Shown piece after piece: positions 1-64,000 of a DNA stretch of 64,000 bases. The stretch comes from Cyanidioschyzon merolae (taxonomy: Eukaryota). The translations under genes and the position numbers were made by a program. The notes below the pieces were generated by a model, which was not told the DNA's origin, did not search any database, and worked only from the letters and a program-made list of their open reading frames with translations. Each line of letters begins with the position of its first letter. Position 1 is the stretch's first letter. The stretch lies in the NCBI GenBank assembly GCA_000091205.1, contig AP006491.2; one strand, written 5' to 3'.

Positions 1-630
1 TGCCAGCGCGCTGAAGAGATTGCGTAAGCGTTAAGGAAACAAACATGAAACGATATGCGCTGATAGCTTGCTCTGTGCTTGGAAAACGTCCTCTCCGCGG
101 TACCAGCTGGACGACTGGCAGGCGCCGCGCCGATGCGATCGTGTGAATGTGAAAGCGCGCACGCCTGGCGATGATGGCAACGTGGCGACGCCTCTGCGGT
201 ATATGCCGCAGCAGCTCGGCATGCGCTGCAGGTACGACTATCAGGCGACGCTGATGTTTCTATAGGTGCAATCGCTGTCGCGGGCTTCGAGAGCGTCTCC
301 ATACGGACGCACGGGTAAAACGGTGGTGCATAGGGCGGGGACGTCACAAAAAAAAGTAAGAAAAGAAAAATGCGCATAATCGGAGAATGCTGGCCGAAGT
401 CAACGTTTTGTCAATGGAAAAAAATAGGCGGGGCGTCCAGCGCCGTTCATCGTGTGTCCTGTGGATGCAGGTGCGCTGGGGGCGCGTCCGTAACGCACGC
501 CCACGCTACGTTTAAGCGAATCTTAGAACTCCAGTTTCGTTATACCCTGGTAGTCGTCGTACTACCTGTGGCTATCGATCGAGTGCTCTGCAACGGACTC
601 GGGTGAACCTTTTGTGGAACAGTTTTATCC

Positions 631-1110
631 ATGAGTTCGGAACAAGCTCCAACCAAGGGGCAGCTTGCTCCTGTCATCAGGGCTACAGACCATAACGGAA
701 CGTTGGTGGACACCGAGTCTGTGCGAGGTCAACGGCCCGTCGTGGTGTTCTTCTTTCCGCGAGCGTTCACCGTGGGCTGTACCCGAGAAGCGTGCGCGTT
801 CCGTGACTCTTATTCGGCTTTCGAAACTCTGAACGCAATGGTGGTAGGCGTATCAGCTGATTCCCCACAGGTTCTGCGGGAGTTCGCGCAGCAACATAAA
901 CTTCCGTTCCACCTTGTTTCGGATACCGACGGGAGCCTGCGCAAACTCTTCCAAGTGCCCAGATCCCTGTTCGGTCTTCTTTCTGGGCGGGTTACCTATG
1001 TCATCGGACGGAGCGGCCGCATTCTGGATATATTTAATAGTCAGCTCAGTTGGACCGAACACGTAAACGTGGCGAAGAAGGCTATCGCTGCAGAGGAGGC
1101 CGCTACATGA
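631..1110 (+). CDS. Peroxiredoxin Q / bacterioferritin comigratory protein (AhpC/TSA thioredoxin-fold peroxidase)
   Basis: 159-aa ORF. Motif FFFPRAFTVGCTREACAFRD matches the BCP/PrxQ peroxidatic-Cys signature (F-x-P-x-D-F-T-x-x-C-T-x-E-x-C-x-F-R-D). The resolving Cys is 5 residues downstream. Confidence 0.8.
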   Translation: MSSEQAPTKGQLAPVIRATDHNGTLVDTESVRGQRPVVVFFFPRAFTVGCTREACAFRDSYSAFETLNAMVVGVSADSPQVLREFAQQHKLPFHLVSDTDGSLRKLFQVPRSLFGLLSGRVTYVIGRSGRILDIFNSQLSWTEHVNVAKKAIAAEEAAT

Positions 1111-2049
1111 CAAGTCGAGCGCCTCCAGAGCCTCGTCTGCTGGCGGCAGCTCGAACGCCAGCGGTGTTGAAAACGTCGCTCGCCAGTGATCGCGAAAAAT
1201 GCCGTCATGTGCACGCGTGCCGGCAGTTGGTTTCCCTGAAAGCAACTGCCCAGGTGTGCCTCGGTTGGTACGTACGGTGACGTAAAGCAGGGCGTGGCCC
1301 GCTGTGAAAAGTTTTCGTAGTTGAGCTCCAAGTTCCAGCATATTTTGAAGATCGAGTCGCTGCATCGCTGTCTCTGTGGTATATGATGCGCGCGCTGCGG
1401 TCAACTCCGAATAACGTCCGACGGACACCGTCCAGCAAGTCTGCAACGACGAGCGGGAACCCAGATACCCATGCATGCGGGATACCGACTCGCTCACAGA
1501 AGCTTGGCGACAGCCGCGCTGCGCGTGGGACGTCATGCGGCAGAAGCAGCAGCGTATCGATATCGAAAAGCTGTGCCTGTGAAGCCCAGTACTCAACCTC
1601 AAGAGACGTGCGCTGACAGCGAAAACCTTTCTCTCGGACTCGCCGATAACCGATGAATGACTCGTACGCATCATCATCGATGCATCGATTATCGACACAA
1701 ACGGTATCGAATGAAGAGCGCCTGGTCGCTGCAACGCTGGCAACTGCTCGGGTTTCGATTCATGCTGCGGAGGCTGTGCACCTGCCGCCAACGAACGGTA
1801 ACACTGCACTCGTGCGAGGCAACCTCGCCATGCTGCTGCCCGAGTTGAAACCCCTGCTCATGAACCTCAGGCGAGTGTCTCGCCGCGGATCTCGTGCCGC
1901 GGCAGTCGGGTGTGCGCATGCTTCTATGTATGTCTCTGTTTTTGTCAATGGTTACCCGTTCGTGTTGCCAGCGTCGTTGTAAAAACACCTCGACTGTGCA
2001 CGTACGGTCGTCGTCGACCGATCCAAACCACAAGACGCTAGCTGCCGAG

Positions 2050-4419
2050 TCAACGATTCTCGGCAGGTCCTTGACGCCGCATGTGGCGCTCGTAGTAGAA
2101 TTGCGCAAAGGTAGGCAGCACTCGAGAGGAGACCACGGATGAAAGCGAACCTCCAGGTTCCGGATGCGTACACGACGCACCCGATGCCTGGCGGAAGACC
2201 AGCGTTAGCTCATTTAGGAGCGTTTCGTAGCGGTAGCGAACACGAATAGATGGAACATTGGACTTGTGGATATCGTTCCCCTGGTCATTGGTGAGAAACC
2301 AGCGCGGTCCGAGCCAGTGCGCCTTCACACAGGGCTCGAAACCGCTCTGTAGCGCAGAGTTTCGCGCCAGTTCACAGAGATCCGAACTGCTCAGTTTCCA
2401 TATCTGAGCGGCTACCGAGTACTCTTCCATGAGCGGCTCGCGAGAGAAATGGAACATAAGTGGATCATCGGTGCTGAGGCTCACATTCAGCCCGCGTGCA
2501 ATAAACACTGGTACCGGTGACTTGGTGTAATCGACGAATAGCAGGTTATTGCCCAGCGGAGAGACAGCGAGACCCACTTGGCACAGGTAGTAGAGGTACT
2601 GCAGCACGGGTGCTTTTTTCAAGTTAATCCCGTGATTAATACCGTGCGCGAGGAGAAACGTCACTGCCAGGTGATCGATTTCGCCGGCTTCACCAGCATG
2701 TGGGCGGAATCGAAAGGTATGCAGGCCTCGATGCTCGCGAAACCTGTTCAAAACCCATAAATTAGCGTAGATGTAGTAGGTGAAGTATGCATAGGGCATC
2801 GGTGCTGAGGTACGCCACGCTAGCGGCGGTGGCAAGGTCAACAAGTCGATGCGTGGCTGCGGTACACTCTCGTCGTCAACGGTGTCGAAGCCTACAATCT
2901 GTTGCAGAACTGTGTGCAGCTCCGGATGCGTTGATGGATCTTGCGTGACCTCAAATAGCGGGAAGAAAATATTGTTCAACATTTCCTGAAAGGATTCCAG
3001 CAACCCTGCTTCGTGGTAGGCGCCGAACAAACGCGGAATCTGGATCAACCATCGGGCGTGATCCGAGTAGATTCGATGCTTGGTGAACCAGCGAGCAAGA
3101 CGATCCCACTCGCATCGTTTTTTGCCGTATATCGAGATTCGGGGCTCGATATGGGAGTACTTGCTCTCTACAAGATCATCGAGGACCTCGCGGGTGATTT
3201 CCGCCAGAAATCGGCCTTCGATAAAGTTGTCCGTTTTCAGAAACACTTCCCGAAGACGAGATTCTCCCAGCGGGGAATACTTGTTATTGAAGCGGTCAAA
3301 GCGCTGCACGGTACGCTTATCCGCGTGCACGTCGAGCGTGTCCACCGACAGCTCATACGCCGTGATGCCGAGGGAGTCGAACACCCCGGCCAGCGTCAGA
3401 ACGCGGCCATCGCGCTCAATCACTGGGGTGTTCGGCTCGGTCTTGAGTTTCTTCTTAATAAATCGGAGCAGGTGCTTCTGGTTCATACAGGAGCTGTGAT
3501 GAATATGCGTGTCAACCTTGCGGACATTATAAAAGTCTCGATGCGGCACTGTCATCTGCTCTAGCCGCTCTGCTTCATCGTTGAGTAGCAGATGCATTTG
3601 AAAGCGCAGAGAGAGTAGTTGCAGACGCCTGTAGCAGAACGAGCGGGAGTCGGGATCGTTCATGATCCCGATCAGCGTGTTCAGATCGTGCACGAAAAGC
3701 GCATAGGAGCCAGGAACAACGAACTTGCACGGTTCGCGGCTTGTCTCGGTTGCCGGTCTTGTGACCTCCATGATGCCATCACGAACTTCGAACGCGTAAT
3801 CGCCCTTCGCCAGGGCTGGCCCTCGAAAAGGATCATACGGTGGCGGGACGTGGATACTCAGGTCACAGTCGCGGTACGGAGGTGCCGGGTTCGCATACTC
3901 TGGGACTTCAGGTAGGTAGAGGTATTTCTCGCGGAGGGCGATAGCGTTTCGGAGCAGTGCACATACCCTGCGCTCGTCGGCGTTTAACTCGACCTCGTTC
4001 GTGATGAGTACTCGCTGAAAACCTCGCTCTGTAACCGCAGATCGGAGTGAGCGGAAGGCTTGCCCAAGTTCTCGCCGGAGTTCAAGCGTCTGTAACGCAG
4101 TCAGGGTCGCCTCGTCTACCGAGGCCGTGTTGTGCACGAGTTGGGTTCCGTCGCTACGGTCACCTGAAGTGGAGGCTTCTTGCGCTCGCAGAGGATCGGT
4201 AACAGGAACCAGCAGCGCGTCCCGTGCCCTCTCGTCGGAGCGCTCACCAGCTGCCACCGACGATTGAACTAGACGACGCCAGTGAGGAGACAGGGCGCGC
4301 TGTGCAAGAACCGGTTCGGCATCCTCCTGTTCAAGGTCATGAATCCAAACGAGCTTGCCACTATCTCTACCAAATGGTTCCATGAGCGTGCACGTGCTCC
4401 AGTTCCCCGACACCGTCAC
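2050..4419 (-). CDS. AMP deaminase
   Basis: 789-aa ORF. The C-terminal catalytic region contains SLSTDDPLMFHFSREPLMEEYSVAAQIWKLSS, the AMP-deaminase signature SLSTDDPLQFHFT, plus the HxH metal-binding region (VDTHIHHSSCMNQKHL). The true start may be the downstream Met at 4383. Confidence 0.9.
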   Translation of the reverse strand: MTVSGNWSTCTLMEPFGRDSGKLVWIHDLEQEDAEPVLAQRALSPHWRRLVQSSVAAGERSDERARDALLVPVTDPLRAQEASTSGDRSDGTQLVHNTASVDEATLTALQTLELRRELGQAFRSLRSAVTERGFQRVLITNEVELNADERRVCALLRNAIALREKYLYLPEVPEYANPAPPYRDCDLSIHVPPPYDPFRGPALAKGDYAFEVRDGIMEVTRPATETSREPCKFVVPGSYALFVHDLNTLIGIMNDPDSRSFCYRRLQLLSLRFQMHLLLNDEAERLEQMTVPHRDFYNVRKVDTHIHHSSCMNQKHLLRFIKKKLKTEPNTPVIERDGRVLTLAGVFDSLGITAYELSVDTLDVHADKRTVQRFDRFNNKYSPLGESRLREVFLKTDNFIEGRFLAEITREVLDDLVESKYSHIEPRISIYGKKRCEWDRLARWFTKHRIYSDHARWLIQIPRLFGAYHEAGLLESFQEMLNNIFFPLFEVTQDPSTHPELHTVLQQIVGFDTVDDESVPQPRIDLLTLPPPLAWRTSAPMPYAYFTYYIYANLWVLNRFREHRGLHTFRFRPHAGEAGEIDHLAVTFLLAHGINHGINLKKAPVLQYLYYLCQVGLAVSPLGNNLLFVDYTKSPVPVFIARGLNVSLSTDDPLMFHFSREPLMEEYSVAAQIWKLSSSDLCELARNSALQSGFEPCVKAHWLGPRWFLTNDQGNDIHKSNVPSIRVRYRYETLLNELTLVFRQASGASCTHPEPGGSLSSVVSSRVLPTFAQFYYERHMRRQGPAENR

Positions 4420-5263
4420 ACAACAAACGCCGGTCTAAAGTCGAATGTCGCCTGCACTGTACAGTACCGGCGAGAAATTCGCCCCGGACAAGACGTCTCC
4501 AAATTATTCGCGGACGCCTCCCCGTGGTTCTCGACCGGCCACCTACTACTGCTTCCAACTTTTGCTCATATAATTCCACTTTGAGAGGTTGCCCCACAAA
4601 ATTCTCTCTTGTCCACTCTGGAGGTCTAGTCTGCAGCACTACACATGTCCTTATATTGAGAGCTGCATTAAAGTCTCGGTTCACAAACTCCATGCGTTTC
4701 TTACCGTTGGTTGTTATGCTAACCAATGCAAGGAGTCCTCGAACTTGTGCCCTCCTTTCCATCTGCTCTTCCGTCAGCTGTCCGTACTTTTTTATATCCT
4801 CAGGGCTCCTCTGGCACTTTTCCATCTCGACCCTTTGAAGTGTGCACCCCAGTTCATGATGTGTATACGATGTCCGGAACTCATCTATGGGTATCGTAAC
4901 GAAACGTTGTGCGCACTCCTTGTACGTTCGTGTCGTTGGAGCTGGCGTAGTCCTTTTTTGGGTCTTCCAGCGCCCTGCTCTGTATGCTTCTACCAGCCTC
5001 TGACTTTCATCCTCCTTCAAAGCGTTCAACTGATTGAAAACGTTCGCGAACGCGCGCCGCTTCCCACAATACAGATTCATACGCAGACTAGCCCACCGGG
5101 GCTTTGTATACTCCTCCCACAGTGCATCCCAATGCGCAACGCGAGCTTCCATGAATTTCCGGAAAGCTTCAAAGTCCGCTCCGCGGACCGTCACCTCGCT
5201 CAAAGCTTCCAGGTGCTCCTTCACCCCTGCATTCCATCTCTCAACTTTCTTCCTTGCATTCAC
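4367..5263 (-). pseudogene. C-terminal half of the TnpB/Fanzor-like protein (Zn-ribbon-like and RuvC-III regions)
   Basis: 298-aa ORF. It contains ...LVEAYRAGRW...IPIDEFRTS..C...C...VNRDFNAALNIRTC...NFVGQPLKVELYEQKL...GGRSRTTG. Its 3' end overlaps the first codons of the AMP deaminase ORF. Confidence 0.6.
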
Positions 5264-5413
5264 AATACCGGATTCTCGATAGCATCTCGATCTCGAGAAA
5301 TCTCAAAAGACGCATATCTTTCTGGCGCACGTTACCGTCAATGCCATCTTCCGCACGCTTCGGTTCAGCGACGGGTATGATATTCGTGTGTCCGGGGTCC
5401 GCGCCAATGACAA

Positions 5414-5530
5414 CGTCGTTATCCTCTACCTCCTGCGCGGCAGGACCCGGCTCCTTCTCATCTTCTTGTTTCGCCGCACCAACGATAACGTCGTTATCCT
5501 CTACCTCCTGCGTCGCAGGATCCGCCACCT
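5414..5530. repeat. Direct 75-bp duplication inside the Fanzor-like gene (encodes EVEDNDV-V/I-GA repeats)
   Basis: acgtcgttatcctctacctcctgcg occurs at 5414 and again at 5489. Confidence 0.6.
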
Positions 5531-7079
5531 TTTTTTCTTCATGCTTCGCCGAAGCGCAACTGAGGACGGAACTGGACGATCCACCTTCAAGCGCCGATAG
5601 TGTACGCACATGGCTACTCCATCGGTTTCGATCATCCCAGTGAGTACCTTTTGGTTGCTCGTCTAGACACGTATGAAATCGAAGGTATTCGTCCAATGCA
5701 ATTCCCGGTTTTCGCCCGTTAACTCCTTATCGCTGACATCGAACTCCGGACTGATCTTCTCCATGATGCTGTAAAGGACTCCGGAGTCGATTGAGACAGA
5801 GTGCGGCTTGATGTTGCACAACGGAACGACGTTGAAGCGCTTACCCATTAGGAAAGCCTTCCGTTCCTCCAACCCCGTCATTTCGTTTCCTGACTCAGCT
5901 TCATCTCCGCATTGCGTTCGAGTTCTCGGTTCAGGAGCATGAAATAGCGCAGGATGAGGGATACCATTTTTTTCATCTTTTTTCGTATATGATACGTTTT
6001 CTGCTGGATTTGACAAGCCCCATGACTGCACGGTGCTCTTGAATAGCCGCACGGATCAAAGTAGCTTCATACTTTCTCCCGCGTGATATCTTCTTGACGA
6101 CGAATTCGATCTCCTGTCCATTCTGGCGATCGCTCGTGATGCCATTGATGATGGTCCATATCCCCTGGCGGGAGAGGCCCAGGTACGTTGCAAAAACGGC
6201 GCATATCATGAAGCGTTTGAGTTTCATGGTCATACGATTCTTCAGGTTCGTGAGGTACTTGATCGTCCCGTATGAGTTAATATCTGCGACACTCTTGTAT
6301 AGAGTACCGTCGAAGCGGTATTCGGGGTGATTTTCGTGGACGGCATGCACTCTCTCATTTCTCCTCGACGCTTCCCCTGTGCCAAGCATCAGGTGGCGAA
6401 TAAAAGTCTTGTTGAAAAATTCTCTCGGAACCTCGAATGTTTTGATGTCCGTCATATCGCGATACATCTCCCTCGCCATATGCATCAGTTCAGAAGAAGT
6501 CTTTATAATTCTCAAGGAGTACGACTCGACACGGTTTCTGATGGCCTCTCGTAACTTTTTTTGTATGGATCCTTGGTATACTTTAGAAGACAGGCTTTCG
6601 CTACCATCTCATCTTACTGTCGCCTTCGTGCAGCTCCTTCATCTTCGCCTGCTCCTCTGGACTCGGCAATGTTTTTCGTTTTTCTCTGGCAGCTGGCGAC
6701 ACCGACCCTTCGAAATCCTCCACTTCCATATCAATGACTTGCTTATATTTTTTGGAAAAGAACGCACTATGAACGCTTCTGCTGGAAAGCGCGAAAACCC
6801 ACTGAGCACACTAAACTGAGGTTTGAAAAACGATCGGATTCAAAGACTATACTTTGCTATGACTTGAACGCGAATACATCTTGGACGCTATCGTAACACG
6901 CTGATGCCGCGATGCCATGCCGTTTTCGTGCATGCGACAAGTCCCCGGCAACAGTGCACGCTCCGAATGCCGCATCGCGTGTTTCCAGTCAAGTCTACGA
7001 ATAAGAAGGATGGCGCTTCCATTCGACGGCTACATGCGCTTCTTGTCTCATTTTTTGTCTGACAAACCGTTTACATTTA

Positions 7080-7760
7080 CCATGGATCCTAGATTGCGGG
7101 ATGGGTATTGGCTTTCGGGAAAGTGTCCATCATGCTGTACCCTACGTCAAATGTCTATGACCTGTTCTCGGATATACTGGTTATTTCGCACATTCTGTTG
7201 TGCGCCGACTACCTGCTCCGAGCGCCGCCCCCTGCAGCGCGCACACTGCTGGTACGGATGCAGTATGGAAGCAGCACGGCTTTGGGATGCCGCTGAGCGC
7301 GTCAGCTCGAAGCGCTGTTCACCTACAACGGGGTCGGAGTGCATAATCATTCTGGGAGCCTGCAAACCGCGCAGGTAGAGCTTCTGCGTGCGGCAATGCG
7401 ATGCGATATACTAGGAGTCCAGTGCAACCGGGGCGACGCCCAGACGCAGCCTACCTGCCCCTAGTCCCAGAGTGAATTGCGTTGCGGACGAGCTGCACAG
7501 ATGTCACTACAGCACCCGCCACTGCAGAGGAATACGGAGCAAAAACTCCGGTGGACTCGTCCAGCTCGCGGGATCTTCCGCCTAGAAAATAATCTTTTGA
7601 AAAAACGGAAAGTTTTCCCCCTTTCGAACGCTGACGATGCAGTTCGAACGAAATTGTTATCAAGTTGCTATTTCATGGTTGGTTTCTATCCCTTTTTCCA
7701 TAGCGCGGTCGATACCCGAACTTGGGATCGCCTCGGCATGCGAACGGTGGCATCGGGAAC
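7080..7760. repeat. Dispersed repeat family 2, copy 1 (~0.7 kb, non-coding)
   Basis: Blocks shared with 15595-16290: ccatgga(t/c)c..agattg(c/t)g(g/a)gatgggtatt, ctcggatatactggt, atcattctgggagcctgcaaa, gcga(c/t)gcccagacgca, agtcccaga(g/a)t..a.tgcgttgcgg, cgcgggatcttcc, g(c/t)gcggtcgata. Roughly 75-80% identity. Confidence 0.7.
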
Positions 7761-8825
7761 CGCTGGCCTGTGTAGACATTTTGTCAAATAAAAAACACAA
7801 ACGCTCCCTGGATCCTTCGAAATCCAATTCCCGATACAAATACTTGTTCGACTGCGGTGCATTGCAGTACTTGCTTGCAAGGAGCATTCGTTACTTTCCG
7901 AGACGCTTCCAGTAACCGCGCGACCGGTGATTCTGGTAAGGTGCATCGGGTGCTGACCCTGAATACCCGGACCCCCGCGCGAATGGCCAGGTGCTGGCAG
8001 CTCGACGTCCGCCGCTCCGAATGGCGGAGCTCTCACAGGCACTGGACAAGCGTCTGCGTTTAGGATACGGTCTGGGGGAATCGCCTGCCTCGAGAGGCCT
8101 GGAAGATGGACTCTACCATGTCAGCTGGACCCGCCAAGTCTCTTCGCTGCCCTTGTACGACCAAAGCGATTGATGTTCTGCCTAGCGAAGACGTGCTTAC
8201 AACCTAAAGTTTGTGTGTCGCTTCCCAGCGTTATCAACCTCAGTCTATATGAGGTGTTGATACAACTGTCTGCTTTTCTTCCCCATTATCTCCGAATTGA
8301 ACTATGTCGATCTCTCCGTTCCATCAAGTTCCGCTCTTAGCAGTCGACGTATGTTATAGGCAGCGTTCAAGTTCCGATTTAGCTGCTTCCGGCTGTTGCG
8401 CACGAATATCATTCCCATACGCTAGTTCCGAAACCTCGGCTTGAACGCTGCCATCAACAGAAACCGACTGCTTCAACCGGAGCTGCAAGGACAGGCCAAG
8501 GCATTGTGTTCAAAGCCGGATTTAACAGAGAAGGAAAAGAGGCAGCCGCAGGAAAATCTTTCAAACGCTTGTGCCAAGAAAGACGTCTGGCGCAACCGCA
8601 TGCAGTTCTCGTGAGTGCACTCGCCGATCGCTCAGTGGATCCGTTCCACTTTGATACTGGCATGGGTGCATTGAAATAAAATGAGACAATGCACACCTAG
8701 CAGCTGCAATCGCGATCGCCAGTCGATGCCCTGGTGAACGCCGTCGTGAGCAGGTCTCGCGAATACTGTATGTAATTGGAACATATGGACATGAGCATAC
8801 CCGAGAGGCTGCGCTCCCGTCGGGT

Positions 8826-11651
8826 TTGTGTTGCCGAACTTCGACTGGCTCGCGCTGGCGCTTTAGCCGGGCAGACGCACCTATGCGTTTGGCAGTTCTA
8901 GGCTTGCCCTCACCGAGCTTTGGAATGGAACTGGAACTCGCTTTTGTCTCTAATATACTTGGAACGGCGAGAGTAGGGAGTTTTCTAGGCAAAGACGCGA
9001 AGGACGCGCTCCTTCTGAATAGCCGGCGGTGGGTTCCGCACGCGAAGCGGTTTCGTTTAGGTCGGCGCACCGCGCTAAGCCTAGAGAGCAAAGGCAAGAA
9101 GCACCACGATAACACTGGTGCCTTTACTTCAGGATCCGCTCGTCGGGAGCTTAGTGGTCTAGCGGCAACGAGCGACGGAGGCTCATCTGGTTCTTCGTTC
9201 GTCAGCGAGGAAGAAGTTGAGGTGTTGGAAGGGTTCGAAGACCTGCTCCTAACGTCCAACAAGAAGAAAGTGACTCCGAAAACAAAACCAGCACCCACCT
9301 CTGATGCAAAGGCCCAAGCTTCTGTTAATGGGTTTGAGGTCCTCGAAGGATTCGAAGACCTTTTCACGGAGCCGAAGAAGGGGAAAAAAGGCAAAAAATC
9401 AAAGGCACAAGCTTCAACCGTGACTTCGGCGTTGCGCGCTGCAGCACCAAATGAAGGCTCAGTGAAAGCGTCGCATTCTGAAAACGCAGAGCACGGGATA
9501 GCAGCTCCGGCGGACCCTCAACGCAACGGAAAGTTAACTGCTACTACTGGTGAGACCGTGCACTCTCTTGAGAGGGAAACTCAGCGACCCGCTGCAGCCA
9601 CGGAAGAATCGAAACAAGCTTCCAGGACCGTTGCTACGGGCGACTCGCCCCCGCTGGAGACAGTGCTGGACGCGGGCTCGGAGGAATCCTCGGAGCAGGT
9701 TCCGGAAGATGATGTGAGCTCCGGAAACAATGCTCGCCAGAAGCGCCAGTCCCAGAGCACCTCAACTGCCGCGGGGCGCGCCGCCCTCAACCTCAGGGCC
9801 GACGCCGGTGATGACATCACGGCCGAGTCAGTGTTCCTTCGTCTGGAGGATGTTAGTGTGTCATATCGGGGAGAGGTCGTTGTGAAAAAGGCAGAACTTG
9901 ACATTCGCATGGGCGATCGTATTGCTATTGTGGGAAAGAACGGTTCAGGGAAAACGTCTCTTTTGCGCATCCTGGCTGGACTGCAAGAGCCGACAAAAGG
10001 CGAGGTTGTGCGCTCGCCCGCAGGCCTGCGTGTGGGTTACCTGCGTCAAGAGTTCCATGACGACCTGAATCCGACGCGAACGCTACGTGAGGAACTCTCC
10101 TCTGCTCTGACGGAGGCAAATGCGGCACTCGCCCGATATCACGAGCTGGAGAACCAAGTCGCCAGCGTTGCGCACGATCCCGATCGCCTCGGTGCGCTTC
10201 TGGAAGAGCTAGAGCGTGCCCGCATAGAATGCGAGCGGGTTGGTGCTTTCAACATAGATATGAAAGTGGATCGCGTAATGGCCGCTCTGGGCTTCGTCTC
10301 CGGGGATGATCCCGAGAAGCTGGTTGCATCTTACTCCGGTGGATGGAAAATGCGCATAGGCCTCGGCAAAGTGCTTCTCCATGAGCCGCACGTGCTGCTT
10401 CTCGACGAACCGAGCAACCATCTTGATGTAGATTCTGTGGAGTGGTTGGAAAACTACCTCTGCTCGCTCCCGATTCCCTTAGTGATTGTGTCGCATGACC
10501 GAGAATTCATCGACCGTGTATGCAACAAAGTGGTCGAGATGGAGCGAGGTGAAACTGTGAAGTACGTCGGTAACTATACGAGCTTCCTGAAACAGAAAAA
10601 AGAGCGTATAGCTGCATGGCAAGCCGCGTATGAACGCCAGATGAAGTACATCGAAGAGCAAAAGGCGTTTATCAACCGCTTCAAGAACAATGCTGCAAGG
10701 GCATCGCAAGTCAAGAGCCGTGAGAAAGCACTCGAGAAATTCATGGCCGCGGAGAAGTTCGTGTCGCCACCGCCAGGCAACGAAAAAATGCTTCGTTTCC
10801 GCTTTCCATCGGCGCCACGTTCGGCTCGCGATTTGGTTTCGCTTCGCTCGGTCACCATGCGCTACGGGGACCGTACGCTCTTCCGTAATGTCGACTTTAC
10901 GATTGAGCGGGGAGATCGCATCGCCGTTGTGGGCCCGAACGGCAGCGGCAAGTCGACGTTGCTTCGGCTGATCTGCGGGATAGAGGCTCCGACAGAAGGC
11001 GAGGTGGCGATCGCCGAGTACGGTACCAAGATCGCATACTTTGAGCAGAATCAGGCAGATGCACTGGATATGAACCTGACGATCCTTGAAACAATGCAGC
11101 GAGCCGCGCCGGCAAACATGCCCTACGAGCAGATTCGTGCGCTTCTCGGACGATTTCTGTTCAAAGGCGATGCAGTGGAGAAGAAAGTTGGTTCACTGAG
11201 TGGCGGCGAAAAAGCGCGCCTGGCGCTTTGTAAGATCCTGCTCGAGCCGGCGAATCTGCTCGTTCTCGATGAGCCAGGCAACCATGTGGACATTGAGGGT
11301 CGCGAGTGCCTCGAGGAGGCTCTCCAGGAATACGACGGTACGCTCGTTATCGTGAGCCATGACCGCTACCTTGTGTCTCAGGTGGCCACGAGTGTCATTG
11401 CCATTGAAAATGGCAAACTGGAGTTTTATGATGGTGATTATCGCTTCTACTGTGAACAGCACCTGGAGTTGCGCCAGCGACTTCGCGAGCGCGCCATCGC
11501 CGGTGTGACCGACATCAAGTCGGCGCCAGTGGAGGCCATGGCGCGGGCGGGTGACGGTCAGTTGCACGAAGAACGCAAGAAGACTTTTGGCGGATCTGGT
11601 GTGAAGAACAAGAAAGACAGCATGATGAACTCAAAGCGCTGGAATGACTAA
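8826..11651 (+). CDS. ABC-F family ATPase (tandem ABC domains, ABCF1/GCN20/EF3-like), with a long low-complexity Lys-rich N-terminal extension
   Basis: 941-aa ORF. There are two Walker A motifs (GKNGSGKTS; GPNGSGKST), two ABC signatures (YSGGWKMRIGL; LSGGEKARLAL) and two Walker B motifs (LLLDEPSNHLD; LVLDEPGNHVD). No transmembrane segments are evident. Confidence 0.85.
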   Translation: MCCRTSTGSRWRFSRADAPMRLAVLGLPSPSFGMELELAFVSNILGTARVGSFLGKDAKDALLLNSRRWVPHAKRFRLGRRTALSLESKGKKHHDNTGAFTSGSARRELSGLAATSDGGSSGSSFVSEEEVEVLEGFEDLLLTSNKKKVTPKTKPAPTSDAKAQASVNGFEVLEGFEDLFTEPKKGKKGKKSKAQASTVTSALRAAAPNEGSVKASHSENAEHGIAAPADPQRNGKLTATTGETVHSLERETQRPAAATEESKQASRTVATGDSPPLETVLDAGSEESSEQVPEDDVSSGNNARQKRQSQSTSTAAGRAALNLRADAGDDITAESVFLRLEDVSVSYRGEVVVKKAELDIRMGDRIAIVGKNGSGKTSLLRILAGLQEPTKGEVVRSPAGLRVGYLRQEFHDDLNPTRTLREELSSALTEANAALARYHELENQVASVAHDPDRLGALLEELERARIECERVGAFNIDMKVDRVMAALGFVSGDDPEKLVASYSGGWKMRIGLGKVLLHEPHVLLLDEPSNHLDVDSVEWLENYLCSLPIPLVIVSHDREFIDRVCNKVVEMERGETVKYVGNYTSFLKQKKERIAAWQAAYERQMKYIEEQKAFINRFKNNAARASQVKSREKALEKFMAAEKFVSPPPGNEKMLRFRFPSAPRSARDLVSLRSVTMRYGDRTLFRNVDFTIERGDRIAVVGPNGSGKSTLLRLICGIEAPTEGEVAIAEYGTKIAYFEQNQADALDMNLTILETMQRAAPANMPYEQIRALLGRFLFKGDAVEKKVGSLSGGEKARLALCKILLEPANLLVLDEPGNHVDIEGRECLEEALQEYDGTLVIVSHDRYLVSQVATSVIAIENGKLEFYDGDYRFYCEQHLELRQRLRERAIAGVTDIKSAPVEAMARAGDGQLHEERKKTFGGSGVKNKKDSMMNSKRWND

Positions 11652-12639
11652 GAACATTGTCAGGTCCGGTGTAAACGTCCGTTTTCTTCAAAAGGTACGC
11701 CCGGAGGGAGCGTTTTACGAACCCTGTGGCTCTGGTCGTCATGACGCCCATGCTCTGCTCAGCATCGTTGACGCATTCGCAGTTTGGGGAGCACGCTGTA
11801 CGGTGCTGGAACGGGTACCCGTGTTACCGCAGCTTGAGTGCTTGCTCGGTACGTCGAGCGCTCGCGCAACACCACAGCAACACACTCTGCATCTTCGATG
11901 AAAAATGTTGCAGCTTGTTTCCCTCATAGGACTTTCTGGAGGAATCTCTGGTGATGTTCACGCATCTTCTGTGACGAACAAGCAGGGAATTCGCAGCACC
12001 TGCATCCGAGCGTCTGCTGCATGTATGCTGGTGCTCGCACAGCGACGGCAACAGTGTCGGTGCGTCTCGGGCCGATGCCCCCAGTGGTACGGCAGAGTCG
12101 TTCTGTCTTCGTGCTGCTTCTGCACCGGCGCTAGCGGTACTATTGTGGATGCTTCTGGAAGACTCGGCGGGTCATGGAACATGGTTAGTGACCAGATTCT
12201 CCGTGGGGAAATATTGGGCAGTTCAATTTGGAGCTCGGATGTATATCGACAGATGCTTTTCCAATCGCTGATATCAAGCAAGCCGTCGGGGATCCCTAGT
12301 CAGTACACACGTTCGATCAAAGGAAACGTGAACGGCATCACTGCTGTGCATCCAAGTCGCGTGCGCCCGCGATCAGCAGCGCACATCTGCCTTCCTTTCA
12401 GTACTATACGCAAGGCATTGTTTCATGCCAGAGGATGCGCTCAGATTCATCATGGAGAGGATCTACATGTACAGTTGCAGTCAACTACGCAGCGCTCGGG
12501 TTCTACTGACGACTGACCAGCCTGCTGGCTCGCATGCAGTCGACATGTCGTGGCCCGTACCGCACCGTGCGGTCATTGGTGCGTCCCCGGGGCGATGCCC
12601 GCTGGCGCCATCGCATCCTGCCCCGGCTCCCGGAACCCA

Positions 12640-13372
12640 TAAACATCCTCTTTGAATGCGTGGAGCGTTCAAGGCGTCGTCTGTTTGTCACCAGTTTTTC
12701 AGGGATGAAGCGCAGCCGCCCATTGCTGCAGGAGCCGAGCACAGTCAACATCCTCTTTGAATGCGTGGAGCGTTCAAGGCGTCGTCTGTTTGTCACCAGT
12801 TTTTCAGGGATGAAGCGCCGCCGCCCATTGCTGCAGGAGCCGAGCACAGTCAACATCCTCTTTGAATGCGTGGAGCGTTCAAGGCGTCGTCTGTTTGTCA
12901 CCAGTTTTTCAGGGATGAAGCGCCGCCGCCCATTGCTGCAGGAGCCGAGCACAGTCAACATCCTCTTTGAATGCGTGGAGCGTTCAAGGCGTCGTCTGTT
13001 TGTCACCAGTTTTTCAGGGATGAAGCGCCGCCGCCCATTGCTGCAGGAGCCGAGCACACTCAACATCCTCTTTGAATGCGTGGAGCGTTCAAGGCGTCGT
13101 CTGTTTGTCACCAGTTTTTCAGGGATGAAGCGCCGCCGCCCATTGCTGCAGGAGCCGAGCACAGTCAACATCCTCTTTGAATGCGTGGAGCGTTCAAGGC
13201 GTCGTCTGTTTGTCGCCAGTTTTTCAGGGATGAAGCGCAGCCGTCCATTGCTGCAGGAGCCGAGCACACTCAACATCCTCTTTGAATGCGTGGAGCGTTC
13301 AAGGCGTTCGTCTGTTTGTCACCAGTTTTTCAGGGATGAAGCGCAGCCGCCCATTGCTGCAGGAGCCGATCT
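12640..13372. repeat. Tandem array, 105-bp unit x ~7
   Basis: The unit ...atgaagcgc(a/c)gccgcccattgctgcaggagccgagcaca(g/c)tcaacatcctctttgaatgcgtggagcgttcaaggcgtcgtctgtttgtcaccagtttttcaggg... has period 105, with atg at 12705 and again at 12810. Identity is above 95%. The period is a multiple of 3, so ORFs stay open on both strands. Confidence 0.9.
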
Positions 13373-14866
13373 CAGCACCAGTCGTACCGATTGCAGTGGT
13401 ACCCGCGTAATGCAGCTCCCCAATGTCGTTCGAGGTACACTGGGGCGCGGTGACCTCTGGGTGCCCCACCCACACTGCGAGTAGCTTATGCGTGTGTAGA
13501 CCGTGTCAAGCCGTATCAAGAGTCCTCACATAACGTGCTTTTTGAATGTCAGCAGTTGGTCCACATGACCAGGCGCTGCCTTGTCGCATAAACGAGAACT
13601 CGGGGATGTCTTCTGGGAATTCGAGACGACTTCCACGAGAATCGCGTTTGTTTGGTAACGAGTTAAAGGACCCATCCTGATCCGACCGCGACCACAACTG
13701 CGCTCTAGTGCCTGTATCAATCACCTCGCGCGCAGTTGTGTAGTTCCATGGCTCTGCAAATGTCACAACTCCTCGTACGGAAACGCAGCGACATCTTTGC
13801 ATGAACTTGACAGAATGCTGGATTTCCTGCTCACTCCCCGAAGCCTAGTCGTTCGGAGTGCTTTCGTCTCGTGGGCTGTGGCGCAGAGCTCTCCAAGGAT
13901 GCTCCTTTCTGAACTACACGCCCGTGAACAGCGGTGATCTCGTCCATGCATCCAGGTTGCTGACACGCTCGTGATATCCTGGGGGAAACTTTACCACTCA
14001 ACACTTCGTTTTGCGCACCGATCTCAATACCAGTGAGAACAATGCTGATGCGCATCAACAGAGCGCAAGGCAGCCTCCTGGTCTCGGGCGCACCATCCGT
14101 CTCGTGGAGCAGGGACGCTCCAGCATCAAAACTGCTCGCCGATAATCGGGTCCGCTATGCATTTCAGCGCAGCAGTCCATTGCGTGTCGCAAATCTCAAT
14201 GCCTGTACCCGATTCAGCTCGTGAACACGAACAGAGCAACGTGCACGATCACTAAAGCCAGACAAGTGCACGCACCACAGACCAGCACGCCTCAAGGGCA
14301 CCTTTCCCTGCCAAGTCAAAAAACGTACCACTGCCCCGAATTTCCCGTACGATGCGTCAGCACCTGTGGCGAAATGAGCTCGTGAGGCCGCACGCCTAAC
14401 CTCGACGATCAGGGCTGCATCAGCGCGCTCTATCTAATGCACTGCGCCCGCACTAGTCCAGCTGACATGGCCACTCGCTCACGAGAAGCTTCACATTGCA
14501 AATGCAGCCACGCGTCATGGAGCGTCTGCGTCCCGGGACGCACACCCGAAATGCCTAGGCGCCCGCTCGCACGCGGATGCTTCCGTGTGGGCAAGATGGT
14601 GCACGCCGCAGCGCTGCCGCGTTGCGCACGACCTCCGCTTCGTGCACGACATCGCGTGAGCATACGATCACACTAGTCCATGACACAGGCAGCAAGCAGG
14701 AAGATACCCGACCGTATCACTCTTTCCTGGAGTCGATCCAAACGATCCACCCAAGACTCGCGTATTCCGCCGTCCCAGCTCGCCGTGCTAATGCACGCCC
14801 TGGAGACACCTCTCTGTGGCACGATGGACAGATCGATCGACAAGCCTCCTGCGTTTACACAGATTC

Positions 14867-15301
14867 TTAGAAAGGAAAAACATAGGTCGGCCCATGACTT
14901 CGAGTCTTGTAAATAGGCTCCCTCTTTTTCTCCCAGTCAGGAACGTGTTCCATCACTTTGGCTTCCCAGGCCTCCCACTGCGCTTTTGCTTTCAGGTACC
15001 GCTCGTCCTCTTCTGCCTGTAGGAACGGCGCTAAAGCCGCCCGCACTTGACGACGTTCCTCGAGAAGTTCTCTTCGGTGTAAGTTATAGTTGCCCATTCG
15101 CCAAAAACCGTATGCCATAACGAGGGCGCTCCCGAGGAAGAGCGCCGTAGCCGAGGGCCCCACGTTCCGCGGCAGGTTCCGCCGAACGTCCAGCCGCGGA
15201 TAGCCGCCCGGCGGTGGACCGTCCTGCAAGTGTTGGAGCGGCGGGGGTTTTGGCGGTTCCGTCACGCCAGAGTACGGAGGCCGCTCACCAGTGAGCGACA
15301 T
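14867..15301 (-). CDS. NDUFA13: NADH dehydrogenase (ubiquinone) 1 alpha subcomplex subunit 13 (GRIM-19)
   Basis: 144 aa, the same length as human NDUFA13. GGYPRLDVRRNLPRNVGPSATALFLGSALVMAYGFWRMGNYNLHRRELLEERRQVRAALAPFLQAEEDERY matches the GRIM-19 core (YKRNLP...single TM helix...RE.R..E...AR.A.LPLLQAE.DRR). Confidence 0.75.
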   Translation of the reverse strand: MSLTGERPPYSGVTEPPKPPPLQHLQDGPPPGGYPRLDVRRNLPRNVGPSATALFLGSALVMAYGFWRMGNYNLHRRELLEERRQVRAALAPFLQAEEDERYLKAKAQWEAWEAKVMEHVPDWEKKREPIYKTRSHGPTYVFPF

Positions 15302-15594
15302 GTCGAACGCGAGTTCAGGTCACTCCCTGAAGTGGGCAGTATACAGAACTCCAAAAATACCGGCCACTGTGGTTGCACGCGGTTACGCTACTCCCGCTCC
15401 ACTCTACTACCAAAGCGCAAAGCCAACTACTCTTCAGTCTTGACTTGCTTCTCAAGTAACGTCAGTGCACCGTGCCTTGCGCTTGTCCAGGGAACGTACC
15501 AAGCTCTCGCAGAAGTGTATCGCCCGTTGGGCTCGTGGCAGGAGCGCGCACGCGCACACGGCATCGATGTTTTTCCGATGACCAAATTCGTGTC

Positions 15595-16290
15595 CATGGA
15601 CCAGGGATCCCAGATTGTGAGATGGGTATTCGTAATTGAAAAAGCGTCCATGATGATGCACTTTACCTTCAAGTTCCATTCCTTGGCCTTCAGCTCGGAT
15701 ATACTGGTCGTTTTGTAGGTTATATTGTGTGTCAAGTGCATGCCTTGGAGCATCCACAACAGAGCCGAAACCGCTGGAGCAGATATTTCATAGAGGCAGG
15801 ACCGGATTTGCCACACCATTGACTACTTCGACTCGGGGCTTGGATCATCCGACACAGGGTCGGTATACACGATCATTCTGGGAGCCTGCAAATTTCGCAG
15901 ACAGACCTACTGTGTCCGACTGCGCGAAGCGATATACTACAAGTCCACTGCGACCAGGGCGATGCCCAGACGCAACATCGGCGCTCCGAGTCCCAGAATA
16001 CACTGCGTTGCGGCCGAGTTGGTCAGATCTCACTAACGCAACAGCCACAGGAGAGAGCACGAAGCACCAGCCCGGCAGACTTGTCCGGTTCGCGGGATCT
16101 TCCACCTCTAAGGTAAAGTTTCGACAAAAAGGAAACCATTTCCCCTTCTTCATGTTTGCCGTAGAGGGGCAAAGAACTCGTTCTATCGTTGCTCGTTCGT
16201 GGATAGTTTCTGATCTTTTTTCTGTGCAGTGCGGTCGATATGCGCACCTGGGAGATCTAGCACGCTCGAGGCACGACGCGCATCGACAAG
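15595..16290. repeat. Dispersed repeat family 2, copy 2
   Basis: Homologous to 7080-7760 (see that feature). It lies immediately upstream of the NDUFA13 start. Confidence 0.7.
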
Positions 16291-17761
16291 TGCCACTGGC
16301 GGTGCGGCTTCATTCCATGCGCGCGTGCTGCACCGAGTTACTGGTATCGATGACCCGAGTTCGATTCTTTCATACGACACGACACGTCATCCTCTGAGGC
16401 GTACGGGGGTTTCACGCCAGCTTCCCTTTGCATCAAGGCAAGGTCAGGTGCGTATATTGTGATTCTTTCTAAATCGTATCAGGGCAGATGCACGGTGCCT
16501 GCTCCATTTTTTCACATGCAGATGGTTACCGCATCTTGAAACGGACACGTCCAAGTTTTCCAAGTGGCGTCCATACGCCCGCAATTTCGAGCGAGCAGCG
16601 AACGAACCCGCCACGGCAAGCGCTCTGGTACCACCCGCTCGATTCAGCGGTATCCAGACCAGAGCGATTCGGAGTTGAACGACAAAGACCTAGACATCAA
16701 GGCGCATCCCATAGAATAGTGTCAGATGAATATGGAACACTGAGTTGCTCGCTCCTTTCCTGAATTTCGCTCATTATCCGAAGATTTTCAGATGTTCTGC
16801 CTCGGCATTTGAATAGTTTCAAGAACGGCTTGCGCATTCATATGTAGTTCTTGGATTCTCGGTCGTTTGCACGGGGCAGGTCCAACGAAGCAACGCAGCT
16901 GGAATGAATTACCTTGCCGGAATCAAAATGCTTCGCGACGCCCTCAGACAAGCATTGGTAAAATAACCGATATCATCATCCAATTCATACGTACAAGAAT
17001 CCGCGCTTCTTTCCTGACGTGAAGCATGTTAGGGCCATGCATGCTTCAAGTTTTCCGACTCTCTATTTCACGACAACTCATGGGCGGAGCCATTTGCGCC
17101 CCCGAATGAACGACGAAAAATCACAGTCGGTGTCATCTCTCGACGACTTGTTCATGAATGCATGTTGGAAGGTCACTGAACGTTTCATAGCAAATAATCG
17201 ATTCTATTCGAAGCACAAACCTTCCTCTCCTTGTGGCCGACGACGGAATGGCATTCGAGCGCAGCAGCTTTATACCGGTCACATGAGATGCCTCCACATG
17301 CCCCCGTCGGTTCTGTTTGCGTGGAAAAGAGTTGCATCCTCGGACTTTAGTGATCGCAGCGATCGCTTCTATTTTAGGGTGCGTCAACGAGTCGCGAGTG
17401 GAGAGCTTAGACGGTTCAAATTTCTGGATTTGATCTTAAGCCAGGATTTTCCTTCCGGTACTTGATTCGTCATGAACAACATCGCGTTCCACAAATCCTC
17501 TACCGAATGGGCGAGCGTTCACTTGCGTGTGCAGCGGACTGGGTACTCGCCGACGGGATTGCCCAGAGGAAGCCCGCGTTCGTCGGGCACGACACCGGGT
17601 GCGGAATCCGAAGAAGCCACTGAGCTTAGCCTTCTGTGCCCGTCAAGGGCATGTACCGGGCGATGATGCAAGCGTTTGCGTGCCACAAGACGGCGCTCGG
17701 ACGAGCAGCTCTGCTGGCGGTCTCCAGGAACACGTGACAGCGGTCAAAAGTCACTTCTGCG

Positions 17762-17959
17762 ATGCGAGAACCGATACTGTATAGAATAAAACGAGGAAAT
17801 GAGCACATCAAGCATAGATTGCAGCTTCCATCAGTTTGTGCAATGCACCGACAGCTGCCGAAAGTTGCAAACCGGGACCTGAACGCTGTCATCAATATTC
17901 TTCGGCTGCTGGAACGTACTCGGAGGCAAAGGGGAGACAGACGAACGCAAAGCCCTTGA
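17762..17959 (+). pseudogene. Possible short remnant of a TnpB/Fanzor-like RuvC-III region
   Basis: The ORF fragment ...CAMHRQLPKVANRDLNAVINILRLL... resembles the TnpB/Fanzor RuvC-III consensus RD-x-NAA-x-NI(L) preceded by a Cys. There is no other domain context. Confidence 0.3.
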
Positions 17960-18445
17960 CAAAGGAGGAGGAGGAAAGGCGGCGGTCGCAAAGTCCTGCA
18001 AATACTGATGCTGACGACAAAGGAAATAGACTCAAACTCTAGCGTTAACGCCCGCGTTCAATCTGCGTACCCATTCTTATTTAGTCTGACACGGGGTAGC
18101 GCATCTGTGTAACATCTCGGCAAATGCTCCGAGCAGACGCCACTTCACATCGGTCGCCATTCGAATCGAGAGCCACGAATTCCGGGCAGCATCAGCTGCC
18201 GCTGCAGTATCCCCGGTTGGCACACCAGGGTCCCTGCAAAACAACGAGTCCATATGCGCATCAGGTATCGGGCTGGCGTCAGACGCGCCAGCGCTCGTGC
18301 TGACAACAACGATCGCTTACTGCGCCTGCATACTCACGCGCGCATGGTACCGGTCGCGTCGAGGCGCCGCTGTGCAGGGGCGCAGCTTCACTCGAATACA
18401 ACGATAAGCACGTTTGCCATCCGGTACCGTCGCCTTGGCGAAGAC

Positions 18446-21367
18446 TCACAAACAGCGCAACAGCCAGTGCAGGTCAAAGAGCGTCAACCTCGGTTGACGC
18501 ATTACATCTGGATCCCCACCAAGCACATTCTGATAAAGCGCTCTCTTCTCATGCTGAAGCTGCATGACACGTTCTTCGACGGTATCACGCACTACCAGCC
18601 GAATTACTTGCACAGACCTCTTTTGGCCCAGCCGATACACGCGATGAATCGCCTGCTCCTCCACAGCAGGGTTCCACCACGGATCCACCAGCACCACATG
18701 ATTCGCTTCCGTCAGATTGAGGCCAACCCCGCCAGCGCCCAGAGACATGAGCAAAATCGGATACTCAGGACGCTTGAATAGCGAAAGATTCAGCTCCCGT
18801 TCCTCCGGACGCATCGATCCATCGAGACGACAAACAGCTTGACCACGCGCCGTCAAGACATCTTCGCATATATCAAGAAAGCTCGGCCATTGGGAGAATA
18901 CAATCCACTTCTCGGTCGGCGCCTGGATACGACCCTGATCCAGCAGGGCCATCAGCGTGCGCAGCTTGCTCGACGATGAGCCTCCGTCGTGCGTCGAGTC
19001 GCGCAGCGCAATCGCCGTCCAGGCACGGATCAGCGCTTCCAGAAGCGTCGCGCGCCTCGCTGTCTCCGGCGCGCTGGCATCGCGTTGGTGCCAGGCCCTC
19101 GGGGCGTGTCCGTTGTCCTGCACGCAGGCTGCAGCCTCCGTGCAGGACGCATCCGGAACCTGCGCAGGGGCGTCGCACATCGAGTCGATCTCAACGTGTC
19201 CGGATCCGGATGCGACAGCGCCTCGATCCGGTGCGTCGGGGCCTTGCAGTACTGCGCTGCGAGCTTGCTGCTCCTGCATGCTGCTATCCGCGGTGCACGG
19301 AGCGGTCCGCAGACGCTCTACGTACGACTTCAACAGGGTATAGTGATCACAGATTTGTCTGAGTCGCGTGATCAGGACGAACGTGTTCACGAAACTGGAT
19401 GGATTCGCGTCGTTGGTCGAGAGATCTCGGAGAAGTTCGCGGCCAACGGACTCCATGCATTCGTAGAGATGCCGTTCGGCTGGCGAAAAGTCCACGTACT
19501 CGACGGTGTCGTGGCGCGGCTCTAGTTCGAGGATCGGTCGGCCATTGACAGTGTCGTCGCGGCAGCGGCGCAGAAGCACGGGGCACAGCAAGCGACCGAG
19601 AGAACCGGCGGCCTCTGTGTGGTCCACGTTGTCGGCAGTGCCCGAGACACTGCTCAAGATCCGCGAGTAAGCCTTCATGCTGGAACATGCCGGATGACGC
19701 AAAAATAGCAGCAACGCCAGCACGTCATGTACATTGTTCTGGACAGGGGTTCCAGTGAGGCACCATCTGGAGCGAGCTTCGACAAGGCAAGCCGAACGGG
19801 ATACCCGGGAGTTCACGTTCCGGATGTTATGCGCTTCGTCAAGAATCACGCGATACCATCGGTACTGAAACAGGGGTCCAGCGCTGCGCAGAATCTGTTC
19901 TTTTTCTGGGCTCAACTGGGGGCTCTCCGCGCACAGCACAGCATACGTCGTGAGGACGATATCCGCGCACCCCAACTGAGGCCGGAGATCAGCTCGATTG
20001 GATCCATGGTAGACGACAACGCTGGGTCCGAGGCCCTGCACGGTGCTCTTCCGAATTTCCTGCGACCACTGTCGCAGAAGCGATAACGGGCACACAACCA
20101 ACGTCGCCGGTGAAGATGCTGGCGCCTCTCGCATGTCTGCGTCAGCTTTGTTCAGTAAAATGAGAGATATCGCAGTGAGCGTTTTGCCCAGACCAGGTTC
20201 ATCGGCGAGAATCCCGCCCGCAGGGGTCGTCGGCGATCTCTCCCGCTCTCTGGCGATCATCCATGCTACTGCCTGACGCTGGTGTTCGAGAAGCTCGAGG
20301 CCCGGCGTAAACGCCACCGGGGTTCGTACGGCAGACGCGCTCCTCTTCGATTCGATCCAGGTATTCGGGTCCGCATCCAGCGCTCGATGACTCGCGACCA
20401 GCATCGACGCTCGGGGCACCGGGTCGGAAGCATCTCTGGGGTCCGCGCACGACATTTCCGATGCGTCCATCAGCGGCCGGTTTTCTGGCGTGAACAGGAC
20501 ATCACGGTCAGCAGCGGATGCACCAAGCTCCCTGCGTTCAAAGGTACCCGCTCGATGCTCATTCGCTATGAGCGATGTTTGTTGGATGCCTCGGCGCGCG
20601 CGCATGCCGTTGCCAACATAGAATGCTTTGCCGCGACGTCTACGACTCCGACCATGATCACAACTTTCTTGGTCAACAAGTTCAAGCGAAGGCGAGCTTT
20701 CCCATGACTTGGATTCCTCCTCGTCGACCGCAAGCGCTGCAAATCGTTCCAGGTACGCATCCGCGAGCGTTACTGCGCTTTCGGACGCGCACTCACAGCG
20801 CTGTATCGCCAAGCTGCCAGCAGGTGCCGCACGCAGTCCCAGACGCGTCAACTCCATGGCGATTTGGTCGCTGCTCAAAGAGGTGCGTGTATGTTGCCGC
20901 TCGGGGGTGAGCGTACCGCCATGCATTCCAGGGTACTCGCGAAGAAGCTCGTCAGTCGTTGTTGTTGTCGCAATTGAAGAGCCAGTCGATGGGCAATCAT
21001 CAATGTCAACCTCATCCATTGGACTGGGCGAATCGTATTCAATCCGTTGGGCGGCGCTGGTGCACGCCGGATCCCCGCGCAGACAGCCGCATATGTCGGG
21101 CTCCGGCAGGTCCACATGCGCACTCTTCACGCTACGGCAAGCGTTCCTACTGCTTCTGCTGACGGTGTTGTTCTTTGGTGCTCGGCACTGCGTCATCGTG
21201 CGGGTTCCAGGGAAAGGAGTCGCTGCTTCAGGTTTCCGTGGGATTCCGACGTTCAACTCCCTTTCCTCGGTGGTGCTCTCTGGCAGCTCCAGCACCACCA
21301 AGTCGCTTTCTGAGCTCTCTCCAGACGAGATCTCGACGACCAAACTATCTGAACCAGTTTTTTCCAT
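18446..21367 (-). CDS. SNF2-family DNA-dependent ATPase/helicase
   Basis: 973 aa. Motif I ILADEPGLGKT, motif II (DEAH box) ILDEAHNIRN and motif III WCLTGTPVQNN are present. A C-terminal helicase-C region (LVDPWWNPAVEEQAIHRVYRLGQKRSVQVIRLVVRDTVEERV) follows. The N-terminal 300 aa are low-complexity. No RING finger is seen between the lobes. Confidence 0.85.
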   Translation of the reverse strand: MEKTGSDSLVVEISSGESSESDLVVLELPESTTEERELNVGIPRKPEAATPFPGTRTMTQCRAPKNNTVSRSSRNACRSVKSAHVDLPEPDICGCLRGDPACTSAAQRIEYDSPSPMDEVDIDDCPSTGSSIATTTTTDELLREYPGMHGGTLTPERQHTRTSLSSDQIAMELTRLGLRAAPAGSLAIQRCECASESAVTLADAYLERFAALAVDEEESKSWESSPSLELVDQESCDHGRSRRRRGKAFYVGNGMRARRGIQQTSLIANEHRAGTFERRELGASAADRDVLFTPENRPLMDASEMSCADPRDASDPVPRASMLVASHRALDADPNTWIESKRSASAVRTPVAFTPGLELLEHQRQAVAWMIARERERSPTTPAGGILADEPGLGKTLTAISLILLNKADADMREAPASSPATLVVCPLSLLRQWSQEIRKSTVQGLGPSVVVYHGSNRADLRPQLGCADIVLTTYAVLCAESPQLSPEKEQILRSAGPLFQYRWYRVILDEAHNIRNVNSRVSRSACLVEARSRWCLTGTPVQNNVHDVLALLLFLRHPACSSMKAYSRILSSVSGTADNVDHTEAAGSLGRLLCPVLLRRCRDDTVNGRPILELEPRHDTVEYVDFSPAERHLYECMESVGRELLRDLSTNDANPSSFVNTFVLITRLRQICDHYTLLKSYVERLRTAPCTADSSMQEQQARSAVLQGPDAPDRGAVASGSGHVEIDSMCDAPAQVPDASCTEAAACVQDNGHAPRAWHQRDASAPETARRATLLEALIRAWTAIALRDSTHDGGSSSSKLRTLMALLDQGRIQAPTEKWIVFSQWPSFLDICEDVLTARGQAVCRLDGSMRPEERELNLSLFKRPEYPILLMSLGAGGVGLNLTEANHVVLVDPWWNPAVEEQAIHRVYRLGQKRSVQVIRLVVRDTVEERVMQLQHEKRALYQNVLGGDPDVMRQPRLTLFDLHWLLRCL

Positions 21368-22244
21368 TTCGATGGTAGCTTCACCACCAGATTGCCGTTT
21401 TGCTATACACGCTCGCGACTCGGTACGTCGTGTGCCAGGGACGGCACCTTTGCGAAACGTTAACCGCAGCGTGTGCCCCTGCAGGCGTCTTCGCCTCGGC
21501 TTCGGCCGTCGCGACTGTACGCGACAGCCTCAACTGCGGTGCGCCTTGCACTCGTCAAGAACGTGGCAGTCAAGCGTTGTCAGATTCGCTGGAACTGACG
21601 CTCCGGCTAAGCTGAACAGTGCGCGCAGCGGTCCACAGTGGAGACCGCAGCGGGCCACGCAAACGTTCAGAAACTTTATTTTCTTCCACGCCGTCGTTAT
21701 CGCAGCTCTTTCGGTGCAGAGGTTCCTCCAGCGTCTCCTATCGGTCAATCAATGCTCTGGATACAATAAACCCTCTTTCAAGCACTTTTGCGAGAAACAT
21801 TGGCGTGCTCCTCGCGAGCCCCTGTTCCGGCCAAGGATCGCTGAGACGCATCGCGATTCAGTAACGGATCGCTTGGCTGCGGCGCTAGCGGGAGCCGCAT
21901 GCAGCCGCCGTTTTGCCGTTGATGGGCAGGCGCGCGCCACGTGGACGGCGGATTCGCTGGGCGCAGGCGTGGCTCCAGCCATACCGGTTATCGATCGCTT
22001 GAGAGCGGGGGCGCGCGCTGCGGCAAGCGCGACCGGCTGCAGGAACTGAAGCCAGATCTCGCGGCGTCGGAAAGCCGCTGCAACGAAGTGCATTCGCGGG
22101 GCCCTGCGTCGGAGGCGCTCTGGCTTCGCGCTGGCCGCGGAGCGATCATCGCGCGGGTGCGCCCGTACGGCTCCCCGCCAGTCGCCTTATGCGGTGTGAC
22201 GCACCCGCAATATCTGGCTGACAGCGCGTACCGATGCTGCCCAC

Positions 22245-24146
22245 GTGACGGCGTCGTTTGCATCGACGAAGAGCGGCAAGAGTTATCCCGACTGGAAGCG
22301 CGATTATAGTCGTTCACAGGAAATGCGTTTGCAGCGAGAAGCTGCTCAGCTTGACGAAGAGGTTGTTTCTGTGGACTGCCTTGGTGATCCCGGCCTGGAA
22401 CCCGAAGCCGCATCACAGCCGACGCTGGCGATGGATGCACCTCCGACCTCAAGTAACGCGCCGGGACGTTCGCAGCGAGCTTCTCACCGCGTCCAGGAAA
22501 CTCCGGGGTCGCTTGCAGGTGCTTCATCAGGGTTTCAAGACGCTTTTTCGGGTTCAGAGCCGCAATCTCTATCGGCAAGTGTGGGTTTAGTGGAAACCGC
22601 GGAGTATGGGCAGGGGTCGAACAGCGTGACATGGCGGTGGCGGTTCCTCGCCGACGTCACTGCACAACCGCCGGACTGCGCCGAGCGCGTTACGCCGAGT
22701 GTTGTGTACTCCGACCTGACAGAACAGACGCCTAGCTGCAGATCATCGCTCGATCGCGAACGCTCGATAGATTTTTTGTTGGGGTCTTGCGGTACTGTAG
22801 AGGCCGAGGGTTTCGCGCACATCAAGGTAATCGACTCAGAAGATGAACGCGAGATCGCTCAGAGACGGTTGCAAATGAAGGAGTTACAGCGTTCGACGAA
22901 GCGCTGTTGGTCGACTGCTCCCTGCGACGCGGATCACGTCATCGAGGAGCCCCTCGCAACGATGACGCCCGTCGCCTCCCAGAAGCAGGCGTCGATGTTG
23001 CATTCGGCGGGGTGCTCGGCGCTCTGCACGCCGCACAAACGGCGCTCTCTGCGGAAGAAAGAGGCGAGCTGTTCAGGAGATTTCCGGTCCTTCAGTAGAA
23101 AACAGCTGCGGCCGCGCTCCACCGGTCAGGCTGCCCGAAGGCTCACGATCGATGCCCTACCAGCGGACGTTTTGGCGCTGGTGTTCCGCCATCTGAAGCT
23201 TTTGCCAGATCTGAGCCTGCACTCGTCCATGGTGAACAGGTCGTGGCGTGAAGTAGCCATGGATCCGCGACTTTGGCGAGAAGTTGACTTTGAACATTAC
23301 GAAAGGGTGAATGACGACGTCGTGTTGAACTACACTAGGCGCGCGCAAGGGCGGGTGAGCCTTCTGGACTTGTCCAAATGCCATCAGGTTTCCAATGCAA
23401 CCATCATACAGGTGGTTCGGGAGAATCGCCATCTTCGCACCATCCGCTTAGCTTGGTGTAACTCAGTGACTGATGCTGTGGTCGTTGAGATTGCGAAATG
23501 TTGCAATGAGTTGCAGGAGATCGTCCTCGCATGTTGTGTGCACGTGACCGGAGTCGCCATCGACGCCCTGGCCGAGCACTGTCCATCATTGAAAGTGGTG
23601 AACCTCGCCTGTCTCGGTAAGATAGAGTCGCAATCGCTTGTCAGGCTCTTTCGAAGATGCGGCAGTCTCGAGCAGCTCCATATCGTGAATGCTGCGGCTG
23701 TCGATGATCGCATCGTGGCACTGATGGCACGACGCTTGCCGCGCCTCAAGTACCTGGATCTCTCGTGGTGCGCACACGTCACTGACGAAGCAGTTTACCG
23801 CCTAGCCAGATACTGTCGCGATCTGGAACATCTCGAGTTGGGCGATACGAAAGTATCGTCACATGGGGCGCGAATGCTTCTGCGTTGCTGCCGCAAACTT
23901 AAGGTCTTAAGTTTACCACGGTGCGTTTTCATCGATGACGAACTTATTCACGCTATCCTCGCTTTCGCGGCAGATCGTTTGGAATCGTTGAATGTTGCCT
24001 CTTGTAACCGAGTGAGTGACGACGCATTGCAGCTTCTCGTAGAGCAGTGTACAAACTTGTGCAAGCTCGACGTCTCGAAATTGCCATGTCGTCAGCTGGG
24101 TGGCATCCTGCGCAGGGCAAGCTCGCATCTAGAGATTTTTTACTGA
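22245..24146 (+). CDS. F-box / leucine-rich-repeat protein (FBXL-type SCF substrate adaptor) with a disordered N-terminal half
   Basis: 633 aa. The F-box is LPADVLALVFRHLKLLPDLSLHSSMVNRSWREVAMDPRLWREVDF. About 10 cysteine-containing LRRs follow (LDLSKCHQVSNATI...LAWCNSVTDAVV...LACCVHVTGVAI...LSWCAHVTDEAV...). Confidence 0.8.
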   Translation: MTASFASTKSGKSYPDWKRDYSRSQEMRLQREAAQLDEEVVSVDCLGDPGLEPEAASQPTLAMDAPPTSSNAPGRSQRASHRVQETPGSLAGASSGFQDAFSGSEPQSLSASVGLVETAEYGQGSNSVTWRWRFLADVTAQPPDCAERVTPSVVYSDLTEQTPSCRSSLDRERSIDFLLGSCGTVEAEGFAHIKVIDSEDEREIAQRRLQMKELQRSTKRCWSTAPCDADHVIEEPLATMTPVASQKQASMLHSAGCSALCTPHKRRSLRKKEASCSGDFRSFSRKQLRPRSTGQAARRLTIDALPADVLALVFRHLKLLPDLSLHSSMVNRSWREVAMDPRLWREVDFEHYERVNDDVVLNYTRRAQGRVSLLDLSKCHQVSNATIIQVVRENRHLRTIRLAWCNSVTDAVVVEIAKCCNELQEIVLACCVHVTGVAIDALAEHCPSLKVVNLACLGKIESQSLVRLFRRCGSLEQLHIVNAAAVDDRIVALMARRLPRLKYLDLSWCAHVTDEAVYRLARYCRDLEHLELGDTKVSSHGARMLLRCCRKLKVLSLPRCVFIDDELIHAILAFAADRLESLNVASCNRVSDDALQLLVEQCTNLCKLDVSKLPCRQLGGILRRASSHLEIFY

Positions 24147-25343
24147 AGTAGATTGGTCATGCACCCTGAATCACGGCGATGAGCCTCGACAACCTGCCGG
24201 CCGATCGGCATTCCGCACCACAGCGTTCCGTTCTTGACGTCGAGGCACTCAGCTGCTCTGCGCTTCGCTCAACTGCATTCGCTCCAACAAGCGTAAATAC
24301 TCGGCACCATTCCCTGAAAACATCACAAGTACATTCGCGCACCTATTGCAGGTCATTTTGAAGGTGTTCGCCCACCTGTGCGTCGTACGCGAAGCTTAAG
24401 ATAACGTCGAAAGACCGGCGCCCTGCGCGACGAACCCGCGCTTCAAGCACCAACGCTGGGAGAATGGTGACCACCCGTTGGACCGCGTTCACGCAGGGGC
24501 ACCGGCGTGCGCTCTCAAGTCGCCGCGAGCACGCTGGAGTGCGCCTACGATTAACGTCACCTTGGAATGCGTGCGGTGCTTTTTCTGTCCCCTGATACGT
24601 GCGAGAAGCAAAGCGCCATGCAGCAATTATTCGTTCGAAGGAGACGCATTCAATCGATGGTAGCCTGGTGGACCCACTGACCCACTCCATGGAATCTTCC
24701 GTGGATTCGCGCTTTCCGAAAAAACTCGCTTTTTACAATGCGAGCATTCGCAACAAGATGCGTTGCTTTCGCAACGCCTCCACGCGGCACGCATGCAATC
24801 ACGGCACGGATGAAGCAGCAAGTCCGGGCGAAACGCGGGAAACGATCATCACGCCGCGGGAAGGGCATCGTGAATGCGTGCACGGGAGCGATCGGCGCCT
24901 GCTGTCGGTGACTCGGACGCATTCGCATCCATGCATCCACGATGCGCCTCTGCACCGTGCACTACGTCGACGTGAAACCAGCACGCACCCCGTTGGTAGG
25001 ACTAGATATCTTCAAGGGAATGGATGCCGAATACGGTCATCGCTAGCAACATTATTGGGTTCGCTCCGAACTCAGTTTGAACACAATGATAATGTTCCCT
25101 GAGGGCTGCCAGCGGCAGCGGCCAGGTTCTCGGCGTCTTCGTGTCCTGCAGCACCTCGATACGGGGTGCTTCGTCAGAGCACACCGGAAGGCGCGCCCTT
25201 GCAGGCATGCAACGCAAACATCAACGAAAGCTTCCGATGCTGAGCAACTGCAACTCGGACACTGCACCCCATGCGTGCATGCTATCAACAGATCCACCAT
25301 TTTCGTCAAACGCACGGCGTGCGGACGCATGGTACACTCCAGC

Positions 25344-25850
25344 TCAAGAGGTCTCCGCTAGTGCGAGTACCTCGCGGCTCCGCCACACATCCTGAGCTGA
25401 AAATGGAACCCCGAGGCTTTCCAAGCGTTTCTCCAGCTTCCTTCTTCGGCAGCAGTTGCTCTGCGCAGCGCCAACAGCAGCCTGATCACGGAGAAAGCGC
25501 TGCCGTTCCACAACCCGAGTGGACACCGGTCGCGATCGCTGCAGCACTCGGAGACGTGCGGCCCGGTGTAGTCGTTCTGGGGGAAGCTCGCGCACCACGA
25601 GGCGTCTTCCAAACAGCAAGTACCCGTCCATAGTTTCCGCTACAATATGAGCCACTTTTGCGTCATCAAAGTGCACAAAAGCATACCCCCGAGAACGACA
25701 CGTTCGGCGGCTTCGTGCCAAGAACACGTGACGTACACGTCCGAACTGCGAGAAGAAGCCTTTCATCTGGCTTTCGTAAAAACCGTGCGGTATGTGACCT
25801 ATGTACAGTACACCTCCGTGGACCCGATGCCTCCGCTTCGTGGGTGCCAT
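25344..25850 (-). CDS. RRM protein homologous to NIFK / Nop15 (MKI67 FHA-domain-interacting nucleolar protein)
   Basis: GVLYIGHIPHGFYESQMKGFFSQFGRVRHVFLARSRRTCRSRGYAFVHFDDAKVAHIVAETMDGYLLFGRRLVVRELPPE aligns nearly position-for-position with the human NIFK RRM ([72 protein letters not shown]). The ORF extends to 26084, but Met at 25850 (MAPTKRRHR) is the likely start. Confidence 0.75.
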   Translation of the reverse strand: MAPTKRRHRVHGGVLYIGHIPHGFYESQMKGFFSQFGRVRHVFLARSRRTCRSRGYAFVHFDDAKVAHIVAETMDGYLLFGRRLVVRELPPERLHRAARLRVLQRSRPVSTRVVERQRFLRDQAAVGAAQSNCCRRRKLEKRLESLGVPFSAQDVWRSREVLALAETS

Positions 25851-26217
25851 GTCGAACGTCTCTGTCACAAGGAGAGAACACGCGTCACCGAGACGCCTCC
25901 GTGACGTTTCGTTGCAGCGAAGTAGCCACGTCGACACAGCCGTTCCCAGCAGCGAATGCCTCGCCGGCACACAAGCGCCGCCACCGACGCCGCGGCGTAT
26001 GCGGGTACGCGAAAGCCATCGGCAATGGGCCGTGGGCAGCAGCCTGAACAGCACCTGGCTGCCGCATACGCCGGCCTCCCTCAAAGGTTATGTCGGTAGC
26101 GCAGCTGGACGTCTCCGAAAAGCGAGTAGCCGGGAGCTTTCGTAGACTGGGTGCAGCGTAAACAGTACCAGGCATTCTGCCCGGCAATATGCGCGTTGCC
26201 AAATACTGACTACGCCA

Positions 26218-27444
26218 GTGTGTTTGAAAATGGTTGGTAACCAAGAGAAAGAAGTTGAACGAGACCTCGTTCCATGTAGCGTCCTGGTGGTTGGTTCATC
26301 AAACACCGACTATGTGTTATCGGGACTGAATCGGCTTCCTCAGCTCGGAGAAACGGTGCTTGTACAAGGAGCTAACGTAAGTTTCCGAACCGCGGCCGGA
26401 GGAAAGTCGGCGAACGCCGCTGTCGCTGCGAGCCGGTTCTTTGCAGGTGAAGCTCAGGGCTCCGTCAGCCTCATCACCAGTGTAGGCGAGGACGAGAACG
26501 GTCGCAACGCCCTGCAGAACTATGAGCGCGAAGGCATCTTTGCGGCTCTGAGTAAGCGCTCTCCTAGTGAGGCTTCCGGAATAGCGCTCATTCTCTTATT
26601 GAGCTCCGGCGAGAACGCTATTCTCGTGGCTCCTGGGGCGAACGCGAACCTTCGACCGATGGACTTTGAAGCCACAGCAGTGGACGGGCACGGAGAGGCA
26701 CGCCTCGCAGAACTACGCGCTGCTTCAGTCGTCTTGATGCAGTTGGAAATACCCTATGAAACCGTTCGATGGGTGGCGGATGCGTTGTATGCACCACCGC
26801 TTCCCCGACAAGGGCCAGTGCTGATCGTGAACCTGGCGCCGATGGGATGCGAGTTAACAGAGCCAATGCTCCAGGAGCTCTTCTTCTATGGCCCTATTAT
26901 CGTTGTGAATGAAGTAGAATGTGGCCAGTTGCTGCGTATCCTTTGGGCAAACAGTACGGAGGTACTGGAAGAAACGCTGGAAACTGCAGCGCACGACGAC
27001 TGGCGAACGTGCCTGACGGGCTTGATGGAGCGCGCACCCGCGTTGGCTGCCATAATCCTCACTCGGGGTGCTGCCGGCGCCTGTGCAGTGCACCGTTTCG
27101 GGACGGCGTCTGGAACTGGGTCGACACTTCAGTGGATTCAGGTGGCGGCAGTACTAAGCGTTGGTTCTGCATCAGTCGTCGATACCACTGGGGCAGGTGA
27201 TTGTTTCTGTGGATATTTGGCAGCAGCGCTGGCGCAAATCCTCTACAGACGCTCAGCTCATGCCTCGCGCCATGCAGAGTCGGCAACTGCTTCGCGGAAC
27301 TTGAGTTTAGATGATGCTGATTTTTCGAGAGCGCTGCGCTACGCAACAGCAGCAGCGACGCTATCTGTGACTCGAAAAGGCGCACAGGAGAGCTACCCCA
27401 TGCGACAAGAGGTAGAGCGATTTCTGCGGCTCTGGAAAGACTGA
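26218..27444 (+). CDS. Ribokinase (PfkB carbohydrate kinase family)
   Basis: 408 aa. It has the N-terminal VVGSSNTDYV, a GG motif region GGKSANAAVAASR, and the C-terminal PfkB signature DTTGAGDCFCGYLAAAL. Confidence 0.8.
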   Translation: MCLKMVGNQEKEVERDLVPCSVLVVGSSNTDYVLSGLNRLPQLGETVLVQGANVSFRTAAGGKSANAAVAASRFFAGEAQGSVSLITSVGEDENGRNALQNYEREGIFAALSKRSPSEASGIALILLLSSGENAILVAPGANANLRPMDFEATAVDGHGEARLAELRAASVVLMQLEIPYETVRWVADALYAPPLPRQGPVLIVNLAPMGCELTEPMLQELFFYGPIIVVNEVECGQLLRILWANSTEVLEETLETAAHDDWRTCLTGLMERAPALAAIILTRGAAGACAVHRFGTASGTGSTLQWIQVAAVLSVGSASVVDTTGAGDCFCGYLAAALAQILYRRSAHASRHAESATASRNLSLDDADFSRALRYATAAATLSVTRKGAQESYPMRQEVERFLRLWKD

Positions 27445-27572
27445 CTAGGTAGCATACGCGCACACCGATCATGATCAGAGACCGACCACGTACACCGCTG
27501 TGGAACTGCGCTCTGGTTACCCACTTGACACGATTGGGATCCCATTGACTGCTGCGAGCCCGAGGTTGCAAC

Positions 27573-27840
27573 CCAGAGGACATTGCAATGTGTGCCTAGT
27601 CGCCACGACATGCATTCGCGTGCGGGCCTATGCCCATGATCGGTGAACTGGCTTGCATATGCACAAATTCAAACATTCGATCGACATACTGCCCTTCGGT
27701 ATAGGAAAGGACATTGCAATGTGTGCCTAGTCGCCACGACATGCGTTCGCGTGCGGGCCTATGCCCATGATCGGTGAACTGGCTTGCATATGCACAAATT
27801 CAAACATTCGATCGACATACTGCCTTTCCGCATAGGTTAT
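27573..27840. repeat. Tandem duplication, ~134-137-bp unit x2
   Basis: cattgcaatgtgtgcctagtcgccacgacatgc(a/g)ttcgcgtgcgggcctatgcccatgatcggtgaactggcttgcatatgcacaaattcaaacattcgatcgacatactgcc... is repeated head-to-tail. It lies 3' of ribokinase. Confidence 0.85.
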
Positions 27841-28329
27841 GCGATGGAACCACAAGCATGAAACACAATAGCCCCGCAACGTCATCAAAGGCGGCAGTGC
27901 GCCCTGCGAACGGCTGCTCGCTCTGGCATCTGAGTATCGCAGCACATATTGGGGTCCAAGTGAATGAGCATCACGTGGCTTCATCGTAGCTGCCAGTCAT
28001 CTACGACTTTTTTCTAAAAGCCGCACCTCGCCCCCTTGAAAGTTTGTGACTTTTATGCTTGTCGTGCCCACAAATAGACGGGTGGTGCGTAAACGCCTTT
28101 TTCGCTCCTTGAGACTGTGTGGCGCGAAAGCTACCCAGACCCGCGCCCTCAACGACAATACTTTTGCACCACGGATACGCATAAAACGTGCTATGCGCTC
28201 TTTTACCGGTCTTGCGTGTCGGGAGGAGAGATCTCTTTCTTCGTGCCGCCCCAGTTACGCTCACGTCCCCAGTACCGAGCTACCTGTGGAACGTCCAACG
28301 TTCCAAGCATTTCTGTGAGGAAGTATAGA

Positions 28330-28460
28330 TGGTTGCCGGTGGACCTTGACGGTGGGATGAGATATGATTGACGCTTTCCCGAAACTCAACACCCACCCGT
28401 CTCGCAAGCTGGGATCCATGGTCCATGGAAACGTTTTTTCATCGGAAAAAGCATCACAAG
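28330..28460. repeat. Dispersed repeat family 2, partial inverted copy
   Basis: The reverse complement ...ccatggaccatggatcccagcttgcgagacgggtgggtgttgagtttcgggaaagcgtcaatcat... matches the 5' ~100 bp of the 7080 and 15595 copies (ccatggatcctagattgcgggatgggtattggctttcgggaaagtgtccatcatg). Confidence 0.5.
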
Positions 28461-28626
28461 ATCCAGAATCCCGGATAGGCATCAACGCGGAGCGACGCAC
28501 TCTGCAAAATCAAGAGGAGGCTCGCTTCTGGGTACACATCAGCTGCGTAGACGCTCGGAAGCTGCTAGGATTGGATAGTATCCCTGCCACGGTTCCGCTT
28601 ATGCCCTCATCTAGGTCAAGAATAGA

Positions 28627-30117
28627 ATGTCAAGTTTTTCTGGTGTGCTCGGCCCGAAACTTGTCCTTCGAAGCGGTGACTGGGTTTGTTGCTCGGCGCC
28701 AGACTGGACGCGTCAGCGACGCGCTGGAAGTTTCGGACGCTGGCTCAGTACACCACGCGGTTCAGAGTCTACCGCCGCCGAAGAAACAGGCGATGCTCCT
28801 TCGAACCCGGAAAATGGTGGGTCCAGTGCGGACGCGGTGACCCCACCACGACAGGTTCCACCGGTGCTTGCGGTGGAGCAGATTCGCTACGGCCAGCGGG
28901 AGTACCGCATCAATAGCGCTGGTCACCTGGAGGTGGCGGAGGTACGCACTCGTCGAGCCTGGGGCCTGAAAGCCGCTGACCGCTTTAGTCGTATGTTTCT
29001 TCCAGACGGTTATCCGGACTCCGTGGGTCCAGACTACGCTGAATACACCAAGTGGCGGGGCCGTGCTTTCTTCTTCGGAGGCATGGTGGGCGTCTTCAGC
29101 ACCCAGTCTCTTCTACTTGCAGTGGGCGTCGGACGACCAAGCGCTGCCCCCATCGCTGCAGCCTTGCAATGGGTCATTCGGGACGGACTCGGAAGAGCAG
29201 GGCGCATGCTCTTCAGCCAAGTAGGCACCGGCTTCGACGCAGAGACGAAGCAGTACCGGTTGGCTGCCGCATTCGTCCTGAATGTGTCCTGTGCGCTGGA
29301 GGCACTGACGCCCCTGTTCCCTCATCTATTTCTACCGCTGGCGAGCCTTGCCAACATGGCCAAAGGCGCAAGCACTGTGGCCGCTGCGTCGACGCGGGGT
29401 GCTATTTACCGTTCCTTCATGCGGCGGGAGAATCTCGGAGATATAACTGCCAAACAGGAGACTGTGGGCGTCGCTGGAGACCTCCTGGGAACCGCCGTCG
29501 GCGTCATTCTCTCGCGAGCATCCAGCCACTCGCATCGCCTATCGGTGATCGCTTTCATTGGAGCCTCGCTTGGACATCTAATCAGCGCCTATTACGAGGT
29601 TAAAAGCGTAGAACTGCGAACGCTGAATCGTCAGAGAGCGCACATGCTCATTTGGAACTACCTGGAAGACCAGGACCGCGTCTTACCCATTCGAGACGTG
29701 AACCGGAGAGAGCGCCTCGTATATCGGCCGTGGCTGGACTCGCTGCATGCTCCAAACGTCGAGATCGGTGCACGGCTCTCGGACGCAGCACCGGATGCTG
29801 ATGCGCTGAAATTTTTGCTCCGACTTTATCGCGACGAAAAGTACATGATGAACTACGCCGGCGGACGCGTCCGAATCGTTCTGCGGAATGACGCGACCCA
29901 TCAGGATCAACTCAAAGCCTATTTCCAGTCGCGGGCCTTTTGGCGGCTGTACATGACCAGTGGTGAGCGATTCTCGCCCAACCGCGCCCTTATCGAGGAC
30001 AGCTACCGCGCAACAAACCAGCTTTTCCCCAGTTTTGTGCGCGACTGCCGAGCTGAGGGTTGGAACGTCGACTGCGTACTCTTGAGGCCACTTGCCCGCA
30101 GAGTGCAGTGGAGCTAA
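28627..30117 (+). CDS. DUF647 / RUS (ROOT UV-B SENSITIVE, RUSF1-like) family protein
   Basis: 496 aa. The characteristic region is FSRMFLPDGYPDSVGPDYAEYTKWRGRAFFFGGMVGVFSTQSLLLAVGVG. Hydrophobic segments and a C-terminal region are typical of the family. Confidence 0.7.
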   Translation: MSSFSGVLGPKLVLRSGDWVCCSAPDWTRQRRAGSFGRWLSTPRGSESTAAEETGDAPSNPENGGSSADAVTPPRQVPPVLAVEQIRYGQREYRINSAGHLEVAEVRTRRAWGLKAADRFSRMFLPDGYPDSVGPDYAEYTKWRGRAFFFGGMVGVFSTQSLLLAVGVGRPSAAPIAAALQWVIRDGLGRAGRMLFSQVGTGFDAETKQYRLAAAFVLNVSCALEALTPLFPHLFLPLASLANMAKGASTVAAASTRGAIYRSFMRRENLGDITAKQETVGVAGDLLGTAVGVILSRASSHSHRLSVIAFIGASLGHLISAYYEVKSVELRTLNRQRAHMLIWNYLEDQDRVLPIRDVNRRERLVYRPWLDSLHAPNVEIGARLSDAAPDADALKFLLRLYRDEKYMMNYAGGRVRIVLRNDATHQDQLKAYFQSRAFWRLYMTSGERFSPNRALIEDSYRATNQLFPSFVRDCRAEGWNVDCVLLRPLARRVQWS

Positions 30118-30544
30118 TGCCCGACGCCAGTGTCCGATTCCAATGCATGGACTGACGAGCGTCCAGTGCACGCTGCAAGTCACCACGATGTCAAGCGGAG
30201 CACTTACTTTAGTGCTGGCCCGCTCATAAGCACCTTCGCCGATGCCATCTACAAGATTGACCGTTTCATTCAGTGCAGACGCTGCGCCATCCATTCTGGT
30301 GATAATCCGCCGGGCAGCACCAGCAACAGCAACAGCAACAGCCCGCGCGCAGCCGGGGCAAGCCCATCCAGGCGACCTGAGCGCTGTCCCTGGGGAGGCA
30401 CTGCGTCACCGCAAAACGTGCGCGCACTTTCAAGAAAGCCTGGTAGCAAGCGCTCAGCGCGTCATTCCAACAGTCTTGTACGGTCCTCAGCTGAATCCAG
30501 TGTGGCACTCGCTGGGCGCTCTTCACGATGCATGAAAAACGCCC

Positions 30545-33500
30545 TCACAAGATGCCATTCGAATAGAACTGAAATCGATCATATTGCCTGGTGCGCCAGT
30601 TATCGATGCTTTCGTCAATCAGATCCAGCACCGCCCGAATGCATTCTCGTTCAGGGAGCGATAACATGAGCCGCTGCCTGAGTCCATCGACCACAGCCAT
30701 GCCGCCGGCCATACAAGGAAGTCGAGTACCCTCGAGCATGATCTCGATGAGAGTGGTGAGCTTTTCGTGGTGCTTGCGGCACGCCAGAAATCCGCTCACA
30801 AAAAGCTCTCTGAAATAGCAGAATGTCTCACTCTGCACATCACCCATCACCTGGAGATACTCTGGGGATAACTTAAACGGAGCCGCTTCGAAACGGATTG
30901 AACCGGGTGAGTTGCCCAGCATGAATCCAAAATCAATATGAATAACATGCCCGCTAGCCGCTAGCATAATGTTCCCGTTGTGTCGATCGCGCACCTGGAA
31001 CAGATACGTCACCAGGGAATAGCCTGCCATGCTTTCCGTGAAGTTGCGCACTGCTTTGGCCAAAGCAGGCGACGGTGGTGCTCCGTACGCTCGCTCGAAA
31101 TATTCACGCAGCGAGATAAAATTTGGCGTCCGCTTCTTCAATGCGTGCACGCTCACAGCGTCGGGAATCGTCTCCACCAGTCCCGCATTATTGCCAAGAC
31201 ATACGATGGTGAACGGCCGTAACCACAGAGGCAACGACTCTTCTTCAAAAATCCGCAACATCTGCTCGATCAGCTGCACAGCTAATTGCTCTTGGCGCAG
31301 ATCATCACCTGCTTTCACAATAAATGACGCCAGTCGCCAAGTAGGCAGATGCCCGAACGGCGATGCGAGTCGAACACGTGCCTCCTTCCATGCCCACATC
31401 TCGCCGTAGACAGAGAGGAGCGTCGCCTCTCGCGCTCGCCGCTCCGATGCCTCATCCAGTGGCGCCTTCATCTGTTCACGGAAATTGACGCCGCGCGGTA
31501 CGTGCGCCGCTGCATGCATGAAGCCGCTGGCACGGATCGTCGGGCGATTTCCCGCGGATGCTGTATGCGTGTCGCTCGTTCGATGCCTTGAAGCGCCATA
31601 CTTTTCGAGCATTTTCTCTGCAATTGCTTCACGAACGAGTTTCCTTTGGAGCTCTTGCAGATCTACGCGGTGTGTGTTTGGCCCGCTTGACGCTCGGGCA
31701 GCGGTGGCTGCTTCTGGGTCTGTCCCTGGATGCCGCTGGTTGTTGTTCACAGTGTTGGTCTCTGTCGCGAGGCACGAGTCCGACGCTACTGCCGCTTCCG
31801 TATCCGGGTGTGTTGTGTGCTGCAGGCGACGAAGCGTACCGCTGCTGAGCGAGCGTGCGCGTTGGAGGTGTGCACCACTCGCTCCGACAAGATCTGAATA
31901 TGACGTGATGGTCAAGCTGGCGCTGCCGTTACCGCCGAGGCCGGTTCCGAGGTCGGCAGATGCGAGACGATGTGCGTAACGAGGCAAGAGACGAGACGGG
32001 ACTGCGTAGACCGGTGGACGATTCGGCGAATGCTGGGCCGCGTTGTCCTCCGGGGTGCCTTCTTCATCGTCGGCATCTGAGGCTTGGGTTGCGTCGTGGG
32101 CAAGCGACTCGGTACGGCACGCACTCGCGTGTTCTTCTTGACTGTCGCTCGTATGAGGGGCGATCTCTTCTAGCCGAACGATTTCGACCGGCGCGAAACT
32201 CTTCTCGTCGGGCAGAATCGCTCGGGCTGGTGAGGCCGTGTACAGTAGCGCTTCCATTTCGCGCAGGCGATCTTCACTGGCCAAATGCTGGCAAAAAATA
32301 TTCCGATCGGAGCATTTCATATTCGTCTCGAGCACCTCAGCATACACCATGAAAGGCACCCGATCCTTGCTGGACAAGATGACGCATTCGATCGAAGCGA
32401 TCCGCAGCAGCCGCAAAACGGACTCGTTGCTTCGCGAGAGCGGCAAGTGGATAGATCGCAACGCGGCACGCGGGCAGCGTGGTGCAACCATTGCAGCGCT
32501 AACCTCGATATCTTGCGCTCCGAGCCGGCTTGGTCGTCCCTCAAAGCCGGCTATTCTGCGGTAAATTAGCTCGGAGAGGTCTTCCAATCGAGATCTAAGA
32601 ATTCTCTCCCGTTTGCTCGGAGATATGGCTCGCAAATCCAGCGAGATGCGCACAAGCGAGCGGAAGAAGTAGAGCATATCGTTGAAGTAATCGAAGCGTT
32701 CCTGTTTTGCTGCAAGCAGCCTTGTATGTTCGAGAGCCGAGGGAGGCCACTGCGAGCTGGGCGAGCCTTGCGGCAACGAGCGCGGCGATGTTTCTCGTGA
32801 CGCGGGCATGGCCGTCGGCGAATGTGGCGCTGAACGGCAGAGGCGATCTGCCGCCATACCTATCGCGCTTTCCGCCAGAGCACGTACGTCTGTCCACGGC
32901 CAGCCAGCGGCTTCATCGTGCGATTCGTTGAAGGCGTCCGCTGAAGCGGCTGTGCCCTCGCTTTGGGCATCGTCGCTCTCGTGCTGTAATCGTTCTGTTT
33001 CCGCCAGCCACGATGTCTCTGTACGCGTATCCAGTGAACTTCTCCGCGATGTTCTCTGCTTCGCCCTCAAGTCGAGAGAATGGACGCGGCGGTGCCTACT
33101 CGATCGCCTAGACCCACCGCTGTGAAGGTGCATTGCATTCTGGTTCATGCCGTCCTGCATCGCGAACAACGATGCACTGGTGTTCGCGCCATCGTTGGCT
33201 TGACATCGGGTCGCACGTCGGGTACATGACGCATCCTCAAGACGCACAGGGGTGAAGTCGTAGCCGAGCAGCTCCACGGTGGCCGGCGGTGAGCCCACTA
33301 GCATAGTGCTCGCATAGCCGTTGACGGCAGCTGTTTCGCAGCGCGTGCGCAGCAACTGGCAGCGCTTCAGCATCGAGCGATGCCGCGTATCCTCACTGGC
33401 GGCTTGTAGAAACCAGTACACCTGAAGCGCGAAATGCATACTTTCTGCACATTTGTCCATGATGAATTTCTCCAAAGCAGATGTTTCTCTAGCATGGAAA

Positions 33501-34126
33501 ACAAGCAGGTTACACAACTGCGGCAGGTACAGCTCCACATCCTCCATGTCCAGACTATACAGCTCATTACAGATGTAGTCGAAGACGCCACGCACAAGGC
33601 GGTATCGATACAGATAGGTGACGGCCATCCATGCATCGAAAAAGTCCGAACGGAACAGTCGTAGCAGCCAACTTGTCGACAAATCCGTGCTCCTGTTCGG
33701 GGTCGGAATTGAAGTAGAGGGTTCACGGTAAGCGAATCCCTCTTCCGAATCCCTGGTCTCCTTAGACCGTGTCCTTGATGGCGATTCCAGGCCGTCGCTT
33801 GCTGCTTGCGAGTGTAGGCCATTCGTACTCACCAGCGGCTCTGGAGCGTGCGGCTCGTGCGTTCTCGCTGTTGACAACTCCAGGCGAGCAGTGGCTTGTT
33901 CCAGCACTTGCTGCAAGAGTGTTTCCACCAGAGTTGCTATCTCGCTCGCACGCATTTCCTGCCCTTCTGCTCGCCCAGAGGCGAGAGGGCACGCCGCGCC
34001 CCCCGTCTGAGGTTCCGCAGCCCGAACCTGGTGAGCGCTGCTTCGCGCAGGCCCCTTCTCGAGACTGGCCATGCCAGTGCTGCGTCGCACAGCCGGTGCA
34101 GTCAAATTTTCAGCTATTCCCCGCAC
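30545..34126 (-). CDS. Phosphatidylinositol 4-kinase beta (Pik1/PI4KB-type)
   Basis: 1193 aa. The C-terminal PI3/4-kinase catalytic domain contains IVKAGDDLRQEQLAVQLIEQMLRIFEEE, DRHNGNIML, IHIDFGFMLGNSPGSIRFEAAPFKLSPEYLQVMG. The N-terminal FFDAWMAVTYLYRY is PI4K-unique. The central region is low-complexity. Confidence 0.85.
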   Translation of the reverse strand: MRGIAENLTAPAVRRSTGMASLEKGPARSSAHQVRAAEPQTGGAACPLASGRAEGQEMRASEIATLVETLLQQVLEQATARLELSTARTHEPHAPEPLVSTNGLHSQAASDGLESPSRTRSKETRDSEEGFAYREPSTSIPTPNRSTDLSTSWLLRLFRSDFFDAWMAVTYLYRYRLVRGVFDYICNELYSLDMEDVELYLPQLCNLLVFHARETSALEKFIMDKCAESMHFALQVYWFLQAASEDTRHRSMLKRCQLLRTRCETAAVNGYASTMLVGSPPATVELLGYDFTPVRLEDASCTRRATRCQANDGANTSASLFAMQDGMNQNAMHLHSGGSRRSSRHRRVHSLDLRAKQRTSRRSSLDTRTETSWLAETERLQHESDDAQSEGTAASADAFNESHDEAAGWPWTDVRALAESAIGMAADRLCRSAPHSPTAMPASRETSPRSLPQGSPSSQWPPSALEHTRLLAAKQERFDYFNDMLYFFRSLVRISLDLRAISPSKRERILRSRLEDLSELIYRRIAGFEGRPSRLGAQDIEVSAAMVAPRCPRAALRSIHLPLSRSNESVLRLLRIASIECVILSSKDRVPFMVYAEVLETNMKCSDRNIFCQHLASEDRLREMEALLYTASPARAILPDEKSFAPVEIVRLEEIAPHTSDSQEEHASACRTESLAHDATQASDADDEEGTPEDNAAQHSPNRPPVYAVPSRLLPRYAHRLASADLGTGLGGNGSASLTITSYSDLVGASGAHLQRARSLSSGTLRRLQHTTHPDTEAAVASDSCLATETNTVNNNQRHPGTDPEAATAARASSGPNTHRVDLQELQRKLVREAIAEKMLEKYGASRHRTSDTHTASAGNRPTIRASGFMHAAAHVPRGVNFREQMKAPLDEASERRAREATLLSVYGEMWAWKEARVRLASPFGHLPTWRLASFIVKAGDDLRQEQLAVQLIEQMLRIFEEESLPLWLRPFTIVCLGNNAGLVETIPDAVSVHALKKRTPNFISLREYFERAYGAPPSPALAKAVRNFTESMAGYSLVTYLFQVRDRHNGNIMLAASGHVIHIDFGFMLGNSPGSIRFEAAPFKLSPEYLQVMGDVQSETFCYFRELFVSGFLACRKHHEKLTTLIEIMLEGTRLPCMAGGMAVVDGLRQRLMLSLPERECIRAVLDLIDESIDNWRTRQYDRFQFYSNGIL

Positions 34127-34910
34127 AATCAGGAAACGGCGTCCTTCAGGCCCTGTGACGCAGAAGGTTTCTGGTAAAAGCTTGCGGTATACCTGGCTAC
34201 GCCACTGAGACTCCGAACCCCAGAAACCTGCACCCGTGAAGATCCCGCTCCAGGTACAAGTATTCCAAGCAGTTGCGTCCCGAGAGACCGTGCAATCTTC
34301 TTTGGTTGCTAGCGACAGCAGCTATCGCCGTCCACAAGCTCTCAAGACCCGCTCACCGTTCGCCTGCGTTGCCTGGGGAATCCGCTCGACTCGCCACGTG
34401 CCCGTACAAGGCGATCGATCTGAAACGGTCGCGTAGAACACCGGTGCCTGGAGCACTGGGAGCGCCTAGAAGGGGTGCAACCGAGGTTCCTAGACCGTGC
34501 TTGCCACAGGACATTAGCGAATACTGGAGCGGCAGCAGCGTTCGTGACAGGCGTATTCAAGGTTCCTAGTTCGTAGTTTCGGCGCTACACCAGCAGAAAC
34601 TGGAGCAGAACATATTCTCTTAGCAAGCGACACGGGAGGTTTCCGAGGTTGCGAGGTGGTGGTGGTGCTGCTGCTGCTGCTGCTGACGCTACAGCAGCGG
34701 ATTTTGGAGCAGTAAACGGGACAGGCAGCGATCGAAATAAGTAGCGGCATTGTATGGGGGATCGTTGCAACCTCTCATCTAATTGCTGGCCGCTTACTCA
34801 TTCGAGGAAAGCTATTCTGAAGCACCGCTCCACCACTGTACAAGAGTCACCGGCCTGCAGTCTATATTATTGGACTGCGGGTTCACGGATAAGTATCACA
34901 GACTCTTAGC

Positions 34911-35750
34911 GTGCTGACAAGAAGACGGACACCGACGATTCCTCTTCAAGACGTGCATATGAAGGTTGCACGGCGCGTGTGTGCTGCCGAGGCCGAGGTC
35001 CTGGCCCAGAGCGATGCAGTATCCTGGGTTGACGCTGGCTCTGGCGAACGCCGGGTGCGTTTAGCGGGCTACGGCTCCCTTCTGAGCGTCGCATCGGCAC
35101 GGAGGACGTGCCCACAGCTGCGGCACCACCGGCTTGCCTGGGTCCAGGGCTATCGTCGGATTTTTTGCCTCGTATCTCTGACTTGTGTGCGTCGAGGTCC
35201 GCCGTACGCGGACTGGCGCACGCGTGAAGTGGCGGCCTGTGCAGCGTTTCCAGGCGATTCCGAGGATCGCCTCGCGGTTGCGCTCTTCGATATACCCGCG
35301 TCGGAACTGCAGGCGTATCTAGAACGCGAGTCGCGTTACGAGTTTACCGTCGTGAATTGCCTCGAGGCCGACTCCAGTGGCATCCGCAAAGCAATCATGT
35401 GTGTTGCACCATTTGACCGGTGGGCGGTGGCGTGCCCCATACGGGAACAGGGTCCGCTGCATGATGCCGGCTGTTGGCATTGGTACAGCGGACCTCTGTG
35501 GCGAAAGGATGTGCTGCCCAGTGCTCCCTACCTGCACCTTTGTTTGCGAGCAGCTGCTGCCTTTGACGTGTTGGACGAATTTCTCGATGCATCTTATCTC
35601 GCCGATGGGTGTACGACTTTGCGTTCCTACCTTCGTTCCTTAGATCAATGGGGTCCTGCGGCGGACCCAATATCTCTCGAAAAGACGCGTAAGCTGCAAG
35701 GAAGCGCAGATGGATCCTTCTTGATCTTTGCAGCTGGGAATTGGAACTAA
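34911..35750 (+). CDS. ChaC-like / gamma-glutamylcyclotransferase-family protein
   Basis: LAGYGSLLSV...LAWVQGYRRIF matches the ChaC pattern fGYGSLiW...GY.R.F. The start may be the Met at about 34959. Confidence 0.45.
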   Translation: MLTRRRTPTIPLQDVHMKVARRVCAAEAEVLAQSDAVSWVDAGSGERRVRLAGYGSLLSVASARRTCPQLRHHRLAWVQGYRRIFCLVSLTCVRRGPPYADWRTREVAACAAFPGDSEDRLAVALFDIPASELQAYLERESRYEFTVVNCLEADSSGIRKAIMCVAPFDRWAVACPIREQGPLHDAGCWHWYSGPLWRKDVLPSAPYLHLCLRAAAAFDVLDEFLDASYLADGCTTLRSYLRSLDQWGPAADPISLEKTRKLQGSADGSFLIFAAGNWN

Positions 35751-36115
35751 TCCCAAAAGCGTCTCTGTCGTTTTTTTTCTCTGGAGGGAAGACTGTCGCA
35801 CGAGACAGCAGCCGGGCGCTAGCGCACGCTTTCGGTGGTTCGCAGGCTCGCTATCGAAACGCCACCTCCATGCCACGAAGTCTGGAGCTGCATCCACATC
35901 GTGCAAAACAGGTTCGTCTGCGATGCGCCACGAGCATTGGCAGTCTTGCTGCGAACGGCCCGAAACGGCTGTCCCGAGAACGTCACATGCAAGCCCCAGA
36001 ACGAACGGCGGCCGCCGCACATACGCTGTACCGATCCATCGTGAATGCTGGTACCAGTTTCGTGTTGGAAAATGTTCAGTACTTTGCAGGCACTCAAATT
36101 AAATGCATATGTGAT

Positions 36116-37030
36116 CTATTTCAAGGGTGCGTCAATGAAGATCGGCTGCTGCTCGTGGAGATCGATCCAGTTGTCTGCTGCGAGTCGAAGTCGTGCCTGA
36201 AAGAGCGCGATATCCGCGGACTCCTCCGGATATACCGTGCCATCTGTCTCATATATGTTATCGAACCGCACGTCCTTGGAGCACTCTACAATAGGACAGG
36301 TAATGCAGCGGACCTGAATCTGCATGTTCACACAGTTCGCCAACCTGACCTGCTGCGCTGCCGCAATGCGCACGGTGCAGTTGGCGCACTGCTCCAGGCA
36401 GATCGGTCCCAGAACAACTCCGATACAGAGACTGGAGCCTTGCGTATTCCGGATGAAGACCTGAGCAAAGGGCGCGCATGCCTTCACAACGCTGTTGCCG
36501 AGCGAGCATAGGTCCAGTGTCGTTGCTGCGAAACCCTCAGCAGCCCGAGGCACTCGGTAAACTTCTCCAACGCCATTTCCACACACACGAACAACAGCAT
36601 CGTTTGGCGTCATATTCTGGCCTTCGAGCACCACGCTGGTATCAGCAGCAGCAGCAGCAGTGCTCCTCGCTCTAGTGTCGCCATCCGGACAGGGTAGGCA
36701 CGCACTTTCGTGAACCGGTTTCAAAACAAGCCGCGGAAAATTTTGAGGTTTCTTCTCACTTACAGCAGATATTATCTCGCTTTTTCGTTGAATGCAAACT
36801 CCAGGAAAATACTGGTTGCAGTTTGAGCGGGCCACGGCAGTGTCCGCGTCCTTGGGGACTGTGGCCTCTGGCTGCCCCCGGCGGCTGCCAGACAACTCGT
36901 GCTGGTCACTTGCATCACCCGCGCACGGTTGGTAGCTACCGTCCAAATCCCTTTCCGATATAACTGACCCATCTCTATTCGTTTTGCTCCGAATCAGCGA
37001 CATCTTGTCGACACCCGTACCTGCGAACAA
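36116..37030 (-). CDS. TBCC (tubulin-folding cofactor C / C-CAP) domain protein
   Basis: 304 aa. The C-terminal beta-helix-type repeats (IRNTQGSSLCIGVVLGPICLEQCANCTVRIAAAQQVRLANCVNMQIQVRCITCPIVECSKDVRFD) are typical of TBCC/RP2 domains. A (CAG)6 microsatellite at about 36640 encodes poly-Ala. Confidence 0.5.
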   Translation of the reverse strand: MFAGTGVDKMSLIRSKTNRDGSVISERDLDGSYQPCAGDASDQHELSGSRRGQPEATVPKDADTAVARSNCNQYFPGVCIQRKSEIISAVSEKKPQNFPRLVLKPVHESACLPCPDGDTRARSTAAAAADTSVVLEGQNMTPNDAVVRVCGNGVGEVYRVPRAAEGFAATTLDLCSLGNSVVKACAPFAQVFIRNTQGSSLCIGVVLGPICLEQCANCTVRIAAAQQVRLANCVNMQIQVRCITCPIVECSKDVRFDNIYETDGTVYPEESADIALFQARLRLAADNWIDLHEQQPIFIDAPLK

Positions 37031-37555
37031 CGCAACACGAGTGCGTTGCCCGTTGTACCCGCGCTCCCTGGTGCGACAAGTCGCCGAGGAAGCGCGCGCG
37101 CCATTCTACGCTCAGCGCCGATTGCGTTCCTGATCGCAGAGGGCGCTTCGAGCCGACCTCTGTATCCAGGTATCGCAGTATTGCACTGCTTTGATGTCGC
37201 GATGGCGGACTGCTGCACATGCTAAGGTGTAAGGAGCGTCCACAGCAGGCCTGGTACTCGGAAAATCGCTGGATCAAGACTGCGCCCCTCGGGCGGAGCA
37301 CGAACATGAAACTACTGAGACCTGATTGCATCGCGCACGTGCTGGGGCCTCTTCGTCGGTCACTGACAGCACACGGGCAGCAGGGGGTGGGATTTGACTG
37401 GAGAATTCGACGCTGCAGCATCAAAAACTTTTCAAACTCGTATTTGCGCCAGATCATGTCTTGCGTAGAGCTGAGGCTCTTATCTGTGTATCTGGAAGCG
37501 CTCGCGTATCCCCCAGGTTTATCACAGATCTCGAGTTTGCACGACACTTTTGTGA

Positions 37556-39415
37556 GTCTACAATGGAGCGCTGACCAGCTCGCTCTGGTCCTTCATCTCG
37601 ATATTTCTCCGAACTCGTTTTAGATGTGTCGCAGCGGGATTCAATGTGCAGCAGGAAAAGAGAATGCGTCGATGCGCGGTTTTAGGATTCCCGGTCGGTT
37701 CCTCGGGGTATGATCCCTCGACGCTTTGCCGCTGGGATTTGTGATCGCCATTCGAATCAAGACCATCCAAGACCGCGCTGAACAGCGGTCCGTAAAACAA
37801 CCGATGCCATCATCCAACTCATGTGTACAAGCCTCTGCTCTTCTCCTTTTCTGACGCGTAGCAGGCTCAAATCACCCATTCTACAAATTATCGATCTTTC
37901 TACATGAGCGCAGCAACACTCACAAGAAGAAAAGCTCAACATCGACCCGTGACGACTTGCTCTCAAGCACACTCCGAAACTTCAACGAAGTCGTCAGGTC
38001 AAACTAGAACCCACTCCGTTCGTACGATCCACCCCTCCCTCTTTGTGGCTATCGACGCGTCGACACTCGACAGCAGCAGCACGGAATCGCTCACGGGATG
38101 CGCTTCCGGGCGCTCCCGTCTCTTCAGTTTGTAAGGAAGGGGGCCCTTGGACTCGGAATTCAGTCCTCGCATCGATCGCCTCCGATGGAGGGTGCGTCAC
38201 CATTTCGCACAAAGAGACCGTTCGCTTGTCAAAGTGTCTCGGCTTGCTCTCCCGCCTGGATCTTCCGTTCAGTGCTTGTTCCATCACGGACCAGATCGCA
38301 ATCAGCATATCCGCTTCTGTTCGGAACACAGCAGAGAGTTTAAACAGGTCGTCGTATACACCCAACTTGTTTCGTATGCTGCAACTCGATTGAGAATGTC
38401 TCCGCAGCAGTGAGGAACGGGTTCAGGGAAGCAAATGCTCGTTTCGATCTCTCGACTTGTCCTCGACACGCACTGGTGCCCGACGCTCTTGGTGCCGAGA
38501 CTGCGGCCACCGGCTCGGCGGCGGTCCACAGAAATCTCCAGCTCAGGTGCCGGAAAGTTTCCAACCGCCCTCATAAACCAAGGCCACCTACATAGCGCCG
38601 TCGAGCGCTTCATGAGGCGCGTCCTGCGAGCTTCATGCCTGTTGTTCCCTCCGTTCACCGGCCCCAAACAGTAGGGACTGGTGTGTAAGAGGCCTGCGGA
38701 CGTCGATGGAGGCCAGCGCCGACCTGGCAGCCGCGGAGGACATCGAACTGGTAGCGAGTGTGGAAGAGGTGCCGCAACGAGTACGAGAGGCGCCTCGGAT
38801 CGTCGGAGCTCGTGGCGTTGGTCTCGACCTCGCAGCGACGGACGACGTATCTAAAAGATGGTCGGAACGTGGTGTCTGTCCTTGTTGCGCCTTGTGCGAT
38901 CTATCTACTAGAGCATACACCGAGAGCAGGCATGGATGCCCCGAGATGCCCATCGATGAGCCGAGCACGTTGTCCGCGCATCAGGGCCACGGATGCACGC
39001 TGAAACCGAGAGAGAAGAAGAGCGTGAACCAGAGCCGCATGCACGAGATGGTGAACGGTACGTTCATCGAATGTCAGATGAGGAGGCAATCGAAAGCGAG
39101 GTGCTATCTACGGAGTGCTTTTGAAAGCAGTCACGCGCGCAAGCACTTTCTGCGGCGACCCTTGAACGCCTTGATCGACATCCGGAACGGTCTCGTGCTT
39201 CGGGGGCGCGTAGCGGGTCTGTTTCGAGTGAAGCTTCCATGGAAACGTTTAGCACTTTTTTGGACATTGTGCTGAATGTCTGAGGCGTTTCGATTGAGAA
39301 AATCAGTGTCCAGGAGTGAGGACATTGGACTCTCGACGGAAGCAGGGCACTGGTATCATCCAGGCAGCATTCTCGAATGGCTGGTGCGGCGTCTATATTT
39401 AGATACAACGAGAAC
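37556..39415 (+). repeat. Dispersed repeat family 1, copy A (~1.86 kb, non-coding)
   Basis: Over 95% identical to 50795-52695 and to the inverted 59421-61176. It starts at ...aatggagcgctgaccagctcgctctggtcc and ends at ...ctatatttagatacaacgagaac. Embedded ORFs are short and low-complexity on both strands. Confidence 0.85.
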
Positions 39416-39616
39416 TGTATTCCTTTGTACATGATATTTACAGAGTCTAAACGTGCTGCAATAAGGCTAATACTTGCTTTCCGCACAGAAAAGTCGTGAG
39501 TTGGCGCATCGAAAGGGCCTCCTGCACCTGCTCCTTGTCCCCTTCGCGCGTGAACAAGCCTTTCCCTGTCCTTTCGGAAAAAGTCTCGCACCAGTGCATT
39601 CACGATCTTGCCCAGT

Positions 39617-40240
39617 TTACAATTCATTTCGTCGTTCGACGATGAAAACAACGCATTCCACCATATCCTGCACTATGTAGGAGACGAGGGCCCTCGTATC
39701 CAGGGGCTTTTGCGGACGCCCGTTACAGTTCTGCGAATCGATGATCCACCAATACGCTGAACTGTTGGTCTCTGTAGCACGACGAACCGCTGCCAGCCAG
39801 TGCCTCTGCGAGCGCCATAGCTGCCACCACCGTCGGTCCGATTCCACTTCATTGAGGAGCAAACCAACCACATTGGGGCCACTCAGGCGCCGCAACGCTA
39901 CATCGGTGTTTTTACAGTTGAGGGTATCGACGCAGAGACCCTGGCGCGCAACCGCAGCGCAAACAACTTCGGCACCATAGCACCCGAGCCCGAGACACGC
40001 CTTATGTCGTATACCCGGCACTATCGCCGAAACTCCTCTCGCGATCGCTTCGAAGTCTTCCACAGCATATACCGGCCTTTGAAGCAAGTTGTTTACGGCG
40101 TGTAGACCACACTGGTACCATCGCTGTTTCTCCAGAAACGCCGGCGGCTGCACCTGAACCTCCGACGCTGTCATCGCAGAGGATGACTGGTACGAATCTT
40201 TCACTCCATTCGAGGTCACACTTTTACGGCTGCTTTGCAT
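39617..40240 (-). CDS. Josephin-domain deubiquitinase (JOSD-like)
   Basis: 207 aa. The catalytic Q/C region WYQCGLHAVNNLLQ matches the Josephin consensus Q..LCAQHALNNLLQ. The size is typical of JOSD1/2. Confidence 0.6.
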   Translation of the reverse strand: MQSSRKSVTSNGVKDSYQSSSAMTASEVQVQPPAFLEKQRWYQCGLHAVNNLLQRPVYAVEDFEAIARGVSAIVPGIRHKACLGLGCYGAEVVCAAVARQGLCVDTLNCKNTDVALRRLSGPNVVGLLLNEVESDRRWWQLWRSQRHWLAAVRRATETNSSAYWWIIDSQNCNGRPQKPLDTRALVSYIVQDMVECVVFIVERRNEL

Positions 40241-42060
40241 TGCAAATATCGCCCTTCAAGAAAGCATCCAAGCAGTGCCCAAGCTCGAACGTACCTCGAG
40301 CGCAGGGGTCCCAGTCACTTGACTTACACCCTACGCGGTAAAAGCGGGCTTTTCCAAAGAAGCAGCCACTAGAGCACTGAGCACCGTCGTCAACACGAGC
40401 AGGCACCAGTTCGTTGCTTTCGACAAGCCAAGAGCCTTTAGCGCTTGATCTCACATACTCCCGCAGGCTGCTCACAAGCTGCTGTATAACACAGCGTGGA
40501 CAGCGACCTATCTATTTCAGTGCCGCTGCAGCCCTGGTAAGCATTGTTCTGCAAGATCGCATCACTGCAGCAGCGATCGCTTTTCGAGCACGCCATAGCG
40601 ATGGCCTCTGTCCATCGAAAACATTCGGGAACCGGCTGAACGTACGAGACGGCCATTACATCCTGGGCAAGCATTGCTGGTGGCCGGTGGAAAGCCTGGA
40701 AGGATGGTGCGGAACCATGGACGCTCTCACAGGTGTCGATATCAGTCGTTCCATTTGTGATCCCTGGTCGATGGATACGTTCTGGGGATCACAGAAACGG
40801 TGAGGGCCGTCATGCGATGCACCGTCTTAGGGCGGGTATTGCATCCACAAGCACAGTAAATGTAGGTGGAGCACCCGTGCCGCCACGTGTTTTTGTTCGG
40901 ATGGAGCGTGAGGAAAGCGTACTTGTGAAAGACGTCTTGTGATTAAACGGAAAGATCCAGCTGGCGATCTTTCTTCGATGTCGTGGCGCTGCAGCAAGCT
41001 TGCCCATTGAAATGCAAGCTCCAAAACATTTGCGAAAGAAGATGTGCTTGGCCGTCATGATGCAGCTGCCGACATGCTCCCGCCAGTTTTCGAGGTTGCT
41101 GGACGACGCGCGAGGACCCTCTATGATGCCTGCCGCACCCTTATCGCTTCTGCCCGGGGACCGCGTGACGCCGGACTCGCCTGCCCCATTACCAAATCGA
41201 ATCTCGAATGGAACTTTCATCAAACGAGTTTGCGTCACTCCGGTAGACTATGCGAAGCAATATCCGCGTGCTTGCTCGCTGCGTGCTCATTAGCCAGCAA
41301 CGTCGCACTGAACGGACGAACAGGTCGTGGACGATACCACCTGACATCTACATTCCATATGTAACACCACGCAGGTTGCATGTCGTTTCGGAGGACACAA
41401 TCGGAACTGCTTCGCGCCGTACGCCAAACGCAGCTGCGAGCACCAAGAGTGCAGTCGCGGCAGCACGACTTTATCAGTTGGGATGCTGGGATCCATTGTC
41501 CCCGGCAAGCGTGTGCGAACGGATTAGACGCTGACATGCGACGCGTTCGCCTTTGTGTCTCTCGCTCAAGCATTATGAGTGCGATGCAGTTTGAAGGGAT
41601 TTACGTTCAGTGAAGGAGATGAGTGCGGCAACACCGTTGCGGAAATGGACAGGCCCGCTGATGTACCTCTCGGCGAAAGCGACAGATTCCTGCTCCAACA
41701 GAGACATTTGCTTGCACCTGTTTCGCATAAGGTGCTCAAAGTGGTTACGCGTGTGCGCATGGTGCGTTTCTTATCTCGCAGCTTGCGCGTCAGGAACGCG
41801 TTGACGCAACAACAGTGCGTGATCGCACGTGAGAAGCAGAGGCTGGACGGCCTGGAGTCCAATGCGGCCGAAGCCGAACTTATTCCCTTCGGTGCTCGTC
41901 CGCGAGTAAGTAAGATATTAATTGGAAACGATTGATGGAAATAGACTCGAAAAAAAGACACAGAATGAGGACACATAGATAGTATCGGCTTCAATAACCA
42001 GTGAAAACGACTGAGATCCCCGTCCAGTAAGAGTCAGAAGTTGCAGATGCTGCTCATTCA

Positions 42061-43218
42061 TTATCTTGAATCATAGAGAATCTTGCATTGTAAATTAAAA
42101 CAGACGGCTGCCGAGGGTCTCAGCGGTCGAAACTGCCCACAGACCGCACAGTGGCCCCTTCTCAGGAGCATGCGATCCGCACACTCCTCGATGACGGACT
42201 CGGGGATCTCACCTGCTCGCCGGGAAACGGTGCAGGGACGTTCCTCACCAAGCCGGAAGCGGTTGCTTTCGGCAAGTTCTGGCGGTACGTTTGTTCGTTT
42301 GCGGCTGCTACGTCGCAGTGGTGCCCCAGGCGGTGTGCGTTCAGCCGCCGCCAGTGCCGCAACCGGTGTGCAAGGTCGCTCGACAGCATCCGCGTCGGAA
42401 GTTATGGCTGCCGACTGCGCGATTCTACTAGTCCTGTTTTCAGATTCTTTCATAGGATCCGTATTCTTCATATGAGTGTCTGATGCGTTTCCAGCAGTAT
42501 TCTTTCGGCGACGACTCCTGCTCTGTTCAGAGGCCGAGGTGCCCGATCCGGTGCACGACGAGGCGTCGGAGCAGGAGCGGCGATGCGTGCAGCTCCTCTT
42601 CGACCGATCTTGCTCGAGGTCCTCACAAATCGTCGGATTGTCTAGTTTTCGTGCACTGCAACTCCGGTACGGCCGACCAGATTCTGAGCAACCTGAACTT
42701 GGCGTAGCGCTCCTTCGATCCTCGGCAACTAGCCGTCGGGGGCTTTGGGAAATGGTTTCCGTATTCATCTCATCCGTTGCGACCCGTCCAATTCCAGCCA
42801 CGGGGTTAATATGCATATTCTCGGGCGGTTGATCGGATTCTCTTTCCTTTCTAGACCGGGTGCGAGTCGCTGGACCTAGCGCCTTGGCCGCTGGCTTGGG
42901 CTGGGCTTTCGTCGTTGGTGCCCGCCGCCCGCCCTTGGTTTTCAAACCCTCGCGCGGTAAGTGCGAGATCTGCCTCAGGTTTGAACAAGGCCTGGGTGTG
43001 TTCTGCACGTACAACGCCTCGTCTTCAATGGGCGCGGCAACAGTCTCTTTCGTAAGCGTCTCACCGTGGCACTCTCGAGAAAAGTCGTCACCCTGCGTAG
43101 GTGTCGACTCTCGCAAGCAGTGCCAGCCTCTGCCAGCAAAAAGCTTCCCACTTCTCCGTCTTCTAGAGGAGCTTGCGGCCGACATGTACGCCACAAGCTG
43201 GTTCACGGGAAAATGCAA
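42061..43218 (-). CDS. Hypothetical basic, Ser/Arg-rich protein with a C-terminal C2C2 Zn-ribbon-like motif
   Basis: 385-aa ORF. It ends ...RRGHCAVCGQFRPLRPSAAVCFNLQCKILYDSR. There is no recognisable family. Confidence 0.3.
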   Translation of the reverse strand: MHFPVNQLVAYMSAASSSRRRRSGKLFAGRGWHCLRESTPTQGDDFSRECHGETLTKETVAAPIEDEALYVQNTPRPCSNLRQISHLPREGLKTKGGRRAPTTKAQPKPAAKALGPATRTRSRKERESDQPPENMHINPVAGIGRVATDEMNTETISQSPRRLVAEDRRSATPSSGCSESGRPYRSCSARKLDNPTICEDLEQDRSKRSCTHRRSCSDASSCTGSGTSASEQSRSRRRKNTAGNASDTHMKNTDPMKESENRTSRIAQSAAITSDADAVERPCTPVAALAAAERTPPGAPLRRSSRKRTNVPPELAESNRFRLGEERPCTVSRRAGEIPESVIEECADRMLLRRGHCAVCGQFRPLRPSAAVCFNLQCKILYDSR

Positions 43219-44848
43219 AGAGCAGGGTGCGGAAACACAAACGCAGACCCAAGCAGTGAGACTCAGTTTGAAACCAACAACAACGTTTGTGTACTAAGCT
43301 CTCCAGAGCAGACTTGCCACTGGCTAGCTCCTTACGCTCTTGCGTTCCACTCAAAAACTGTCACAGGTTCCGTCAAGCTCGGTCGCGCGCGCTCCTGTCC
43401 TTAGTCTTGTAGAAGAAGAATCGTTACACACAACAAGAATGCTGGTGGCGGAATGTTCATCTCGACGCGTTTGGACGTAGGAATGAGATATTTTGATTCG
43501 CGGCCGCAAGGGAGGCGAGCGGCCGTGCTCAAGCCACAAAAAACTAGAATAATATGGACTTTTGGGACTGCGAAGCGCCACCCGACGGCGGCGGAAGACC
43601 CGCTGGGTATGTTTTATCCTGGACAATCTTCCCCTACATCTGGACATTCACCGGGTCGATTCGCGAGACGCAGGCCACGCCAGTGCCACGCGAGCGCCCA
43701 GACGCCTCGCAAGTGTTGGACACTGCGCCAGTCGGCCAGCAGTGCGGCCTGACACGACGATGCGCTGGCGCGAGTCGAAACGCCTGATCGGGCGGCCACG
43801 GTGCGTCCGTCCTTCGCTTGACCGGGATGTCTCCGGCAGAGACACGCTTGCCATCGTCGCTGTCCGAGTGGTAAGACAGACGACGCAGCTACGTGTCCGC
43901 TATGGCCCATGCCTCCACAGTCCATTTTTGCGTGCCTGCCCATGCATAGGTCAGAGGCCTCGCAGCGCACGGACGGAGCCGTCGGGTGCGTTGCAGCTTC
44001 GGGGACTCCTCGAGGTTCCGTCCGTGCGAGAGTCACGTGAGCCATGTTCTCTTTCTGATCGGTAAAGAGCATACAATAATTTACAGGAACGCTCTTCGGT
44101 GATGGAATCCAATGAACGGAAGCCGCCTGCGACGTAGAGATGAGCCTCCACAGTACGTACACGTGAACGCAGCTCTGCCCGGTAGAGCGTCCTGAAATGC
44201 CTCAGATAGATGTCCGATTCGTTTGCGTGAGAGAATCCCGGAAGCGTTGCCTCGCGCTCGACAGACACACATCATTAGTGATACAGCTATGCCGAGTGAG
44301 CACCGGAGCGCATCATTCGCTTCTGTAAAAGCGTATTTCAGCTGCAATGTGCGTATGTATGCAGTGCCGGTGGCGGCCTGGTGCGTTCCCGTTTTACAAC
44401 AGCGCACTGGGCACAAGCGTCGCCATGAAATGAAAATTGATGCTGCAAGAGAACACTCAGGTGCAAATCGTGCAGTAGAGCACAGCGCATCTCCCGCACA
44501 TCGTAAAAGATCGAGGTCGCTAGCACCCTTTTGATTCATGTTTACGAGTCGAGAACATTTCTTTTTCTCGACGTGAGCGCAGACAAAGAGCCTCATGCAG
44601 TCCTAAACATGATACTCGACAAGAGTATCGCATCCAGGCAGTGCATGGATTTACGTAGCACAGCGTCGGCGATATTGCACATCAGAGTGGAATTTCCTTC
44701 GAGAGGACGATCTCATCCCGGGGTATGGCGGCATCATAGGTGCCGTTCCTATCTCTTGCAGTTTCACTGCGACCGCGAACTCGCTTAGCCAGACTGTGCG
44801 AGCCGTCTGCATCACAACTAGGCGACGTGAGAAATTTAGCCCACGGAG

Positions 44849-46498
44849 ATGGGCATACTCCCGTTTTGCAACGCAACAGCTGCCGAAAGATTCTGTCAGT
44901 CGCCGAAGCGGACGCAGACCAAGCGAAGAACCCGCTACCAAGGCTCCCGCGAGCGCCGTCGGCGTGGTTACGTGTTCGCAAGCGGCAGTGTCTGCAGTCG
45001 CCGACGCTTTCTCAGTTACGTTTTCTCTTCTGCCGGTGTGCTACTAGGTCAGAAAGCTGCGAATGCTGGTGCAACAACGACTACGAAGGTGCCCAGTCTG
45101 AAGGATTTTCTGACCGAGCAAATGCGCGGTTTGCACCAGTTTCAGTTGCCAAATGGAGCGCGGTTCGTGGTGCTGGAGCGCTCCAACACACCGACTGTGA
45201 GCTTCATCAGCTTCGTGGACGCCGGAGCTGTAGACGAAACCGACGGTAAAACCGGGATGGCGCACTTTCTGGAACATCTCGCGTTCAAGGGCTCTCGTCA
45301 GATAGGCACGAATAATTGGGCGGCAGAGTCCCGTCTGCTCTGCGACTTGGATCGACTGTATGATAAATGGCATGCCGATCCTGAAGCAGTTCATGAGCAG
45401 ATCATGACACTTTCACGAGAGGCGGAAGCATTCGTGGATGAAAATGCTTTCGGTCGACTCGTACAGCGGAATGGCGGAATCGGCCTAAATGCAGCAACAG
45501 AAGCAGACACAACCCAATACTTTTACAACCTTCCTGCGAATAGAACGGAGTTGTGGTTTGCTCTAGAGTCTGAAAGATTCAGAGATCCAGTCTTTCGAGA
45601 ATTTGAGCGAGAACGTCGCGTTATCCTCGAAGAACGCCTCCTTCGAGTAGATAACGATGACGTGGGCAAGTTCCTCGAGGAGTTTCTCGAGGTCGCCTTT
45701 GAAAAGCATCCCTACAGACGCCCCGTGATCGGATACAAAGAGGATATACAACGGCTGGTTCCAGCTGATGTGCGTTCGTTCTTTCGCGAGTTCTATGTCC
45801 CTACTCGGCTTACATTTGTCATCGTCGGTGATGTGAAGCACCAGGTGATTCACGACCTGGCTGTTCGATATTTTGCAGATCTTCCTGGGACGGGCGCTTC
45901 TCGACGGCAGATACCCAGATATCCGCGGGAATATTCACCCCAGTCACCAAAGCACTTCCAGATAGACCTCGCCTCGAATCCCATGTGTCTGGTCGCTTAT
46001 CACGTCCCACCATTTCAGGACCCGGATACAGCGGCACTACGCGTGCTTTCAGATATGTTGGATGGCGGACGCCTCAGCCGCCTCTACAAGTTGTTCATCG
46101 AAACAGGCAAGGCATCTTCTGCAAACTTCAGTCTCGGGTTTCCCGGTGACAAGTACGTGAACCTGGGAATTTTTTCCGCATTGCCCATACCGGGACAGGA
46201 TATGCAACGGATCGTTGATGAATGGCACACGGCCGCAGCGCACCTGCAGAATCCAGCGAACATCACAGACAAGGAACTAGAGCGAGTTCGAAAGCGAGTC
46301 CGCGTCTCCCTGCTGAACGCCATTATGAACAACAACGAGATGGCTGGACTTTTGGGCAAATTTGCATTGATGAAAGGCGATGCTCGCGAACTATTTCGTT
46401 TTCTCGATCGGCTTGAGGCCGTAAGGCGCGAGGACGTTTCCAGAGTGGCAGCTTTGTATTTGAAACCAGAACACAGCATTACGGGTTTCATGGTTTGA
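44849..46498 (+). CDS. M16 family zinc metallopeptidase (pitrilysin/processing-peptidase-like)
   Basis: The inverted zinc-binding motif GMAHFLEHLAFKGS (HxxEH) is followed by an E about 75 aa downstream (RVILEER). An M16 C-terminal inactive half-domain is present. The N-terminal Arg-rich about 90 aa is probably a presequence or spurious extension. Confidence 0.8.
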   Translation: MGILPFCNATAAERFCQSPKRTQTKRRTRYQGSRERRRRGYVFASGSVCSRRRFLSYVFSSAGVLLGQKAANAGATTTTKVPSLKDFLTEQMRGLHQFQLPNGARFVVLERSNTPTVSFISFVDAGAVDETDGKTGMAHFLEHLAFKGSRQIGTNNWAAESRLLCDLDRLYDKWHADPEAVHEQIMTLSREAEAFVDENAFGRLVQRNGGIGLNAATEADTTQYFYNLPANRTELWFALESERFRDPVFREFERERRVILEERLLRVDNDDVGKFLEEFLEVAFEKHPYRRPVIGYKEDIQRLVPADVRSFFREFYVPTRLTFVIVGDVKHQVIHDLAVRYFADLPGTGASRRQIPRYPREYSPQSPKHFQIDLASNPMCLVAYHVPPFQDPDTAALRVLSDMLDGGRLSRLYKLFIETGKASSANFSLGFPGDKYVNLGIFSALPIPGQDMQRIVDEWHTAAAHLQNPANITDKELERVRKRVRVSLLNAIMNNNEMAGLLGKFALMKGDARELFRFLDRLEAVRREDVSRVAALYLKPEHSITGFMV

Positions 46499-47249
46499 GT
46501 GCTTTGCAAGTCAGGGTCCCGCGTCGAGGTCCACGGTGTGTTTGACGCAGCTCCTGAACGAAGATTTGTATGCGCGTGCCTGATGAACTGCACCGATGAT
46601 AGGGTAAAATGGAATTGGTTTACATAGCTAACTCGGGAGTACACACTACAGTTTGGGTCTCTTCCCATTGCTATCATCAATACCAGTTTTTCGGGCTATT
46701 TCCGCGACTGATTGCTTCTCCTCTCGAAATCTAAGGTTTTCAGTATGCTTTTCTGCCCTGTCCCTTCGGCTCCGTCGTCGGCAGTCGAACGATATGGATG
46801 GATGCGTGAAAGCACCGATTGGGCGCTTCGCAGCTGTTGTCAGTGAAGTCGTGGTCAGATTGTAGTTGCGATCTATGCTCAACATGCGATTTCCATCATC
46901 TTACCACATAGCATCGGTGCGCGTCTCGCAGATGTGGTCCTTCACTGCGCTCAGGCGCTCGCATATGTCCAGGACACCTCCCGCTCGGTACGCTTCTCTG
47001 TTGAGCGTGAACGTTTTCATCAGCGCACTGTACATGTCCGTGACCGGTACAGAAGGCTCTGCTGGATGCGCTCATATATTCCCGCGCCAGGTGTCTCGCC
47101 GCACGATCACAGTCTCCTTCAGGGCTATCTCGTCCGCGAGGACTATGTGTTGTGCAGGCGCAAGCGCACACTGTTCCATTCGATGGCGGCTTTCTGGAAC
47201 GCGGTGATGTCGGCCTTGATATGAGAACCAGAATGAAAATCCAGTGTCG

Positions 47250-47392
47250 AGTAAAGGCTGAGAAATTCGGACAAGTGAACGGCCTCTTTGTGCGAAATGG
47301 TGACACACCCTCCATCGGAGGCGATCGATGCGAGGACTGAATTCCGAGTCCAAGGACCCCCTTCCTTACAAACTGAAGAGACGGGAGCGCCC
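47250..47392 (-). repeat. Fragment (~130 bp) of dispersed repeat family 1
   Basis: gacaagtgaacggcctctttgtgcgaaatggtgacacaccctccatcggaggcgatcgatgcgaggactgaattccgagtccaaggacccccttccttacaaactgaagagacgggagcgccc is nearly identical to 60630-60760 of copy C, and is inverted relative to copies A and B. Confidence 0.8.
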
Positions 47393-48608
47393 TCTTGAAT
47401 ATTCTATAACAGGTATCCTGCTGTGGTCGCATGCTGTTTCTTCGAAAGCCGTAAAGAGAGGATAATTTTTCTTGCGAACGGGATTGATTATTACGTAGCC
47501 GAATAAGTTCAATGAGTATTCGGCATGCGCTTCTATACTATCTGTCACGGGACGAGGTCGGGGTTTATCTCCGTCACTCCAGCGTTGCGAGTTGCTGAAC
47601 ACACGAGTTGCCCTCGTATAGAAAGAACGAAGACTCGGAGAAAGTGTGATTTAAAAATTCTGCACGGAAGCAAAGGGGAAGAGTGGAGGCCTCTTCAAGT
47701 TAGATTGGATAATGATTTTTGTTTATCACAAACTCTTATCTAAGGGCGTCGCGAATCATCTTGAAGCAGCTGAAGCTACGTATTTCATCAGCAAAGCGTC
47801 GAAGGAGCGATTCCCGAAAAAACGACAGCAAAATCCTGAAACCATGTAGAAACCTGTAAGTCATTATGCTTGGACGTCGGATTTCGAGATTTACGTCTAA
47901 AACAGTTCGGAAAAAACTAAATTCCAGAAATATCGCGACCAGTTCAGTTTTCCATTTTCTTCTGTTTCAGCTGCAGGGCGTACTACCTTGGAGTCTGGCG
48001 ATGATGGTCGCTGTACCATGCAAACAACGCACTCCCGTATGGGATTACCTGTACGGATATCCCGTGCGCTCGACACCATACAATTGCGTGAAAGCGGCAC
48101 GTTGACCGTATACCATTTTCGTGTGTATCCTGCGGCGGCCCGCCTATCTTATGGTGTACGGGTAATGGACCTATCCAGAAAGCCACAGATGCGCCAAAGT
48201 TGCCCCTGTAACTGCCGAACTGTTTTCTGGTGTGCGGTCGATAAGCTGCTCTCGGATCCCCGGATGGATACAAGCTGCAGTTTTTCAGGTTAAAAGCGAC
48301 GACTTGCTTGAAAGAGGCATGTTTGCTTGGCTCAGTGGCTGTTCTGCAAAAGTGCCGGAAACACTGCTCCGAAGACACGCTGCACGCGTTGAACCTACCA
48401 AAGGGCGGCACAAACTCACCTGCGCTCGTGACCCTGACACAAAGCCCGTCTTTTTAGTTGCTTGCAGGTTTTGACAAGCATGCTAGTGTCGCTCTGTATC
48501 ACGTGTTGGTGGCCGCAAGGATCGTATCCCTCTCAAAGTAAAATCCATAGCCAAAGGTTAAAATCAGGAGAAACACGGGACGTTTATTCGTTCACGCTCG
48601 TCCATAGC

Positions 48609-48790
48609 GTGCTGCAGTGTTGCACCCAGAGACGCTTCCGCGACAACACCTCTTATCGTGAAACGGTATTCACACGTGCTGCAGTGTTGCACCCAGAGCT
48701 GCTTCCGCAAAAACACCTCGTATCGTGAAACGGCACTCACACGTGCTGCACTGTTGCACCCAGAGACGTTTCCGCAAAAGTACTGTCCGC
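48609..48790. repeat. Tandem repeat, 67-bp unit x ~2.7, about 160 bp upstream of the DCAF13/Sof1 start
   Basis: gtgctgcagtgttgcacccagagacgcttccgc(g/a)a(c/a)aacacctc(t/g)tatcgtgaaacgg(t/c)a(t/c)tcacac starts at 48609, 48676 and 48743. Confidence 0.85.
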
Positions 48791-48946
48791 TATCCGTCAG
48801 AGCGCAGGCGGCCGCACGAACGGCACGCCACCGAGTACAATGCAGGTCTCAACTGCAGCGAGTTTGGCCTGAGGAGTCAACGCAAGCGTTGAGTCTTCGT
48901 TTCACAACCTCGACGGGGCCCTCGTTTCCGAAAGTCCTCCACTGCT

Positions 48947-50275
48947 ATGCGTGTTTACTGTCTGACACGTTCCGAGCGTGAACTCAAAGAGACGGCGGTG
49001 GCTCGCACGATCCGGAACTTGGATCCTCAACTGCATCCCTTTGAGCGCGCAAGGGAGTACAAGCGAGCACTCAACTCAGCGAAGATTGAGCGTGCACTGG
49101 CGAGGCCGTTGGTTGCCGCTTACGAAGGCCATGCCGACGGTATTTATGCTATGAGTGTGCACCCCATCCGAATGGCCGAGGTCGCAACTGCGAGCGGCGA
49201 CGGTGAGGTACGTATATGGCGCTTATCGCAACGCAGCGCAGGTTCGGGAGAGAGTCTCGTGCAGAGCCGCCTCGGACACGCTGCCCCTGTATGTGGTCTT
49301 ACAGCAACGTGTGACGGACGTTTCCTGCTCTCAGCGAGCCAGGGAGACGCGGTGCAGTCCGTTGTCCAGCTGTGGCGCTGGCCTGTTGCAGACGGAGCGA
49401 GTACCTGGACTCCGCTATGTTCCTATAGACGCCTCCGGGGGGGTTTCGGCGACGTCAGCGCCTCGCCCAGTCAAGGCGCAGTTTTTACGACAGGTTCTGA
49501 GGACGGTTTGATTGAAGTTTGGGACTTCCATCGCTCAGAGCCTCTGACACGGTTTGTAAGTCATGCGGAACTCCCTGTCGCTGTGCGACGACTGCATTAC
49601 CATCCCTCAGAGCCGGCTTTGTTGGGTGCATGCCTTGCGAGTCGCGAGCTAGCAGTCTATGATACTCGTGAGAAAACCATGCTGACGCGCTACCGGCTGC
49701 CGATGCAGTGCAACGATTTATCTTGGAATCCGATGCGGCCTTTCCAGCTTGCCGTAGCCTGCGACAATCACGATGCGTACCTCTTCGATATTCGACGCAT
49801 GGATCGGCCGCAGCAGCTATATCATGGACACGTTGGTCCAGTGCTCAGCATCTGCTTCGCGCCAACTGGGCATGAATTGTGCACCGGCAGCTATGATAAT
49901 ACAGTGCGAATCTTTGACTGTAGAGAGAGCAAATCCCGCGATGTATACTTTACCAAACGAATGCAGCATGTGTTCCGAGTGCGATATACCAGCGACGCGC
50001 GCTTCATTCTCAGTGCTAGTGACGATGGCGATCTCCGAGTTTGGAAGACGAACGCCGCCGAACCGTTGCGGCAACTGCTGGTGCGCGAGAAACGGAGCTT
50101 GCAGTATGCGCAGAAACTGCGCGAACGCCACCGGTACCTGCCTCCAGTCCGTCGCATTTTGCACAGCCGATTCCTCCCTCGATACCTCCATAACGCAACG
50201 TTGCAGAAAAGAGAAGAGTTGAAAAGTCGTCAACGAAAAGAAACTCGGCGTCGATTGCACACTCGCCGCCGATAG
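48947..50275 (+). CDS. DCAF13 / Sof1 WD40-repeat protein (U3 snoRNP / CRL4 adaptor)
   Basis: 442 aa. The N-terminus RNLDPQLHPFERAREYKRALNSAKIERALARPLVAAYEGHADGIYAMSVHP...GDGEVRIWRLSQRS aligns with human DCAF13 (RNYDPALHPFEVPREYIRALNATKLERVFAKPFLASLDGHRDGVNCLAKHP...CDGEVRIWNLTQRN). Seven WD repeats and a C-terminal Sof1 domain (YLPPVRRILHSRFLPRYLHNA) are present. Confidence 0.9.
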   Translation: MRVYCLTRSERELKETAVARTIRNLDPQLHPFERAREYKRALNSAKIERALARPLVAAYEGHADGIYAMSVHPIRMAEVATASGDGEVRIWRLSQRSAGSGESLVQSRLGHAAPVCGLTATCDGRFLLSASQGDAVQSVVQLWRWPVADGASTWTPLCSYRRLRGGFGDVSASPSQGAVFTTGSEDGLIEVWDFHRSEPLTRFVSHAELPVAVRRLHYHPSEPALLGACLASRELAVYDTREKTMLTRYRLPMQCNDLSWNPMRPFQLAVACDNHDAYLFDIRRMDRPQQLYHGHVGPVLSICFAPTGHELCTGSYDNTVRIFDCRESKSRDVYFTKRMQHVFRVRYTSDARFILSASDDGDLRVWKTNAAEPLRQLLVREKRSLQYAQKLRERHRYLPPVRRILHSRFLPRYLHNATLQKREELKSRQRKETRRRLHTRRR

Positions 50276-50794
50276 CCCGGGTTTTTCTGGATCGTGCCTC
50301 GATAAGAGTACTCATACTATGCAGCTCGCGCTATCCGTGGAGGGCGCGGTAGCGATCTCTGGCTCGAGGCATCGACATAGCAGTCGATTCGTCACAGTTT
50401 CCCTACGAACGCTAACGATCGAAAGCGAAACCCACCCGACCCTGGGGATAGCGAGTGTTCCAGGAGGTCTACGGAAAGTCTTGATGGTCATCCGGCACAC
50501 TGTGTGCGAAAATGACGCGACTCTAATAGGATCTGTAGTTCAAAAGTGTGCTGCAAGGTCACGGATGAGCATGGATTTGTGCACAAGGGCAGCGCACACG
50601 TGCATCGGGTGTCAACCACGTATGCACAGTGGAGGTGGATGGCTGCTATTTTCGATGATTTAGGGTCGATGCACGGAGCCAGATCATTCTGGGTACGTTG
50701 ACGCTGTCGTTATCGGAAGCGTAAACCTCGACTGCCCGGTAGGTCCCTTCCCGTACCTCCATTCCCTGCTCAGTGTTGATCGACGCTCGCGTCA

Positions 50795-52695
50795 GGTTAA
50801 AATGGAGCGCTGACCAGCTCGCTCTGGTCCTTCATCTCGATATTTCTCCGAACTTTTTTTAGATGTGTCGCAGCGGGATTCAATGTGCAGCAGGAAAAGA
50901 GAATGCGTCGATGCGCGGTTTTAGGATTCCCGGTCGGTTCTTCGGGGTATGATCCCTCGACGCTTTGCCGCTGGGATTTGTGATCGCCATTCGAATCAAG
51001 ACCATCCAAGACCGCGCTGAACAGCGGTCCGTAAAACAACCGATGCCATCATCCAACTCATGTGTACAAGCCTCTGCTCTTCTCCTTTTCTGACGCGTAG
51101 CAGGCTCAAATCACCCATTCTACAAATTATCGATCTTTCTACATGAGCGCAGCTCGTGTGCGCTGCACCTCGCGCAGCAACACTCACAAGAAGAAAAGCT
51201 CGACATCGACCCGTGACGACTTGCTCTCAAGCACACTCCGAAACTTCAACGAAGTCCTCAGGTCAAATTGGAACCCACTCCGTTCGTACGACCCACCCTT
51301 CCCTCTTTGTGGCTAGCGACGCGTCGACACTCGACAGCAGCAGCACGACATCGCTCACGGGATGCGCTTCCGGGCGCTCCCGTCTCTTCAGTTTGTAAGG
51401 AAGGGGGCCCTTGGACTCGGAATTCAGTCCTCGCATCGATCGCCTCCGATGGAGGGTGCGTCACCATTTCGCACAAAGAGACCGTTCGCTTGTCAAAGTG
51501 TCTCGGCTTGCTCTCCCGCCTGGATCTTCCGTTCAGTGCTTGTTCCATCACGGACCAGATCGCAATCAGCATATCCGCTTCTGTTCGGAACACAGCAGAG
51601 AGTTTAAACAGGTCGTCGTATACACCCAACTTGTTTCGTATGCTGCAACTCGATTGAGAATGTCTCCGCAGCAGTGAGGAACGGGTTCAGGGAAGCAAAT
51701 GCTCGTTTCGATCTCTCGACTTGTCCTCGACACGCACTGGTGCCCGACGCTCTTGGTGCCGAGACTGCGGCCACCGGGCTCGGCGGCGGTCCACAGAAAT
51801 CTCCAGCTCAGGTGCCGGAAAGTTTCCAACCGCCCTCATAAACCAAGGCCACCTACATAGCGCCGTCGAGCGCTTCATGAGGCGCGTCCTGCGAGCTTCA
51901 TGCCTGTTGTTCCCTCCGTTCACCGGCCCCAAACAATAGGGACTGGTGTGTAGGAGGCCTGCGGACGTCGATGGAGGCCAGCGCCGACCTGGCAGCCGCG
52001 GAGGACATCGAACTGGTAGCGAGTGTGGAAGAGGTGCCGCAACGAGTACGAGAGGCGCCTCGGATCGTCGGAGCTCGTGGCGTTGGTCTCGACCTCGCAG
52101 CGACGGACGACGTATCTAAAAGATGGTCGGAACGTGGTGTCTGTCCTTGTTGCGCCTTGTGCGATCTATCTACTAGAGCATACACCGAGAGCAGGCATGG
52201 ATGCCCCGAGATGCCCATCGATGAGCCGAGCACGTTGTCCACGCACCAGGGGCACGGATGCACGCTGAAACCGAGAGAGAAGAAGAGCGTGAACCAGAGC
52301 CGCATGCACGAGATGGTGAACGGTACGTTCATCGAATGTCAGATGAGGAGGCAATCGAAAGCGAGGTGCTTTCTACGGAGTGCTTCTGAAAGCAGTCACG
52401 GGCGCAAGCACTTTCTGCGGCGACCCTTGAACGCCTCGATCGACATCCGGAACTGTCTCGTGCTTCGGGGGCGCGTAGCGGGTCTGTTTCGAGTGAAGCT
52501 TCCGTGGAAACGGTTAGCACTTGTTTGAACATTGTGCTGAATGTCTGAGGCGTTTCGATTGAGAAAATCAGTGTCCAGGAGTGAGGACATTGGACTCTCG
52601 ACGGAAGCAAGGCACTGGTATCATCCAGGCAGCATTCTCGAATGGCTGGTGCGGCGTCTATATTTAGATACAACGAGAACGTTTCCCCTGTGCAA
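50795..52695 (+). repeat. Dispersed repeat family 1, copy B (~1.9 kb)
   Basis: Collinear with copy A. It carries a 24-bp insertion at about 51145 (shared with copy C) and extends 15 bp further at the 3' end (gtttcccctgtgcaa). Confidence 0.85.
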
Positions 52696-53004
52696 TTGGT
52701 GTGCTATAAAGGTGCTCCACCCTCCGATACTACTAAGCATCCGATTGAGGAAGGTACCTTGCATGATAAACAATCTGATGCGATACGAGGCCGCCCGGTT
52801 GCACAGCGTATGCTCAGCGATCCGAGGGGAAGACCATTCCGCGCAGCTGGGACTTGTGCATATCTGGGATGCAGAAATGCTTATTTTCCTAATTTCCCGG
52901 GGAACATGTGAATCTGGAGTACCAGGTAGGCTCAGGGATACGATCCGCCATTTACGGCTCCCGTACGAAACGCTCACAGCTCGCCCGCTCATAGCAAGTA
53001 CGAC

Positions 53005-54864
53005 ATGGACCACGGCGGTAGCGACACATGCGTGCACCCGTTCAGCGAAGTCGGTACATATATTGACAATAATGGATATTTGGGGAGCACCTTGATGACA
53101 ATGGCAGGCTTGGGCAACGCAGGTGCCTGCGCGCGTATACTGTTGGTCGAGTGGTGTGGTAACGAGTACGTTGTTCGGACGGCAACAGATAATAAGTGGG
53201 CGTCTCCCCCACGGGGCTTGTGCTTTGGTTTGAGTATGGAAGCGTCTGATGAGCGTACTCAGATCAAGAGGCGGCTTCAGGGGCGGACGACCTCTTTGTC
53301 ACGGGCGAAAGAACGAGCAACGTTTGAGCGAAAGCGCTCCGGTCCGGGGAACGTTCAGCGCGATTCTGCAGTGAGGGGAGAAAGATATTCGAACTATTCC
53401 GACTTTATACGAGGGCTGCACAAAATGCTTAACCTCGAAGAGTCTGATAACCACATAGAAGAACGCACGCTGCGTTTGTTTTGGAGACGCACGGAAGGCG
53501 TGTTCGCCAGTGTCAGGGATATTGTGGTAAAGGTGCTTCAAAATCGCTCTCAGCCGCCGATCAACGAGACCGTTCTGCGGTTTGTGCTTTTTCCTGATCT
53601 TCCGCGAGACGTTGTCTGCAAGATTCCTTTAGAGATAATAGAATACGTTGCCGCACTCGTGGAAACGAGTGGCTTTCGGTTTCTTCAGAACATTCGAGTA
53701 GGTCACCTGACGGACGAACGCGTACAGTTAAGTAAACGCTTGGAGCACATCCAAAAGATTGCCTCACGCGAAAGCGTTACAAGCCACGGTGACCTGCAGA
53801 GCGATGGGGTCCGCACAACGAGCGCGTCGTCTCCCCTGCAACCCGAAGAGAAGCCGCGTCTGTTTTTGCCCCTCGTCTCGGAGGACGTACGCGACAAGTT
53901 ACCTGTGTTTGTGAAAGATTTCATCGTGAAGAATTTGCCTCGCCGTATGAGTATCGCATTCGATGATACGATTGCACTCTGGCTACTGAACATCGAAGCC
54001 CCAGAACAAATGTGTTTGCTGTTGCAGCGGGTTCTTGATTACCTCGAGCGGAACGAGGACAAGATCCCGAAGCGTTGCGGCATGACCGAGAGGATTTTAT
54101 ACGCGCTCGAGGCCACATCTGAGGAGACCATTGAAAACATACTATCACAGCCTGGAGACGCATTTTACCCTACCGCGCGTCTCCAGTGGTTTCGGCCACG
54201 GCCTGTCACCGATGAGGAGTGGATCCAGTGGTGCGAAATCCTTGACCGCGACTGCGACACTTGGCTTCGAGCGTTATGTCAAGAATTAGATCCAGCGAAT
54301 GAAGTGACCGAGGATGAGCTTCGGGAGTATTTCGAGAGTTTGCAGCCACCGTTTCTAGCAGAAGCCCTGCGGAATGAATCGGATCGAACCATCGCACTGC
54401 AAGCTGGTAACAGCGTACCGGCCACTGCGGCATTAGCTGGAGAATCTTGGTCATGCGTCTTGCACGATGATGAAAACCGCCCCATAGAGGTCCTTGTACG
54501 GGCCCCATTCTTGGATGCCGGGCGGCTTGATGAGGAGCGAGCCCGGTTTCCGCAAATGTTGTTCGCTCAAGGTCGGGAACACGTCGACAGGGACTGGCTC
54601 ATTCGTATTTTCGGCGCTGCATCAGTGGTCTTTGTACTGATGCCCACACGGGATGCGGTGAAAGAGTCCAGATCAAGGTTCGCTGATCTGTTCGACGAGC
54701 TAACCTCAACAGATTCAGCGCTGAAGGTGCCGATTCCGCAACGAGCTCGTATGCTTCTAATTGTGCCCGCCAATGAACGCGTACTGACTCTGCATCCGGA
54801 CCTACGCCGTTACGCCCCGGGGCCCCAAGTCCTTCTTGCTTCTCGGGTACGCATTGAGACATAG
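53005..54864 (+). CDS. Hypothetical protein, no recognisable domain
   Basis: Long uninterrupted ORF (619 aa) with ordinary, non-repetitive composition. The start is uncertain (possible Met at about 53236, MEASDERTQ). Confidence 0.4.
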   Translation: MDHGGSDTCVHPFSEVGTYIDNNGYLGSTLMTMAGLGNAGACARILLVEWCGNEYVVRTATDNKWASPPRGLCFGLSMEASDERTQIKRRLQGRTTSLSRAKERATFERKRSGPGNVQRDSAVRGERYSNYSDFIRGLHKMLNLEESDNHIEERTLRLFWRRTEGVFASVRDIVVKVLQNRSQPPINETVLRFVLFPDLPRDVVCKIPLEIIEYVAALVETSGFRFLQNIRVGHLTDERVQLSKRLEHIQKIASRESVTSHGDLQSDGVRTTSASSPLQPEEKPRLFLPLVSEDVRDKLPVFVKDFIVKNLPRRMSIAFDDTIALWLLNIEAPEQMCLLLQRVLDYLERNEDKIPKRCGMTERILYALEATSEETIENILSQPGDAFYPTARLQWFRPRPVTDEEWIQWCEILDRDCDTWLRALCQELDPANEVTEDELREYFESLQPPFLAEALRNESDRTIALQAGNSVPATAALAGESWSCVLHDDENRPIEVLVRAPFLDAGRLDEERARFPQMLFAQGREHVDRDWLIRIFGAASVVFVLMPTRDAVKESRSRFADLFDELTSTDSALKVPIPQRARMLLIVPANERVLTLHPDLRRYAPGPQVLLASRVRIET

Positions 54865-55031
54865 CCGGGCCATCGTGCTTGACTGTTTGCGGCTCGCTTA
54901 GGCGCTCCTTCCCTCTTGAAAATTTTGTATGAGGGCAAATGCCGAGAGTGTCTGGAAGATTGCCGCGCTCTAGAGGCTGCTATATTGATCGTTTCGCTGC
55001 CACACCAACGCTTCTCAAAGGCGGCGATCTT

Positions 55032-55748
55032 TCAATGTGTGTTGTCCTCAGGTTCGGGAAGCAGGTCCTTGCTGATGCCGTCCGGCTTCCTGCGAAAGGA
55101 AGACGAGATCGGTGCTCCATGGTCTCCGCTACCTTGACCCTGGTGGTTTGCACGCGCTCCCTGATTGTGACCCTCACTGGCGCCCGACATGGGGACTGGT
55201 TTATTCAGAATCAGCACGGAACCCTTGAAGGGACTCACAGCAACTTCAAAGTGCGTGCGAACGACGCCTTTCGCGTCCGTCCACTGACGACTCTGAAGTC
55301 TGCCTTCAACGTAAACTTGATAACCCTTGCGACAGGCGTTTTGTATGATCTCTCCCAACTTTGAATCATAGATTGCAATATTATGCCACTGGGTCAACAC
55401 CTGGGAACTTGCGTTTTGACTCGAGGTAAACTCTTTCGTGGCCAGCGGAAACAACGTCACCGTACTTCCGTCTGCTGTGAGTTGTCTCGTGACGGGGTCC
55501 CGACCGACGTGCCCAACGAGCAAAACACGATTAACGCTCGCTACTGAAGCCCGAGCTTGAGCCACACCAGAGTTCATTTGCGTCGCCGACGTTTTGAAGC
55601 GCTCCCGAGCGACTGTCGTGTTGGCGCCTTCATCACCCTCAGCAAAAGGATTTATATACTCCGGACCTGACGTTACAGAGCGCAAGGGTATGCCCCGCAA
55701 CGAAAGTGCAGTTCGCGCCTTCCATAGCGCACGAATCGAGGCCTGCAT
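55032..55748 (-). CDS. Single-stranded DNA-binding protein, organellar (mitochondrial-type SSB, OB fold)
   Basis: The core NRVLLVGHVGRDPVTRQLTADGSTVTLFPLATKE...WHNIAIYDSKLGEIIQNACRKGYQVYVEGRLQSRQWTDAKGVVRTHFEVAV is bacterial/mitochondrial SSB-like (N.V.L.G.L..DPE.R....G..v..f.lAt...W....W..v.....LAE....YL.KG..VyVEG.L.tr.w.d..G..r...eV). It has an about 80-aa N-terminal presequence and a Gly/Gln-rich tail. Confidence 0.75.
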   Translation of the reverse strand: MQASIRALWKARTALSLRGIPLRSVTSGPEYINPFAEGDEGANTTVARERFKTSATQMNSGVAQARASVASVNRVLLVGHVGRDPVTRQLTADGSTVTLFPLATKEFTSSQNASSQVLTQWHNIAIYDSKLGEIIQNACRKGYQVYVEGRLQSRQWTDAKGVVRTHFEVAVSPFKGSVLILNKPVPMSGASEGHNQGARANHQGQGSGDHGAPISSSFRRKPDGISKDLLPEPEDNTH

Positions 55749-56523
55749 AAAATAAACCTTAGGTATGCCGCTCGAAACGCAAAGGCGCTGCGGAACAGCA
55801 CATATTGAACGGGAACGATGGCAGCGTTCGCAAGTTCTGTCGCGATATGTATCTAACTACATAGTTCTGATCTGAAATGGCTGCTTTGAAAGACGGCCAA
55901 TCGCGAAACGCCTCAGCTGAGACATCGACCGAATGCTACCGTACAAGTCTGTTTTCTTAGTGATCGCTCCGAAGGGCAGCACTTCCCGAAACAACTCTGC
56001 AGAGACATCGAGCCGAGATCTGCAGATGTTCTCGCAACAAGGTTTTGCCTTGAGGTCATGCACGCAAGGTCGCCGGTTTCAGCGCTCGGCAGTGCACGAG
56101 AGGCTTTGCTCCAGCAATAGAATAGATCAGTCCGAACCCAATGTTTTGGCAAGGATGTGAGCCATGCAACAACGCGCGCGTATCCGGAAAGAGTCTAGCG
56201 GGGGAAGGGGGTTCATAATCGTTCCCCCATTCGACCGAGCGCTCTATACTCGTCCATGGGGAAGGCTCAACTATGCTACACGTCTTGCTATACAGCAGGG
56301 CGCTCGGATAAGCCGTTAGATTCCTCGAAGCTGCATTTAAAAGTTAAGCTTGCTGATTGCGGCGCTTGGGCTCGACATGCGTCGCCTTTGCACGCTCCGG
56401 GCCACCTCAATGAAACAGTTATACTAGACTGGGTGCCTATTTGCGAGGCGTTTGACGCATGGCTCGCGAGATGAACCTACCTGACCACAAATTTATCATC
56501 TATTCAGTACAACGAAAAACGTT

Positions 56524-57108
56524 TCACGACCATGGAGGATAAGCTAACACCCACTCGGTGACGCATCCCAGCTTTTTTTGACCGGCCGCCTGCGATCGAT
56601 TTCCGTTTCTCTTTGTATACTTCGAGCTTGAAAGGCTGCCCACGAAGTTACATCGCGTATGCTTCTTGTGTCTCGTTGTAAGTTTAACACATCGTCTGAT
56701 ATTGATAGCAGCGTTAAAGTCTCCATTCACGAGATCCATGAGTTTACTGCCGCTGGTTGAACTCACCAATGAGAGGATTCCTTCAACTCGTGCCCTCTGT
56801 GCCACTTCTATCTCGTCATCGCTCCTTTGGACAAACAACTTTGCTCGCCTATCTCCGCTCTTCTTCTTCTCCTTCATCATTTGCTCTTCTTCGTTCCATG
56901 GCAGGCAAGAAGAGGATTTTTGCATCGTTTGCCTGCAGCCGGCGTTAACGGCGCTCCAGGATCCTCGGCTTCGGTATCCATAATTTTTCCTTGAATTTTT
57001 TATTTTTGAAAACAACCGCACTTCGAATGCATCTGCTATGAACCGCAAAAAGGCATTTGATGACACGTCCCTTGGGATGGAACCCAACTGGGGTGCAAGA
57101 CCGCACAC
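56524..57108 (-). pseudogene. TnpB/Fanzor-like 3' gene fragment (copy 2), 5'-truncated and frameshifted
   Basis: ...AGC-x10-C...DDEIEVAQRARVEGILSLVSSTSGSKLMDLVNGDFNAAINIRRCVKLTTRHKKHTRCNFVG aligns with copy 1 (…EEQMERRAQVRGLLALVSITTNGKKRMEFVNRDFNAALNIRTCVVLQTRPPEWTRENFVGQ). A 1-bp deletion after NFVG breaks the conserved C-terminus (…VEVYxEKL…GGRSK). Confidence 0.6.
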
Positions 57109-57342
57109 ACACGATCATGGGCTCTCGCACAGCAGCCGCTTTCGTTACGCGAACTGAATAGAGCAGAGAGGTCTTCACAGGTGATGACGCGCAGACGCGC
57201 ATCTGTACACATATGGACAATACGGTCTACGCCAGTGTTACTGCTAATACCGATTCGGTTAGCGCCTTGACTGAAACATTCTCAACGAGATAGATCTGCA
57301 GGGTGGTGCTGCGGCGGCCTCAAGGCGCTGCCTTACCTCTAC

Positions 57343-59325
57343 TTGATGCTGGTCCCTTTGACTAAGTCGGTATGTTTCGTCAGCAGCTGCAATAAAGCTG
57401 GTTCCCTGCTGGTCAGTGAATCCCGCAAAGGCACTTGTGTGAGAAAGCGGCAGCACGCAGCAAACTCGGGTTTTACGCAGCGAAGGAACTGCCTTCAGCT
57501 CTGTCTCAGTTGGCAGGATGAGTTGCTTCGGAGTTGTCTGAACGCACTTTCTTGGCTGCGAGGGCAAAAGGATGCCGAGCGGAACGCTGCAACTTGGGCA
57601 CGCCCGGCGTTCGCTGAAGGCTGGTTCGCCACCAACGTGTTCCAGGTGCGCCAGAGCCAGACGGATCCTGAAGTTGCCTCTTTCCTCTGGTCGAGCAAGG
57701 GGCTTGCTGATGAATATGCGAGTGTTGTCGGCACTGCGCCCGTTTCCAAGGACGGGCGATACTTTATCGTCAGACTAGACGTTAGTGGTGAGTGCTTCCG
57801 AAGCCACGTCCTTCCAGGCCAGTTTATTCAGATAGAGAGCCCTGTGGATACCGGCCGGCGGTTTCTAGCGACGATAGCATCACCTCCACGAAACGCTGCT
57901 GGTCAGTTTGAGATTCTGCTCGACAGAGATAAGCTCGCTGGGCGCTGGTTCCGAACCCGTATGGAGGCACCACGAACGGGCGACAAAGTTCGGATCTCGA
58001 AAGCACTTGGGCGCGGCATTGCGCTGCCTCACGGCCCGATACCTGCGGAGCTTTTCCTTTTCGCTGACCATTTTCATGGCTTTGCAGCAGCAAACTCGCT
58101 TTTCGAATGGGATGACTGGCGTCGTTGCAGCGGTGAAGGGACAGTCCGCAAGTGTCAAGTTCGAGCCGTGTTCTTCGTAGATCGTTTGGAGAATGTGCCA
58201 TTCAGTTTCCGTTTTCCATTATGGATCGCATACGGCATTCAGATGTGCTTGCAGCAGCGGGACGCGGACTTAGAGGATTTAGTTCAAAAGCGGATACTAG
58301 ATGTCGGTAAGCCGGAGAGCACAGCAGCTCTGATTTGTGTCGGAAATAGTGCATTTGAGCGACAAATTCATACGCTTCTTCGTGGGCGAGGGCTCAGAGA
58401 GTCTGCCATTGCCGAAATCACCCAACGCACGATGATGGCGGATATGTCTCTGCTGAACCAGACGCAGATCAGGAACGTTGGCGCATCGAATATCGCTACC
58501 GCTAACGAGAGTGCTGATCGGTACGATGCGAGGTTCTCGAGCCGCCCCCACGCTCCAGGAGAGTATGCGGCGACCCCGCATGCGTGGCAAGTCCGGGTAT
58601 GGGGCGCAGCTACACAACCCCAGAGTCAGTCGCAAACATTTCGTATATGGTCTCGCCCCGAAGATCTCAACCCCGCTTCTGGTGGTGACGATGATCACAA
58701 CGCGGTAGCGTCGACGTCATCAAACTCTGCGAGGCACTTTGACGGAGTCGAGCATAACGGAGCGGCTGTTGAAGATGAAGTAACTGATGGTTATTACGAA
58801 GAAGAAGAGAATGATGATGATGATGATGAATGGGAGCGATGGTTCGCTGCGAATACCGAGTCCTGGTCTGTCCGTTTCGACGACGATATCTGGAATAGCT
58901 ATTGGAAAAGTTGGGAGCAGGAGCAAGCTCGTTGGACTGCTGCCGGCGGTGACTGGACAGAGTATGCTCAGGACAGCTGGCGTGGCAACGCTAATAGTTA
59001 TCAATCTAATACGAATCGAAGGGATGATTGGGGCCGCGGTGCATATGGCGGGAACGATGGAAACACCAGGGGTCATCAAGGCGGGAGCGATCGCGGGTTT
59101 GCAGCGACCTTTGGCAGCATGGATCTGTATGCTGTTCTGGGGGTCTCCAGAACAGCCTCACATGCGGAAATCAAGAAGGCTTATCGCAAACTAGCCAGAG
59201 AATGGCATCCGGATATGCACAGGAACGAGAACGAGGAGGCCAAGCGACGAATGCAGCGCATTGTATTCGCCTACTCAGTCTTGCGTGATGAGTCGAGCCG
59301 TCGTCGCTATGATCTCGGCATATAG
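57343..59325 (+). CDS. Ferredoxin-NADP-reductase-like FAD/NAD(P)-binding oxidoreductase domain fused to a C-terminal DnaJ (J) domain
   Basis: 660 aa. The N-terminal FNR-type modules are PGQFIQIE...RRFLATIASPP (RxYS-like FAD motif) and KVRISKALGRGIALPHGPIPAELFLFADHFHGFAAANS (NAD-binding GxG-type segment). A central acidic stretch (EEEENDDDDDEWERW, W-rich) and a Gly/Asn-rich region follow. The C-terminal J domain is DLYAVLGVSRTASHAEIKKAYRKLAREWHPDMHRNENEEAKRRMQRIVFAYSVLRDESSRRRYD, with the HPD motif. Confidence 0.65.
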   Translation: MMLVPLTKSVCFVSSCNKAGSLLVSESRKGTCVRKRQHAANSGFTQRRNCLQLCLSWQDELLRSCLNALSWLRGQKDAERNAATWARPAFAEGWFATNVFQVRQSQTDPEVASFLWSSKGLADEYASVVGTAPVSKDGRYFIVRLDVSGECFRSHVLPGQFIQIESPVDTGRRFLATIASPPRNAAGQFEILLDRDKLAGRWFRTRMEAPRTGDKVRISKALGRGIALPHGPIPAELFLFADHFHGFAAANSLFEWDDWRRCSGEGTVRKCQVRAVFFVDRLENVPFSFRFPLWIAYGIQMCLQQRDADLEDLVQKRILDVGKPESTAALICVGNSAFERQIHTLLRGRGLRESAIAEITQRTMMADMSLLNQTQIRNVGASNIATANESADRYDARFSSRPHAPGEYAATPHAWQVRVWGAATQPQSQSQTFRIWSRPEDLNPASGGDDDHNAVASTSSNSARHFDGVEHNGAAVEDEVTDGYYEEEENDDDDDEWERWFAANTESWSVRFDDDIWNSYWKSWEQEQARWTAAGGDWTEYAQDSWRGNANSYQSNTNRRDDWGRGAYGGNDGNTRGHQGGSDRGFAATFGSMDLYAVLGVSRTASHAEIKKAYRKLAREWHPDMHRNENEEAKRRMQRIVFAYSVLRDESSRRRYDLGI

Positions 59326-59420
59326 TCGGTAATTTTCGGTAGAGTTTTAAAGGGTTCCGGGAGTATGGTATATTTATACTCAGTGATATCAAATAATATA
59401 CCACCATTCTCGTTCCCCAG

Positions 59421-61176
59421 TTGCACAGGGGAAACGTTCTCATTGTATCTAAATATAGACGCCGCACCAGCCATTCGAGAATGCTGCCTGGATGATACCA
59501 GTGCCTTGCTTCCGTCGAGAGTCCAATGTCCTCACTCCTGGACACTGATTTTCTCAATCGAAACGCCTCAGACATTCAGCACAATGTTCAAACAAGTGCT
59601 AACCGTTTCCACGGAAGCTTCACTCGAAACAGACCCGCTACGCGCCCCCGAAGCACGAGACAGTTCCGGATGTCGATCGAGGCGTTCAAGGGTCGCCGCA
59701 GAAAGTGCTTGCGCCCGTGACTGCTTTCAGAAGCACTCCGTAGAAAGCACCTCGCTTTCGATTGCCTCCTCATCTGACATTCGATGAACGTACCGTTCAC
59801 CATCTCGTGCATGCGGCTCTGGTTCACGCTCTTCTTCTCTCTCGGTTTCAGCGTGCATCCGTGCCCCTGGTGCGTGGACAACGTGCTCGGCTCATCGATG
59901 GGCATCTCGGGGCATCCATGCCTGCTCTCGGTGTATGCTCTAGTAGATAGATCGCACAAGGCGCAACAAGGACAGACACCACGTTCCGACCATCTTTTAG
60001 ATACGTCGTCCGTCGCTGCGAGGTCGAGACCAACGCCACGAGCTCCGACGATCCGAGGCGCCTCTCGTACTCGTTGCGGCACCTCTTCCACACTCGCTAC
60101 CAGTTCGATGTCCTCCGCGGCTGCCAGGTCGGCGCTGGCCTCCATCGACGTCCGCAGGCCTCCTACACACCAGTCCCTATTGTTTGGGGCCGGTGAACGG
60201 AGGGAACAACAGGCATGAAGCTCGCAGGACGCGCCTCATGAAGCGCTCGACGGCGCTATGTAGGTGGCCTTGGTTTATGAGGGCGGTTGGAAACTTTCCG
60301 GCACCTGAGCTGGAGATTTCTGTGGACCGCCGCCGAGCCGGTGGCCGCAGTCTCGGCACCAAGAGCGTCGGGCACCAGTGCGTGTCGAGGACAAGTCGAG
60401 AGATCGAAACGAGCATTTGCTTCCCTGAACCCGTTCCTCACTGCTGCGGAGACATTCTCAATCGAGTTGCAGCATACGAAACAAGTTGGGTGTATACGAC
60501 GACCTGTTTAAACTCTCTGCTGTGTTCCGAACAGAAGCGGATATGCTGATTGCGATCTGGTCCGTGATGGAACAAGCACTGAACGGAAGATCCAGGCGGG
60601 AGAGCAAGCCGAGACACTTTGACAAGCGAACGGTCTCTTTGTGCGAAATGGTGACGCACCCTCCATCGGAGGCGATCGATGCGAGGACTGAATTCCGAGT
60701 CCAAGGGCCCCCTTCCTTACAAACTGAAGAGACGGGAGCGCCCGGAAGCGCATCCCGTGAGCGATGTCGTGCTGCTGCTGTCGAGTGTCGACGCGTCGAT
60801 AGCCACCAAGAGGGAGGGGTGGATCGTACGAACGGAGTGGGTTCTAGTTTGACCTGACGACTTCGTTGAAGTTTCGGAGGGTGCTTGAGAGCAAGTCGTC
60901 ACGGGTCGATGTCGAGCTTTTCTTCTTGTGAGTGTTGCTGCGCGAGGTGCAGCGCACACGAGCTGCGCTCATGTAGAAAGATCGATAATTTGTAGAATGG
61001 GTGATTTGAGCCTGCTACGCGTCAGAAAAGGAGAAGAGCAGAGGCTTGTACACATGAGTTGGATGATGGCATCGGTTGTTTTACGGACCGCTGTTCAGCG
61101 CGGTCTTGGATGGTCTTGATTCGAATGGCGATCACAAATCCCAGCGGCAAAGCGTCGAGGGATCATACCCCGAAGA
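59421..61176 (-). repeat. Dispersed repeat family 1, copy C (inverted, about 125 bp truncated at the element 5' end)
   Basis: Reverse complement of copy B from the 3' terminus (ttgcacaggggaaac = rc of gtttcccctgtgcaa) to the position corresponding to B about 50945. The encoded short ORFs are identical to those in A and B. Confidence 0.85.
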
Positions 61177-61467
61177 GTTGCAAAAGATTCTTAAATTACT
61201 CATGAATCCGCAAACCCATATTCCTGCGCTTCGAATTTCGAGGTTACACATCTAGACAAAAGCGCGGCAAAAGGATGGAAGAGCAGGAACACAGCGAGCA
61301 CCTCCGTCCTCCAAATTGAACTGGCACGAGTTCAGCGCTCAGGCGTACACCCACATCTCGACCGCGGCATTTAGAGATTACCATCCATAAGCGCCCTGCT
61401 CTGCCGTACATGATTTGTATTCTGGCTGGGTTCGCATATCAACGGCTCGACCTTAGTATCATCAAGC

Positions 61468-62259
61468 TCAGCTAGAGACCCCCTCGGCTTCCGAGCCCGC
61501 CCATAAGTTTTCCAGTTGATAACGCTCCCGCCCATCAGGTGTCATTATGTGGATCACAAAGCGACCAAGGTCGAGCAGCATCCAGTCATCCGAATCACGG
61601 CCTTCGATGAAGGGTTCCGCACCCTCTACAAAAACCCCTCGTTCGCGCAGACGCTTTTGCATCGTGTCCGCCAAGTGTCGAACATGATTCAACGTCATTC
61701 CAGTCGCAACGATGAAATTATCCACGAATGTCGCTTTGTCAGATATGTCGAGAACAACTACATTGGAAGCGCTCTCCTTTTCGAGCCACATGGCAACCTC
61801 CGCGACAGACGGGACGTCTCCGCAGACTTCCAGAGGCCGCAACTCTGTTGTTTGTGATTCAGCCTGCTTCTCTGGCTCATTTGGTGCAGACGCAGACACT
61901 TTAGAGGTCGTAGAAAAGGCTATTGAGCAATGCGACGCAAACCAAGATGCACAGAGACACTGTCTGGCAGTAGACTCGGCAAGACTATTTACCCGTTGTC
62001 GCTCGACGCCTCGGGTTCTGTAAACATTTCTGTGATAGCCTCTGTCCGGTCGAATGCTGTCCTGCCCTTTGTGGTGGTTACCGTGCGGCAGAATAGAACT
62101 TACAGCTACTCGGACGCGGAGAGGCACTCGATGGGGTAACCCAACGGGCAACCAAACGAGTCCAAGGTTATTTCGACTTTGCGAAATAAAGCAGCGACTC
62201 ACTCTGCTTAAGAGCATACTGAGACATGAAGGCAGCGAGATCCTCGATCTATGTGTCAA
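61468..62259 (-). CDS. Ribosomal silencing factor RsfS / Iojap (DUF143) family protein, organellar
   Basis: The C-terminal domain VVVLDISDKATFVDNFIVATGMTLNHVRHLADTMQKRLRERGVFVEGAEPFIEGRDSDDWMLLDLGRFVIHIMTPDGRERYQLENLW matches the RsfS/Iojap consensus (vvlDv......dyfvIasg.s.rhv.aia..v...lk..g......EG.....W.llD.gdvvvHvf..e.R.fY.LE.LW). The N-terminal about 150 aa is an uncertain extension or presequence. Confidence 0.75.
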   Translation of the reverse strand: MTHRSRISLPSCLSMLLSRVSRCFISQSRNNLGLVWLPVGLPHRVPLRVRVAVSSILPHGNHHKGQDSIRPDRGYHRNVYRTRGVERQRVNSLAESTARQCLCASWFASHCSIAFSTTSKVSASAPNEPEKQAESQTTELRPLEVCGDVPSVAEVAMWLEKESASNVVVLDISDKATFVDNFIVATGMTLNHVRHLADTMQKRLRERGVFVEGAEPFIEGRDSDDWMLLDLGRFVIHIMTPDGRERYQLENLWAGSEAEGVSS

Positions 62260-62294
62260 GAAGACTGCTCACGTACGATAAGCCAACGACGCTG

Positions 62295-62860
62295 CTAATA
62301 TTTCTTGCGCAAGGTTGTGCAGGAACAAGACGTAAAAGATTGATCAACGATTCGCTGCCATGGAGCGTAAATATACGCCCACATGCAGACGCCTCCCAGC
62401 CTTTTCGACCGGCCCGCTGGTATCGGTTTCAGCTTCTCCCTGTATACTTCGACCCCGGGAGTTTGCCCCACGAAGTTAGATCGCGTCAGCTGCTTGGGTC
62501 TCGTTTTCAGCACAACATATCGTGTAATATTGGCAGCAGCGTTGAAGTTTCCGGCCACGAACTGCATGCGTTTTTTTGTCGCTTGTTGAACGCATCATTC
62601 CAAGGATTCCTAGCACTCGTGCCCTCTGTGCCACTAAAGTCTCGTTCTCGCGTCGTTGGCCAAACACCATTTCTCACCAGTTGCCCCTCTTCTTCTTCAC
62701 TCTCTCTTCTTTGCTCCATGGTTAGCGATAAGAGGATTTTTCAGTTTTTTCCCGGCACCTTACGATGGCGGCCATCCAGGATCCCCGACTTTCGTATCCA
62801 TGACTTTCCCTTAGATTTTTTATGTTTGGAAATGAACGCACTTTTTCACCCTTAGATGAG
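62295..62860 (-). pseudogene. TnpB/Fanzor-like 3' gene fragment (copy 3), degenerate and frameshifted
   Basis: …NFNAAANITRYVVLKTRPKQLTRSNFVGQTPGVEVYREKLKPIPAGRSKRLGG aligns with copies 1 and 2. The catalytic Asp is replaced (N-F-N-A-A). Upstream frames (…LVAQRARVLGILGMMRSTSDKK…) match copy 2 but are out of frame. DNA-level similarity to copy 2 extends over 62330-62855 and ends at the same point (about 62855 versus about 57040). Confidence 0.55.
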
Positions 62861-64000
62861 GACCTTCCCCGGGAGAGAAGGACCTGTTGTAGGACGACGA
62901 AATATGCCCGGGAGTGTCACCGTGTGCTGAACGCTTCAGCGAGCCACCCAATGGAGCCGTCATTACGTTTCAGGATAGAAACACGCTTTAGATAAGGTTG
63001 AAATGCGTAGAGCACGGAGGAAGGAAAAGCAGCTCTATCATGGTAAAATCCGCAAAAGGTCGCACGCAGGGGGGACTGGTGAAGTGCCATGTTGTCCAGT
63101 AGAAGGACTTTGCTAGGCTTCAGGGGAACGTCTTCAATGGTTGGAAAAACTGGGTTCCATTTTATGAGCCTTTTTGATGAGCGACACTGAGGCCGCCAAA
63201 TATATCCGCTGCAGCAAATACGGATGATGTCCTCATTCTCTTCGAGTCCTATCGTACATTCAACGGGCGCCCTGCTCAGCAAATACCCAAGTGCGCTCCG
63301 GCCGTTTCGTCCAGCGGAAATCTCATCGACTCAAAACAAATCCGGCTTGCCTGTGCTTTTTGTGGATAGCGAAGTTCCAGAAATTCCGTAGTTCCGATTT
63401 CGGTGGAAGGTGACCGTGCGTGAAACGGGACTCTTTTTTCGCGACTGTAACCCAGTGTATTCAGGATCAAACGAAAAAGCAGTTGAGAAACAGAGATCCA
63501 CGTAGGGACTACCATTGTCGATTTTGCTCTCTATATGATGATAAACGGGTGGTTTTCCATCATTGATCGCAAGGATTCTTTGACGGTACCAGTTTTCTGA
63601 TGCGGAGCGCCGGTACTTGTGTTCCTTTAATCTTCCTCAAACATCTGCGTACTGTGGCATGACTGACCCGAATAAGGAATGCAGTCCTCCTTGCACTGTG
63701 CAGTTAAAAACACATATCCTACTAGCAACCCGTCTACGATCTATACGGTACATTGCGAAGTGATTTCGATCTTTTACTTTAGACCGAGGCGGGGAGTTGG
63801 AATAGAATTGAGTTGAAAGTCTACAGCAAGTTAATGCGCGGCGATCATACGTACGGAGAGCTTCGCACTCACTGCTTCGGTGGCTTGGAGTGGTCTGCAT
63901 TGCTCTTCGGGAGTTTGTCTTGACGACCTATTTTTGCTGCTTTTGTGTCGTTGCGAGATACCCAGAGGATCCAGTCTGATAGGTCGCTGTGATTTTTGTA

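Follow-up and report, generated by a model that had tools for sequence, protein, structure and literature searches.

Identification of the Element

The window, i.e., the whole analyzed stretch of 64,000 nucleotides of contig AP006491.2 (nuclear DNA of the red alga Cyanidioschyzon merolae 10D), contains at positions 4426–6906 of the minus strand what is very probably an old, inactivated insertion (copy A) of this species' Fanzor1-bearing repeat family, CMe-1A. The feature is real, and the initial annotation was correct in reading it as part of a decayed family of Fanzor-type TnpB homologues in a eukaryotic genome; this is supported by the identity with CMe-1A, by profile and fold comparisons, and by the catalytic columns. 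The element is ordinary and already known. It had also been proposed as a lineage-specific variant worth describing, but the family is not new, since it was described in the same species by Bao & Jurka (2013, Mobile DNA 4:12; PMC3627910). There, CMe-1A is the sole Fanzor1 family listed for C. merolae, with a length of 3169 bp, approximately 150 genomic copies, approximately 80% identity of the copies to the consensus, and no terminal inverted repeats.

Local alignment of copy A with positions 731–3169 of the published CMe-1A consensus showed 86% DNA identity (83–86% across comparisons). Consensus position 731 corresponds to window position 6906, and consensus position 3169 to 4428. In a comparison with 80 metagenome copies, homology ended at 4420–4426 on one side and at approximately 6882 on the other. 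The consensus 3' end is followed by TT, the first T being present in 49 and the second in 53 of 56 copies. In the TBLASTN analysis, the published CMe-1 protein covered the 4.4–6.7 kb copy over residues 1–734 in several frames. The extent proposed earlier (4367–6515) pointed to the proper locus and was too short: the ATG of the gene is at 6729, and the element stretches from 4426/4428 to 6906. The CMe-1A element encodes no transposase gene, and no TnpA-like ORF was found within or adjoining it. The coordinates of all features are given in Table 1.

Table 1. Features identified in the window.
Feature	Position	Strand	Details
Copy A, Fanzor-bearing unit of the CMe-1A element	4426–6906	-	Consensus 731–3169 plus TT after the published end
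Non-coding 3' tail	4426–4486	-	Candidate right end and guide-proximal part of the omega-RNA scaffold
Fanzor1 (CMe-1) pseudogene	4487–6729	-	734 codons in the consensus
RuvC-III catalytic Asp codon (D of NRDFNAALNI, CMe-1 D672)	4673–4675	-	D in 95/95 relatives with the residue; aligns with SpuFz1 D606
Relocated RuvC-II catalytic Glu codon (E of IDEFRTS, CMe-1 E603)	4880–4882	-	Invariant in 97/97 relatives; aligns with SpuFz1 E541
RuvC-I catalytic Asp codon (D of GADPG, CMe-1 D431)	5397–5399	-	Invariant in 97/97 relatives
Tandem repeat, period 75 bp	5399–5551	-	2.0 copies, 83% matches (Tandem Repeats Finder)
VSIDSGV, conserved Fanzor1 motif (HFITIDTSVLYG)	5777–5797	-	N-terminal to the RuvC domain; D in 96/96 relatives
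TE-N2_CMe-like 5' module	7060–7721	+	Consensus 4–665; 78% identity (BLASTN)
Copy B, internally deleted mini-derivative	56518–57101	-	Consensus ~790–1070 joined to ~2766–3081; 71–73% identity (local alignments)
Copy C, second copy of the same mini-derivative	62346–62844	-	Consensus ~868–1057 joined to ~2833–3088

In copy A, the TE-N2_CMe-like module has an inverted, head-to-head placement relative to the Fanzor unit. The consensus and most metagenome copies carry it upstream of the gene and with matching orientation. The inverted arrangement was also found at one independent locus, L058.

The C-terminal block that the initial annotation had noted in three minus-strand ORFs is indeed present in 4367–5263 (FVNRDFNAALNI...NFVGQPLKVELYEQKLEAVVGGRS), 56524–57108 (LVNGDFNAAINI...NFVGS...GNRS), and 62295–62567 (FVAGNFNAAANI...NFVGQTPGVEVYREKLKPIPAGRS). 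Chance was ruled out by the TBLASTN search with the CMe-1 protein, in which the fragments at 56.5 kb and 62.4 kb scored E = 5e-15 and 1e-15, respectively. Both fragments represent a single non-coding derivative with an internal deletion, and they are collinear through the junction of that deletion (508 bp, 72%). In copy C, RD is altered to GN, and the 3' tail is similar to that of copy B and unlike that of CMe-1A.

Decay of the Gene in Copy A

The CMe-1 gene of copy A is a pseudogene, because it contains nine frameshifting indels relative to the consensus (near window positions 6626, 6560, 6016, 5972, 5959, 5885, 5877, 5554, and 5301) and two premature in-frame stops (at aa 50 and aa 367), and its stop codon is lost (TAG to CGG); the coding sequence had been correctly recognized as frame-interrupted. 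In the C-terminal part, the gene is disabled only once, by a frameshift at about aa 464 that immediately precedes the open ORF. The basic N-terminal stretch carries a 27-bp deletion. After repair, the translation shares 77.6% identity with the CMe-1 protein. No called protein is recorded for any of the ORFs. Immediately upstream of RuvC-I, the 75-bp repeat unit encodes an acidic segment of 25 residues; it is present once in the consensus and about four or five times in other copies (P0004; extra BLASTN hits). The equivalent loop has pLDDT < 50 in the AlphaFold model of the relative P0165.

The last 298 codons of the gene are open (ORF 4367–5263), and the RuvC-I Asp falls outside them. It seems highly unlikely that this ORF is under selection as a truncated, domesticated protein. 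Just one of 11 disabling events falls within these C-terminal codons (binomial p ~0.025), and pN/pS of this part is 0.26; however, a low pN/pS (0.2–0.4) and fewer C-terminal disabling events characterize all 24 full-length copies examined, so this constraint reflects active lineages and not this locus. Moreover, the ORF extends to 4367 only because the stop codon was mutated, lacks RuvC-I, and is not annotated as a protein. In the same 24 copies, pN/pS versus the consensus was 0.2–0.4 in the RuvC half and 0.45–0.8 in the N-terminal half; selection acted on the protein while the family diversified.

The 3' End and the Candidate Omega-RNA

The motif CGCCACTACTGT is conserved in the 3' tail of at least 90% of 55 copies. 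Hairpins can form at the 3' end, where 77.6% of cells pair, versus 41–51% with the partners slid. Covariation in the named 3' hairpins was not above that of shuffles, RNAalifold predicted zero consensus pairs for the 3' end, and the Rfam search for omega-RNA gave no match. Divergence of the 3' tail matches that of third codon positions (0.19 versus 0.18–0.20). Thus, hairpin potential is present at the 3' end, but covariation, which had been suggested as a check, gives an omega-RNA structure no support. The omega-RNA had been placed over 4250–4500; since the element stops at approximately 4426, the scaffold cannot reach 4250.

A live system, that is, a functional RNA-guided nuclease gene with an omega-RNA at 4250–4500, is extremely unlikely. 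Copy A still retains all three catalytic codons and the open 298-codon stretch, and the folding of its terminal 133 nt is slightly more stable than that of shuffled sequences (z = -2.5). Against this, the frameshifts and premature stops lie upstream, the stop codon is gone, the open stretch is devoid of the RuvC-I Asp, and no ORF is recorded as a protein. In addition, homology to other copies does not continue into 4250–4425, which consists of flank and the AMP deaminase gene.

Assignment to Fanzor1 and Catalytic Residues

The assignment of the copy A family to Fanzor1 holds. Pfam analysis of the window ORFs, the repaired translation, and the consensus showed nothing significant (best PF07282, E = 0.2–0.5); among 77 relatives, PF07282 was detected in 16. 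A profile built solely from the CMe family found 1465 relatives (e.g., P0165, E = 1e-108) and had no match in the PDB, whereas a wider profile including relatives matched PpFz1 (1.9e-20), SpuFz1 (2.1e-12), and GtFz1 (2.3e-6) over several hundred residues. In the proposed HMM check, Pfam alone does not pick up the repaired translation; the hits to solved Fanzor1 structures come from the wider family profile (E = 2e-20 to 2e-6).

For structural comparison, an AlphaFold model of P0165 was used (pLDDT 89), a relative with 44% identity and not the window sequence itself. Fanzor1 chains occupied all of the seven top places among its PDB matches (E = 3.5e-17 to 2.3e-15), with TM 0.53–0.73 to the solved Fanzor1 structures; Cas12 and TnpB ranked below them.

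According to the sequence alignments, the invariant D/E/D columns coincide with the SpuFz1 catalytic residues D383/E541/D606. The initial annotation had taken VSIDSGV for RuvC-I. This was rejected: the motif aligns with VRIDTIILY of SpuFz1 and MTVDSKIL of PpFz1, upstream of the TDG and DPG motifs, and in the P0165 model its Asp lies in a short strand (323–325) in the N-terminal half, upstream of the RuvC-I strand. The true RuvC-I Asp belongs to GADPGHTNII (5405–5376; codon 5399–5397), and in the HMM alignment its column pairs with SpuFz1 chain residue 777, i.e., native D383. The catalytic Glu, expected between RuvC-I and the TS motif, is instead that of IDEFRTS (4888–4868), which is followed by TSYTHHELGC-x9-C; this is the rearranged, Fanzor-typical position, a shifted glutamate being described for Fanzors (PMC11832414, PMC11423790). 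The NRDFNAA Asp proposed at about 4675 was found there (codon 4675–4673). Of the proposed check of the RuvC site, the P0165 model bears out the fold, and the alignments bear out this Asp and not the IDSG Asp as RuvC-I. At the third catalytic position, D-to-N is tolerated in Fanzor1 (GtFz1; SpuFz1 D606N).

None of the 97 aligned relatives, intact ones among them, has the four zinc ligands (CxxC...CxxC of the TNB insert); their loss is thus a clade-wide feature and not decay. Of the degeneracy ascribed to all copies, the frameshifts in copy A stand; the missing zinc-ribbon cysteines are a trait of the whole clade.

The possibility of a host gene family with another fold and a chance RD-x-NAA-x-NI-like string is negligible: the non-significant Pfam result and the missing cysteines would agree with it, but it is refuted by the profile and fold matches to solved Fanzor1 proteins, as well as by the exact coincidence of catalytic columns and the approximately 150 dispersed, decayed copies. 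A recently transferred or contaminating bacterial IS200/IS605 or IS607 TnpB has an equally minimal probability, although TnpB and Cas12f are among the weaker fold matches (e.g., 8h1j, E = 1.5e-3): the flanking genes lie on an 810-kb chromosome and their products match C. merolae 10D proteins exactly, Fanzor1 matches best by 12 orders of magnitude, a TnpA-like ORF is absent, and the basic N-terminal stretch and long REC region of the CMe-1 family are typical of Fanzor1.

Comparison with Known Systems

Copy A and published CMe-1/CMe-1A are the same element in the same species, with DNA and protein identities (86% and 77.6%) consistent with the reported ~80%; copy A likewise has no terminal inverted repeats and has a TE-N2_CMe module. 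It differs in being a pseudogene, in the inversion of this module, and in the start of the Fanzor unit at consensus position 731; in addition, the homology of 56 copies runs TT further than the published 3' end.

With the solved Fanzor1 nucleases SpuFz1 (8GKH, 9CEU–9CEZ), GtFz1 (9CER–9CET), and PpFz1 (9CF0–9CF3), the family shares the overall fold (TM up to 0.73), the TDG and DPG motifs, the relocated catalytic Glu in (D/V)E(F/Y)xTS, the RD/N-x-NAA-x-N helix, and identical catalytic columns. Sequence identity, however, is only 12–15%, and in the CMe-1 clade the TNB insert has no zinc ligands. Bacterial TnpB (ISDra2, 8H1J) and Cas12f have the RuvC core and the RD-x-NAA helix in common with it (weak fold matches, E = 2.6e-4 to 8e-3), but are far smaller than CMe-1, have the Glu at the canonical RuvC-II position and a C4 zinc finger, and are found alongside TnpA or CRISPR arrays, both of which are absent from the window element.

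As in the Helitron-borne Chlamydomonas Fanzor1 families CRe-1 to CRe-3, the repeat that carries the gene has neither terminal inverted repeats nor target-site duplications, and its 3' end is hairpin-capable; the copy numbers are ~150 for CMe-1A and >100 for each CRe family (Bao & Jurka 2013; PMC3627910). Unlike these, CMe-1A has no RepHel gene, and its 3' end is ...GGCG(TT), not CTRR.

Proposed Functioning of Intact Family Members

Because of its nine frameshifts, two stops, and missing stop codon, copy A is incapable of RNA-guided cutting. In intact family members, the 734-residue CMe-1 is a Fanzor1 protein. It comprises a basic N-terminal stretch resembling a nuclear localization signal, REC and WED parts of helical structure, and a RuvC nuclease with the triad D431/E603/D672, the glutamate being at the relocated, Fanzor-typical position; the zinc ligands have been lost from its TNB (target-nucleic-acid-binding) insert. 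On the model of SpuFz1, GtFz1, and PpFz1, CMe-1 would bind an omega-RNA, which may be transcribed from the gene's 3' end and the element's right end, with a guide running on into the flank. The complex would then cut matching DNA beside a short motif, which may aid the persistence of the element.

Genomic Setting and Identity of the Element

The window contains four long ORFs whose products are identical to the C. merolae 10D proteins BAM80007, BAM80017, BAM80018 and BAM80020. Because of these exact matches, the setting is the nuclear genome of C. merolae, an intron-poor thermoacidophilic red alga, and the neighbouring genes are eukaryotic, as the initial annotation had read them. The three minus-strand ORFs described there do exist and have the proposed C-terminal block in common: the ORF at 4367–5263 carries FVNRDFNAALNI...NFVGQPLKVELYEQKLEAVVGGRS, that at 56524–57108 carries LVNGDFNAAINI...NFVGS, and that at 62295–62567 carries FVAGNFNAAANI...NFVGQTPGVEVYREKLKPIPAGRS. 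In a homology search, 204 proteins matched the 298-residue ORF at E < 1e-3; among the matches listed, identity was 54–92%, and most were fragments from hot-spring metagenomes and public assemblies.

One Fanzor1 family, CMe-1A, has been described in C. merolae, with ~150 copies that are each ~80% identical to a 3169-bp consensus (Bao & Jurka 2013, PMC3627910). According to the same work, CMe-1A has no terminal inverted repeats, its target-site duplications could not be determined, and its 5′ 635 bp represent a separate repeat, TE-N2_CMe. The consensus DNA and the CMe-1 consensus protein (734 aa) were taken from the supplementary files of that paper and aligned to the window. The stretch 6906–4428 (minus strand) matched consensus positions 731–3169 with 86% identity, which reaches the level reported for genomic copies of CMe-1A (~80%). 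In addition, 7060–7721 (plus strand) matched consensus positions 4–665 with 78% identity, the 5′ module being inverted.

Homology between this Fanzor unit (copy A) and 80 metagenome loci ends at 4420–4426 and ~6882; one of the 80 fetched loci (L078) is orthologous, with 99.2% identity. The element is multi-copy: three copies lie in the window, and hot-spring metagenomes add over 200 related proteins and 80 loci. A 2013 publication on C. merolae had already presented the family with its copy number, consensus DNA and protein. Copy A is a decayed member of this family; the observation made in the initial annotation was real and its reading substantially correct.

Sequence and Fold Evidence for Fanzor1 Membership

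The biochemical nature of Fanzor1 proteins has been established since 2023. The Pfam check that had been proposed for the repaired translation of copy A did not reveal the expected domains, giving only PF07282 at E = 0.2–0.5 and nothing else. Pfam scans of six window ORFs, eight long homologues, the repaired protein and the consensus likewise returned no significant match. Run against the PDB, a profile built only from CMe family members (~75% identical) yielded nothing but noise, and a match to Fanzor1 was obtained only after relatives with 30–45% identity had joined the profile.

Among 1.8 billion representatives, the CMe profile matched 1465 proteins at E < 1e-3, many of them full length (600–740 aa), including P0165 (E = 1e-108), a relative 44% identical to the CMe family. 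The 77-sequence profile showed similarity with three solved Fanzor1 proteins, namely, PpFz1 of Parasitella parasitica (E = 1.9e-20), SpuFz1 of Spizellomyces punctatus (E = 2.1e-12), and GtFz1 of Guillardia theta (E = 2.3e-6). Individually, 16 of the 77 relatives matched PF07282.

The AlphaFold2 model of P0165 (pLDDT 89.1, pTM 0.87) has the Fanzor1 fold, composed of a REC/WED lobe and a RuvC/TNB lobe. A Foldseek comparison of this model with PDB chains gave seven best matches that were all Fanzor1 (E = 3.5e-17 to 2.3e-15), with TM scores of 0.53–0.73 (at most 0.63 for the query and 0.73 for the target); below them ranked Cas12o, Cas12f and ISDra2 TnpB (E = 1e-4 to 1e-2). The profile matches to the three solved proteins and the first rank of Fanzor1 among the fold matches bear out the assignment of the CMe family to Fanzor/TnpB. 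A test by Pfam only would have wrongly rejected this assignment, because the clade has lost the zinc-ribbon cysteines on which the Pfam model relies.

Distant relatives of the CMe-1 Fanzor1 clade (21–27% identical, two of them nearly full length) were also found on metagenome-assembled giant-virus contigs of 37–79 kb from IMG/VR (loci L084–L088).

Catalytic Residues and the Missing Zinc Finger

The motifs VSIDSGV, TSYTHHELGC-x9-C and NRDFNAALNI were found where the initial annotation had placed them. In the HMM alignment, the aspartate of DPG, the glutamate of DEFRT and the aspartate of NRD pair with residues 777, 935 and 1000 of the SpuFz1 chain, which is an MBP fusion with an offset of 394. 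These residues are native D383, E541 and D606, the catalytic residues of SpuFz1 (Xu et al. 2024, PMC11423790). All three codons of the D...E...D triad are present in copy A (see the table below), and the corresponding columns of P0165 (D421, E592, D658) show no variation among the aligned relatives (97, 97 and 95 sequences, respectively). The glutamate is the relocated one: it adjoins the TS motif in the CMe-1 family, where it has also been reported in Fanzors and in the TnpB proteins ancestral to them (PMC11832414; PMC11423790).

Catalytic codons of copy A and extents of the two shortened copies, in window coordinates
Feature	Position in CMe-1 protein or CMe-1A consensus	Window coordinates	Strand	Alignment
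RuvC-I catalytic Asp (D of DPG)	CMe-1 D431	codon 5399-5397	-	SpuFz1 D383
Catalytic Glu (E of DEFRT)	CMe-1 E603	codon 4882-4880	-	SpuFz1 E541
RuvC-III catalytic Asp (D of NRD)	CMe-1 D672	codon 4675-4673	-	SpuFz1 D606
Copy B	consensus ~790-1070 joined to ~2766-3088	56518-57101
Copy C	consensus ~790-1070 joined to ~2766-3088	62346-62844

The proposed RuvC-III residue, the aspartate of NRDFNAALNI, was correctly assigned and aligns with SpuFz1 D606. The proposed RuvC-I residue was misplaced: the aspartate of VSIDSGV precedes the TDG and DPG motifs, on a short strand of the N-terminal half (P0165 residues 323–325), and belongs to the invariant Fanzor1 motif HFITIDTSVLYG.

As for the zinc finger, no set of four conserved Cys/His columns was found between the catalytic glutamate and the last aspartate among the 97 relatives; this region contains one cysteine column (68/96) and two partial histidine columns. 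The C4 zinc finger that Bao & Jurka 2013 placed after the TS motif and before RD is thus absent, and CMe-1 was filed under Fanzor1 by these authors despite this absence (PMC3627910). The missing CxxC pairs are therefore a property of the whole Fanzor1 subclade, intact proteins included, and had been mistaken for a sign of decay. The change of RD to GN in the 62.4-kb fragment (copy C, itself a deletion derivative) would not by itself be inactivating, because asparagine is natural at the third catalytic position of GtFz1 and the D606N mutation raises the activity of SpuFz1 above that of the wild type (PMC11423790).

State of the Gene in Copy A and Selection across Copies

The 4.4–6.5 kb region is a coding sequence interrupted across frames, as had been described. 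Compared with the consensus ORF (CMe-1A consensus positions 906–3107), the gene in copy A contains nine frameshifting indels, in-frame stops at codons 50 and 367, an in-frame 27-bp deletion within its basic stretch near the N-terminus, an additional copy of a 75-bp acidic repeat, and a stop codon changed from TAG to CGG, because of which the last ORF continues to 4367. When the gene is projected into the frame of the consensus, its translation shares 77.6% identity with CMe-1. The basic stretch itself begins the CMe-1 consensus (...KKRKT...KKQKREARRQR), as expected of Fanzor1. With no intact reading frame left, copy A is a pseudogene, and none of its ORFs is on record among called proteins.

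The acidic unit of 25 residues (75 bp; ...KHEEKKEADPATQEVEDNDFVVG) is located at 5399–5551, directly upstream of the RuvC-I strand, and maps to a loop of low model confidence. Its number varies from one in the consensus to approximately four or five in the relative P0004; the relatives P0014 and P0018 are also concerned.

In 24 full-length copies, pN/pS against the consensus was 0.2–0.4 for the C-terminal 298 codons and 0.45–0.8 for the N-terminal 436 codons, and disabling mutations numbered 0.83 and 1.27 per 100 codons, respectively. The values for copy A were 0.26 (C-terminal) and 0.78 (N-terminal). Much of the divergence between copies therefore took place in lineages whose protein was evolving under purifying selection, in support of the argument of Bao & Jurka that the element depends in some way on its protein. 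For the open C-terminal ORF of copy A, selection acting locally was rejected as an explanation: all copies show the same pattern, and since the divergence arose in constrained lineages, no such local selection is needed.

5′ Modules and Mobilisation

The 5′ part of related copies, upstream of consensus position ~650, is formed by one of at least four mutually unrelated modules, among them TE-N2. The modules are several hundred bp each (loci L008–L065), and their junction to the conserved core is near ...ATCG|CGCTCGGTG. Next to copy A, TE-N2 at 7060–7721 (plus strand) has the inverted orientation and faces the Fanzor unit at 4426–6906 (minus strand) head-to-head. The published consensus and ~15 metagenome loci show a head-to-tail order of TE-N2_CMe and the Fanzor unit. 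The inverted arrangement was found independently in one metagenome locus (L058, 2311–3358), where the Fanzor unit again starts at consensus 731–735.

A solo TE-N2_CMe copy was detected at 15576–16284 (plus strand; consensus 1–701, 79% identity), together with short fragments at 28364–28444 and 12066–12134. The solo copy reaches ~50 bp into consensus ~650–701, a segment common to all Fanzor copies whatever their 5′ module.

ORF and Pfam scans found no transposase ORF in the element. An IS200/IS605 or IS607 element was rejected: no TnpA ORF (Y1 HUH or serine recombinase) is adjacent in 4300–7800, none appeared in the Pfam scans, and the CMe-1A termini do not fit the IS200/IS605 definition. A Helitron has only subterminal hairpin potential in common with CMe-1A; the element contains no RepHel-like ORF, and its termini do not fit 5′-TC...CTRR-3′. 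An empty site was sought using contigs encoding the identical AMP deaminase; only one such contig was found, and it carries the same insertion, because it starts inside the 3′ end of the element.

Shortened Copies and a Second Fanzor1-like Repeat

Copies B and C align with each other across the deletion junction (72% over 508 bp), and their 3′ tail is unlike that of CMe-1A. Both are copies of a single non-coding mini-derivative with an internal deletion.

A separate ~1.9-kb repeat is present in three copies with 97–99% identity at 37559–39415 (plus), 50798–52680 (plus) and 59417–61176 (minus), with a partial copy at 47257–47714 (minus). Each of the three holds an intact ATG-started ORF of 185–189 aa (38706–39275, 51971–52528 and 59588–60145), which is 32–34% identical to CMe-1 residues 561–694 and has RD changed to RP (RRPLNASIDIRN); none of these ORFs is on record as a protein. 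This repeat appears to be a deletion derivative, duplicated recently, whose source is a second Fanzor1-like family of greater divergence. Two of the copies form a 1.8-kb inverted repeat (50939–52740 and 59376–61176, 98–99% complementary) that flanks 6.6 kb with three host genes, including those of SSB and a DnaJ-domain protein, and copy B; this geometry would allow inversion of the 6.6-kb segment.

The 3′ End and a Possible Omega-RNA

According to the alignment of 56 copies, the element ends in ...TTCGACTTTCGAACGGCG or ...TTTTTCTTTTGAAAGGCG, both of which can be folded into a terminal hairpin. The terminus, ...GAACGGCG or GAAAGGCG, is followed by TT: after the end of the published CMe-1A consensus (...GGCG), the first T is present in 49 and the second in 53 of the 56 copies. 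A weaker G/T-rich bias (TTTGTTG, TTGGTGGTG) continues to ~+8 past the consensus end. Either the element extends 2–8 nt further than recognised, or the TT and the G/T bias reflect a target preference on the side from which an omega-RNA guide would be taken.

At least 90% of 55 copies retain the motif CGCCACTACTGT, and the terminal 133 nt of copy A fold with z = −2.5. In two hand-drawn structures with alternative registers, 74–78% of cells pair versus 37–66% after sliding; every measure of covariation in them equals that of shuffles. RNAalifold predicted no pairs in the 55 aligned 3′ ends, and an Rfam search of the whole window gave no match. The non-coding 3′ tail showed no extra conservation relative to synonymous sites, with a divergence of 0.19 compared with 0.18–0.20 at third codon positions. 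A conserved 3′ structure finds no support in the formal tests, and an omega-RNA is a reasonable inference from the family rather than a finding in copy A. The candidate transcript had been drawn as reaching 4250; it could not extend so far, because 4425 and below is flank.

The start codon of the AMP deaminase gene, at 4383, lies on the same strand ~45 bp from the 3′ end of the element, which is on its upstream side. The promoter of this gene must lie within the element or read through it. Because its stop codon has been lost, the Fanzor reading frame enters the start of the AMP deaminase gene.

Implications for the CMe-1 Lineage

The check serves mainly as a calibration: motif reading from raw sequence reached the right superfamily with the wrong RuvC-I residue. 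Some minor points may be new, namely, the mapped catalytic residues of CMe-1, the clade-wide loss of zinc ligands, and the purifying-selection signature of family divergence. A joint reading, which we offer tentatively and consider rather unlikely, is that the CMe-1 lineage is a large uncharacterised Fanzor1 subclade (1465 relatives at E < 1e-3, many intact at 600–700 aa) whose TNB insert has lost its zinc finger and whose D-E-D site has stayed invariant. Its intact members in thermoacidophilic Cyanidiales could then be active heat-tolerant RNA-guided nucleases, perhaps with a short scaffold around CGCCACTACTGT and a terminal hairpin, and their mobilisation might depend on the 3′ end and accept interchangeable 5′ modules.
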